From contig NC_081391.1 of assembly GCF_030684315.1 (NCBI RefSeq), forward strand, positions 13,059,342 to 13,123,341: 64,000 nucleotides of DNA, given 5' to 3'. The DNA comes from Stegostoma tigrinum (taxonomy: Eukaryota). Every line of letters starts with the position of its first letter. The first letter of the stretch is position 1. The notes beneath the pieces were generated by a model. That model was not told the origin of the DNA. It searched no databases and saw only the letters and a list, made by a program, of their open reading frames with translations. Shown one piece after another: positions 1-64,000 of the stretch. The translations under genes were made by a program, and so were the position numbers.

Positions 1-944
1 TGGGGACTGTGTATTGTCCATCCTCCCTGATCTTCCACACTTCCATCAGATAACCATCCCAGGCTATCCAACCTCCCTCTCATCATTGTATTTTTGTTGT
101 TTTTTTTGCTTCCATCTTGGGCCAACATCCTGATGACCCTCACCTGTACCCCCTGCAGTGCCACCTTGTCCCTCTGATGGTGGTTCTGGTCACCACACTA
201 CATTCCATCTTTGGTCTGGCCAATGCTGCCATGTTTGTGGCAAGACTCATCCTTTCTACTGAGCCCCAAATCATGGAGACCAGCATCATGTCAGCCCCTT
301 CCCCACTCTGTCTACCTTTGCTGAACCTTGAGGGATGGTCTTGGGCATTTGTTGCTTGTCCCTTTTACTGTAAGCACATTGCTCCCTTCAATGAATTAAA
401 TAGTAGTGATGTCTGATCATCCTGCTCAGACATGTATGAAGCCACCAGCACAGGTGAGACATAGATGCCTGGCCTGCAAGGTGCAGATTGGTACTCTACC
501 TCAAGAACCCTTGAGACTAAGGTGTCAATGTCCTGATCTAAACTCCAAATGGGCACTGGTGCAAACAGTTTAACTTTGTGTGAAATAAATCCCTATCCCC
601 ACAATGACTTCATGCTTCAGATCAAGGATAAATGGAGCAAAGTGAAGTCACTTCACAAGTAATGAATGTGGGTTTTAGGGGTGGCACAGTTGCTCAGTGC
701 CAGGGACACAGGTTTAGCTCTGGCCTCTGATGACTGGTGCTTACATGTTCAGGTTTCTTCCTACAGTCCAAATACGGGCTGGCTGGGTGAAGTAGCCATG
801 GGGGAATTGCAGTGCGAATGGCTCAGGTAAATCTGAGATCTTCTTCAGAAGGTTGATTGCAGACTCAATGGGCTGAATGGCCTGCCCCCATGCTGCGGCG
901 AGTCTCTGATTCTGAAGCTTAACTGTTCCTGTTTCCATCCTCAG

Positions 945-1658
945 AAGCCTGAGAGGGATGAGTGGGGTAACAGTCTGCAGGCAATGCAGGTTGCCCTGGA
1001 TGTGGAGAAGAATGTGAACCAGAGTTTGCTGGATCTACACCAACTCGCCACAGCCCAGACTGACCCTCATGCAAGCTTCACCTCTTCATTCTCATCACTG
1101 CCATGCCTCCTCAACTTCATTGGTTGGTCTTTGTGGAGTGGAAATTCGCAGACGTAACTTTGTCCAGATGCTACATTGTACCTTTGTCATCATAATTATG
1201 ATGACAATGTTCAACTGCTCAACACCGAACTGAAATAGGAATTTGGATTACAGTCCAGTGGGAATGCTGATGTGATTTTTGGCTGCTGAATTGGGGATTG
1301 TTGCACTATACAATACAACTTGGAGCTCTTTAAGAAGGTGAGATGGAGCAGCTGAAATGTCCTCACTGGCACAAATTCTCCACCTGTTAGCTAGATTTTC
1401 AGGGATGTCTAGAACTAGCTATGGCTCAGTCTTTTTCAGGAGGAATTGTGAAGTTGTCTTGGATAGTATAAATGTACCAAGTGTCATATTCCTCTGTTGC
1501 AGCTGTGTGACTTCCTGGAGACTCACTATTTGGATGAGGAGGTGGAGATCATCAAGCAACTCGGGGACTACATCACCAACCTGAAGCGCCTGGGAGCCCC
1601 TGAGAATGGGATGGGAGAGTACCTGTTTGACAGGCTCTCCCTGGAGGACAGCAGTTAG
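945..1658 (+). CDS. Ferritin subunit, copy A (partial: exons 3-4 only; 5' part lies outside the window)
   Basis: Exon 3 945-1070 ([42 protein letters not shown]) and exon 4 1503-1658 ([51 protein letters not shown]). AG acceptors; intron 3 donor is GC (GCAAGC at 1071); AATAAA at 1786-1791. Confidence 0.9.
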
Positions 1659-3389
1659 TGTGGCCTGGAGTACTGTCTGCTTGTTCTGAATGCATTCCCC
1701 ACTTCACCCTGGGCAACCCGTCTCATTCCAGGGAGAAGGGGCTTGTAGCAAAGAATGTAATGGCTGTACCAGCTGAATGCAAATGAATAAAATCATGTAT
1801 TGATCTTGCTTATTGTCCATCATTCAGAGCACTGGATATTTTGGGAGATATCTTATTGAGCTTGAAGGCAGTTCTCTTTCTGTAATTTGGCTGACCCAAT
1901 TACTAATTGGACATGAAAACAACCTTTCAATGGATGTATTTACTAACTCTCGATCATTGCACAGTAACTAGATGGACTTCCTTTTTCTCATGACACAGGA
2001 GACTCAAGACTTTCCCCTCTGAGTAGGATGAGGTTGGTGTTTCCCCAATTGTGGGGTGGAAAATCTTCCAGAGGTCAATTAGTACACTTCTGGATACTCT
2101 AGGTTCAATTGTCGATCAGAACTTGTCTTCCTTTTTGAGACAGGATGTTCCCGTACCTTCTCGAAGGGATAAACCAGACGCCCATTCCATAGGATGTGGG
2201 ATATCTACGTTCAATGCCAGGTTTCCCTTCCTACAGCCTCCCCTCAGTCACCACGAGCAATGAGATTTGTCACTCGGACGATAATCTAATGGGAAGACAA
2301 GTCTGTGATTTGGAGGCTGGATCAGTTGACAAAATGCTGGCGGGAGTAGATATATCAAGTTCTGCTCTAAATCCAGTTGCAGGAACCAGCTAAGTTAGGA
2401 AAGACACAGGCTTGACTCATCTGGTGTAACCTCCCCAGTGAGGCCCTACCATGACCAGTATTTTCTATTCTCAGCATTGTTGTTTTTGGTCTCCTGTGGA
2501 TGTAGCCTAGGGATCTTGGAGCCGGTTATGGATCAAAGCAGGACCAGCACTGGAGGCCTGTGACCTTCTGTTTCTCCCCATCTCTTGTTCCAGCCAACTG
2601 CAGTTGCACCCCCTACCCGGTTAAATCCCTCTTGACATTTCTGAGGGAGGGTGGCTGGACTCACTGTGGGTTGGCTTTTTCATTCCACCATCTGAGTAAC
2701 ATAGACCGCTCCATCTTTGCTCAAGAAGGAGTCAGTTCACACTGGGGCTGAGCTTTTCCCAAGAGCAATCCAAAATTGTCTTTACTGTGGCATCCTCCCC
2801 TTCTTCCTCCTCCTTTCTCCACCACACCCCCCCTTCTCTCCCAGCATTCACTCCAACAAGCTGCCCAGCCCAGATCTGGGAAAATTCAGCCCAACCGTTC
2901 ACAGAAGCCACTTACCAAGAGGTCAGCTGGAATTCCCCTGATCTGTATGGGATTACAATGTCTGCTCTCGATGCTAACAACAGGAAGTTGTAGTTTTTGC
3001 TGCAGAATCCCTCAATGTGGGCAGATGTCATTCAGCTAATTAAATTTGTAATGACCTACTGAGCAACCTCCTGCTCAGGGACACCCTATTCCCTTAATCC
3101 CACATTTCCCATGGCTAATCTAACAAATCCGAATGCCCCTTGTCACTGTCAGCAATTATCTTTGACAATCGACCTAATCTGCAGCCCATTGGACGAGGGG
3201 AAGCAGTCGGAGCAGATGGTGGAAATCCATGCAGACACAGGGAGAATGTGCAAACTCCACTCATGTTGCCAAAGGCTCGAATTGAACCAGAGTCCCTGTG
3301 GCTGTGACGTATCAGTGTTAACCACTGAGCCCCCATCACGTCCAAAAGTACCAAACAAAAGGGGGAGGCAGTTGCACAGTCATCAAGTC

Positions 3390-3674
3390 GTACATCATGG
3401 AAATAGACTCTTCTGCCCACACAGTCCTTACAGACCAGGTTTCCAAAACTCTGTAGTGCCATTTGGCCCATCTTCCTCTTAGCCATTCCTTCCCACATAA
3501 GTGTCCAAATGTCTTATCAAAGTGGTAATTATACGCACCTCTCCCGCTTCTTCTGGCAGCTCGTTCCATACACACACACACCACCCTCTGTGTGAAAACA
3601 TGGTCCCTCCCGTCCCTTTTAAATTTTTGCCCCTCTCCCCTCAAACCGATGCCCTCCAGTTTTGGACCCCCCTA
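3390..3674 (-). mobile_element. Ancestral CR1 3'-end remnant abutting the conserved element (paralogues ~11390-11680, 19550-19873, 28715-29018, 37490-37733, 47930-48234, 57380-57663)
   Basis: Minus-strand translations such as FTQRVV and KTRGY.F..RG.RFK...FTHSVVRVWNEL are CR1 ORF2 C-terminal motifs. Confidence 0.7.
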
Positions 3675-3852
3675 CCCTGTCCCAGCATGCTTTTTATATA
3701 CAGTCAATCTCGAGTGTGCCAATGGCAAGGCTACATTGAGTGCTCAGCAACTGTTACACTTCAGGAGGTGGTGATGAGCTGCTTATTACAGTCCACCTGG
3801 TGTAGCAGAGACCGGAATGATGCTGCTGCTGCTGCTGAGGAGGGGCTTCTGG
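3675..3852. other. Conserved ~180-bp non-coding element upstream of copy B (function unknown)
   Basis: CCCTGTCCCAGCATGC...GTGCTCAGCAACTGTTACACTTCAGGAGGTGGTGATGAGCTGCTTATTACAGTCCACCTGGTG...(GCT)n-GAGGAGGGGCTTCTGGG; present once per unit and visibly more conserved than its flanks. Confidence 0.75.
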
Positions 3853-4663
3853 GATGTTCATTCTCAAATAGGGATATTGTTCCAGGCCAGGATGGAGACA
3901 GATTTACATGGAGCTGCTTGAGTGTTGCTGGGCCTGCACTGAGCCATAATTGTGAACAATCCCAGCACTATTAATTAATACTTACAAACTCTGGTCTTAA
4001 AGATCGCAGACAGGTTTTGGACAGTCAGGAGGAGTTGAGAAGTTCACAGCAGAATTCCCAGCCTATGACTTCCCAGTTTCTGAGCTGTTCGTTCTACAGA
4101 ATGTAATGTAAATAGCTGCAGAAACTCTCTGCTTCAAAACATGCTGGAGTTAAGTACCAGTTGTCCTTGAAATTGTTAAGAACTGAATACAGAGATAAAA
4201 ATGTTGAACTGCAATATATTTCCAACAGCTGACAACTGGGCCATTTAAATATAGAGGCCTGAGGCCTACTGTGTGCCTGAGGCACTCAGAATATTTCAAG
4301 TTTTAATTTTCGAACTAGGCTTTCTGAGATCTAACGTCAATGACAATCTGGCAGATTCAAAATGGATCCTTAAAGGACATCAGTTTCCTGTATTAAATGG
4401 TCCGGAAGCACAGGAATTCTGTTGCTGCACAGCGATAGGAAAATGTTTACTGTCAACAAAATCTGGCCATTTCTCACTGGGCTCCAACACCGTCGTTCAA
4501 AAGGTACAAAGAGGAATCCCTCAGAGTAACAAACTGACAGAATTCAGCAAATCTGTGATGAGCGTGTCTTAACACATAAACGCAGATACAAAAGTGAAGT
4601 TCTCGAGTCTATTTTATTCTCATTTTCAGGTTGAAAAACTTATACAATTTGTTCTTGCACAGG

Positions 4664-4850
4664 AGGTCAAAGGTCATTCAGCAATTCCATCATCCACCAG
4701 TTGTCAATTCTGATCGGTTTCTGGATCCAATTCCCATCCTGCACTGATTGGACGTGGCAACTGATCAATTGATTAACAAGAGTGATTGGCCATCACTGAT
4801 GATGTCATTTCCTGCTCAAAAAATGAGGGTCTTCTCCTGGAGTATAAATA
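4664..4850 (+). promoter_or_regulatory. Promoter of copy B
   Basis: DR1 AGGTCAAAGGTCA 4664-4676, ATTGG at 4747 and 4785, ACGTG, CAGTTG/CAACTG, TGATGTCA, TATAAAT 4843-4849 about 100 nt before the ATG; block conserved in all seven complete units. Confidence 0.8.
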
Positions 4851-4945
4851 GACCCCAATGGAATTGCTATTTTAGGTGTAGCTGATTTTCTTTCTATATT
4901 TATAATTTGGTTTTGTTGGATAAGGAAAGCTGTTTCTATCACAAA

Positions 4946-7900
4946 ATGGCCTCCCAGATCAGTCAGAACTATCACCAGGATTGTGAAGCTGCTGTCAACA
5001 AGCAGATTAATGTGGAGCTCACTGCCTCCTATCTCTATCAGTCTTTGGTGAGTGCTGTCCCTGTGGGGTTGGAGTTACTTCTGTTATGAAGTGAACTGTT
5101 TTTTTTTAACAAACTAGATTAACACTCTTGTAGACTTGTTTGTTTTTTTTTGTATCTCTCTTAGCTATTCCTTGATTCAGGGTAAATGTGGTGACAATGG
5201 GATATGATACTGATATGCAGCAACTGAGGCCCCAGTTGTCTCAATGATATGTGGAGGGTGAAGCATCTTGTGATTTATCTTACAATTCCTTTTTAGGGCT
5301 GTGATTGCCTATAACTGGCTGTGGCTCTCCATAATTTTCTAAACTGCTGTCAAGTTTCAATGATCAGTGATAACCATTGGCTAACTACCTCTTTAAATCT
5401 GCCTTGATGCATCTGTTTTAATTTTGTGCATGTAAATAAACAAACATACTGATTTTGGGTATTTACAATAAGGTGTTGTAGTAATTTGACAAATCAGATT
5501 TTTTTAAGCTGAACTGAAGTCCTTGAGGTAAGACAAGCTGCTCCCTGCTTAAGTAGGTCTCCTATGTTTTGGCTTTCTGTACCCTATCATGAGGTGGGTT
5601 TGATCCATCACTTCACAACCTGTAGAAAGTTGACTTGTTATAGGTGCCTGCCCCCTGCCCCCCCTGAACCCAACCCCCAAAGGGGGCTGCTAGAACATGC
5701 TGAGGCTATTGACCCAGAAATGAATGTTATTCCTTTACCTTTTATCCAGAAAAAACAAACTGGCTCCTCCCACCAGGTGGTGGTGCCCCTGTGCCCTTCC
5801 AAGGGGTAGAATGTGTTCAGAAGGTGTTGAGGTCCCCTTGGTGAGTGCTGCAGGGGACCTGGTAGATAATGGACCCTGAAAGGAGGTGGTGAATGCAGTC
5901 CCCATGAAGTGGGCAGCTCTGTCCTGGATGGTGTCTACTTCTTGCATGTTGTAGCTCCCGTTCTCCAGACACATGGAGAATATTCATCTCTCTCTGGGCT
6001 TGTGCCTGTTGCAAGGAAGTCCTCTCTGGGGACATGAGGATCAAGTCCCTATAACTACCTTTTTTGGGAGGAGGGAATAGCTTTAAATAGTGAACCAATT
6101 GTTGGGTTTTAGTCACTGACCACTGTCTCAACTCAATAGGGAATCTTGTGTGATGATGATAAAATCCCCACTATTCTTCACCTTCTACAACTTAACTACC
6201 CAATTAAACCACTTTTTTAAACTTTTTGTTTGTATTTGAGGATTAAACTAACTTCTCACCAGGATTCTACCAAAGAACAACTTCTTCTTTTGATGTCAAT
6301 AGACTGTTCCTAATCAGCAGTAACTTGTTGGATTGTGAATCTCAGTTGAAAAGTGAGTGAAATGAGTGGGGAAAACAATAGTTTAGCCTCTTGGAATAAG
6401 CTAAATGGAGCTCTCAAGCTTTGAACAAGTCAATCTATAGGTCACACAGTCCTGCAGATACCATTAGGTCTCCTGAACATTTGATCTTGTTTCAGTTGTG
6501 AATTTTAATGCTTTGCTTTGCAAGCTTCTGGCAACCTGAGTGCATGGCATAAACAAATGTGATAAACTATTGCTGCAACAAGCCAAAGGCTGTCACTGGG
6601 CAGGCTCTCCTTTAGCCCCAAGATTCTCCTAATCGCCCTCATTCTCCTGCATACTGCAAACACCATCTCTTGTAGAGCTGCTTTATGTAAAACAAAAATA
6701 CAGTACATCTGATCCAATTGGGTGCAGAGGACCTGTACCTACTAGCTACATTATATTCATGTCCAGCATCTGCATGCTACTCCAGCACCAGGGGAGACAT
6801 GTAATGACTTGAAGTTGCCTGACCCTGTGCACATCCTGCATTCCAGCTCCTGGCACTTGTTTAAACCCTATTCAGTTACCACTTCCATCCAATTCTGGAG
6901 GCTAGATGGTAGAAAGGTGAATTCAGCTCTTCTATCTAGGCTGTGCCAGACCCACGCCCCCAAACAATTCAGCAGGGTTTACAAACCAAAACACTGAATT
7001 TGCATCTTACATGGAAGAAGCTAGGGTTGTTTGGTTTCCTCCAATTAAAGGAGCTGCTGGCTAACTTTGCAACACCATTAGTGAACATTGTAAGGTGTCA
7101 ACAATTTTCAGCTGATTGAATCATTAGTTTGCTTTAGACTAAACCAGTCCTCCAGTTCTGAGCATGAGAAATGGGGTCAATGATGTGTTTAATGGGCTTT
7201 AACTTTTGTTCTCCCTTCCAGATGTCCTACTATGACCGGGATGATGTGGCCCTCGCCCATGTCTCCCGGTTCTTCAAAGATCAGTCCCAGGAGAAGCAGG
7301 AACATGCAGAGAAGCTGCTGAAATTCCAGAATCAGCGTGGAGGCAGAGTCCTCCTCCAGGAAGTGAAGGTTGGAGTTGGGGAGGGGGGGTGCTGGTGTGG
7401 TGTGCAGGAATGGCAGCTCATGGTGTTTTCTGTTAATAGTGACAAGATTTTCATGTGGTAAAGGATGTGAAGGTTGGAGTTGGAGAAGGCAGGCAGTGGG
7501 GAGGAGATGTGAGAAATGGCTGCTTATGGTGTGGTTTCATGTCCTGAAAGAAAGTGAAAACTGTTTTGTTTGGCTCCCCTCCTTTTGACTAAAAGGAAAG
7601 AAATCTGAGAAACAAGCCTCTTGGCTCCCCTCCACCTGCTGCTTCCCCACCCCATGCTGACCTGATAAACACCAAACCACATTAATCCCATTTACTGCAC
7701 TTGGTCTACAGCCCCCATGGCATTGGTAGTTGTCTAGAAGCTGCTTAAATATTGCAGCAGTAGATGGCTCCCCCACTGCCCCACCCCCCCATATTATTTT
7801 TCCACTGGCCTCTTGGCAAAGGATTCCTCTAACCTGCTGACTCCTCACATCAGTGCCCTCTGGTCTTAATGTCTCTTTCTCCCCACCCCCTCATAGCAGA

Positions 7901-9587
7901 CACTCCCCATCTACTATCAAGACTCCACACTAATCAAATGCCATCACATAAACATCTCAACTGACTTCACTCTGGGGATTGGAGTGAGAGATCTAATCTC
8001 TCCTTTTAATGGATTTTTCAGCCTTGGGGCAACGTCCTGGTGACCCTTCCAGTGCCATTGTGGCTCCGGTCACCACACAGTATTCCACCTTTGCATGGCC
8101 AATGCTGCAAAGTTTGTGACAAGACTGGAGTCCCTGTACTGTGCCCCAAGAAATGGGGAAGGGCATTGTGGAAGCCAACTTCCCCATCCTGTCTACACTT
8201 ATGGATCCTTGAAATATCTCTAGTCTTGTTCTCTTGGTTCCTTTATTGTCAACATATTGCTGTCACTTCAATGAATTAAATAGTAGTGATGCTTTTGATC
8301 ATTCAGGTCAGTCCGAGATGAAGCCATAAGCACAAGTGGGACTTCAACCTGGGCCTATGCTCCAAACCTAGGGACAGTACCACTGCTTAACGAGCCCTGG
8401 GATTAAGTTGTGAATATCCTCCTTGGGATGCCATCAGATGGGCACTGACAATTCTGTGCAAACATAACTCTTATCCCCACTATGACCTGGTCGTGAATTG
8501 AGTCTCCTTTCGGAAGAAGCAATAAGGGCTAGGTGAAAGCAATTGTTACATAACTGATCTGTTCTTCCTAAGGACTTCAGGGATGGCAGTAGTTAGCACA
8601 ACTGCATCAGTGCTTGGGGCACAAGCTTAATTCTGGAGTTGACATGTTCACCACATCTCTACATAGGCTTCCTCCCACAGTCCAAAGATGTGCAGGGTAG
8701 GATAGGGCATGAAAAATGCAGGATTACATGGCTGGGGCTAGGACCAGGTTGGATGCTCTTCAGATGGTCATGAGTGGGCAGAATGGCCTGATGCATGCTG
8801 CAGGGATTTTGTTTGAGGCTTACCTGTCCTTCTTTGCATCCTCAGAAGCCAGAGAGGGATGAGTGGGGTAACAGTCTGCAGGCAATGCGGGTTGCCCTGG
8901 ATCTGGAGAAGAATGTGAACCAGAGTTTGCTGGATCTACACCAACTCTCCACAGCCCAGACTGACCCTCATGTAAGCTTCACCACTTCATTCTCATCACT
9001 GCGAGACCCTCAGGGTAACACTTCATTGGTTGGTCTGTGTGGATTGGAAATTCACAGGTGTGCACTGATCACTTTGGGTCCATGCTGCTGAGCAGTTGTT
9101 ACATGGTGATCAGTAATGAAGTGAAATGGGAGTTTGGAAGGCAATCCATTGGGAGTGATGAAGTGATATTGGCCATTGAATTCCCATTCTCACTTGGGAG
9201 CCTTACAGTGGAATGATCATTGTCCATCACCATCCAACTCAGCTCCACTTCACAAACAGCAAGATGGAGCAGCTGAAATCCTATTGTCCTCACTGGCACA
9301 GATTTTCCAGGTGTTAGCTAAATTTTCAGGGCTGTATGGAACTAGTATGGTAAAGCCTGTTTTTCAGTGGGAATTCTGAAATTGTCTTGGATAGTGTTAA
9401 TGCACTCAGTTGTCATATTCCTCTGTTGCAGCTGTGTGACTTCCTGGAGAATCACTATTTGGATGAGGAGGTGGAGATCATCAAGCAACTCGGGGACTAC
9501 ATCACCAACCTGAAGCGCCTGGGAGCCCCTGAGAATGGGATGGGAGAGTACCTGTTTGACAGGCTCTCCCTGGAGGACAGCAGTTAG
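4946..9587 (+). CDS. Ferritin subunit (L-like/hybrid), copy B, 176 aa, 4 exons
   Basis: Exons 4946-5047, 7222-7368, 8846-8971, 9432-9587, all phase-0 GT-AG introns at the canonical vertebrate ferritin positions. [29 protein letters not shown]...DRDDVAL...QNQRGGR...EYLFD; AATAAA at 9717-9722. Confidence 0.95.
5780..6060 (-). mobile_element. Degenerate LINE remnant in intron 1 (paralogues ~14570-14710, 23330-23610, 32180-32470, 40700-40840, 51940-52230, 59770-60050)
   Basis: Minus-strand [13 protein letters not shown] resembles the LINE ORF2 C-terminal LD.IQ.KA.RLIG motif. Confidence 0.55.
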
Positions 9588-11680
9588 TGTGGCCTGGAGT
9601 ACTGTCTGCTTGGTCTGAATGCATTCCCCACTTCACCCTGGACAACCTGTCTCCTTCCAAGGAGAAGGGAATTTTGTAGCAAAGAATGTAATGGCTATAC
9701 CAGCTAAATGGAAATGAATAAAATTATGTATTGATCTTGCTTATTGTCCATCATTCAGAGCTCTGAATACTTTGGGTGATAGCTCTTGCTTGAAGCCAGT
9801 TCTCTTCTGTCATTTGATTGGTCCAATTTCTAATTGGACTGGGCAACCCTTCACGGAATCGCTCACTATCCCCACATTAGAACGTAACTAGATGGAGTGT
9901 TTTTTGGTTATTCCTGTGGAAATTGAAGGTGCTTCTCCTCCAAATAGGATAAGGTTGGGATTTGTCAATTGTGGCATTGGCTTTCTTCTAGAGGACAATT
10001 AGTGCGCTTCTGGATATGGTGGGTTCAACTGTAGCTCAAAGAAATTGTCTTGCTCTGGTGACAGGAAGCTCCCACACCGTCCAAAGAGACTTCTCTACCC
10101 AGCCTGATAGAATTTGGGATAGTGGTGTTCAATTGCACATTTCCCTTGAAATCTCTTCCCCGCCTCAGCCATCCTGCGTACTCAATTATTGCCTGAATGA
10201 TGACAGCAACAAAAAGTGAAGACAGCCCTTTATCAACTGACCCAGCTGCCTAATCACAAACCTCTAAAGGTAGAGGCCCAGCAGGCTCTGATTTCAATCC
10301 AGCTGGCGGAAGCAGCAGAGGTGTGAAACAATCTCGACTGCCTGGTATATCTTTTTTTTTTCCCCATTGGGCCCTACCCTGACCAAAACACACTATATTC
10401 TCAGTATTGTTACTTTTGGTTTCACCATCCCAAACTGTGGCTGGAGCTCTTTCTCTTCCGCCTCTCCCCGCTTCTCTTTTTTTTCCACCCCCCCCCCCCC
10501 GACCCGACCTCTTCGTTCTTTTCTTTCCACGTGCCCCCACCAGCCTAAACATTCACCACAGCCCCTTCCCCTGGGAGTCAGCACAAGACATTCACCTGAA
10601 CTGTACTGTATTATAATGCAGGGCTTCATTGCCGCTTACAGCAGGATAACAGGGACCTGGGAATAACACAGCAATGCAGCTGGTTAAGTGCTGCTGTTTG
10701 ATTGGCTCTTGTTGCTAATGCCAGCATTGAGCGCACTAAGCTGCTCCCTTGGTTCCTCTGAGCTTCCCACATGGTGAACATTACTCCTGATGCAGGTTGA
10801 TTGGGTGAAATCACATTGAAGGAGCAAAGTGGCTCGGAGAGGAGACATGGAGATGCTGACTTTCCTTTACGGCTGCTTCCTTTATCTTTCAAGGTGTCAG
10901 AGATCATGGGTTCGTGAGGGGGCTCTCAGAGACATCCTGAGGATTGTTCCAGGGAGTTTTGTAGCGAGTGCACACTGCAGCCTTCATAGAGGTGGGGGGG
11001 GTGCTGCAGAGTCAAAAAGCACTCAACATATTTGTTCCACCACATAAAGCAATTTATTTTCGGTGAAAATAAGTCTTGGCTACAGTAACCCTCAAGTGCA
11101 GGAAGGGACCATTAGGCCCATTAAATCTGCATCGACCTTCTGAACAGCATCCTCCTTAGACCCAACCCCTTTGCCTTAACTCCACATTTCCCACGGCTAA
11201 TCGACCTAGTCTGCAGGCCCCTGCTCACGATCGACAATCTGTAAATCATTGGGCTGTGTGAGGAAACTCAAGCACCTGGAGGAAATCCACGCAGGCCATC
11301 ACCCATGGGTAGAACCGAACCTGGGTCCCTGGCACTGAGCCGCCAAAACATTCTAAAGTACCAAAGGAAAGGAATACACTGCGGCAAACTACGTCATGGG
11401 AATAGACTCTGCAGCCCAGCCCGAACTTGCAGACCAGGTTTTCATAAACTGTGTAGTGCCATTTGCCTACATTTGGCCCATCTTTCTCGAAACCGTTCCT
11501 TTCCATGTAAATCTCCAAATGTCACTTAAATGTTGTAATTCTATCCACCTCTACCACTTCCTCTAGCAGCTCGTTCCACACACGCACTACACTATGTGTG
11601 AAAATGTTGTCACTCATGCCCCTTTTAAATCTTGCCCCTCTCCCCTCAAACCAATACCCTCTAGTTTTGGACCCCCCCCA

Positions 11681-11865
11681 CCCTGTCCCAGCATGCTTTT
11701 TATATACAGTCAATCTTGAGTGTGCCAATGGCAAGGCTACATTTAGTGCTCAGCAACTCTTACACTTCAGGAGGTGGTGATGAGCTGCTTATTACAGTCC
11801 ACCTGGTGTCAGAGAGACCGGAATGATGCTGCTGCTGCTGCTGTTGCTGAGGAGGGGCTCCTGGG
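11681..11865. other. Conserved upstream element, copy before gene C
   Basis: Direct match to 3675-3852. Confidence 0.75.
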
Positions 11866-12648
11866 ATTTTCATTCACAAACAGGGATATTGTTCCAAGTC
11901 AGGATGGTGACAGAGTTACATGGAGCTGCTTGAGTGTCGTTGGTGCTGCCTCCAGCAAGAACATTGTAAACTATTCCAGCACTACTCCCAACTTCCGCCT
12001 TATTGAGGGTGGGGAGGTTTTGGAAACTCAGGAGTTGAGTACTTCCTGACAGAATTCCCAGCATCTGAATTCGCAGTTTCTGAGCTGTACCATCTACAGA
12101 ACGCAATGTGAACAGGACCAGAAATTGCTCACTTGGAAACATGCTGGGGTGAATCACTAGTTCTACTTCAAACAATGAAAAACGAAACTGGGAGACAGAA
12201 ATGTTCAACGTGCGATACATTTTTAGCAGCAACTGAGACATAGAGGCCTGAGGCCTACTGTGTAGAAGAGGCACTCAGCACATTTAGCGTTTTGCTTTTC
12301 AAACTGGGCTTCAAGGTCAAGGTCAGGGAGATCACATCAGATGCAGAATGGATCCACAAAGTACATCAGTTGCCTGTATTAGATGATCCAAAAGCACATT
12401 ATTTCTGTTGCTGCACAGAAATAGGAAAATGTTCAGATCAACCAAATCGAGCCATTTTTCAAAGAGCTCCAACACTAACGTTCAAAAATTATGACGACTA
12501 ATCCCTCAGAATAGCAATCCGACAGAATTCTGCAAATCTGTGATGAATGTGTCTTAACGCACAACCTCAGATAGAAAAGTGAAGTTTTAGAGTATATTTT
12601 ATTCTCATTTTCAGGGAGATGTCCTTCCAGAATTTGCACTTGTGCGGG

Positions 12649-12838
12649 AGGTCAAAGGTCATTTCAGCAATTTCATCAACAACCAGTTGTCAATTCTGAT
12701 TGATTTTTTGACCCGATTCCCATCCTGCACTGATTGGATGTGGCAGCTGATCAATTGATTAACAAGAGTGATAGGCCATCACTGATGATCTCATTTCCTG
12801 CTTCATAAAATGAGTCTTGGCTCCTGCAGGATAAATAG
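12649..12838 (+). promoter_or_regulatory. Promoter of copy C (TATA changed to GATAAA)
   Basis: Same conserved block; DR1 12649-12661; GGATAAAT at ~12829-12836. Confidence 0.72.
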
Positions 12839-12923
12839 AGTCCCACGGCAGGGATGTTTACTGTTGCTCTTAACTTTGTCATTTTTGTGGTGAGGAAAAT
12901 AAAGCAAGTGTTTCCTTTATAAG

Positions 12924-15900
12924 ATGGCCTCCCAGATCAGTCAGAACTTTCACGAGGATTGTGAAGCTGCTGTCAACAAGCAGATTAATGTGGAGCTCAC
13001 TGCCTCCTATCTCTATCAGTCTTTGGTGAGTGGTGTCTCTGTTGGGTGAAACATACTTCTGTTCTGTTGAAGTGAACTCTTCCCCTTGGATGTAATTAAG
13101 TTGTCTATCTTCTAGACTGAGTTTTGTGGCTCCTACCTCTTTCTCAATGCAGGATGAGTGTGATGTTACTGTAACAATAGTTTGGTGTCTAATGTTACTG
13201 TAACTTGGGTCCCAGTTGGTTGTCAGTGAGATGTGGAGGGTGGAGTGTTCTTGTAGTTACTTGCCTGTCCCATGATGGTGCTGTGACTGGTGGTAATTAT
13301 CGCTTCCTGTGACTTTGTTTGAAACTTGAGGGAACTAATTTAAAAATGAATTGGGACTCACCATTGTGGGAACGGAAGCACCATCAGCTAGTCACTGCTT
13401 TTCTTTTCCCTCCTGTATCCTTGTTTCTATTTGAATCTTGTGGGGATCTGAAGTAAACCTGCCAATTGATACTGAGAATCTTGGTTTCCTATTGCAATCA
13501 GCTTAGAATAGGCTTGTTCTAGCCCTGCAGAGCTGGGCCGAGAGGTGGCAAATGGAGTTTAATGCAGACAAGTGTGAGGTGATGCACTTTGGTAGGAGTA
13601 ACCGGAAGGCAAAGTACAGGGCTAATGGTAAGATTCTTGGTAGTGTAGATGAGCAGAGAGATCTGTGTCGATAGACACGGATTGTTGAAAGTTGCCACCC
13701 AGGTTGACAGGGCAATTAAGGCAGTGTTTGGTCTTTAATTAATAGAGGATTGAGTTCTGGAACCAAGAGGTTATGGTGAAGCTGTACAAAACTCTGGTGC
13801 AGTTGCACTTGGAGTATTGCGTACAGTTCTGGTCACTGCATTATAAGGATGTGAAGCTTTGCAAAGGGTGTAGAGGAGATCTACTAGGATGTTGCCTGGT
13901 ATGGAGGGAAGATCTTGTGAGGAAAGGCTGAGGGACTTGAGGCTCTCTTCATGAGAGAGAAGAAGGTTGAGAGGTGACTTAATTGAAACATATAAAATAA
14001 TCAGAGGGCTAGATAGGGTGGATAGGGAGAGCCTTTTTCCTAGATGGTGATGGTGAGCATGAGGTGGGGTAGCTTTAAATTGAGGGCTGATAAATATAGG
14101 ACAGATGTCAGAGGTAGTTTCTTTACTCAGTAAGGGAATGCAATGCTTTGCCTGTGACAGTAGTAGATTTGCCCACTTTAGGTACACTTAAGTCATCATT
14201 GGATAAGCAAATGGGCGTACATGGAATAGTGTAGGTTAGATGGGCTTGAGATCAGTATGACAAGTCGACACAACATCAAGGGCTGAAGGGCCTGCACTTT
14301 GCTGTTATGTTCTAGTTTCAGATTAAACTGGGTGAGGTTGTGACTCTTATCTGATTAAGCAGATCTCCATTTGAAATCTACTTTGCTTTTCTTCATACTC
14401 ATGAGGTGGGTGTGGGCTGTCTGTATGTCAAGTGTTGGAGCTTTTCAAAGGCACAGCACTGCCATGGGGCTGAGAATGGACGAAGGGTACTGACCCAGTG
14501 ACTATGGTAAAAAGTTTATGCCTGTTGTATTTGGCCTGATTCTAAACTAACTGGCCCCTCTTTGCCCAGGTGGGGTGCTTGTGCCCTTCCAAGGGGTAGA
14601 ATGTGTTTAGAAGGTGTTTACGTAACCTTAGTGTGTGTTTTAGGGTGCTCTCTGAGCTTGTCCCTGTCAGCAGGAAGTCTCCTCCTGATGAGGATCAAGC
14701 CCCTGTCAGCCCCACTTTGGGAGGGGGAACAGCTTTCATTGAGCTAGCAGTTGGGTTTTAATCACTGACCCACTGTCCCAACACACCTTGTAAGCATGTG
14801 CCAGGAATGAAATCCTTACTATTCTACATCTTCTAACTGCACATTTAAATCGCAAAGATAAATTGTGCTTGTGTTTGCATTTGAGAATTGAAGCAACTTT
14901 TTTCAGCAGGATTCGTAAGAATGTGCTTGTTACCGGCTGCTTCCAATAGCAGACCTGTTAAACCTCAATACATTGAATTGTGAACATCCTGGTTTAGAAA
15001 TCTACAGGACTTTGCCTGTTGGATTAAGTCAACAGTGGTTTTTCCAGGTTAATGAGGGATCTTGTCTAGAGAGTAGTTGATCTGCAGATCACTGTCATAT
15101 TTGTCATGTGATCAGTTTCTTTTGTCAGTCTTTCTTTCATGTGTAATGGTACAAGTTGCTAGCAGTCTGAGTCAGTGCAGCTGTTTTAGATGCAGCAGTA
15201 AACTGTTGCAGTAACAATCCAAAGGCTGTCCTTAGGCAGGCTTTCCTTGGCAGATTCTTGGAGCTAACCTCCTTCATTATCTCCTCATGCCTCCCCAGCC
15301 ACCCCAATACTGCAGTTCTTGTCAAACTAATAGATACAGTGCATCCAATTGCATTGATCCTGACTAAGCAGAAAATGTGCTCCTTCCTAGCTGTTAATTG
15401 CAGTGTCTAGGATCTGTTTTCTGGTCTTTGCCAAAGCAGCAATACAGTGCCCTGCAGCTGTTCTATTGGTGTAAATCCTGCGCTCCAGCCCTTGGCATTT
15501 CTTGAAACCCTATTCAATCAAAGATTTATCCCATTTCTAGTGGAGGTTAATCAGTAAAAACATCAATTCACACTTGTTCTCACCAAATGCTGTGCCAGAC
15601 CCTCCTGGGCAATTTGCCAGGAGTTTCAAACCAAAATAAAACACATGGTATTTACAGCTTACCTGGAGGAAGCTGGGATTGTTTTGATTTTTCCAATTCA
15701 ACAGCAACTGCTCAAAACTGGGTTCTGAATTGTTAATGCATCAGGTACTTAACAGCTTATTGTCAGTTTGACTTTTTGAGAATGCTCAAGTAGCCCTGTA
15801 GTTCTGAACTGAAATTGGCCCACGACTTGTTAATGGACTTTACCTTGTTCTCCCTTCCAGATGTCCTACTTTGACCGGGACGATGTTGCCCTTCCCCATT

Positions 15901-18130
15901 TTTCCCAGTTCTTCAAACATGAGTCTCAGGAGAAGCGGGAACATGCAGAGAAGCTGCTGAAATTCCCGAATCAGCGTGGAGGCAGAGTCTTCCTCCAGGA
16001 TGTGAAGGTTGGAGTTGGGTGGGGAATGGGATGGTCATGGCTGCTCTTGTGGTGTGGTTTCAAGTCAGTGACAAGGTTTTCATTTGAGTCAAAACTTTGT
16101 TCAACCTGTTTGATCTCCTTTTTGAATCCAGTGTAGAAAGAAGCCCTTTCGCCCACCATGTCTATGCTGACCGCACAAACACTAAACAACATTAATCCCA
16201 CTTACCTGCCCTTGGTCCACAGGCCACTGTCCTGGCACTAAGTACTTGTCCAGCTGGACCTTAAACTGATCTGGAGTAGCTGACTCCACCACCATTCAAA
16301 CATTTTAGGTGGGTCATCTCATATTTCTAACAACCCCTCGGAGGAGGGTGAAGAGAAAGTTTCCTCCAATCCCCTCTAACCTGCTTACTCCACAAACCTG
16401 GTTTCTCTCTGGTCTTGGTGTCTGCCATGGGGAAGACATTCCATCAACTGGCCACTCTCTATTCTTCAATAATTACATCAGGTTACTCCCTCAGCTGTTC
16501 CTGCTCCACAGAAAATCCCAGCCTATCTAACATCCAATCAATGGATCTTGGGCAACAGCCTGGGGAACCTCACCAGCTTCCCCCTGCAGTGCCATCCTGT
16601 CCAGGTGACTGGTGAGGCCAAAGAGGGAATAATGTGGTGACTAGAAGAACAAATTGTAACAAGACTGGTCCCCTTCCTGTTCCACCCCACCAAACTAATA
16701 GAGGTTGCTTGCCCTCTGTCACTGTTACACCCTGTTGACCTTGTCTGAACTTTGAGGGATCTATGGTTGTGGGCCTTTCTTAACTGTTAGCAGCACAACA
16801 CACTTTGCAAACACCTCGCTGTCCCTTGGATGAATTAAATAGCCGTGATGTTTCTGATCATCCTGCTCAGGCATGTATGAAGCCACCAGCACAAGTGGTA
16901 CTTGAACCTTGGCCTTGTCAGCCAGAGACAGGGGCACTACCACTGTACCATGACAGCATTTAGGATTCACTCGTGAATATCCTCGCAATTCCATCAGATG
17001 GACCCTGATGCAAATCTTGTCATTATCCCCCACAATGACCTGTTATTCACCTTCCTCCTTCAGATCAAGGACCGACAGGCAAGGTGAAAGCAATTCTGAA
17101 GGAACTGTTCTTCAGCTGTGCTCCAGGGCTGCCTCAGGGGCTAGCAGTGTTCTCAGTGCTAGGGACACAGGTCTGGATCTGGCCTCTGGTGAGGGACTGG
17201 TGTTGACATGTCCTCCCCATGTCTGCGTTGGTGTCCTCAGAGTATAAGAGGATTGGCCATCTGAAATGCAGGGTTACAGGAATAGGGTGGGAGAAGGACG
17301 AGTTGGGATCCTCTTCAGAGCAGTTACAGACTGATCCACGTTGTAGAGATTCTGAAGCTTAACTGTCCTTCTTTTCCCTCCTCCAGAAGCCAGAGAGGGA
17401 TGAGTGGGGTAACAGCCTGCAGGCAATGCAGGTTGCCCTGGATCTGGAGAAGAATGTGAACCAGAGTTTGCTGGATCTACACCAAGTCGCCACTGCCCAG
17501 ACTGACCCTCATGTCAGCTTCACCTCCTCATTGACTTCACTGCTAGGCCCTCAGGGCAACACCTTCATTGGTTGGTCTTTTGTGGATTAGAAAATCAGTT
17601 AGACTTTGTTTTTGTGCAGATGACATGGATCACTTCAGATCCATAGTGATTACAAAATCATTGCTGAGCAGTTGAGTCCAAGTATGTATTTTAACTTGTA
17701 AACCTATGGGGAGGACTGAGGGGATATTGGTCACTGAATTCTCATTCAGAACCACTGCAGTGGAATGACTTTTGTCCATCAAGTCAACTCTGCTCCAGTA
17801 AATAAACAGCAAGATGAAGCAGCTAAAAAGCAGTTGTCCTCTTTGCACAATTTCTCCAGGCGTTGGCTCTAGTCATCCCTGACAATCTCCCTCCATATGC
17901 ACGTTTTTCAGTGGGGATTCTGAAGTTGTCTTGGATAGTGTTAATGTACCAAGTGTCATATTCCTCTGTTGCAGCTGTGTGACTTCCTGGAGACTCACTA
18001 TTTGGATGAGGAGGTGGAGATCATCAAGCAACTTGGGGACTACATCACCAACCTGAAGCGCCTGGGAGCCCCTGAGAATGGGATGGGAGAGTACCTGTTT
18101 GACAGGCTCTCCCTGGAGGACAGCAGTTAG
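12924..18130 (+). CDS. Ferritin subunit, copy C, 176 aa, 4 exons
   Basis: Exons 12924-13025, 15861-16007, 17387-17512, 17975-18130; open frame. Carries Q>P in KFPNQRGG and a TATA>GATA change; AATAAA at 18258-18263. Confidence 0.92.
13526..14314 (+). mobile_element. CR1 LINE 3' fragment in intron 1 of C
   Basis: Matches 21285-22085 (CTGCAGAGCTGGGC...GGAGTATTG...TTATGTTCTA). Confidence 0.88.
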
Positions 18131-19873
18131 TGTGGCCTGGAGTACTGTCTGCTTGGTCTGAATGCATTCCCCACTTCACCCTGGACAATCTGTCTCCTTC
18201 CAGGGAGAAGGGGCTTGGAGCAAAGAATGTAATGGCTGTACTAGCCAAATGGAAATGAATAAAATGATCTCTTGATCTCCGTTCCTGTGCATCATTTTGA
18301 GACCAGTGATACCTCTCTTTGGTCAATCAAGCTTTCTTGCCTCACTTGACCACTGCTTTTCCCCAACCCCTTTGGACAGACTCCAGGCCTATGGGAGCCA
18401 GTTGTGGTTCAAATGGGGCCTGTGACCTACCCTTACGACAACCATCAACTGGTGGTCCTGCTGACCAGTTCACTTTGTCACTGAAGTCTGCTGCTCCTCC
18501 CAGGGGCCCTTGGGTTTTCTGAACTTTCTTGGTTCAACTGCGTAGATTTGTTTTTCCCCGGAAGGAATCCAAAATTCCTTAAAGGGGCTTCCTCAGTTTT
18601 TAGCTTTCTTTCCTTCGCCCAGGGCTCAGGCCCTCCCCATAACTGGAAGTCCACCAGCCCTGAGCTGGGGAAATTCAGCCCAAACATTCTCAACAGTCAC
18701 ATTCCAGAGAATCATCTCCAGATTCTCTGGGGCTACTTGATTGATAGTGGATGCTCTTGATACCATAAATACAAGGATTGGTGACCTGGGGCTTGGATGA
18801 TAGCCCATGGTTCAAAATACTCACATTTGGTTTAAGCTTGCAGCTACAACTGGCCTCTGACTGTTGAAGGGTTTGTACAAAAAGCTGCTGCCTTGTTTCT
18901 TGGAACCTTTCCATGGGCTGATGAAATTTTTTTTGACCCAGTGAGGGAGCAGGGATTTCTGGGGAAGTTGGGGACTGTCTCCTTCAGTCAAGATGCCTGG
19001 ACATGCTGACTTTGCTGTACAACTGTTTTCTTGATCATTCAAGGTGTCTGATCATGGGTTAGGGAGGGGGTGATCAGAGACAGCCCAGAGATTGTCTTGT
19101 TTTGGCGTGAGTGCACACTGTAGCCTTAGAGTGTGGGTCATTAAGGTACTGAATATATTTGTTCCATCACAAAAATCCTTGTTGTTTGGCCCAGTCTCTA
19201 TCATTCGTGATAGAATCCCTGCTCTCTGGCAAGAGGCCATTTGACCCAGGTAGCATCAACCTTCTGACCAGCATCCTGCTCAGTCCCACCCCAGTCCTTT
19301 AACCCTGTGTCTTCCCCATGGCTAATCCAGCTTGCCCCTTGTCAATATCGCCAACTTAGCATTGCCTATCCACTTGACCAGCAAATAGTTCAGATGGTGG
19401 GTGGGAAACCAAACAGACACTGTAAATGTACAAACTCCCCAGGGTGCCCTAAGGCTGTAATAAATCCCATGTCGCTGTGAGGTAAGTGTTCGTTACTGAG
19501 ACACTGTCTCACCCTAAAGTACCGAACAAAGGAATATGCTGTTGCATACTGTCAGAGTCCTACAGCAGAGATACAGGTTGTTTGGCTCAAACTGTCCAGG
19601 CCGAGCAGTGTTCCAAATCTGAACTAGTTGTGTTTGCCCCGTTTCCCTCAACCAGCCCTTTCCCTGGAAATCACCAAATGTCTTTTAACAACTGCAATTG
19701 CACCCACTTCTCCTGCTTCATATAGCAGCTCATTCTTGACCTAAACCATTTTCTGTGGGAAAAGCTCTTCTTCAGCTTCCCCCCCCCCCCCTCCCCCACA
19801 CACACACCAACCAACCCCACATGCCTGTGTGTGAAAACATTGCCCCTACCACCTCTAGTTTTGGACTCCCCTA

Positions 19874-20043
19874 CCCTGTCCCAGCATGCTTACTGTATAC
19901 AGTCAAGCGTGAGTCTGCGAAGGGCAAGGCCACATTTCGTGCTCAGCAAGTGTTACACTTCAGGAGGTGGTGATGAGCTGGTCATTACAGTCCACCTGGT
20001 GTAGGAGAGACCGGAATGATGCTGCTGAGGAGGGGCTTCTGGG
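19874..20043. other. Conserved upstream element, copy before gene D
   Basis: Direct match to 3675-3852 (most diverged copy). Confidence 0.72.
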
Positions 20044-20609
20044 ATTTTCATTCACAAACAGGGATATTTTCCCAAGTCAGGATGGTGACAGACTTACATG
20101 GAGCTCCATTGCGTGTTGTTGGTGCTGCCTCCAGCCAGAACATTGAAAACTGTTCCAGCATTACTCACTCCTAACTTCAGTCTTATTGATGGTGGACCGG
20201 CTTTGGAAAGTTACAAGTTGTGTAATCACAACAGAATTCCCTGCCTCTGACTTCCCAGTTTTTGAGCTGTTCACTCTACAGAATGCAATGAAAACTGTAA
20301 CAGATACTGTCACCTTGGAAACATGCTGGCGTTAAGCGCTGATTCAACTTCAACAATGTAAAACCAAACATGGAGACAGAAATGTTCAACGTGCGATACA
20401 TTTCTAGCAGCAGCTGAGACACAGAACCCTGAGGCCTACTGTGTATAAGAGGCACTCAGCACATTTAGCATCTTGCTTTTCAAACTGGGCTTCATGCGAC
20501 CCTAAGTCACGGTGATCACAGCAGATTCAGAATGGATCTACAAAGGACATCGGTTGCCTGTAGCAGACGATCCAAAAGCACGTTATTCTGTTACTGCACA
20601 GAAATAGGA

Positions 20610-22107
20610 AAATGTTCATATCAACCAAATCAGGGCATTTTACAAAGATGAGGATAGCAAAGGTCATTCCCCTGTTCAGAGGATAGCAAATGTGGTTCCC
20701 CTGTGCAAGAAGGGGAGTAGAGACAACCTGGTAATTGTAGACCAGTCAGCCTTACCTCAGTTGTTGGTAAAGTGTTGAAAAAGGTTACAAGGGATAGGAT
20801 TTATAATTATCTCGAAAAGAATAAATTGGTTAGGGATAGTCAGCATGGTTTTGTGAAGGGAAGGTCGTGCCTCACAAACCTTATTGAATTCTTTCAGAAG
20901 GTGAGCAAACAGGTATTTGAGAGTAAACCGGTTGATGTGGTGCATATGGATTTCAGCAAGTCGTTCGATAAGGTTCGCCACAGTAGGCTATTGTACAAAA
21001 TGCGGAGGAATGGAATTGTGGGAGATATAGCAGTTTGGATTGGAAATTGGCTTGCTGAAAGAAGACAGAGGGTGGTCGTTGATGGGAAATGTTCATCCTG
21101 GAGACCAGTTACTAGTGGTGTACTGCAAGGGTCGGTGTTGGGTCCACTGCTGTTTGTCATTTTTATAAATGACCTGGATGAGTTTGTAGAAGGATGGGTT
21201 AGCAAATTTGCAGACGACACTAAGGTCAGTGGAGTTGTGGACAGTGACGAAGGATGCTGTAGGTCACAGAGAGACATAGATAAGCTGCAGAGCTGGGCTG
21301 AGAAGTGGCAAATGGAGTTTAATGCAGACAGGTGTGAGGTGATGCACTTTTGTAGGAGTAACTGGAAGGCAAAGTACAGGGCTAATGGTAAGATTCTTGA
21401 TGGTGTAGATGAGCAGAGAGATCACGGTGTCCATGTACACAGATTCTTGAAAGTTGCCACCCAGGTTGACAGGGTGGTTTAGAAGGCATACAATGGTTTG
21501 GCTTTTATTAATAGAGGGATTGAGTTCCAGAACCAAGAGGTTATGGTGAAGCTGTACAAAACTCTGGTTAGGCCGCACTTGGAGTATTGTGTACAGTTCT
21601 GGTCACCCCATTATAAGAAGGATGTAGAAGCTTTGGAAAGGGTGCAGAGGAGATTTACTAGGATGTTGCCTGGTATGGAGGGAAGGTCTTACGAGGAAAT
21701 GCTGAGGGACTTGAGGCTGTTTTCATTCGAGAGAAGAAGCTTGAGAGGTGACTTAATTGAAACATATAAAATAATTAGAGGGTTGGATAAGGAGAGCCTT
21801 TTTCCTAGGATGGTGACAGCGAGCACGAGGGGGCATTGCTTTAAATTGAGGTGTGAACGATATAGGACAGATTTCAGAGGTAGTTTCTCTCCTCAGAGTA
21901 GTGAGGGAATGGAACGCTTTGCCTGCAACGGTAGTAGATTCGCCAACTTTAGGTACATTTGAGTCGTCATTGGACGAGCATCTGGACGTACATGGAATAG
22001 TGTAGGTTAGATGGGCTTCATATCGGTATGACTGGTCGGCACAACATCGAGGGCCGAAGGGCCTGTACTGTGCTGTAATGTTCTATGTTTTATGTTCTAT
22101 ATTCTAT
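20610..22107 (+). mobile_element. CR1-clade LINE, 5'-truncated (RT ORF2 3' part, one in-frame stop)
   Basis: ORFs 20772-21482 and 21498-21962 with [51 protein letters not shown]; (TTCTATG)-type microsatellite tail at ~22078-22107; splits the GCCATTTT...GGCTCCAAC motif that is contiguous in other units. Confidence 0.92.
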
Positions 22108-22291
22108 GGCTCCAACACCAACGTTCAAAAGTTATGACGACTATTCCCTCAGATTAACAATCCGACGAAATTGTGCAAATCTGTGATGACTGAGTCTTAA
22201 TGCACAACCTCAGATACACAAGTGAAGGTTTAGAGTATATTTTATTGTCATTTTGTGGCAAATACATTTACAGAATGTGCACTTGTACAGG

Positions 22292-22478
22292 AGGTCAAAG
22301 GTCATTCAGCAATTCCATCATCGACCAGTTGTCAACTGTGTTTCGTTTCTGGATCCAGTTCCCATCCTGCACTGATTGGACGTGGCAGCTGATCAACTGA
22401 TCATCAAGAGTGATTGGCCATCACTGATGATGTCATTTCCTGCTTCATAAAAAGAGGGTCTGCCCCTGGGGTATAAAT
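22292..22478 (+). promoter_or_regulatory. Promoter of copy D
   Basis: DR1 22292-22304, two ATTGG, CAGCTG, TGATGTCA, TATAAAT 22472-22478. Confidence 0.8.
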
Positions 22479-22564
22479 AGAGTCCCACGGGAATGATGTT
22501 GATTGTTCTTCCTAATTTTGTTATTTTGGTGGTGAGGAAAATAAAAGAAATTTATTGTCACAAG

Positions 22565-25500
22565 ATGGCCTCCCAGATCAGTCAGAACTATCACCAGGAT
22601 TGTGAAGCTGCTGTCAACAAGCAGATTAATGTGGAGCTCACTGCCTCCTATCTCTATCAGTCTTTGGTGAGTGCTGTCTCTCGGGGTTAAACATATCAAT
22701 CTGTTCTGTTGAAGTAAATTCTTTGCCTGGCCTCTAGTGAAGCTGACAATCTAGTAGATTGAGGTTTTGTGGCTCCTACCTAAATATCAGTTCAGGATAG
22801 AGGTGGTGTTACTATCACGATGGTGTAGGATACTGATGTATGTTAACTCAGGTCCCAGTTGGCCTTCAGTGGTATCTGGAGGGTAAAAGCCTCTTGCTTT
22901 TGTTTTCTTTCTGACACAAGTTTCCTGACTTCATTTGCCTGATCTCTGTGGTGGTCCTAAACAAACATGCTGATTTTTTTTAACACTGACTATAACAATA
23001 ACTTCCCTGTTGCAGTGGCCCTTGTTAGTCTGAACAAACCTGAGGCTAGTCTGTGACTGGTATCTATTTTATGTGGATCTCCTTCATTGAGGCTGACTTG
23101 GCTTTACTTGTATTTATTCAAGAGGTGGGTGTGGCCTATCCCGTCCCCACTGAGAGTTGATCTGCTGTGTGTGAGAAATGTTGGATCCCCTCTCTGCCCC
23201 CTCTCCTCCCCACCCCACCCCACACTGGGGCTGCGGGAATGTGCTGAGGCTATGAGCCCAGTGACATTGAAGAAATGGAGGTTGTTCCCATATCATTTAG
23301 CTTGACCTAAAACAAAATGTCCCCTCTATCCCGGTGGTGATGTGACTGTGCCCTTCCAAAGAGTAGAATGTGCTTGGAAGGTATGTGTTGAAGTAACCTT
23401 GGTGAGTGCTGCAGGGGACCTGGTAGGTAATGGACCGTGAAAGGAGGTGGTGAATGCAGTCCCCATGAAGTGGGCTGCCCTGTCCTGGATGGTGTCTGCT
23501 TCTTGCATGTTGTAGTTCCCCTTCTACAGACACACGGGGAATATTCATCTCTCTCTGGGCTTGTGCCTATTGGAAGGAAGTTGTCTTGTAATGAGGACTA
23601 AGTCCCTATAAGCCTCACTTGGGAGGTGGGACCGCTTTATTGGTGAGCCAGTTGTTGGGGTTTAATCACTGTGTCCCAACTCTATTGGCACATGTTTCCC
23701 AAGGATAAAATCCCGACTATCTTCTGCCACAACTTGTAACTACCCACTGAAACCACAGATATTTGCTTGCCTGACTGGTTTTTGGATTTGAGGATTAAAG
23801 TAACTTTACAGGAGTCCTTCCCCAGAATGTAATTCTTAGCTGATGCTTCCAATAGCGAGCATTAGCTCTTAAACCCTAACATCGAATTGTGAACATGACA
23901 GTTGAGATATGAGTCACATGGGCTGAAAACCTACAGGATTTTTTGCCTGTTTGGGTAAAGTCAGGGCAAGTGTTTTTCCAGGTTACTGTTTTCACTAGTG
24001 ACGTTATCTACAGGCCACTAATAGTTGACATTTGATCATTTGTCTTGCAATTTGTTTCAGTCATGTGACTTGGTGCAAGTTTTTGACAGCCTGAGTTTGC
24101 ACTATTTAGGCAGAGCAATAACCCACTGCTGCAACGATCCAAAGGCTGTTACTGGGCAGGCTTTCCTCGGCATTATCTTAGTGCCAAACTCCATACTGGA
24201 GACAGCACACCTTTGTAGAGTTCATGTGTACACTTACATCCCAATCTCATTGATCCTGGGTTTGCAGAAAACATGCTCCCTACTAGTCGTTGACTACAGC
24301 AGGGTTTCAACATCTTTTTTCCAGTTTTCCCCAAAGGCAAAACATAGTGCCTTGCGTCTTGTAGTTGAGAACTGGAATGGGGAGTGAGCCAGTGATGTCT
24401 GATGTAATTTTAACTTGATCTTCCAGATGTCCTACTTTGACCGGGACGATGTTGCCCTCGCCCATTTCTCCCGGTTCTTCAAAGATCAGTCCCAGGAGAA
24501 GCGGGAACATGTAGAAAAGCTGCTGAAATTCCAGAATCAGCGTGGAGGCCGAGTCCTCCTCCAGGATGTGAAGGTTGGGGTTGGGTGGTGGGGGAGTGCA
24601 GGGGGGAATGGCTGCTCTTGCGGTGTCATCTCCAGTGACAAGATTTTCAGATCCTGAGCGAGTGTGAGAAGTTCTTTTGCTTGGCTTCCCTGTTTGCTCT
24701 CATCCATCAGCATTTATGCAAGCCCTCTGGTCCACCAGGCCTATGCTGATGCAGCAAAGACCGAACTGTACTCACCCTGTACTTGGTCCAGGCCCTACTA
24801 TACCCTAGTGTTTAGCACTCGCCCAGCTAGTCCTTTTAAACAGTGCTGCAGTAGCCGTTTCCAGCACTTTGTTCTTCCGTTCCCCAACACACCCACCAAA
24901 TTTCCTCCAATCCCCTCTATCCTGCTTCCTCAAACCTGTGCCCTCTGGTCTTAGTGTCTGCCATGGGGAAGACATTTTCCCCATCTACTGTCCAGACTTC
25001 CTTGTCTTCCATCAAACAACCACCTCAGCCTCACCTGCTTAAAGGAAAACCCCCAGCCCATCCAATCTCTCTCCTCAATGGATTTTCTGTCTTGGGGAAA
25101 CAACCTGGGGACCCTCACCAGCACCCCCTGCAGTACCATCCTGTCCTTCTGACCAGTGAGCCAACGATAGAATGCAGCAGAGACCGGAAGAACAATTTTC
25201 ATAAAATGTGTTCAAAGGACTTGTCCCTGTGCTGTTCCTCACAACCCTGCCCCAAACTAACACATGTTACTTGGCCTATGTCCCCTTTCACACACAGTTT
25301 GCCTTGTGTGAGCATTGAGGGATCGATGACCCTGTGTTTATTGTAAGCACATTACTGCCCCCCACAATGAATTCAAGTAATGATGGTTCTGACCATGCTG
25401 CTCGGGCATGTATGAGGCCACAAGCACAAGTGAGACTTGAACCTCAGCCTTGTCAACCGAAGCTTGGGACACGACCGCTACTTTCCCCACAGCCCTTGGG

Positions 25501-26715
25501 ATTCACTCCTGAATATCCTTTTTAAGACTCCAGCAGATGGACACTGGTGCAAATGACTAATCTGGTACATATTTATTCCCTGTGGTACAAGGATATGTTC
25601 CTGAACTTCCGGCTTCAGGTCAAGGATAAATGGGGCAAGGTGAAAGGAGTCACCAAGTAGCTAATGTTTTCTTTATCTGGACTTCAGGGATGGCACAGTG
25701 GCTCAGTGGTTGGCACTGTTGACTCAGTGCCAGGGGCACCAGTTTGGTTCTGGCCTGTGACGAGAATTTAAACGTTATCCCAAAGCATGGCTTCCCCACA
25801 CAGTAGAAAAGAGGATTGGCAACTTGAAATGCAGGTTACACGAACAGGGTGGGAATGGGACCAGATGGGATGCTCTTCAGCAGTTATGGTCTCAATGGGG
25901 TGAATGGCCAGCTCCCATGCTGCAGGGATTCTGTTTCTGAAGCTTACCTGTCCTTCTCTCCATCCCCAGAAGCCAGAGAGGGATGACTGGGGTAACAGTC
26001 TGCAGGCAATGCAGGTTGCCCTGGATCTGGAAAAGAATGTGAACCAGAGTTTGCTGGATCTACACCAACTCGCCACAGCACAGACTGACCCTCATGTAAG
26101 CCTCACCTCCTCATTCACATCACTGCTAGACTCTCAGGGTAACGTTTCATTGGTTGGTCTGTGTGGATTGGAAATTCACTGAAGTAACACTTTCCATCCA
26201 TTACTTTCCTGAACTATTGTCACATTGATCACTTGGGATCATACTGATTACAATGAGGGATAAGGGGAATTTGATCTATAATCTAGTGGAAGTGCTGAAA
26301 TGACGTTGGCCACTGAGTTCTTCATTAGCATCATTGCAGTGGAATGATCATTGTCCATCACAATCCAACTCAGCTCCATTTCACAAACAGCAAGATGGAG
26401 CAGCTGACATGTTGTCCTCACTGGCACAAATTCTCCAGGTGTTAGCTCGCTTTTCAGGGCTGTCCAGAGCTAGTCATGGCTAAGTCTGTCTTGCAGTGGG
26501 AATTCTGAAATTGTCTTGGATAGTGTTAATGTACCAAGTGTCATATTCCTCTGCTGCAGCTGTGTGACTTCCTGGAGACCCACTATTTGGATGAGGAGGT
26601 GAGGATCATCAAGCAACTCGGGGACTACATCACCAACCTGAAGCGCCTGGGAACCCCTGAGAATGGGATGGGAGAGTACCTGTTTGACAGGCTCTCCCTG
26701 GAGGACAGCAGTTAG
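22565..26715 (+). CDS. Ferritin subunit, copy D, 176 aa, 4 exons
   Basis: Exons 22565-22666, 24427-24573, 25970-26095, 26560-26715; GT-AG; AATAAA at 26843-26848. Confidence 0.95.
25688..25925 (+). mobile_element. tRNA-derived SINE remnant at the end of intron 2 (paralogues ~678-900, 8580-8800, 17135-17340, 34848-35030, 43085-43290, 54582-54770, 62586-62810)
   Basis: GGGATGGCACAGTGGCTCAGTGGTTGGCACTG (A-box-like head), followed by CCCACAG...AAATGCAGG...GGGTGAATGGCC, typical of shark SINEs. Confidence 0.65.
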
Positions 26716-28359
26716 TGTGGCCTGGAGTACTGTCTGCTTGGTCTGAATGTATTCCTCACTTCACCCTATGCAATCTGTCTCCTTCCAGGGAGAAGGGGCT
26801 TGTAGCAAACAATGTAATGGCTGTACCAGCTGAATAGGAATGAATAAAATGTGTTGATGTTGCTTATTGTCCATCATTGAGACCCTTGATATTAAAGAGC
26901 TTTTGAGAGCTTCAAGCCTGTAATTTTGGCTAATGAAATTATTAATTTGACAAAATATTTCCCTGGTCTTCCCTCCAACACCACCCCAGCATCAGTCTCG
27001 GAATTCCTGTGGAACTTCCTCTAAGTTAGGAACCCAAGTTATTCCTCCAGCCAGAACTTGAGGTTGGGGCCTGTTGGGTGTAAAATCAGTTTGTACTATT
27101 ATCTCACACCCAGGTATGATGAATACATGTGCTGTTAAAATTTTCATTGCTCTCAAAAGAGAAAACACCCCTGCTTGGCCGAAAGAAAGACTTGACACCC
27201 ACTTTCACTGAAACAGGGCTGTTGGATGCTTTATGTTCATGTCGAGTTTGCTTAGCAATAGCTTCCCTGTCAACCTCCACCAACCGAGACTTATTGCTAC
27301 AGTCCACACAAATCACAAGTTGATGCCAATGTAAATTCTGTGCCAGCTGGCTCAGCTTGCCTCAACAAGAGCTTAAGGGAAGAGATCCAGCAGCGTCCCC
27401 GCTCTAGCCTTGTGGAGGAACCAGCAATGCTGGGAGCAATAAAATTGAACTGAGCAACGGGGATCTGACAAACCTGATCTATTCTATTCAAATCAATGTT
27501 ATTACTTTTTCCGGACAGTGCATCCTCGATTCACTGAGACCCAGTTGAGGTTCAAGCTCAGACCAGCCCTGTGGCCTCCTGACCCCGACCACCAACTGCC
27601 TGCCTCAGGACAGCCATCAGCAGTTGCTCACAATGACCAGTTCATTTGTTCCTTCGCCTGAGGAACGTGCGCTGCTCTCCCAGGCGATATGGATTCAATA
27701 CCCATTGTAGCTCGACAAGAAAGCTCACACTGGGGGAACCATTTCCCAGGAGTAATCCAAAGCTGTCCTCATGTGGCTTTGCTCCGTTTACTTTCTTGCT
27801 CTCTGCCAAGTCTTGGTCAAAAACCCCACCACGCCTAGTAATAAACTTTAGGCCAGCTAGCCCAGAGATGGGAATATTCAGCACAAGTCTGCTTGAAAAA
27901 ATTCACCTGAACTGGATGCGCTTAATGGCACCGACAGCAGGATAACAGTGACCTGGGAATAACACAGCAACGCTCATGGCTAAATGCTGCCATTTGATTG
28001 GCTCTTGCTGCTGAAGCCTGCATTGAGCGCACTCAGCTGCTCCCTTGTTCCTCTGAGCTTCCCCCACGGGGAGCGTTACTCCTGATGCAGGTTGATTTCA
28101 CCCGATCACATTGAAGGAGCAGTGTGACTCAGGGAGGAGACCTGCAGATGCTGACTTTCCTGAATGGTTGCTTCCTTTATCTTTTGAGGTGTCAGAGATC
28201 GTGGTTTAGGGAGGGGGCTATCAGAGACATCCTGGGGAATGTTTCAGGGAGTGTTGTAGCGAGTGCACACTGCAGCCTTCACTGAGGGTGTGGGTCTTTA
28301 AGGCACTGAATGTATTTGTTCCACCACGTAGAGTTTTATTTTAAACCATCTTGAGTCTT

Positions 28360-28668
28360 GGGTGTAGAATCCCTGCAGTGCGGGAAGAGGTTGTTCAGCC
28401 CATTTAGTCTGCACTGATCCTCTGAAGAGGTTGTTCAGCCCATTTAGTCTGCACTGATCCTCTGAACAGCATCTTGTTCAGACACACCCTGCCTTCTTAC
28501 GCCATCTTTCCCACGGCCAGTCCAAAATAAACTGCATGTCTTTGGACTGTGGGAGGAGTCCCACACAGGCACGGGGAGGATGTGCAGCCTCCACACGTGA
28601 CTGGAATTGACCCCAGGTCCCTGGCACTATGAGGCAGTAATGCTGACCATTAAAATACCCTGCCATCC
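28360..28668 (-). mobile_element. SINE remnant (paralogues ~3000-3340, 11085-11345, 37155-37440, 56995-57330)
   Basis: TCTTTGGACTGTGGGAGG...CACGGGGAGGATGTGCA..CTCCACAC...CCAGGTCCCTGGCACT..GAGGCAG...CCCTGCCATCC, the reverse complement of the shark SINE head and body. Confidence 0.65.
28384..28466. repeat. Perfect 40-bp tandem duplication
   Basis: GAAGAGGTTGTTCAGCCCATTTAGTCTGCACTGATCCTCT x2; single copy at the paralogous site ~37177-37219. Confidence 0.9.
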
Positions 28669-29018
28669 AAAAGTTACAAAAAACAGGAACACTCTGTTGC
28701 ATAGAATTAGAGTGAATGACTCATTTCTTACGGAAACAGACCCTTCGGTCCTACCGGTCCATGCTGACGAGGTTTCCCAACCTGACATAGTCCCACTTGC
28801 CTGCCTTTGGCCCATATCCTTCTAAACCATGCCTTTCCATGTAAATCTCCAAATGTCACTTAAATGTTGTAATTCTAACTACATCCACCACTGTCTCTGA
28901 CAGCTCGTTCTAAACATACACACCACCTTCTGTATGAAAATGTTGCCCCTCATGTCCCCATCAAATCTTACCCCTCTCCCCTCAAACCGATGCCCTCTAA
29001 TTTTGGACGCCCCCCCGA

Positions 29019-29197
29019 CCCTGTCCCAGCATGCTTTTTATATACAGTCAATCTTGAGTGTGCCAACGGCAAGGCTACATTTAGTGCTCAGCAACTGTTA
29101 CACTTCAGGAGGTGGTGATGAGCTGCTTATTACAGTCCACCTGGTGTAGGAGAGACCGGAATGATGCTGCTGCTGTTGCTGAGGAGGGGCTTCTGGG
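29019..29197. other. Conserved upstream element, copy before gene E
   Basis: Direct match to 3675-3852. Confidence 0.75.
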
Positions 29198-29456
29198 ATC
29201 TTCACTCACAAACACTGATATTATTCCAAGTCAGGATGGTGACGGATTTACTTGGAGCTGCATCAGTGTCACTGGGGCGGCATTGAGCTGGAAAATTGCA
29301 AACTACTCCAGCATTATTCCCAACTTCAGTCTTATCGATGGTGGACAGACTCTGAAAAGTCTGAAGTAGAGTTATTCACAACAGAATTCCCAGACTCTGA
29401 CTTGGTCTCAAAGCCATGAGCACATGAATTAGGACTGACCTCTGCCCATGGTTTCT

Positions 29457-30863
29457 TAGAAAATAGAACCTAGAACAGTGCAGCACAGTTCAGGCCCTTC
29501 AGCCCACGATGTTGTTTCAAACTTTTATCCGAAACCCAAGGCCTATCTCACCTCCACTACCTTATACTATCATCCATATGCTTATCTAAGAGCCGCTTAA
29601 TTGCCCGTAACGAGGCCGAATCCACGACACTCTCTGGCAATGCATTCCACGCCCCAGCCACTCTCTGAGTAAAGAATCTACCTCTGACATCCACCCTATA
29701 TCTACCTCCACTCACTTCAAAACTATGCCCCCTCATAATAGCTAACTCCATCCTAGGAAAAAGTCCCTGGCTGTCTAATCTGCCTATACTTATGATCATT
29801 TTGTACACCTCTATAAAGTCACCTCTCATCCTTTGTTCTGAAGAGAAAAGCCATTGTTCTCTCAACGTTTCTTTGTAAGATCTTCCCTCCATTCCAAGCA
29901 ACATCCTGGTAAATCTCCTCTGCACCTTTTCTAACACTTCCACATCTTTCCTGGAATGAGGTGACCAGAACTGGACACAATACTCCAGATGTGGCCGAAC
30001 CAGGCTTTTGTACAGCTGGAGCATAGCTTCACAGCTTTTGAAATCAATCCCTCTATTAATGAAAGCTAACACACCACATGCCTTCTTAACAACTCTATCC
30101 ACCTGACTGGCAGCTTTCAGGGAACTGTGGACATGAAATCCGAAATCCATCTCCTCCTCCACACTGCCAAGAATCTTTCCGTTAACCCTGTGTTCTGCTT
30201 TCAAATTTGTCCTTCCAAAATGAATCACTTCACGCTTTTCAGGGTTAAACTCCATCTGCCACTTCTCAGCCCCACTCAGTACCCTATCAATGTCCTTTTG
30301 TCACCTAGAACAGCACTCCACACTATCCACAAGTCAAATCACCTTCGTATCTTCCAAAAACTTACTAATCCGCCATTCCACTCCTCCATCCAAATCATTT
30401 ACCAAAATCATAAATAAAAGAGGACCCCGAACAGACCCTTGAGGTACACCACTCGTAACTGAGCGCCATGTTGAATATTTTCAGTCAACTGTCACCCATG
30501 TCTTCTATGGGTCAGCCAATTCTGAATCCAATCTGCCACGTTTCCCCCGTCGCATGCCTCCTGACTTTCTGCATGAGCCTGCCATGGGGAACCTTATCAA
30601 ACGCCTTACATCAATCCATGTATCCCACATTCACTGATCTACCTTCATCCACACGTTTGGTCATCCCTTCAAAGAATTCAATCAGATTTGTGAGGCATGA
30701 TGTACGCCTCACAAATCCACACTGGCCATCACAAATCATACTGTGCCTGTGCAAGTGATCATTAATTCTGTTTCTTACAGCCCATCCCATTAATTTGCCC
30801 ACCACTGGCATAAGACTAGCTGGCCTGTAATTTCCAGGGTTACCCCATTCCCTTTTTTGAACA
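29457..30863 (-). mobile_element. CR1 LINE fragment upstream of E
   Basis: ORFs 30892..30611 (PGNYRPASL...SCLTNLIEFFE) and 30255..29557 (MEFNPEK...[13 protein letters not shown]...RFFTQRV). Confidence 0.9.
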
Positions 30864-31065
30864 CATGAATAATATTCAAACTTGTCATTCAAAGCTAAAA
30901 GATAGCACTAGACTGCATCCTGCTTTTTGAAGCAGATATTGAGTGAAAGTAACTTGCTTCCGCCAATCTGTACATCAGTGCTGTGACCATACTCGAACGT
31001 TCATTGGGGATCCTCAATTCCCAAAGCCCACATAGAAATATTTCCAGAATTTGCACTTGTGCAGG

Positions 31066-31255
31066 AGGTCAAAGCTCATTCAGCAATTCCATCATCGACC
31101 AGGTGTCAATTCTGATCGTTTTCTGGATCCAATTCCCATCCTGCACTGATTGGACGTGGCAGCTGATCAATTGATGAACGAGAGTGATTGACCATCACTG
31201 ATGATGTCATTTCCTGCTCAAGAAAATAAAGGGCTGCTGCTCGAGTTAAAAAAAT
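31066..31255 (+). promoter_or_regulatory. Degenerate promoter of pseudogene E
   Basis: DR1 mutated to AGGTCAAAGCTCA, second ATTGG changed to ATTGA, TATA changed to GTTAAAA (~31245). Confidence 0.65.
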
Positions 31256-31349
31256 GTCCACGAGAGTGTGATGTTTATGGTGTAGTTGGTTATCTTTCCA
31301 AGTTTGTTATTTGATTTTGGAGGAAAAGGAAAGCTATTTTCTTAATAAA

Positions 31350-34300
31350 ATGGCCTCTCAGATTAGTCAGAACTATCACCAGGATTGTGAAGCTGCTGTC
31401 AACAAGCAGATTAATGTGGAGCTCACTGCCTCCTATCTCTGTCAGTCTTTGGTGAGTTTTGTCTTGATGGAGTTAAAATTAAATCTATTCTGCAAAAATA
31501 AGCTGATCCTCTTGTTTCTAATTAACTTCATAGTCTTGTAGATTTGAGGTGTTTAAGTTTTTTTTACCTTAAAAATCATTTTGGGATAAATGTAATGCCC
31601 TTTGGTAACAATGGATTTTGATATTGATGTACAGTATCTAATTCACCAGCCTGGATTGAGTGATAGATGGACGGCAAATTGTTCAGTGAATTATTTTACA
31701 ATTTACTGCCAGGCCTTTGCCTGGTGGTAACTGTCATTTTCCTCCCCAGAATTGACCAACCTTTACTAAAATTAGATGTAATGGTGTTGGGAGTTGTATG
31801 CACCCCTTGGCTAGTCATCCTGTAACATTTTAATATACCTTGATCACACTTACTTTGTGCTCTGATCCTAAATACACATCATGCCAGTTTCCATTCTGTG
31901 ATGGAGAATGATGGCAGTGACTGGCTTCTCTGAGCATATGCACTTGTAACTTGCATTGAGGAGGCCTCAGAAGTGGACTAGTTGGCTTTCTGCATTCTCA
32001 GTTCATGAATGGACTGTTAGTGGTCAGGAAGTCACTTGTTGTCCATTCCTCCAATACATCAATGCTCTCCTGTGAGTGCATGCACAGGGTGTCTGGAATA
32101 ACCTGAGGTCTTCACTTCACCAAAAAAGGTGAGGAATTGGAGTTTCAAATTCCCATGGTATGGGAAATGGTGCCTTTCTCCAGGGAGCACTGTGCCTATG
32201 GCCTCTCAAAATGGCAGGCTATAATGGTTTGGAAATGTTGAAGCAGCTTTTGAAGGCTGCTAGGTACCTGGTAGATAGTGGACACTAGGAGTGCATTCAC
32301 TCACTCCCTTCAATGAGGTGGGCTGCTCTGTCCTGCATAGTGTCTGCTTTGTGCATGTTGCAGCTCCACTTCTTGGGGGGAAAAAGGGAGAATATTCATC
32401 CCTCGTGGGGCTTATCACTGAGAAGCATTCTCTTCCCACACTTTCAGGATGAAATCCCTGTACCCTTCCCTTTAGCAGGTGGGAACAGCTATCACCAATA
32501 AGCCTGTTGGGTCCTAACTGTCAGTGGTGTCCCATATCAATTGGGCAGCTTGTGCCCAAACTACCCACTATTGTACATCTGTAAGATGCAGCTACCCAAG
32601 TAAAGTCAGAGAAAGTTGCATAACTGTTTTTAGACAAAAGAATCTTCTCAGCCTGATCAGTAGGAACTAGATAACCTGCTCTAACAAGGTGTAGAGCTGG
32701 ATGAACACAGCAGGCCAAGCAGCATCGGGGGAGCAGGGAAGCTGATGTTTTGGGCCTGGACCCTTGAGAAATGGGGAGGGGAAGAGGCCCCTGAAATAGC
32801 AAGGGGTGGGGAGGTGGATGGATGAGGGATAAAGAAACAGGTGGTGAGGAGACTCCGGTCTGAGGTAAGGATGGAGCCAATAAAGTCAAGTGAGTTGGGT
32901 AGGCCTGTCCAGGGAGGTGGGGATGGGGTTTGAGGTTGGGGGGGGCGGGGAGATGGGGTGGGGTGGTGTGGGGAAGTAGGTGGGAGGAAGGATGGACAAG
33001 TTAGGGAGGTGGGGACTAGCTGGGCTGTGATTGGGGGAAGGGAGATCTTTCAGCTTAAGTTCTTACTGATACCATTGGGCTGCAGGGTTCCCAAGCAGAA
33101 TACAAGGTGCTGTTCCTGCAACCTTTGGGTGGCATTGGAGGCCCAGAATGAACATCAACTGTCCCCTCCTGCTCCTCTGGAGGGGAAGTAGTTTGTGACT
33201 GGGAGGTGCAGCTGCTGATCACGAGCCCAGCATAGGCACTCCACAAAGTGGTGTCAAGCCTCTGCTCGGCTTTCCTGATGTAGAGGAGGCCACGTTAGGA
33301 ACAGTGGGTACAGTATACCTCACTGCAGATGTGTAGGTCCACTTCTTCTTGATGTGGAAGGTCTTGGGGCCTGGGATGAGGGGAGGTGTAGCACAATCTG
33401 TGTGGCAGGAAAAAAGCCCTGGCTAGTGGAATGGACAAGGGAATCAGTGGTCTCTCCAGAAGGCAGCTAAGGTTGGGGAGGTAAAACATGTCTTTGTCAG
33501 ATTGTAGATTGTATAAGTGCCAGAGGATGATGCACTGGATCCTGTCATTTGAGGTGGTACTGAAGGATGAGAGGATTCTGTTTTGGTTGTGTGTGGGATA
33601 AGATGCAAGACCGGTTGTGTTTTTCTTCCACTAAAGGGAAGTTACGCTCCCTCGGAAAACGAGGACATCTGGGATGCCCAGGAGTACAATGCCTCCCCTC
33701 GGGGCTGGAGGTGAAGGAATTGGATTAGGGGATGGCGTTTTCCTTCCACAGGAAGGTGGGTGAGGTGTAATCTAGGTCACTGTAGGAGTCAGTAGGTTTG
33801 AAATAGATCAAAGATTGATCGACAAACTGAAGGTTGAGGTAGAAGGTTCTAATGAATTAGAGGAACCGTTCAAGCTCCTTGTGGGATGTAATGGAGGAAG
33901 ATGTGGAGTTTATGGCCCATCTCCCTGTAGAAGGATTGTTCCACATATCCTAACAGAAGCAGGCACAGCCTGGGCCCATGCAGGTACCTATGGCCACCCC
34001 CTTCCTCTGTAGGAGGTGGGAGGAATTGAAGGAGAAGTTAGGGGTGAGGATGAGTTGGCTAGTGGACAAGCTTGTTGGTGAATGGGGACCAGTCAGACCT
34101 GCAGGATGAGAGAAGCAGAGGGCCTTCGGCTATCTCCATGGGGAATGGATGAGGTTGGAGGCTGTGGGTGGGAGGTCATCTCCAGTGAAGTTGTACATGG
34201 ACTAGGAGATGGTTTGGTGGTCAGGGGTGGAGTCATGATCAAGGGCGGGGTGGTAGGAGGTATCGGCTGCTCTTCCACACAAGTATATGTGGCACTCCAG

Positions 34301-35922
34301 CTCCTGGCATTTCCTTAAACCCTGTTCAGTCACAAACTCCATCCAATTCTGATGGTGCTTAGAGTGGAAATGTTCTTCTCTCTACAGACAAGAACAGGCC
34401 TGGGCACCTCAGGTTTTTGTCAAGGAATTTTAAAAAGTGTTTGCCTGGTTACCAGGAGGAGGCGAGGGTTGTTTTTGATGATCCTTGAACTGGAGCCACT
34501 GGCTCATTGGACAATGGTTCTCATCCACCTTGATGTATTCAAAAAAGTCATGTTTATTGACTTCTCAATTTGATTGAAGGCTAAACCAGTCATGTCTGGC
34601 ACCAATTGCATGATGCTTAATGGATATAACTTGTTTTCTCCCAGATGTCCTACTTTGACCAGGACGATGTTGCCCTCCCCCATGTCTCCCAGTTCTTCAA
34701 AGATCAGTCCCAGGAGAAGCAGGAACATGCAGAGAAGCTGCTGAAATTCCAGAATCAGCATGGAGGCAGTCCTCCTCCAGGATGTGAAGGTTGGTGTTGG
34801 GTTTTTGGGGTGGGGGGAGTTGGGTGGTAGAGAGTGGCTGCTCCTCAGGGATGGCACAGTGACTCAGTGTTTCCCATGCATGCCTCAGTGCCAGGGATCC
34901 AAGTTTGGTTCTTGGTTCTAGGCTCCAGTGAATGACTGGAGTTGACTTATTCTTGCCATGTCCACATTGGCTTCACGGTTCAATGACGTGTGGGTTAGAA
35001 GCATTGCCATTTAAAATGCAGGGTTACAGGAATAAGAAGGGACTTGTAGCGACGAATGTAGTGGCTGTACCTGCCGATTGGGGATGAATAAAATGATGTC
35101 GTGACCTTGGTTATTGTCACCATGACTCAAATAGCCTGTTCCCATGCTGCAGAGATTGTGAAGCTTACCTGTCCTCTCTCCATCCGCAGAAGCCTGAGAG
35201 GGATGAGTGGGGTAACAGCCTGCAGGCAATGCAGGTCGCCCTGGATCTGGAGAAGAATGTGAACCAGAGTTGGCTGGATAGGCACCTAGTCGCCACAGCC
35301 CAGACTGACCCTCATGTGAGCCTTCCCACCACCTCATTCTGATCACTGCTAGGCCCTCAGGGCAACACCTCATTGGTCTTTTGTAGATTAAAATTCACTG
35401 GGATACTTGGATCACAATATCATATCTGAACAGTATGTTCATTTAATCAACATCAAAGCAGCTCAGCTATGAGCTGAAATGGGAATTTGGATTCACCACC
35501 AGGAGTGATGTTGGCCAATGAATTCACTTTCAGGGCCACTTGCATTAGAATGATCATCGTCTGTCACAGTTCAGCTCAGCTCCATTTCACAAACAAGAAG
35601 GTGCATCTGGAACGTTACTGTCCTCACTGGCGCAACATCTCCTAGATCTCAGTGGCTTTTCCAGCTGTCTAGAGCTAGTTATGGTGGGGTCTGTTTCGCA
35701 GTGGGAATTCTGAAATTTTCCTAGATCATGCAAATGTACCAAGTTGCCATAATTCCTCTGTTGCAGCTGTGTGACTTCCTGGAGACTCACTATTTGGATG
35801 AGGAGGTGGCGATCATCAAGCAACTTGGGGACGACATCACCAACCTGAAGCGCCTGGGAGCCCCTGAGAATGGGATGGGAGAGTACCTGTTTGACAGGCT
35901 CTCCCTGGAGGACAGCAGTTAG
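31350..35922 (+). pseudogene. Ferritin pseudogene, copy E
   Basis: Exons 31350-31451, 34645-34789, 35190-35315, 35767-35922. Exon 2 is 145 nt instead of 147 (GGCAGAGTC>GGCAGTC near 34768, a frameshift). Also Y34C, R>Q in DRDD, damaged exon 3 (QSWLDRHL), lost TATA and mutated DR1. Confidence 0.9.
32682..34270 (-). mobile_element. Old, degenerate Penelope-like remnant in intron 1 of E
   Basis: Colinear similarity to 44715-46800 (GCTGGATGAACACAGCAGGCCAAGCAGCATC, GGTTCCCAAGC, CCCATGCAGGTACC) with many deletions. Confidence 0.8.
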
Positions 35923-37733
35923 TGTGGCCTGGAGTACTGTCTGCTTGGTCTGAATGCATTCCCCACTTCACCCTGGACAACCTGTCTCCTTCCAGGGAGA
36001 AGGGGCTTGTAGCAAAGCATGTAATGGCTGTACCAGCTGAATGCAAATGAATAAAATGATGTGTTTATCTTGGTTCTTGTCCATCATTCAGAGAGCTGGA
36101 TGCTGTAGCTTCTCACCAATAGGCCTATGGGAAGAGATATCAGGCTCTGCTTTCTACCCAGGTGCAGGAAACAGCTCAGTTGGGACTGAGATGAGTTCAA
36201 CCTGACTCGTATCCTCCCAATGGGCCCTGACATGACCAGCATATTCTGTTTTTCATTTGCTGCCTTTATCCCATGTGGACACAGCCTAAAGTTACTGGGA
36301 GCGAGTGAAGGTTCAAACCCAGGCCAGTACTGGTGGGCTGTGACCTACCCTGCCTTGTTACAGCCTACTGTAGTTGACAGCACTGAACAGTTCATTCCTC
36401 TTTTCATGGGAGTTAAATATGCTGCTACCCTGAAGGGACCTCGGTGTAATTACCCTTAGCCTCGAGTCAATTCTCCTAGGAGCATTCTGAAGTTGGCCTA
36501 ATGTGGCTTTTGTCAGTTTACTTTCTCTGACCTGTTCCAACACCTTCATTCCTTTTCTCACCCCTCCCACCACCCCACTCCTAGCAATAAACTTCCACCC
36601 TGCCAGTCTACAGCTGGGAAAATTCAGCCCCAACATTGACAGCACCCATTTTCCATGGAGTTGGCTCAGGAAATTATCCGGAACTGTTACATGCTCATAT
36701 ATGAGCTCAATACCACTTACAGCAGGATCACTGTGTCTTTGGGAGTAACACAGCAACACTCATGGTTCAATGCTGCCATTTGATTGGCTCTTACTGCTAA
36801 AAGCAGCATTGAGCACACTAAGCTGCTCCCTTGGTTCCTCTGAGCTTCCCCCACGGGGAGGGTTACTCCTGATGCAGGTAGAATACACCCGATCACAATT
36901 GAGGGAGCAGTGTGACTGGGAGAGGCGACCGGGAGATGCTGACTTTCCTGTACAGCTGCTTCCTTTACCTTTTCGAGGTGTCAGAGAGATGATGGGTTGA
37001 GGAGGGGGTTATGGGAGACAGCCTGAGGATTGTTTCAGGGAGTTTTGTAGCGAGTGCACGCTGCAGCCTTCACTGAAGGTGTGGGTCGTTCAGGCACTGA
37101 ATGTATTTGTTCCACTACATAAAGTGTTTTATTTCAAACAATCCTGAGTCTTGGCTGTAGAATCCCCGCAGTGCGGGAAGAGGTTGTTCAGCCCCTTTAG
37201 TCTGCACTGATCCTCTGAACAGCATCTTGTTCAGACACACCCTGTCTTCTTGCCCCCATCTTTCTATCCCACAGCCGTTCCAAAATAAACTGCATATCTC
37301 TGGACTGTGGGAGGGAAGGAACCCCCACAGACACGGGGAGGATGTGCAGCCTCCTGAGAGTTGCCCATGACTGGAATGACATGTGGGTCCCGGGCACTAT
37401 GCAGCAGTAGTGCTCGTCATTAAGAAACCATGCCACCTAAAGTAACAAAAACAGGAGCACCCTGTTGCATATGATGAGAGTCGCAAACACATTCATTACA
37501 GAAATAGACCCCATTGCCCCTGCTGATGAGGTTTCCACGTTTGGCCCATTTCCCTTTAATGCCATTCCTTTCCATGTAAATCAGCAGATGGCTTTCAAAA
37601 GTTCTAATTATGCCACTTCCTCTGACAGTGTATTCCATATACAGATCACCCTCTGTGACGATAGAGTTGGCCTTCTGGTTCCCTTTCACATCTTTCCCCT
37701 CAAACCCATGTCTTCTAGTTTTGGACTCCCCTA

Positions 37734-37903
37734 CCATGTCCCAGCATGCTTTTTACATACCGTCAACGTTGAGTGTGCCAGTGGCAAGGCTACATTTAGT
37801 GCTCAGCAACTGTTACACTTCAGGAGGTGGTGATGAGCTGCTTATTACAGTCCACCTGGTGTCGGCGAGACCGGAATGATGCTGCTGAGGAGGGGCTTCT
37901 GGG
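37734..37903. other. Conserved upstream element, copy before gene F
   Basis: Direct match to 3675-3852. Confidence 0.75.
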
Positions 37904-38804
37904 ATTTTCAGTCACAAGCAGGGGTATTGTTCCAAGTCAGGATGGTGACGGATTTACATGGAGCTGCTTGAGCAATGTTGGGGCTGCATTGAGTCAGCAA
38001 ATTGTAAAGTATTCATTAACACTTCCTAACTGTGGTTTTGAAGATGATGGACAGGCTTTGCAAAGTCAGCAGGTGAGTTATTCACAACAGAATTCCTCGC
38101 ATCTGACTTGCTCTTAAACCCATGACGATTCACAAGGTGTGATCTCAGACCATGGTTTATGTATAATATTCATACTTGTAAGTTAATCTAATAGGACGAG
38201 ACTGCAACCTGGTATTTGAAGCAGATATTGAGACAAAGTAACTTGCTTCCACCAGTCTGTACATCAGTGCTGTGATCATACCCTAACATCTTCAATTCCC
38301 AAAGCCTCACAGGCCACCAGTCCATGGGAGGCTGCTCCATTCAACACAGTCAAGGTTGCCTGTGCTACACATTTCCAGCAGCAATTTAGACAGGGAGGCC
38401 TAAGGCCTACTGTGTAGAAGGAGACACTCAGCACATTTAACGATTGCCTTTCAAACTGTGCTTCATGAGACCCAATGTCAAGGAGATCAGAGCAGGTTCA
38501 GAATGGATCCACAAAGTACATCAGTTACACGTACTAGATGACCCAAAAGCACATTCATTCTGTTGATGCACAGCAGTAGGAAAATGTTTAATGTCAACAA
38601 AATCTAGCCATTTTGCAATGGACTCCAACACTGTCATTCGAAACATATGAAGACAAATCCCTCAGAGTAACAAACTGACAGAATTCAGCAAATCTGCGAT
38701 GAGCGTGTCTTAATAGTTAACCTCAGATACTCAAGTGAAGTTGTAGAGTATATTTTATTGTCATTTTTAGGTTGATATACTTACCGAATTTGTACTTGTG
38801 CAGG

Positions 38805-38991
38805 AGGTCAAAGGTTAAGCAGCAATTCTATCATCGACCAGTTGTCAATTCTGATCGGTTTCTGGATCCAATTCCCATCCTGCACTGATTGGATGTGGCA
38901 GCTGATCAAGTGATTAACAAGAGTGTTTGGCCATCACTGATGATCTCATTTCCTGCTTCATAAAATGAGTGTTGGCTCCTGGAGTATAAAT
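38805..38991 (+). promoter_or_regulatory. Promoter of copy F
   Basis: DR1 variant AGGTCAAAGGTTA 38805-38817, one intact ATTGG, TATAAAT at 38985. Confidence 0.75.
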
Positions 38992-39078
38992 AGAGTCCCA
39001 GGGCAGGGATGTTTACTGTTGCTCTTAACTTTGTCATTTTGGTGGTGAGGAAAATAAAGCAAGCTTTTCCTTTATAAG

Positions 39079-42000
39079 ATGGCCTCCCAGATCAGTCAGA
39101 ACTATCACCAGGATTGTGAAGCTGCTGTCAACAAGCAGATTAATGTGGAGCTCACTGCCTCTTATCTCTATCAGTCTTTGGTGAGTGGAGTCTCTGTTGG
39201 GTGAAACATACTTCTGTTCTGTTGAAGTGAACTCTTCCCCTTGGATGTAATTAAGTTGTCTATCTTATAGACTGAGTTTTGTGGTTCTTACCCCTTTCTC
39301 AATGCAGGATGAGTGTGATGTCAGTATAACAATAGTTTGGTGTGTAATGTTACTGTAACTTGGGTCCCAGTTGGTTGTCAGTGAGATGTGGAGGGTGGAG
39401 TGTTCTTGTAGTTACTTGCCTGTCCCATGATGGTGCTGTGACTGGTGGTAATTATCGCTTCCTGTGACTGTTTGAAACTTGAGGGAACTAATTTAAAAAT
39501 GAATTGGGACTAACCATTGTGGGATTTGAAGCATCATCAGCTAGTCACTGCTTTTCTTTTCCCTCCTGTATCCTTGTTTCTATTTGAATTTTGTGGGGAT
39601 CTGAAGTAAACCTGCCAATTGATACTGAGAATCTTGGTTTCCTATTGCAATCAGCTTAGAATAGGCTTGTTCTAGCCCTGCAGAGCTGGGCCGAGAGGTG
39701 GCAAATGGAGTTTAATGCAGACAAGTGAAGTGATGCTCTTTGGTAGGAGTAACCGGAAGGCAAAGTACAGTGCTAATGGTAAGATTCTTGGTAGTGTAGT
39801 TGAGCAGAGAGATCTTGGTGTCCACGTACACAGATCCTTGAAAGTTGCCACCCAGGTTGACAGGGCTGTTAAGGCAGTGTTTTGGCTTTTATTAAGAGAG
39901 GGATTGAATTCTAGAACCAAGAGGTTATGGTGAAGCTGTACAAAACTCTGGTGTGGTAGCACTTGGAGTATTGTGTACAGTTCTGGTTGCTGCATTATAA
40001 GGATGTGGAAGCTTTGGATAGGGTGCAGAGGAGATCTACTAGGATGTTGCCTGGTATGGAGGGAAGGCCTTATGAGGCAAGGCTGAGGTACTTGAGGCTG
40101 TTTTCATTGGAGAGAAGAAGGTTGAGAGGTGACTCAATTGAAAGATATAAAATAATCAGAGGGGTAGATAGGGAGAGCCTTTTCTGTGGATGGTGATGGC
40201 GAGCATGAGGGGGCATAGCTTTAAATTGAGGGGTGATAGATATAGGACAGATGTCAGAGTTAGTTTCTTTACTTGGTAGCAAGGGAATGGAATGCTTTGC
40301 CTGCGACACTAGTAGATTTGCTAATTTTAGGTACACTTAAGTCGTCATTTGACTTTAGCATATGGACTTACATGGAATAGTGTAGGTTAGATGGGCTTGA
40401 TCGGTATGACAAGTTGGTGCAACATGAAGGGCCTGTACTGTGCTGTTATGTTTGAAGTTCAGATCAAACTGGGTGAGGTTGTGACTGGTATCTGATTAAG
40501 CAGATCTACTTTGCTTTTTTTCACACTGATGGGGTGGGTGTGGGCTGTCTGTATGTCAAGTGTTGGAGCTTTTCAAAGGCACAGCACTGCCATGGGGCTG
40601 AGAATGTGCTGAGGGTACTGACCCAGTGACTATGGAAAGAAGCTTATCCCTGTTGTGTTTGGCCTGACTCTAAACTAACTGGCCCCTTTTTCCCCAGGTG
40701 GTGGAGTGCCTGTGCCCTTCCAAGGGGTAGAATGTGTTTAGAAGGTGTTAGAAGTAACCTTAGTGAGTGTTGCAGGGTGCTGTCTGGGCTCGTGCCTGTC
40801 AGCAGGAAGTCCTGTCATGATGAGGATCAAGTCCCTGTCAGCCCCACTTTGGGAGGTGGGAACGGCTTTCATTGAGCCAGCAGTTGGGTTTCAATCGCTG
40901 ACCCATTGTCCTAACACACCTTGTAAGCATGTGCCAGGAATGAAATCCCTACCATTCTACATCTTCCAAGTGCCCATTTAAATGACAATGATAAATTGTG
41001 CTTGGGTGTTTGCATTTGAGAATTAAAGCAACTTTTTTCAGCAGGATTCGTAAGAATGTGATTCTAAATGGCTGCTTCCAATAGCAGACCTGTTAAACCT
41101 GAATATGTTGAATTGTGAACATCCTAGTTTAGAAATCTACAGGACTTTGCCTGTTGGATTAAGTCAACAGTGGTTTTTCCAGGTTATTGTTTTAATGACT
41201 GCTCTCCTCTGGAGAGTAGTTGATCTGCAGGTCACTGTCATATTTGTCATGTGATCAGTTTGTTTCTTTCATGGGTAATGGTACAAGTTCCCAACAGTCT
41301 GAGTCAGTACAGCTGTTTTAGATGCAACAATCCAAAGGCTGTCCCTTGGCAGGCTTTCCTTTGGACTTTTCTGGCCTTTGTCAAAGGAGCAATACAGTGC
41401 CCTGCAGCTGTTCTATTGGTGCACATCCTGCACTCCAGCTCCTGGCATTTCTTGAAACCCTATTCAATCACTAATTTATCCCGTTTCTGGTGGAGGTTAA
41501 TCAGTAAAAACATCAATTCACATTTGTTCTCACCAAATGCTGTGCTAGACCCCCTTGAGCAATTTACCAGGAGTTTCAAACCAAAATAAAACACATGGTA
41601 TTTACAGCTTATCTAGAGGAAGCTGGGATTGTTTTGATTTTTTTCCGATTCAACAGCAACTGTTCAAAACTGGGTTCTGAATTGTTAATGCATCAGGTAC
41701 TGAACAGCTTACTGTCAGTTTGACTTTTTTAGAATGCTCAAGTAGCCCTATAGTTCTGAACTGAAATTGGACCATGACTTGTTAATGGGCTTTACCTTGT
41801 TCTCCCTTCAAGATGTCCTACTTTGACCGGGACGATGTTGCCCTTCCCCATTTTTCCCGGTTCTTCAAACATCAGTCCCAGGAGAAGCAGGAACATGCAG
41901 AGAAGCTGCTGAAATTCCAGAATCAGCGTGGAGGCGGAGTCCTCCTGCAGGATGTGAAGGTTGGAGTTGGTTGGGCTGGGGGATGGGATGGTCATGGCTG

Positions 42001-44082
42001 CTCTTGTGGTGTGGTTTCAAGTCAGTGACAAGGTTTTCATTTGAGTCAAAACTTTGTTCAGCCTGATTGATCTCCTTTTTGAAGCCAGTGTAGAAAGAAG
42101 CCCTTTGGCCCACCATGTCTATACTGACCCCACAAACTCTAAACCACATTAATCCCATTTACCTGCCCTTGGTCCACAGGCCACTGTCCTGGCACTAAGT
42201 ACATGTCCAGCAAGGCCTTAAACTGATCTGGAGTAGCTGGCTGTCTCCACCACCATCCAAACCTTTATGTGGTTCGTCTCATATTTCTAACTCCCCCTCG
42301 GAGTGGGTGAGGAGGGTGAAGAGAGTTTCCTCCAATCCCCTCTAACCTGCTTACTCCACAAACCTGTATTCTCTCTGGTCTTGCTGTCTGCCATGGGGAA
42401 GACATTCCATCAACTGGCCACTCTCTCCAATAATTACATCAGGTTACTCCCTCAGCCTTTCCTGCTCCACAGAAAATCCCAGCCTACCTAACATCCAATC
42501 AATGGCTCTTGGGCAACCTCACCAGCATCCCCCTGCAGTGCCATCCTGTCCTTGTGACTGTTGAGGCCAAAGAGGGAATAATGTTGTGACTAGAAGAACA
42601 AACTGTGACAAGACTGGCCCCCTTCCTGTTCCACCACACCCAACTAATAGAGGTTGCTTGCCCTCTGTCACTGTTACACCCTGTTGACCTTGTCTGAACT
42701 TTGAGGGATCTATGGTTGTGGGCCTTTCTTAACTGTTAGCAGCACAACACACTTTGCAAACACCTCGCTGTCCCTTTGATGAATTAAATAGCTGTGATGT
42801 TTCTGATCATCCTGCTCAGGCATGTATGAAGCCACCAGCACAAGTGGTACTTGAACCTTGGCCTTGTCAGCCAGAGACAGGGGCACTACCACTGTACCAT
42901 GACAGCATTTAGGATTCACTTGTGAATATCCTCACAATTCCATCAGATGGACCCTGATGCAAATCTTGTCATTATCCCCCACAATGACCTGTTATTCAAC
43001 TTCCTCCTTCAGATCAAGGACCGACAGGCAAGGTGAAAGCAATTCTGAAGGAACTGTTCTTCAGCTGTGCTCCAGGGCTGCCTCAGGGGCTAGCAGTGTT
43101 CTCAGTGCTAGGGACACAGGTCTGGATCTGGCCTCTGGTGAGGGACTGGTGTTTACATGTCCTCCCCATGTCTGCGTTGGTGTCCTCATAGTATAAGAGG
43201 ATTGGCCATCTGAAATGCAGGGTTACAGGAATAGGGTGGGAGAAGGACGAGTTGGGATCCTCTTCAGAGCAGTTACAGACTGATCCACGTTGTAGAGATT
43301 CTGAAGCTTAACTGTCCTTCTTTCCCTCCTCCAGAAGCCAGAGAGGGATGAGTGGGGTAACAGCCTGCAGGCAATGCAGGTTGCCCTGGATCTGGAGAAG
43401 AATGTGAACCAGAGGTTGTTGGATCTACACCAAGTCGCCACTGCCCAGACTGACCCTCAGGTAAGCTTCACCACCTCCTCATTCTTATCACTGCTAGGCC
43501 GTCAGGGCAACACCTCATTGGTTGGTCTTTTGTGGATTAGCAATTCACTGTTAGACTTTGTTTTTGTACAGATGACATGGATCACTTCAGATCCATCGTG
43601 ATTACAAGATCATTGCTGAGCAGTTGAGTCAAAGTATGTATTTTAACTTGTAAACCCGTGGGAGGACTGAGGTGATATTGGTCACTGAATTCTCATTCAG
43701 GGCCACTGCAGTGGAATGACTTTTATCCATCACAAGTCAACTCTGCTCCAGTAAATAAACAGCAAGATGAAGCAGCGAAAAAGCAGTTGTCCTCATTGCA
43801 CAATTTCTCCAGGCGTTAGCTCCAGTCATCCCTGACAATCTCCCTTGTATGCATGTTTTTCAGCGGGAATTCTGAAATTGTCTTGGATAGGGTTAATGTA
43901 CCAAGTGTCATATTCTTCTGTTGCAGCTGTGTGACTTCCTGGAGACTCACTATTTGGATGAGGAGGTGGAGATCATCAAGCAACTTGGGGACTACATCAC
44001 CAACCTGAAGCGCCTGGGAGCCCCTGAGAATGGGATGGGAGAGTACCTGTTTGACAGGCTCTCCCTGGAGGACAGCAGTTAG
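39079..44082 (+). CDS. Ferritin subunit, copy F, 176 aa, 4 exons
   Basis: Exons 39079-39180, 41813-41959 (AAG acceptor), 43335-43460, 43927-44082; open frame; AATAAA at 44210-44215. Confidence 0.93.
39678..40455 (+). mobile_element. CR1 LINE 3' fragment in intron 1 of F (duplicate of the C insertion)
   Basis: Same junctions as 13526-14314; ORF 39963-40196 EYCVQFW...RMLPGMEG. Confidence 0.88.
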
Positions 44083-44677
44083 TGTGGCCTGGAGTACTGT
44101 CTGCTTGGTCTGAATGCCTTCCCCACTTCACCCTGGACAATCTGTCTCCTTCCAAGGAGAAGGGGCTTGTAGCAAAGAATGTAATAGCTGTACCAGCCGA
44201 ATGGGAATGAATAAAATGATATGTTGATCTCAGATATTGTGCATTGTTTTGAGGCCATTGATACCTCTCTTTGGTCAATCAAGCTTTCCTGCCATACTTC
44301 ACCCCCCCCAACCCCTGTGGACAGACTCTAGGCCTATGGGAGCCAGTTCGGGTTCAAATCGGGGCCTGTGACCTACCTTTCCTAGAGCCATCAACAGGTG
44401 GCCCCACTGACCAGTTCACTTTTTTGTCACTGAAGTCTGCTGCTCCTCCCAGGGGACCTTGGGTTTTTCTGAACTATCTTGGTTGAATTGCATAAATGTT
44501 TCTCCCAGAAGGAATCCAAAAATGTCTTTCAAGTGCCTTCCTCAGTTTTTTTTTGCTTTCTTTCCTTCATCCAGGGCTCAGTCCCTCACACCCCCTGCCC
44601 TCCCCATACCTTGAAGTCTGCCAGCCCTGAGCTGGGGCAATTCTGCCCAAACATTCAGAACAGTCACATTCCAGGGA

Positions 44678-47051
44678 TAATGGGAACTGCCGATGCTGGA
44701 GAATTCCGAATAATAAAATGTGTGGCTGGATGAACACAGCATGCCAAGCAGCATCTCATGAGCATAAAAGCTGATGTTTCGGGCCTAGACCCCTCATCAG
44801 AGAGGGGGGATGGGGTGAGGGTTCTAGAATAAAGAGGGAGGGAGGGCGAGGCGTACCGAAGATGGAGAGAAAAGAAGATAGGTGGGGATTTAGAGAGGGG
44901 ATAGGTCAGGTCAGGGAGGTGGGATGAGGTTAGTAGGTAGATGGGGGTGCGGCTTGGGGTGGGAGGAAGGGATGGGTGAGAGGAAGAACAGGTTACGGAC
45001 GCAGAGACAGGTTGGACTGGTTTTGGGATGCAGTGGGTGGAGGGGACGAGCTGGGCTGGTTTAGGGATGCAGTTGGGGAAGGGGAGATTTTGAAACTGGT
45101 GAAGTCCACATTGATACCTTTGGGCTGCGGGGTTCCCAAGCGGAATGTGAGTTGCTGTTCCTGCAACCTTCGGGTGGCATCATTGTGGCACTGCAGGAGG
45201 CCCATGATGGACATGTCATCTAAAGAATGGGAGGGGGAGTGGAAATGGTTCACGACTGGGAGGTGCAGTTGTTTGTTGCAAACCGAGCGGAGGTGTTCTG
45301 CAAAGCGGTCTCCAAGCCTCCGCTTGGTTTCCCCAATGTAGAGGAAGCCACACGGGGTACAGTGGATGCAGTATATCACATTAAGCAGAGGTTCACCTGC
45401 ACATCTGCCAATGTGGAATGTCATCTTGGGGCATGGGATGGGGGTGAGGCAGTAGGGGTTAGGGCAAGTGTAGCATTTCCTGCGGGTGCAGGGGAAGGTG
45501 CCGGGTGTGGTGGGGTTGGAGGGCAGTGTGGAGCGAAGAAGGGAGTCACGGAGAGAGTTGTCTCTCCGGAAAGCAGACAGGGGTGGGAATGGAAAAATGT
45601 CTTGGGTGGTGGGGTCGGATTGTAGATGGCGGAAGTGTCGGAGGATGATGCGTTGTATCCGGAGGTTGGTGGGGTGGTGTGTGAGAACAAGGGGGATCCT
45701 CTTTGGGCGGTTGTGGCGGGGGCAGGGTGTGAGGGATGTGTTGCGGGAAATGCAGGAGATGCGGTCAAGGGCATTCTCGATCACTGTGGGGGGAAAGTTG
45801 CGGTCCTTGAAGAAATTGGACATCTGGGATGTGCGGGAGTGGAATGTCTTATCGTGGGGGCAGAGGCGGAGGAATTGGGAATAGGGGATGGAATTTGTGC
45901 AGGAGGGTGGGTGGGATGAGGTGTATTCTAGGTAGCTGTGAGATTCGGTGGGCTTGAAATGGACATCAGTTACAAGCTGGTTGCCTGAGATGGAGACTGA
46001 GAGGTCCAGGAAGGTGAGGGATGTGCTGGAGATGGCCCAGGTGAACTGAAGGTTGGGTTGGAAGGTGTTGGTGAAGTGGATGAACTGTTCGAGCTCCTCT
46101 GGGGAGCAAGAGGCGGCGCCGATACAGTCATCAATGTACCAGAGGAAGAGGTGGGGTTTGGGGCCTGTGTCGGTGCGCAAGAGGGACTGTTCCACATAAC
46201 CTACAAAGAGGCAGGCATAGCTGGGGCCCATGCGGGTGCCCATGGCTACCCCCTTAGTCTGTAGGAAGTGGGAGGAGTCAAAAGAGAAGTTGTCGAGGGT
46301 GAGGACGAGTTCGGATAGGCGGATGAGGGTGTCGGTGGAGGGGGACTGGTCGGGCCTGCGGGACAGGAAGAAGCGGAGGGCCTTGAGGCCATCTGCATGC
46401 GGAATGCAGGTGTATGGGGACTGGACGTCCATGGTGAAGATGAGGTGTTGGGGGCCAGGGAATTGGAAGTCCTGGAGGAGGTGGTGGGCGTGGGTGGTGT
46501 CACGGACATCGGTGGGGAGTTCTTGAACCAAAGGGGAGAAAATGGAGTCCAGGTAGGTGGAGATGAGTTCGGTGGGGCAGGAACAGGCTGAGACGATGGG
46601 TCGACCAGGGCAGGCAGGTTTGTGGATTTTGGGAAGGAGATAGAAACGGGCCATGCGGGGTTGGGGAACAATGAGTTTGGAGGCTGTGGGTGGGAGGTCC
46701 CCTGAGGTGATGAGGTCACGAATGGTGTTGGAGATGATGGTTTGGTGCTCGGGTGTGAGGTCAAGATCAAGGGGGCGGTAGGAGGTGGTGTCGGAGAGTT
46801 GGCGTCTGGCCTCGGCGATGTAGAGGTCAGTGCGCCATACTACCACTGCGCCACCCTTGTCTGCGGGTTTGATGGTGAGGTTGGGGTTGGAGCGGAGGGC
46901 TGCCCGTTCTGCAGGGGAGAGGTTGGAGTGGGTGAGATGGGTGGAGAGGTTGTGGCGGTTAATGTCTCGACGGCAGTTGGAGATGAAGAGGTCGAGGGAG
47001 GGTAGGAGGCCGAGGGGTGGTGTCCAGGAGGAGGACTTGTGTTGGAAGCGG
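44678..47051 (-). mobile_element. Penelope-like retroelement, 5'-truncated, RT + GIY-YIG endonuclease
   Basis: ORF 47302..44993 contains IKPADKGGAVV, FYLLPKIHK, GRPIVS, TMDVQS, GVAMGTRMGP, YIDD, FLDL and NVIY..C..CG.LYIGETKR.L..RF.EH. Absent from the paralogous site at ~18696-18710; degenerate 15-bp TSD at 44663-44677 and 47052-47066. Confidence 0.93.
44770..44805 (-). ncRNA. Minimal type I hammerhead ribozyme motif in the Penelope 3' repeat
   Basis: Minus strand reads CT-CTGATGA-G-GGG-TCTAGG-CCC-GAAAC-ATC-AG: CUGAUGA and GAAA core boxes around stem II. Penelope-like elements are known to carry such motifs. Confidence 0.7.
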
Positions 47052-48234
47052 GTCACAATCCGGGGAATCAGCTCCAGATTCTCTGGGGCTACCTGATTGA
47101 TAGTGGATGCTCTTGATACCATAAATACAAGGATTGGTGACCTGGGGCTTGGATGATAGCCCACGGTTAAAAATACTCCCATGTGGTTTATGCTTGCAGC
47201 TACAACTGGCCTCTTACTGTTGAAGGGTTTGTAGAAAAAGCTGCTGCCTTGGTTCTTGGAACCTTTCCATGTGCTGAAGAAATTTTTTTTTTTCAGACAC
47301 ACTTCAATTTGACCCAGTGAGGGAGCAGGGATTTCTGGGGAAGGTGGGGACTGTCTCCTTCAGTCAAGATGCCTGGACATGCTGATTTTCCTGTACAGCT
47401 GTTTCCTTGATCATTCAAGGTGTCAGATCATGGGTAAGGGAGGGGGTGATCAGATACAGCCCAGAGATTGTCTTGAGTTTTGGCGCAAGTGCACACTGTA
47501 GCCTTTAGGGAGAGTGTGGGTCATTAAGGTACTGAATATATTTGTTCCATCACAAAAATCCTTGTTGTTTTGCCCAGTCTCAATCCTTGGTGATAGAAAC
47601 CCTGCTCCCCCGGAAGAGGCCATTTGACCCAGGTAGCATCAACCTTCTGACCAGCATCCTGCTCAGTCCCACCCCAGTCCTTTAACCCTGTGTTCCCCAT
47701 GGCTAATCCAGCTCACCCCTTGTCAATATCACCAACTTAGCATTGCCTATCCACTTGACCAGCAAATAGTTCAGATGGTGGGTGGGAAACCAAACAGACA
47801 CTGTAAATGTACAAACTCCCCAGGGTGCCCTCAGGCTGTTATAAACCCCATGTCGCTGTGAGGTAAGTGTTCGTTACTGAGCCACTGTCTCACCCTAAAG
47901 TACCGAACAAAGGAACATGCTGTTGCATTCTGTCAGAGTCCTACAGCAGAGATACAGGTTGTTTGGCTCAATCCGTCCAGGCCGACCAGTGTTCCAAATC
48001 TGAACTAGTTCCGTTTGCCTGTGTTTGGCCCATACCCCTCAACCGTTACTTTCGCAGAAAATCGCCAAATGTCTTTTAACAACTGTAATTGCACCCACTT
48101 CTACCACTTCGTGGAGCAGCTCATTATTTACATGTGCCATCTTCTGTGGGAAAAGCTCTTCCACCCCCCCCCCACCACCCCACATGCCTCTGTGCAAACA
48201 TTGCCCCTGTGCCCTCTAGCTTTGGACTCCCCAA

Positions 48235-48413
48235 CCCTGTCCCAGCATGCTTTTTGTATACAGTCAATCTTGAGTGTGCCAATGGCAAGGCTACGTTTAG
48301 TGCTCAGCAACTGTTACACTTCAGGAGGTGGTGATGAGCTGCTTATTACAGTCCACCTGGTGTAGGAGAGACCGGAATGATGCTGCTGCTGCCGCTGAGG
48401 AGGGGCTTCTGGG
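48235..48413. other. Conserved upstream element, copy before gene G
   Basis: Direct match to 3675-3852. Confidence 0.75.
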
Positions 48414-48670
48414 ATCTTCACTCACAACCACTGATATTGTTCCAAGTCAGGACGGTGACGGATTTACATGGAGCTGCTTCAGTATCACTGGGGCGGCATT
48501 GAGCTGGAAAATTGCAAACTACTCCAACATTATTCCTAACTTCAGTCTTATCGATGGTGGACAGACTCTGGAAAGTCTGAAGTTGAATTATTCACAACAG
48601 AATTCCCAGACTCTGACTTGGTCTCAAAGCCATGAGCTCATTAATTAGGATTGCCCACTGCCCATGGTTT

Positions 48671-50073
48671 CTTAGAAAATAGAACCAAGAACAGTACAGC
48701 ACAGTTCAGGCCCTTCAGCCCACGGTGTTGTTTCAAACTTTTATCCGAAACCCAAGGCCTTTCTCACCTCCACGACCTTATACTATCATCCATCTGCTTA
48801 TCTAATTGACGCTTAATTGCCCCTAACGAGGCCGACTCCACTACACTCTCCGGCAATGCATTCCATGCCCCAGCCACTCTCTGAGTAAAGAACCTACCTC
48901 TGACATCCACCCTATATCTACCTCCACTCACTTCAAAACTATGCCCCCTCATAATAGCTAACTCCATCCTAGGAAAAAGTCCCTGGCTGTCTAATCTGCC
49001 TGTACTTATGATCATTTTGTACACCTCTATCAAGTCACCTCTCATCCTTTGTTCTGAAGAGAAAAGCCCTCGTTCTCTCAACCTTTCCTCGTAAGACCTT
49101 CCCTCCATTCCAAGGAACGTCCTGGTAAATCTCCTCTGCACCTTTTCTAACGCTTCCACATCTTTCCTGGAATGAGGTGACCAGAACTGGACGCAATACT
49201 CCAGATGTGGCCGAACCAGGCTTTTGTATAGCTGGAGCATAACTTCACAGCTCTTGAAATCAATCCCTCTATTAATGAAAGCTAACACACCACATGCCTT
49301 CTTAACAACTCTATCCACCTGACTGGCAGCTTTCAGGGAACTGTGAACATGAACCCCAAGATCCTTCTGCTCCTTCACACTGCCAAGAATCTTTCCGTTA
49401 ACCCTGTGTTCTGCTTTCAAATTTGTCCTTCCAAAATGAATCACTTCACGCTTTTCAGGGTTAAACTCCATTTCAGAGCCCCACTCAGTATCCTATCAAT
49501 GTCCTTTTGTAACCTAGAACAACCCTCCACACTACCCACAACTCAAACCACCTTCGTATCTTCCAAAAACTGACTAATTCACCATTCCACTCCTAGATCC
49601 AAATCATTTATCAAAATCATAAAATAGAAGAGGACCCCGAACAGACCCTTGAGGTACACCACTCGTTACTGAGCACCATGTTGAATATTTTCAGTCAACT
49701 GTCACCCATGTCTTCTATGGGTCAGCCAATTCTGAATCCAATCTGCCACATTTCCCCCGTCGCATGCCTCCTGACTTTCTGCATGAACCTGCCATGGGGA
49801 ACCTTATCAAACGCCTTACTTCAATCCATGTATCCCACATTCACTGATCTACCTTCATCCACACGTTTCGTCATCCCTTCAAAGAATTCAATCAGATTTG
49901 TGAGGCATGATATCCACCTCACAAATCCACACTGGCCATCACAAATCATACTGTGCCTGTGCAAGTGATAATTAATTCTGTTTCTTAGAGCCCTTCCCAT
50001 TAATTTGCCCACCACTGGCATAAGACTAGCTGTCCTGTAATTTCCAGGGTTACCCCATTCCCTTTTTTGAACA
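48671..50073 (-). mobile_element. CR1 LINE fragment upstream of G (duplicate of the E insertion)
   Basis: ORFs 50102..49821 and 49471..48764; same junctions as 29457-30863. Confidence 0.9.
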
Positions 50074-50855
50074 CATGAATAATATTCAAACTTGTCATTC
50101 AAAGCTAAAAGATAGCACTATACTGCAACCTGCTATTTGAAGCAGATATTGAGTGAAAGTAACTTGCTTCCACCAGTCTGTACATCAGTGCTGTGATCAT
50201 ACTTGAACATTCATTGGGGATCCTCAATTCCCAAAGCCTCACAGTCCACCAGTCCATGGGAGGCTGCTCCATTCAATGCAGTTGCTGAGCCATACATTCT
50301 ACAGAATGTAATGTAAACAGGACCAGAAACTCTCCACTTGGAAACATGCTGGAGTTAAGCTCTCGATCTACTTCAAACAATTAAAAATCAAACTTTGCGA
50401 TCGAAAGTTTGCATGTGCTATACATTTCCAGCAGCAATGTAGACAGGGAGGTGTGAGGTCTACTATGCAGGAGACGCACTCAGCACATTTAGCACCTTGC
50501 TTTTCAAACTGCACTTCATGAACCCAACGTCAAGGAGATCACAGCAGATTCAGAATGGATCCACAAAGGAATGAGCTTCCTGTATGAGGTAACCCAAAAG
50601 CACATTGTTTCTGTCGCTGCACAGCAATAAGAAAATGTTTACTGTTAACAAAATCTGGCCATTTTTCAATGGGCTCCAACGCTGTTATTCAACAAGTACA
50701 AAGACTAATCCCTCAGAGTAACAAACTGACAGAATTCTGCCAATCTGTGATCAGTGTGTCTTAAGATATAATCTCAGATACAATCGTGAACTTTTAGAGT
50801 ATATTTTATTGTCATTTTCACGTAGAAATATTTCCAGAATTTGCACTTGTGCAGG

Positions 50856-51043
50856 AGGTCAAAGGTCATTCAGCAATTCCATCATCGACCAGTTGTCAAT
50901 TCTGATCGGTTTCTGGATCCAATTCCCATCCTGCACTGATTGGACGTGGCAGCTGATCAATTGATGAACAAGAGTGGTTGGCCATCACTGATGATGTCAT
51001 TTCCTGCTCAAGAAAACGATGGGGCTGCTGCTCGAGTATAAAA
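50856..51043 (+). promoter_or_regulatory. Promoter of copy G
   Basis: DR1 50856-50868, ATTGG-ACGTGG-CAGCTG, TGATGTCA, TATAAAA at 51037. Confidence 0.78.
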
Positions 51044-51146
51044 AATGTCCCAAGAGTGTGATGTATATGGTGTTGTTGATCATCTTTCCAAGTTTATTAT
51101 TTGATTGTAGAGGAAAAGGAAAGCTTTTTTTTTTCCTCACAACAAA

Positions 51147-54100
51147 ATGGCCTCCCAGATTAGTCAGAACTATCACCAGGATTGTGAAGCTGCTGTCAAC
51201 AAGCAGGTTAATGTGGAGCTCACTGCCTCCTATCTCTATCAGTCTTTGGTGAGTGCTGTCTTGATGGAGTTAAAATTAAATCTATTCTGCAAAAATGAGC
51301 TGATCCTCTTGTTTCTAACTAACTTCATTGTCCTGTAGATTTGAGGTGTTTAAGTTCATAGCTTAAAAAGCATGTTGGGATAAATGTGATGCCGTTTGGT
51401 AACAATGGATTTTTATATTGATGTAGAATAACTAATTCACCAGCTGGTATGAAGTGTTAGATGGAGGGCAAATTGTTCTGTGAATTATTTTACAATTTAT
51501 TGCCAGGCCTTTGCCTGGTGGTAACTGTCTATTTTCTCCCCAGAACTGACTAACCTTTACTGAAAATAGATGTAATGGTTTTGGGAGTTGTAGGCACCCC
51601 TTGGCTAGTCATCCTGAAACATTTTAATATACCTTGATCACACTTTATTTGTCCTATGATCCTAAATAAACATCATACCGGTTTCCATTCTGATGGAGAA
51701 TGATGGCGGTGACTGGCTTCTGAGCGTATGCACTTGTAAATTGCATTGAGGAGGCCTCAGATGTGGACTAGTTGGCTTTCTGCATTCTCAGTTCATGAAT
51801 GGACTGTTAGTGGTCAGGAAGTCACTTGTTGTCCATTCCTCCAACAGATCAATGCTCTCCTGTGAGTGCATGCACAGGGTGTCTAGAATAACCTGAGGTT
51901 TTTATTTCAATAAATATGAAGAAATGGGAAATGGCCCCTTTCTCCAGGTAGTACTGTGCCCATGCCCTTCCAAAATGGAAGGACGTAATGGTTTGGAAAT
52001 GTTGAAGCAGATTTTGAAGGCTTCTGGGTACCTAGTATGTAGTGGGCACCAGGAGTGCATTCACTCACTCCCTTCAATGAGGTGGGCTGCTCTGTCCTGC
52101 ACAGTGTCTACTTTGTGCATGTTGCAGCTCCACTTCTTGGGACAAGGGGAGAATATTCATCCCTTGTGGGGCTTATCCCTGAGAAGCATTCTCTTCCCAC
52201 ACTTTCAGGATGAAATCCCTGTACCCTTCCCTTTAGCAGGTGGGAACAGCTATCACCAATAAGCCTGTTGGGTCTTAACTGTCAGTGGTGTCCCTCATCA
52301 ATTGGGCAGCATGTGCCCAAACAACCCACTATCTTACATCTGTAAGATGCAGCTACCCAAGTAAAGCCAGAGAAATTTACGTAACTGTATTTTTTTGACC
52401 AAAGAAGCTTCTCAGCCAGATGGGTCGGAACTAGATAACCTGCTCGAACAAGGTGTAGAGCTGGATGAACACAGCAGGCCAAGCAGCATCAGGGAAGCTG
52501 ATGTTTTCGGCCTGGACCCTTCAGAAATGGGGAGGGGGAGGGGAATGGGTCCCTGACATAGGAAGGGGTGGGGAGGTGGATGGATGAAGAAACAGGTGGT
52601 GAGGATGGAGCCAATAAAGTCAAGTGAGTTGGGTAGACCTGTCCAGGGAGGTGGGGATGGGTTTTGAGGTAAGGGTGGTGTGGGGAAGTAGGTGGGAGGA
52701 AGGATGGACAAGCTAGGGGGGTGGGGACCAGCTGGGCTGTGATTGGGGGCAGGGAGATCTTTCAGCTGAAGTCCTCACTGATACCATTGGGCTGCAGGGT
52801 TCCCAAGCAGAATACAAGGTGCTGTTCCTGCAACCTTTGGGTGGCATTGGAGGCCCAGAATGGACATCAACTGTCCCCTCCTGCCCCTCCTGAAGGGGAA
52901 GTAGTTTGTGACCGGGATGTGCAGCTGCCGGTCATGAGCCAAGCATGGGTGCTCCACAAAGTGGAGTCAAGCCTCTGCTCGGCTTTCCTGATGTAGAGAA
53001 GGCCACATTAGGAACAGTGGATACAGTATACATCACTGCAGATGTGTAGGTGAACATCTGCTTGATGTGGAAGGTCTTGGGGCCTGGGATGGGGTGGGGA
53101 GGGGAGGTGTAGCACTATCTGTGTGGCAGTTAAAGCCCTGGCTGGAGGGGCTCGTGGAACAGGCAAGGAATCAGTGGTGTCTCAAGAAGGCAGCTAAGGT
53201 TGGGGAGGTAAAAAATGTCTTGGCCAGATCGCAGATGGTCGAAGTGCCAGAGGATGATGCATTGAGGTGGTACTGAAGGATGAGAGGATTCTGTTTCGGT
53301 TGTGTGCGGGATAAGTTGCAAGACACGGTTGTGTTTTTCTTCAACTGAAGGGAAGTTACACTTCATTGGAAAATGAGGACATCTGGGATGCCCAGGAGTA
53401 GAATACCTCCCCTCAGGGCTGGAGGTGAAGAAATTGGATGAGGAGATGGCACTTTCCTTCCGCAGGAAGGTGGGTGAGGTGTATTCGAGGTAGCTGTAGG
53501 AGTCAGTCGGTTTGAAATAGATCGAAGGATATATATATCGAAGATTGATAGATCAACTTAAGGTTGAGGTAGAAGGTTCTAATGAATTAGAGGAACTGTT
53601 CAAGCTCTGTGGGATGTAATAGAGGAAGATGTGCAGTTTATGGCCCATCTTGCTGTAGAAGAAGGATTGTTCCACATATCCTACCAAGAAGCAGGCACAG
53701 CTTGTGCCCATGCAGGTACCCATGGCCACCCCCTTCCTCTGTAGGAGTTGGGAGGAATTGAAGGAGAAGTTGGGGGTGAGGATGAGTTTGCTAGGTGGAC
53801 AAGGTTGTTGGTGAACGGGGGCCAGTCAGGCCTGTAGGACGAGAGAAGCAGAGGGAATTAGGCCATCTCCATGGGGAATGGATGAGGTTGGAGGCTGTGG
53901 GTGGGAGGTCACTTCCAGTGAGGTTGTGGATGAACTAGGAGCTGGTTTGGTGGTCAGCGGTGGAGTCATGATCAAGGTGAGTAGGTGGTAGGAGGTATCG
54001 GCTGCTCTTCCACACAACTACATGTGGCACTCCAGCTCCTGGCATTTCCTTTAACCCTGTTCAGTCATGAACTTCATCCAATTCTGATGGTGCTTAGAGT

Positions 54101-55651
54101 GGAAATGTTCTTCTCTCTACAGACAAGAACAGGCCTGGTCAATTCACAGGTTTTTGTAAAGGAATTTTAAAAAAAACAGGGTATTTGCCTGGTTACCAGG
54201 AGGAGGCGAGGGTTGTTTTTGATGATCCTTGAACTGGAGCCACTGGCTAACTGGACAATGGTTCTCCTCCAACTTGATGTATTTAATATTTATTGACTTC
54301 TCAATTTGAAGGTGAAACCAGTCATGTCTGGCACCAATTGTATGATATTTAATGGATGTAACTTGTTTTCTCCCAGATGTCCTACTTTGACCGGGATGAT
54401 GTTGCTCTCCCCCATGTCTCCCGGTTCTTCAAAGATCAGTCCCAGGAAAAGCAGGAACATGCAGAGAAGCTGCTGAAATTCCAGAATCAGCGTGGAGGCA
54501 GAGTCCTCCTCCAGGATGTGAAGGTTGGAGTTGGGTTTTTGGGGTGGGGGGAGTTGGGTGGTAGAGAGTGGCTGCTCCTCAGGGATGGCACAGTGACTCA
54601 GTGTTTCCCATGCATGCCTCAGTGCCAGGGATCCAAGTTGGTTCTTGGTTCTAGGCTCCAGTGAATGACTGACGTTTACTTGTTCTTGCCATGTCCACAT
54701 TGGCTTCACGGTTCAATGATGTGTGTTAGAAGGATTGCCATTTAAAATGCAGCGTGACAGGAATAAGGTGGGATTCTTCACGGAGAAGGGCCTTGTAGCA
54801 ACAAACGTAGTGGCTGTACCTGCTGATCGGGGATGAATGAAATGATGCAGTGACCTTGGTTATTGTCACCATGAGTCAAATAGCCTGTTCCCATGCTGCA
54901 GAGATTGTGAAGCTTACCTGTCCTTCTCTCCAACCCCAGAAGCCAGAGAGGGATGAGTGGGGTAACAGCCTGCAAGCAATGCAGGTTGCCCTGGATTTGG
55001 AGAAGAATGTGAACCAGAGTTTGTTGGATCTACACCAACTCGCCACAGCCCAGACTGACCCTCATGTAAGCTTCACCTCTTCATTCTCATCACTGCCATG
55101 CCTCCTCAACTTCATTGGCTGGTCTTTGTGGAGTGGAAATTCGCAGATGTAACTTTGTCCAGATGCTACATTGTCATCATAATTCTGACAAAGGTACAAT
55201 GTTAAACTGCTCAACACCGAACTGAAATAGGAATTTGGATTACAGTCTAGTGGGAATGCTGATGTGATTTTTTGACTGCTGAATTGGGGATTGTTGCACT
55301 ATACAATACAACTTGGAGCTCTTTAAGAAGGTGAGATGGATCAGCTGAAATGTCCTCACTGGCACAAATTCTCTACCTGTTAGCTAGATTTTCAGGGCTG
55401 TCTAGAGCTCGTTATGGCTCAGTCTTTTTCAGTAGGAATTGTGAAGTTGTCTTGGATAGTATAAATATACCAAGTGTCATATTCCTCTGTTGCAGCTGTG
55501 TGACTTCCTGGAGACTCACTATTTGGATGAGGAGGTGAGGATCATCAAGCAACTTGGGGACTACATCACCAACCTGAAGCGCCTGGGAGCCCCTGAGAAT
55601 GGGATGGGAGAGTACCTGTTTGACAGGCTCTCCCTGGAGGACAGCAGTTAG
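51147..55651 (+). CDS. Ferritin subunit, copy G, 176 aa, 4 exons
   Basis: Exons 51147-51248, 54377-54523, 54940-55065, 55496-55651; GT-AG; AATAAA at 55777-55782. Confidence 0.95.
52447..54010 (-). mobile_element. Old Penelope-like remnant in intron 1 of G (duplicate of the E insertion)
   Basis: Same position and deletions as 32682-34270. Confidence 0.8.
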
Positions 55652-57663
55652 TGTGGCCTGGAGTACTGTCTGCTTGTTTTGAATGCATTCCCCACTTCAC
55701 CCTGGGCAACCCATCTTCTTCCACGGAGAAGGGGCTTGTAGCTAAGAATAATGGCTGTACCAGCTGAATGCAAATGAATAAAATCATTTATGATCTTGCT
55801 TATTGTCCATCATTCAGAGCACTGGATATTTTGGAATGTCTTATTGAGCTTGAAGGCAGTTCTCTTTCTGTAATTTGGCTGACCCAATTACTAATTGGAC
55901 ATGAAAACAACTTTTCAATGGATGTATTTACTAACTCTTGATCATTGCACAGTAACTAGATGGACTTCCTTTTTCTCATGACACAGGAGACTCGAGACTT
56001 TCCCCTCTAAGTAGGATGAGGTTGGTGTTTTCCCCCATTGTCGGGTGGAAAATCTTCCAGATGTCAATTAGTGCACTTGTGGATACTGTAGGTTCAATTG
56101 TAGTTCAGAACTTGTCTTCCTTTTTGAGACAGGAAGTTCCCATACCTTCTCTAAGGGATAAACCAGACGCCCATTCCATAGAATCTGGGATATCTACGTA
56201 CAATGCCAGGTTTCCCTTCCTGCAGCCTCCCCTCAGTCACCACGCGCAATGAGATTTGTCTCTCGGACACTAATCTAATGGGAAGACAAGTCTGTGATCT
56301 GGAGGCTGGATCAGTTGACAAAATGCTGGCGGGAGTAGATATATCAAGTTCTGCTCTAAATCCAGTTGCAGGAACCAGCTAAGTTAGGAAAGACACAGGC
56401 TTGACTCATCTGGTGTAATCTCCCCAGTGAGGCCCTCCCTTTGACCAGTATTTTCTATTCTCAGCATTGTTGTTTTTGGTCTCCTGTGGATGTAGCCTAG
56501 GGATCTTGGAGCCAGTTATGGGTCAAAGCAGGACCAGCACTGGAGGCCTGTGACCTTCTCTTTCTCCCCATCTCTTGTTCCAGCCAACTGCAGTTGCACC
56601 CCCTGCCTGGTTCAATCCCTCTTGACAGTTCTGAGGAAGGGTGGCTGGACTCACTGTAGGTTGGCTTTTTCATTCTTCCATCTGAGTAACATAGCCCGCT
56701 CCATCTTTGCTCACCAAGGAGTCAGTCCACACTGGGGCTGAGCTTTTCCCAAGAGCAATCCAAAATTGTCTTTAATGTGGCATCCTCCCCTTCTTCCTCC
56801 TCCTCCTTTCTCCACCACACCCCCCTTCTCTCCCAGCTTTCATTCCAACAAGCTGCCCAGCCCAGATCTGGGAAAATTCAGCCCAAACGTTCACAGAAGC
56901 CACTTACCAAGAGGTCAGCTGGAATTCCCCTGATCTGTATGGGATTACAATGTCTGCTCTCGATGCTAACAACAGGAAGTTGTAGTTTTTGCTGTAGAAT
57001 CCCTCAATGCGGGCAGATGCCATTCAGCTCATTCAATTTGTAATGGCCTACTGAGCAACCTCCTGCTCAGGGACACCCTATTCCCTTAATCCCACATTTC
57101 CCATGGCTAATCTAACAAATCCAAATGCCCCTTGTCACTGTCAGCAATTATCTTTGCCAATCGACCTAATCTGCAGCCCATTGGACTAGGGGAGGGAGTC
57201 GGAGCAGATGGTGGAAATCCATGCAGACGCAGGGAGAATGTGCAAACTCCACTCATGTTGCCAAAGGCTCGAATTGAACCAGAGTCCCTGTGGCTGTGAC
57301 GTATCAGTGCTCACCACTGAGCCCCCATCACGTCCAAAAGTACCAAACAAAAGGGGGAGGCAGTTGCACAGTCATCAAGTCGTACATCATGGAAATAGAC
57401 TCTTCTGCCCACACAGTCCCTACACACCAGGTTTCCAAAACTCTCTAGTGCCATTTGGCCCATCTTCCTCTTAGCCATTCCTTCCCACATAAGTGTCCAA
57501 ATGTCTTATCAACGTGGTAATTATACGCACCTCTCCCGCTTCTTCTGGCAGCTCGTTCCATACACACACACCACCCTCTGTGTGAAAACATGGTCCCTCA
57601 TCTCCCTTTTAAATTTTTGCCCCTCTCCCCGCAAAACGATGCCCTCCAGTTTTGGTTCCCCTA

Positions 57664-57844
57664 CCCTGTCCCAGCATGCTGCTTGTATATACAGTCAATC
57701 TCGAGTGTGCCAATGGCAAGGCTACATTTCGTGCTCAGCAACAGTTACACTTCAGGAGGTGGTGATGAGCTGCTTATTACATTCCACCTGGTGTAGGAGA
57801 GACCGGAATGATGCTGCTGCTGCTGCTGAGGAGGGGCTTCTGGG
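57664..57844. other. Conserved upstream element, copy before gene H
   Basis: Direct match to 3675-3852. Confidence 0.75.
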
Positions 57845-58655
57845 ATTTTCATTCACAAACAGGGATATTGTTCCAGGTCAGGATGGAGACAGATTTCCAT
57901 GGAGCTGCTTGAGTGTTGCTGGGCCTGCACTGAGCCATAATTGTGAACAATCCCAGTACTATTAATTAATACTTCCTAACTCTGGTCTTAAAGATCGCAG
58001 ACAGGTTTTGGACAGTCAGGAAGGAGTTGGGAAGTTCACAGCAGAATTCCCAGCCTATGACTTCCCAGTTTCTGAGCTGTTCGTTCTACAGAATGCAATG
58101 TAAATAGCTGCAGAAACTCTCTGCTTCAAAACATGCTGGAGTTAAGTACCAGTTGTCCTTGAAATTGTTAAGAACTGAATACCGAGATAAAAATGTTGAA
58201 CTACAATATATTTCCAACAGCTGACAACTGGGCCATTTAAATATAGAGGCCTGAGGCCTACTGTGTGCCTGAGGCACTCAGAATATTTCAAGTTTTAATT
58301 TTCGAACTAGGCTTTCTGAGATCTAACGTCAATGACAATCTGGCAGATTCAAAATGGATCCTTAAAGGACATCAGTTTCCTGTATTAAATGGTCCGGAAG
58401 CACAGGAATTCTGTTGCTGCACAGCGATAGGAAAATGTTTACTGTCAACCAAATCTGGCCATTTCTCACTGGGCTCCAACACCGTCGTTCAAAAGGTACA
58501 AAGAGGAATCCCTCAGAGTAACAAACTGACAGAATTCAGCAAATCTGTGAAGAGCGTGTCTTAACACATAAACGCAGATACAAAAGTGAAGTTCTCGAGT
58601 CTATTTTATTCTCATTTTCAGGTTGAAAAACTTGTACAATTTGTTCTTGCACAGG

Positions 58656-58842
58656 AGGTCAAAGGTCATTCAGCAATTCCATCATCCACCAGTTGTCAAT
58701 TCTGATCGGTTTCTGGATCCAATTCCCATCCTGCACTGATTGGACGTGGCAACTGATCAATTGATTAACAAGAGCGATTGGCCATCACTGATGATGTCAT
58801 TTCCTGCTCAAAAAATGAGGGTCTTCTCCTGGAGTATAAATA
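58656..58842 (+). promoter_or_regulatory. Promoter of copy H
   Basis: DR1 58656-58668, two ATTGG, TATAAAT at 58835. Confidence 0.8.
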
Positions 58843-58937
58843 GACCCCAATGGAATTGCTATTTTAGGTGTAGCTGATTTTCTTTCTATAGTTATAATTT
58901 GATTTTGGTGGATAAGGAAAGCTGTTTCTATCACAAG

Positions 58938-63599
<4,662 letters not shown>

Positions 63600-64000
63600 T
63601 GTGGCCTGGAGTACTGTCTGCTTGGTCTGAATGCATTCCCCACTTCACCCTGGACAATCTGTCTCCTTCCAAGGAGAAGGGAATTTTGTAGCAAAGAATG
63701 TAATGGCTGTACCAGCTAAATGGAAATGAATAAAATGATGTATTGATCTTGCTTATTGTCCATCATTCAGAGCTCTGAATACTTTGGGTGATAGCTCTTG
63801 CTTGAAGCCAGTTCTCTTCTGTAATTTGATTGGTCCAATTTCTAATTGGACTGGGCAACCCTTCACGGAATCGCTCACTATCCCCACATTAGAATGTAAC
63901 TAGATGGAGTGTTTTTTTTGGTTATTCCTGTGGAAATTGAAGGTGCTTCTCCTCCAAATAGGATAAGGTTGGGATTTGTCAATTGTGGCATTGGCTTTCT

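Follow-up and report, generated by a model that had tools for sequence, protein, structure and literature searches.

The absence of a canonical iron-responsive element (IRE) from the predicted 5' leaders of a tandem ferritin array in the carpet shark Stegostoma is well supported by the sequence comparisons described below, and the proteins of that array fall in a shark-only clade whose subunits carry lysine at position 62 of the ferroxidase centre. The reading favoured here, to which a probability of roughly 0.55 is assigned, is that these genes encode IRE-free ferritins of the ovary or oocyte, belonging to that old, shark-only clade. While an earlier, sequence-only reading of this DNA had singled out the missing IRE, the E62K and Q141E substitutions of the intact copies are probably more worthy of attention; that reading missed the E62K shark-only clade, which lies in a family reported to be ovary-expressed in another shark and which provides the context that, in our judgement, best explains the loss of the element.

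Self-comparison and six-frame reading of the window (the whole 64-kb stretch that was analysed, + strand) revealed eight ferritin genes, A to H, arranged head to tail. Seven copies of this carpet-shark array (B to H) retain a 5' end, while copy A (945..1791) is partial, and is represented by exons 3 and 4 and a 3' UTR, with its 5' end beyond the window. The seven copies of exon 1 begin with ATG codons at 4946, 12924, 22565, 31350, 39079, 51147 and 58938 (B to H, in order), and each of these genes contains four coding exons. In copy B, coding exon 1 (4946..5047) is followed directly by a GT donor, exon 2 (7222..7368) encodes K62, exon 3 (8846..8971) is seen spliced to both of its neighbours in a DNA contig, and exon 4 (9432..9722) encodes E141 and carries the stop codon (9587), a conserved 130-nt 3' UTR and an AATAAA motif (9717). 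Open frames of 176 amino acids are also present in copies C (12830..18263, with a variant TATA box at 12830 and AATAAA at 18258), D (22472..26848; TATA 22472, AATAAA 26843), F (38985..44215; TATA 38985, AATAAA 44210), G (51037..55782; TATA 51037, AATAAA 55777) and H (58835..63734; TATA 58835, AATAAA 63729), the last being a recent duplicate of B; the proteins of the six intact frames are alike at 161-170 of 177 positions. Copy E (31246..36055), which has a degraded TATA box, lacks two nucleotides in exon 2 and is consequently frameshifted, and is probably a pseudogene. Intron 3 of copy A has a GC donor (1071-1072) and exon 2 of copy F an AAG acceptor (41811-41812).

The array grew by block duplication, and its higher-order blocks reveal the order of that growth: the segment 876-9986 is found a second time at 54879-64000 (96.3% identity). 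Further block duplications relate 12210-18710 to 38362-44677 (88-92%) and 31029-36101 to 50819-55827 (86%). Sequences of other kinds are interspersed with the genes. A 729-aa open reading frame on the - strand (44993-47182), with related fragments near 33886-34147 and 52716-53880, is presumably a Penelope-type reverse transcriptase with a C-terminal GIY-YIG-like part, and a second set of mutually related fragments (13525-14318, 20827-22099, 29457-30738, 39678-40452 and 48673-49948), found in both orientations within introns and near several promoters, is taken to derive from a CR1-like LINE reverse transcriptase.

The interval 4850-4945 extends from the last base of the copy B TATA box (TATAAATA, 4843..4850) to the base that precedes its ATG. 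Directly upstream of that TATA box lies a block of 183 nt (4660..4842) that displays a mean identity of 90% across the seven copies, and relative to which the TATA box occupies an identical position in all seven. The motif table for this block in copy B comprises a DR1-type repeat (4664-4676), inverted CCAAT boxes (4744-4751 and 4782-4789), the motif TGATGTCA (4800-4807) and an ETS-like site (4807-4814); the names DR1, CCAAT and ETS-like are used here as assumed consensus labels for putative sites. The inverted CCAAT box and the ETS-like site are present in all seven copies. The DR1 repeat is perfect in five of the seven promoters (at 4664-4676 and at equivalent positions beginning at 12649, 22292, 50856 and 58656), carries a single mismatch in each of copies E and F, and has no perfect counterpart in the window outside the promoter blocks. 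The anatomy of the block and its TATA box is that of a proximal promoter.

A canonical TATA box is found in five of the seven copies, copy C carrying GATAAATA and copy E TTAAAAAA in its place, and the distance from the start of that box to the ATG amounts to 103, 94, 93, 104, 94, 110 and 103 nt in B to H. The sequence-only reading had given about 90-105 nt between a TATA position and the ATG; the measured range is 93-110 nt. Transcription very probably begins about 30 nt past the TATA box; with the start placed at TATA+30, copy B would have a U-rich, IRE-free leader of 73 nt (4873..4945). T content 3' of the TATA box is 35-42%, as compared to 28% across the window, in agreement with the T-rich character that had been attributed to these leaders. 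The assignment of the TATA-to-ATG stretches as 5' UTRs follows from the position of the TATA box, and the conservation of the block beside that box while the leader drifts argues indirectly that the stretches are true leaders. An intron within the leader was considered and rejected, as the copies share no donor or acceptor there.

The search for an IRE was conducted using several criteria. The loop motif CAGWG occurs in none of the seven TATA-to-ATG stretches, and the Rfam IRE_I model (RF00037) yielded no match in the window at gathering scores or at E<=10, nor in 4560-5060 when that segment was scanned alone. The same model scored all three vertebrate ferritin H cDNAs used as positive controls at 53-56 bits, but at E<=1 it missed the clear cap-proximal IRE of an invertebrate-type ferritin (L005), and a rule-based scan was added for that reason; a divergent IRP-binding element could likewise evade Rfam. 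In its strict form (an unpaired C and a 5-bp upper stem under the loop), the rule-based scan recovered the IRE in all four control loci (L005-L008) and found none on the + strand of the window, the single match with a mismatch (at 44792) being far from all leaders. In its relaxed form it returned 55 matches across the window, of which none falls between any TATA box and its ATG. A custom model (R1) built from the IREs of L005, L006 and L008, whose matches to those controls are thus obtained by construction, gave a best unfiltered window score of 11.9 bits (E 1.4), and never matched a leader. The leaders are accordingly negative in all seven copies by Rfam, rule-based scan and custom model alike, which upholds the claims of the sequence-only reading that every visible 5' UTR lacks an IRE, and that neither a CAGTG loop nor a C-bulged stem is present; the Rfam scan that it had proposed as a check, run on the genomic window, pointed the same way. 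On these grounds the leader may be regarded with high confidence as IRE-free.

The weight of that absence depends upon the comparison that is made. Forty Markov simulations gave an expectation of approximately 0.3 strict IREs per 64-kb strand, so that finding none in 60-80 nt is the chance expectation, and is informative only against homologous ferritin genes, which do carry the element. The presence of an IRE in the shark ancestor is itself deduced solely from the invertebrate and bony-vertebrate controls. A possible relic of the IRE loop (GAGTGT or GAGAGT, 16-17 nt past the start of the TATA box in copies E and G) was rejected: it lies 5' of the expected transcription start, has no stem in the relaxed scan and is absent from the other five copies.

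As for the reference sequences, the metagenome loci L001-L004, in which no strict IRE was found, have short and possibly truncated leaders and were left out as controls, and L009-L011, which have no 5' ends, fell outside the Rfam scan. L008 groups with fish H ferritins. The IRE-bearing loci L006-L008, together with L009-L011, are vertebrate ferritin H cDNAs; they occur on short contigs filed under bacterial genomes, and represent contamination; P0115, labelled an Aeromonas ferritin, groups with shark ferritins and is read in the same manner. L005 (regions 812-931 and 1827-1933) is an intronless gene with a TATA box, a cap-proximal IRE at 843-878 and a long hairpin 3' of the gene.

Comparison of the seven copies with one another demonstrated a pronounced contrast between the promoter and the leader that follows it. 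Gap-free identity is 0.90 for the promoter block, 0.65 for the leader, 0.65 for the start of intron 1, 0.73 for intron 3 and 0.92 for the 3' UTR, and the same order is obtained when gaps are counted. Pairwise identity of the leaders ranges from 47 to 95% (mean 65%), so that the divergence previously ascribed to them holds on average but not for the pairs B/H and C/F, which are 95% alike. Across the six intact frames the mean pN is 0.027 and the mean pS 0.087, a pattern indicating that the intact copies evolve under purifying selection. Synonymous sites are 91% identical (8.7% differ), well above the introns, and because synonymous divergence is so far below that of the introns, it is probable that conversion between the copies contributes to the high identity of exons, promoter and 3' UTR. 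Whether or not conversion operates, the leader displays no sign of a retained element, be it an IRE or a substitute. The 3' UTR (9588-9722 in copy B, and its equivalents) may represent either a regulatory element or a conversion tract; no U-rich CPE-type motif was found in the 3' UTRs of the array.

These observations bear directly upon the proposal, made in the sequence-only reading, that the array has escaped iron-dependent translational repression and is controlled by transcription and gene dosage. The lack of a canonical IRE and the retention of the promoter while the leader drifts favour the escape and the transcriptional control, and a conserved promoter block combined with an unconstrained leader would fit such control; a part played by gene dosage is conjectural, and the loss of the IRE is best viewed as one ancestral event that was copied by duplication, rather than as seven independent losses. 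Because the 3' UTR is as conserved as the promoter, post-transcriptional control may act by another route.

The residues of the ferroxidase centre are taken to be E27, Y34, E61, E62, H65, E107 and Q141 (numbering of L006). Of these, E27, Y34, E61, H65 and E107 are kept in all six intact copies, whereas positions 62 and 141 carry lysine (K62) and glutamate (E141), so that the centre is not of the H/M type; the threefold-channel residues H118, C130, D131 and E134 are kept in all six. As a review of FTHL17 reports in its accessible text that E62K is sufficient to abolish ferroxidase activity in that protein (PMC7760355), the K62 subunits of the array are strongly predicted, by analogy, to be without such activity.

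The closest matches of the exon-2 and full-length queries were carpet-shark ferritins (Stegostoma, Chiloscyllium and Hemiscyllium). One of these, the Stegostoma protein P0008, is 98% identical to copy G, and aligns from residue 1 to 176 with M ferritin chains with no signal or transit extension, as do cytosolic ferritins of vertebrates. Two quick trees (77 and 44 rows) placed the proteins of the window in a clade confined to sharks (SH-aLRT 99 and 100) that spans four shark orders, with Heptranchias, Mustelus, Cetorhinus, Carcharodon and carpet sharks among its members; K62 is found in all 15 rows of the clade, while E141 is confined to the nine carpet-shark rows. In those same quick trees the clade is separate from FTH1, frog M and mammalian L chains, with deep forks unresolved, and a tree in which it was constrained to group with five L chains of mammals was not rejected (AU p 0.273), in a set without amphibian L chains; FTHL17 sequences were outside both trees. 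A second multi-copy clade of cartilaginous fishes (15 rows) retains E62 in 15 of 15 rows and Q141 in 14 of 15, and there is a hint that the two clades are linked in Stegostoma, Heptranchias, Cetorhinus, Carcharodon and Mustelus, in each of which the records of the two clades show an identical length for the longest contig. The multi-copy condition extends across shark orders, with eight genes in 64 kb here and up to 76 sequences in a single protein cluster.

Additional information was provided by four runs (X1-X4), which are contigs of one DNA sample and which were mapped to 4300-9800, with the introns covered. A DNA contig of low depth (window positions 7357-9571) has exons 2 and 3 joined in three of the four runs and exons 3 and 4 joined in all four, with an 80-nt gap in exon 4; its joints agree with the splice sites assigned here, and it is likely a processed retrocopy, which would imply that some member of the family is transcribed in the germ line (as judged from one sample). 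Summed depth is far greater over the promoter block and exons (1574-4289 in X1) than over most intron bins (21-134), a contrast that is not a copy number but is in line with many copies. Within intron 2 of copy B (approximately 8666-8701) lies a short fragment of a repeat with a very high copy number, at a summed depth of about 2-3.5 x 10^5. A scan for viral contigs returned no loci.

The mechanism proposed for the array may be summarized as follows. The ancestor of the intron-containing, cytosolic-type shark clade would have lost its 5' IRE once; each copy would be driven by the compact TATA promoter directly 5' of it; and its short, U-rich leader, having no conserved element, would leave IRP1 and IRP2 unable to repress translation, so that output would depend on transcription and copy number, and possibly on the conserved 3' UTR. 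The setting would be the ovary or oocyte, in which large amounts of ferritin shells may have to be produced at a time of low cytosolic free iron. Since low free iron is precisely the state in which the IRE blocks ferritin translation (as described in the accessible text of PMC11719527), loss of the IRE together with gene amplification would solve the need of the oocyte, and the shells so produced could provide a large, yolky egg with its iron reserve. The K62 subunits would act in the manner of L chains, in shell building and mineral nucleation, within mixed shells formed with the second multi-copy shark clade; such co-assembly with the intact-centre clade is slightly favoured here. Expression of the array in the ovary is likely, by analogy with the Greenland shark, in which the largest ferritin cluster is ovary-specific according to the accessible text of a preprint (10.1101/2024.09.09.611499). 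A bolder and rather doubtful extension is that a dedicated system of oocyte iron-banking, with hundreds of IRE-free genes in two co-clustered classes (one intact and one an E62K, re-invented L chain), evolved before squalomorph and galeomorph sharks split; its uncoupling from IRP would allow giant yolky eggs to receive iron even when the cytosol contains little of it. If that were true, the IRE loss, E62K substitution, multi-copy state and germ-line expression of FTHL17 would represent a solution reached more than once among vertebrates, and the array could serve as an abundant and tractable model for the function of FTHL17-type subunits.

Several other explanations were weighed against that reading. 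The genes might be free of an IRE and yet somatic, forming a reserve, inducible by stress, hormones or diet, that is located in the liver, the gut or many tissues and is controlled transcriptionally through the DR1 repeat and neighbouring sites. This is unlikely, if the strongest of the alternatives: the DR1 repeat, perfect in five of seven promoters, fits nuclear receptors of liver and gut as well as the ovary. Tandem arrays need not be ovarian, given that the fthl27 array of the hadal snailfish shows high expression across most tissues (PMC10746142, in its accessible text), and a ferritin whose gene identity is not stated is listed among the liver-only proteins of the spiny dogfish in the accessible part of PMC5568229. 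Against a somatic array stands the sole expression statement that was found for a shark ferritin cluster, which (in the accessible text of 10.1101/2024.09.09.611499) is that of ovary-specificity, and a K62 subunit alone could not detoxify Fe(II) if E62K indeed abolishes activity. Less probable still is a role like that of FTHL17, in which the K62 protein would be a germ-line, non-storage (regulatory or structural) factor, or in which the array would mostly reflect birth-and-death turnover with little benefit from dosage. The shared E62K substitution, with other centre residues largely kept, would suit such a role, and a non-storage function has been proposed for FTHL17 (accessible text of PMC7760355), while the block duplications and the one pseudogene among seven copies would suit turnover; the retention of the threefold-channel residues in six of six intact copies, the purifying selection on those copies and the existence of a partner clade that is catalytically intact (as judged by its residues) all count against it.

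The remaining alternatives would restore iron-dependent translation. Its persistence through a non-canonical IRP site or some other element, whether located in the leader or within the conserved 3' UTR, appears improbable: the 3' UTR is 92% identical among copies and Rfam can miss true IREs, as with L005, but conservation of the leader does not exceed that of intron 1, relaxed-loop hairpins are absent from it, and the best R1 match, given above, lies outside the leaders. Least probable is a transcript that starts at an upstream non-coding exon bearing an IRE and spliced in before the ATG, a possibility that the sequence-only reading had itself raised. An acceptor-like pyrimidine tract followed by CAG does occur near 4630 in B and at its equivalents in C and H (with TAG in F), and AG lies immediately 5' of the ATG in four of seven copies; but the former is missing from D, E and G and the latter from B, E and G, and no common donor-like site is found within 1.5 kb upstream. 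The spacers of 2.9-6.8 kb upstream of B to H, all of which are wholly within the window, contain no strict IRE on the + strand, which disfavours such an exon, since it would have to sit past the neighbouring gene.

The ferritin IRE is a textbook translational switch, kept from invertebrates to mammals, and the reading of the array as IRE-free ovarian ferritin would make it an old, selected, intron-containing family of vertebrate ferritins in which that switch was dropped where ferritin must precede iron. IRE-less ferritins as such are already known; what appears to be new is that the loss is a mark of an E62K clade of sharks that is old and has retained its introns, within an expansion that has been reported as ovarian. 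The array thereby offers a mechanistic reading of a shark ferritin expansion that was reported earlier but unexplained, and cautions against interpreting such expansions as adaptations for longevity or against ferroptosis, or their members as orthologues of FTH1 and FTL. The ovarian reading also makes a simple prediction that can be checked in public shark RNA-seq data. A literature search, which covered subscription journals in small part, found no account of the IRE status or of E62K in shark ferritins.

The closest comparison is offered by the Greenland shark, in which 155 'FTL' and 179 'FTH1' copies were reported in ancient clusters (10.1101/2024.09.09.611499, accessible text); neither 'IRE' nor 'iron' occurs in that text, which contains no analysis of IREs or active sites and does not say what type of subunit the ovary cluster expresses, and its two counts may in part reflect the same loci matched twice. 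The clusters of Greenland and white shark resemble the array in their very high copy number, clustering, age and two subunit labels. The Greenland shark genes were, however, called FTL and FTH1, whereas the proteins of the window fall in a shark-only clade, and orthology of the ovary cluster to the array is an assumption. The tandem expansion of snailfish fthl27 is likewise similar in form, with no mention of an IRE in the accessible text of PMC10746142. Mammalian FTL shares K62 and E141 with the shark proteins, but the latter keep E27 and H65, where three marsupial L chains have Y/H and G; in addition, FTL mRNA carries an IRE (PMC11719527 and PMC7760355, accessible text), while the array has none in its 5' leaders, and the two do not group in maximum-likelihood trees, though such a grouping is not rejected (AU p 0.27). 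The M ferritins of amphibians and fishes are the top matches of solved structure (176 amino acids, aligned over their full length at approximately 69% identity), but retain E62 and Q141 where the array has K62 and E141.

Precedents for the absence of an IRE, and for ferritin in eggs, come from more distant systems. The yolk ferritin mRNA of the snails Lymnaea and Biomphalaria has no IRE and is tied to the provisioning of eggs (PMC10799875, accessible text); the array shares that absence, but the snail protein carries a signal peptide and a 42-aa insertion, whereas the shark protein has neither and aligns end to end with the 176-aa M chain. Schistosome ferritin mRNAs also lack an IRE, as indicated by the title of a reference in PMC1488847, and ferritin transcripts are abundant in zebrafish follicles (PMC1488847, accessible text). 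Among mammals, FTMT stands outside IRE/IRP control, and FTHL17 is expressed in germ cells and is multi-copy in mouse (PMC7760355 and PMC8051100, accessible text); the absence of an IRE from mouse Fthl17 was asserted in the sequence-only reading, and the paper on that gene (PMC2887969) mentions neither IRE nor iron. FTHL17 and the mouse Fthl17 cluster resemble the array in carrying E62K, in keeping most other residues of the centre and, in mouse, in being multi-copy, whereas the shark genes differ in retaining three coding introns. FTHL17 is an X-linked mammalian gene derived from FTH1, and its likeness to the shark array would therefore be convergent.

Follow-up and report, generated by a model that had tools for sequence, protein, structure and literature searches.

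Ferritin genes in the window

The window, that is, the whole stretch of 64,000 nucleotides from Stegostoma tigrinum that was analysed, contains eight tandem four-exon ferritin genes. They are arranged head to tail, all on the + strand, at a spacing of 7.9-11.6 kb. Six copies are intact, one is frameshifted and one is partial. The intact copies have open reading frames of 176 aa and GT/AG introns and are 91-96% identical.

In copy 2, exon 1 (4946..5047) begins with the ATG and carries the codons of E27 (5015-5017) and Y34 (5036-5038). Exon 2 (7222..7368) codes for helix B with K62 (codon AAG, 7294-7296) and H65, exon 3 (8846..8971) for E107 and H118, and exon 4 (9432..9587) for C130, D131, E134 and E141 (codon GAG, 9468-9470), followed by the stop. 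A preliminary description of this gene spanned 7222-9587 and so omitted the exon which bears E27 and Y34. Upstream lies a promoter block (4740..4850) with two inverted CCAAT boxes, an E-box and TATAAA at 4843-4848. This block is common to all seven window copies that possess exon 1, and about 100 nt separate its TATA box from the ATG. The polyadenylation signal AATAAA of copy 2 is located at 9717..9722; in 8/8 copies it is found 125-129 nt past the stop.

Copy 1 (945..1658) consists of exons 3-4 and has a GC donor; its exon 2 is just beyond the window edge, and its exon 1 was absent from the genome when looked for. Intact reading frames are also present in copies 3 (12924..18130), 4 (22565..26715), 6 (39079..44082), 7 (51147..55651) and 8 (58938..63599). 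Copy 5 (31350..35922) is a pseudogene, with a 2-nt deletion in exon 2 which shifts the frame and with C34 replacing Y34.

The motif (Q/E)SQEK(Q/R)EH is read in 7/7 exon-2 copies of the window and YLDEEV in 8/8 exon-4 copies, where human H (chain 4oyn) has QSHEEREH and YLNEQV; both motifs had been called correctly in the preliminary description. All six intact copies have E27, Y34, E61, K62, E64, H65, E107 and E141 as well as the channel residues H118, C130, D131 and E134. Thus the reported retention of H65, E107 and the channel holds. INVE and ASYLY were also said to be kept; this is true for E27 and Y34 of the intact copies, but copy 7 reads VNVE and copy 5 has C34. The intact copies have D or H at position 57 and Q at position 60, so that, together with E61 and E64, the glutamate cluster is indeed partial.

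Extent and turnover of the array

The window sits inside an array of 1.42 Mb on chromosome C50 (G000:C50, 12,987,143 to 14,403,987). Of the 150 exon-2 matches that were scored, 139 fall within it. The codon pattern for HYLDEEV has 144 matches in the genome versus one for the reversed control, and its repetition is therefore not a matter of chance. An initial codon pattern for K62 was too loose (239 matches versus 143 for the control). The flanks of the array were scanned and hold repeats only; marker genes adjoining the array were not found there. The closest named proteins, among the matches listed, come from carpet sharks and are at most 98% identical.

A sample of 865 kb, about 60% of the array, yielded 104 gene units: 66 are intact, 28 have four exons but are broken, two have a bad splice site and eight are partial. 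The 38 broken or partial units, a few of which are merely cut by the sample edges, show heavy birth-and-death turnover. Scaled from this sample the whole array has about 165 units, a number which depends on the assembly. The array is under purifying selection. Calculated over the 65 intact coding sequences that differ from one another, pN/pS is 0.29 (codon-bootstrap 95% interval 0.20-0.45; uncorrected, and the pairs are not independent) or 0.48 if distinct variants are counted, and 93 of the 176 codons are invariant.

One could regard the array as a degenerate paralogue which was amplified through unequal crossing-over and has little function. About one third of the sampled units are broken and the copies are recent, to judge from their identity within the window. 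However, the low pN/pS, the occurrence of the clade across shark orders and the spliced transcripts (see below) argue against it. Already disfavoured by the selection signal, this explanation appears very improbable.

Residues of the active site and the channel

In the gap-free exons of the sample K62 is found in 82/82, E141 in 97/97, E27 in 99/99 and E107 in 95/95 cases, and H65 in 79 of the 82 exon-2 copies. Within the 66 intact copies E27, E107 and E141 are invariant, as is the three-fold channel H118/C130/D131/E134, and H65 is present in 64; the variants are H65R in two copies and a changed Y137 in five. The nucleation-cluster positions read D/H57, mostly Q60, E61 and E64. The C-terminal DRLSL, which had been taken as L-like, was rejected as an L-chain marker, since Leu173 is also found in 33 of 136 E62-bearing ferritins, those of the shark E62 array included.

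The K62 subunit has what defines an animal cytosolic ferritin, namely a four-exon gene, the three-fold channel and, in the model of the close relative P0012, a four-helix bundle plus E helix. P0012 is predicted to fold as an ordinary ferritin subunit (pLDDT 80) with TM-scores of 0.84-0.85 versus frog M and human H. Annotation in the ESM Atlas yielded "ferritin" only.

In mammalian L chains K62 forms a salt bridge with E107. Glu62 bridges both irons, and the human H mutant E62K+H65G loses ferroxidase activity, according to the accessible part of a published account (PMC6929972). Counter to a disabled site it can be said that this mutant also carries H65G, whereas the array keeps H65 and E27. 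The invariance of E27, a residue which a dead site does not need, points the same way, albeit weakly as more than half of the codons are invariant. The retained E27, Y34, H65 and E107 are ancestral states. Judged by its residues, the subunit of the array is likely to be ferroxidase-impaired yet folded, with the iron-entry channel kept.

Origin of K62 and E141

Together the shark K62 proteins make up a single clade (99.6/99) with members from Heptranchias, Mustelus, Cetorhinus, Carcharodon and carpet sharks, which is retained in at least four shark orders. No K62 member from ray, chimaera, sawshark, horn shark or catshark was among the matches listed (the best 66-120). By this distribution K62 is old and should have been present at the latest in the ancestor shared by sevengill, mackerel, ground and carpet sharks. 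E141 is present in 19/19 readable carpet-shark members of the clade, whereas 7/7 K62 proteins from other sharks have Q141, three of them without H65 (R or Y). Since all of these other proteins retain Q141, the exchange Q141E would most simply be one late gain within carpet sharks, convergent with tetrapod L.

The order of the two changes bears on the main rival to the reading of a disabled partner subunit. E141 could replace E62 as the carboxylate, and E27, H65, E107 and E141 could then bind and slowly oxidise iron, leaving K62 aside. In bacterioferritins the residue that corresponds to 141 is a bridging Glu. The invariance of E27, E107 and E141 and the near invariance of H65 fit such a re-wired site, as does the gain of E141 after K62 with its subsequent fixation in carpet sharks. 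Yet the Q141 proteins of the other sharks, with H65 lost in three, indicate that the lineage tolerates loss of the site, mammalian L combines K62, E107 and E141 and is inactive, and H65R and Y137 changes occur among the intact array copies. We therefore consider a re-wired site unlikely.

For the topology tests and the trees behind them 5 of 42 rows were left out, four as redundant and one for its very long branch, and the site columns 27, 62, 65 and 141 were masked. On this alignment the best LG+G4 tree joins the K62 clade to the shark E62 array, at a weak support of 66.8/75. An exclusive clade of K62 and mammalian L is rejected (AU p=0.0135), whereas a clade of K62, mammalian L and lizard/frog oocyte L is not (AU p=0.40 under LG+G4). 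With a mixture model the tree uniting K62 and tetrapod L reaches p=0.605 and a log-likelihood 0.77 above the free tree. In a quick tree of 79 rows without oocyte L the K62 clade and the shark E62 array are sisters (SH-aLRT 88), and mammalian L is placed next to reptile E62 genes; when oocyte L is included, the K62, E62-array and L clades collapse into one polytomous group. The placement of the K62 clade is unstable across row sets. Three columns are shared by K62 and tetrapod L (8, 37, 62), two clear ones by K62 and the E62 array (22, 109), and three by all, a tally that favours neither origin.

An independent origin of an L-type chain had been offered as one possibility in the preliminary description, with an ordinary FTL orthologue as its counterpart. 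Independence stands for the Q141E step, and the exclusive grouping with mammalian L falls; the wider tetrapod L clade is compatible with both models (p=0.40 and 0.61). The shark E62 array is joined by a protein from a chimaera (93.6/96), which suggests that the K62 lineage probably split off before the chimaera/shark split and keeps a deep orthology plausible. Between orthology with tetrapod L and convergence we see about even chances. We tentatively propose that the shark K62 array may represent, on the side of the cartilaginous fishes, the light-chain lineage of tetrapods. In that case L-type ferritin would date back to the origin of jawed vertebrates, and its starting point would have been an egg gene present in many copies. 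Sharks alive today would still display the steps by which a catalytic subunit became non-catalytic, from the E62/Q141 array over K62/Q141 to K62/E141 in carpet sharks, with E27 and mostly H65 kept throughout. We place this scenario somewhat short of an even chance.

The exchange E62K is a single base change and recurrent. A sponge ferritin also has it, as stated in the available text of PMC8395497, and one protein of the E-array type from Heptranchias (sharpnose sevengill shark) has K62. The hybrid site E27/Y34/K62/H65/E107, presented earlier as a peculiarity of these genes, is real as to its residues. As a unique combination it was rejected, for two lizard paralogues, one paralogue from a marsupial and the Heptranchias protein have it as well.

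Other ferritin loci and expression

An Rfam search of the window gave zero matches, and no IRE was found in it. The genome-wide IRE search, in which 82 candidates were scored, found two, each upstream of a single intact-site ferritin gene (C20:18.05 Mb and C50:21.61 Mb). We infer from resemblance and chromosome that the former gene is H-like and the latter M-like. The existence of these separate genes and the rejected exclusive L clade bear out the earlier view of an amplified subunit that is neither canonical H, M nor mammalian L. IRE-like loop text lies upstream of 6 of 100 first exons in the array sample; a re-check over 78 starts recovered one of these loops, and its sequence did not take up an IRE fold. 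Without an IRE the output of the array would be set by gene dosage and the common promoter and not by cell iron.

A second array, with the intact site E62/Q141, begins at C50:19.99 Mb, 5.6 Mb from the K62 array. The E62 pattern has 216 matches versus 4 for the control, none of them within the K62 array. RUVBL2 (C50:18.55 Mb) and BAX (C50:26.43 Mb) are 4 and 12 Mb away from the K62 array, and glycogen synthase was not found on C50. BAX, GYS1 and RUVBL2 are neighbours of human FTL. With RUVBL2 and BAX, albeit not glycogen synthase, C50 looks like the M/L-locus chromosome. The E62 array and the IRE gene are on C50 too, and the markers do not point to the K62 array in particular. The M/L locus and the idea of M/L orthology are already in print, as the accessible part of PMC4117605 shows.

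Contigs of the public run X7, whose library and tissue are unrecorded, splice exons 1-2, 2-3 and 3-4 of copy 2 at the predicted sites, and the run also has spliced contigs of the E62 array. Run X1 has one spliced K62-type contig; E62-array exons are not covered there, which carries no weight as evidence. The runs carry no RNA label; contig depths were not used to rank genes. On C11 there are one intronless fragment of the K62/E141 type and two decayed intronless copies of the E62 type, which point to germ-line transcription. In another species, the Greenland shark, the main ferritin cluster is reported to be ovary-specific (Sahm et al., 10.1101/2024.09.09.611499, section 6, from the text available). 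The K62 subunit is probably produced in bulk, with oocytes as the site.

Bulk production in the egg might also serve a purpose other than iron. The protein could be a storage protein, a scaffold or a carrier cage, with iron handling incidental. The very high copy number, the failure to find an IRE, the broken site and the partial nucleation cluster are in line with this, and the ferroxidase-dead germ-line FTHL17 is reported to lack an iron-storage role (PMC5312872, in the part accessible). Against it stand the channel, which is invariant in the intact copies, and the catalytic array, which is transcribed in run X7 too. We hold a non-iron egg component to be improbable.

Proposed role of the K62 subunit

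We suggest, with a probability of roughly 0.6, that this array of about 165 copies encodes a ferritin subunit with Lys in place of the bridging ligand Glu62 and with a site that is likely disabled. It would be an L-like partner which co-assembles, probably in oocytes, with the catalytic subunits of the second array on the same chromosome. K62 would pair with E107, and perhaps with E141, and occupy the site in the manner of mammalian L. Fe(II) would still enter through the intact three-fold channel. As the L-type acidic cluster is represented by E61 and E64 only, the subunit may contribute cage stability and capacity more than strong nucleation. Because the cluster is incomplete, a mammalian-style L role is doubtful. 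Co-assembly with E62-array subunits could give an iron-insensitive, dosage-driven store, most likely maternal.

The expansion of shark ferritins and the ovary expression are already published. In the available text, Sahm et al. (bioRxiv 10.1101/2024.09.09.611499) describe 155 "FTL" and 179 "FTH1" copies with ovary-specific expression in tandem clusters, and Yang et al. 2026 (PMC13214024) 59 "FTH1b" copies in a shark tandem ferritin cluster. No analysis of active-site residues was found in the text searched, where "ferroxidase" appears 0 times in Yang and "iron" 0 times in Sahm. The same texts contain no mention that we found of a K62 subfamily, the E141 step or IRE loss, and FTL/FTH1a text is absent from the five Yang supplements searched. 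The shark K62 subfamily was not found in the literature searched, which leaves out most subscription papers.

The passages available from shark-genome papers treat ferritin copies as added capacity and tie them to ferroptosis and longevity. In the genome analysed here, the ligand that bridges the irons is missing from about 165 of roughly 380 array copies, and a mere count of copies therefore overstates the catalytic capacity. The natural series E62/Q141, K62/Q141 and K62/E141, with E27 and H65 kept, offers a direct way to find out which single changes turn a catalyst into a partner, and the K62 array bears on the dating of L-type ferritin. That lizards, marsupials and sharks all have E62K suggests that evolution has arrived more than once at the disarming of a germ-line ferritin paralogue.

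Comparison with known ferritins

The H chain (FTH1) has the complete site with E62 and Q141 and a 5' IRE, whereas the shark array has K62 and E141 throughout the gap-free exons and no IRE was found there. The M chain combines a complete ferroxidase site, nucleation carboxylates and an IRE, none of which the K62 array has in full. The K62 subunit is about 70% identical to frog M and has the same fold as the M chains of fish and amphibians. However, M ferritin keeps E62/Q141 and is catalytic, and Stegostoma has its separate IRE-bearing M-type gene on C50.

With mammalian FTL the K62 subunit has K62, E107, E141, Y34 and Leu173 in common, at an identity of about 60-64%. It differs in E27 and H65, where FTL has Y/H/L27 and G65, and in its partial nucleation cluster, which is complete in FTL (E57/E60/E61/E64). 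Mammalian FTL is a single IRE-regulated gene; the array, in contrast, has many copies and no IRE.

The lizard and frog proteins named "ferritin light chain, oocyte isoform-like" (P0216, P0305, P0329) group with mammalian L (98/91). They resemble the shark subunit in K62 (lizards), E141 (P0216 and P0329) and E27 (the frog model, which lacks exon 2 and hence residue 62). A complete frog oocyte L did not come up in the searches. The lizard proteins differ from it, having S/L27 and Q65, that is, both E27 and H65 are lost. A search of solved structures with lizard oocyte L gave zero matches at a strict threshold.

The set E27, Y34, K62, H65 and E107 is the same in Elgaria P0184, Hemicordylus P0360 and the marsupial "FTHL17-like" protein P0211. 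Unlike the shark E141 subunit, these keep Q141, and they are nested among E62 tetrapod genes of an amniote M-like clade, where they group with a turtle E62 protein at 97.5/97. This nesting argues for a separate origin of K62 in the Elgaria, Hemicordylus and marsupial paralogues.

Promoter and splicing of the window copies

All seven first exons in the window are preceded by a matching, conserved promoter block, which in copy 2 of the tandem ferritin genes lies at window positions 4740-4850. In each case the block, about 190 nt 5′ of the ATG, combines an E-box with two CCAAT boxes in inverted orientation. The E-box reads CAGCTG in five of the seven copies and CAACTG in the other two. FIGLA, an oocyte factor, acts through the E-box sequence CAGCTG, which would fit expression in oocytes.

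Contigs of the public run X7 covering window positions 5046-9431 of copy 2 also contain exon-skipping joints (1 to 3, 1 to 4 and 2 to 4) and one joint in reverse order, exon 3 to exon 1. They may be genuine minor isoforms or read-through products, or the near-identical copies may have been misassembled.

Other ferritin loci and relatives

Directly left of the first gene of the K62 array, the ferritin array on chromosome C50 which includes the window, is a stretch of about 10 kb rich in CA/TG microsatellites (L015-L016, G000:C50:12.974-12.984 Mb). The second array of this chromosome, the E62 array (L009-L010, G000:C50:19.99 Mb onward), has W63 (EEWEH) in many copies, and several shark array homologues carry the further site changes N62, K27 and R65. 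These substitutions suggest that the ferroxidase site has been eroded repeatedly in this array too. At the array's end a divergent, intron-containing ferritin gene on the plus strand (L004 and L003, G000:C50:21591671-21601906) lies tail-to-tail with a gene bearing an iron-responsive element (IRE). Chromosome C11 holds intronless ferritin retrocopies: a K62/E141-type fragment with exons 3 and 4 fused (L013, G000:C11:69204237-69204395) and two decayed copies of the E62-array type (L005-L008, C11:45.82 and 78.64 Mb).

Eleven marsupial proteins, annotated as "FTHL17" or "heavy chain A/B-like", group as one cluster (P0211), and its representative combines E27, K62 and H65. For two species the contig that carries them is equal in length to that of FTL, which suggests that they are not true FTHL17 but come from an M-locus gene that has not been studied.

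In mammals FTL is linked to GYS1. The shark's IRE-bearing H-like ferritin (G000:C20:18.05 Mb) echoes this arrangement, since a glycogen synthase gene (18.98-19.04 Mb) lies about 0.9 Mb away, possibly an ancient paralogous linkage.
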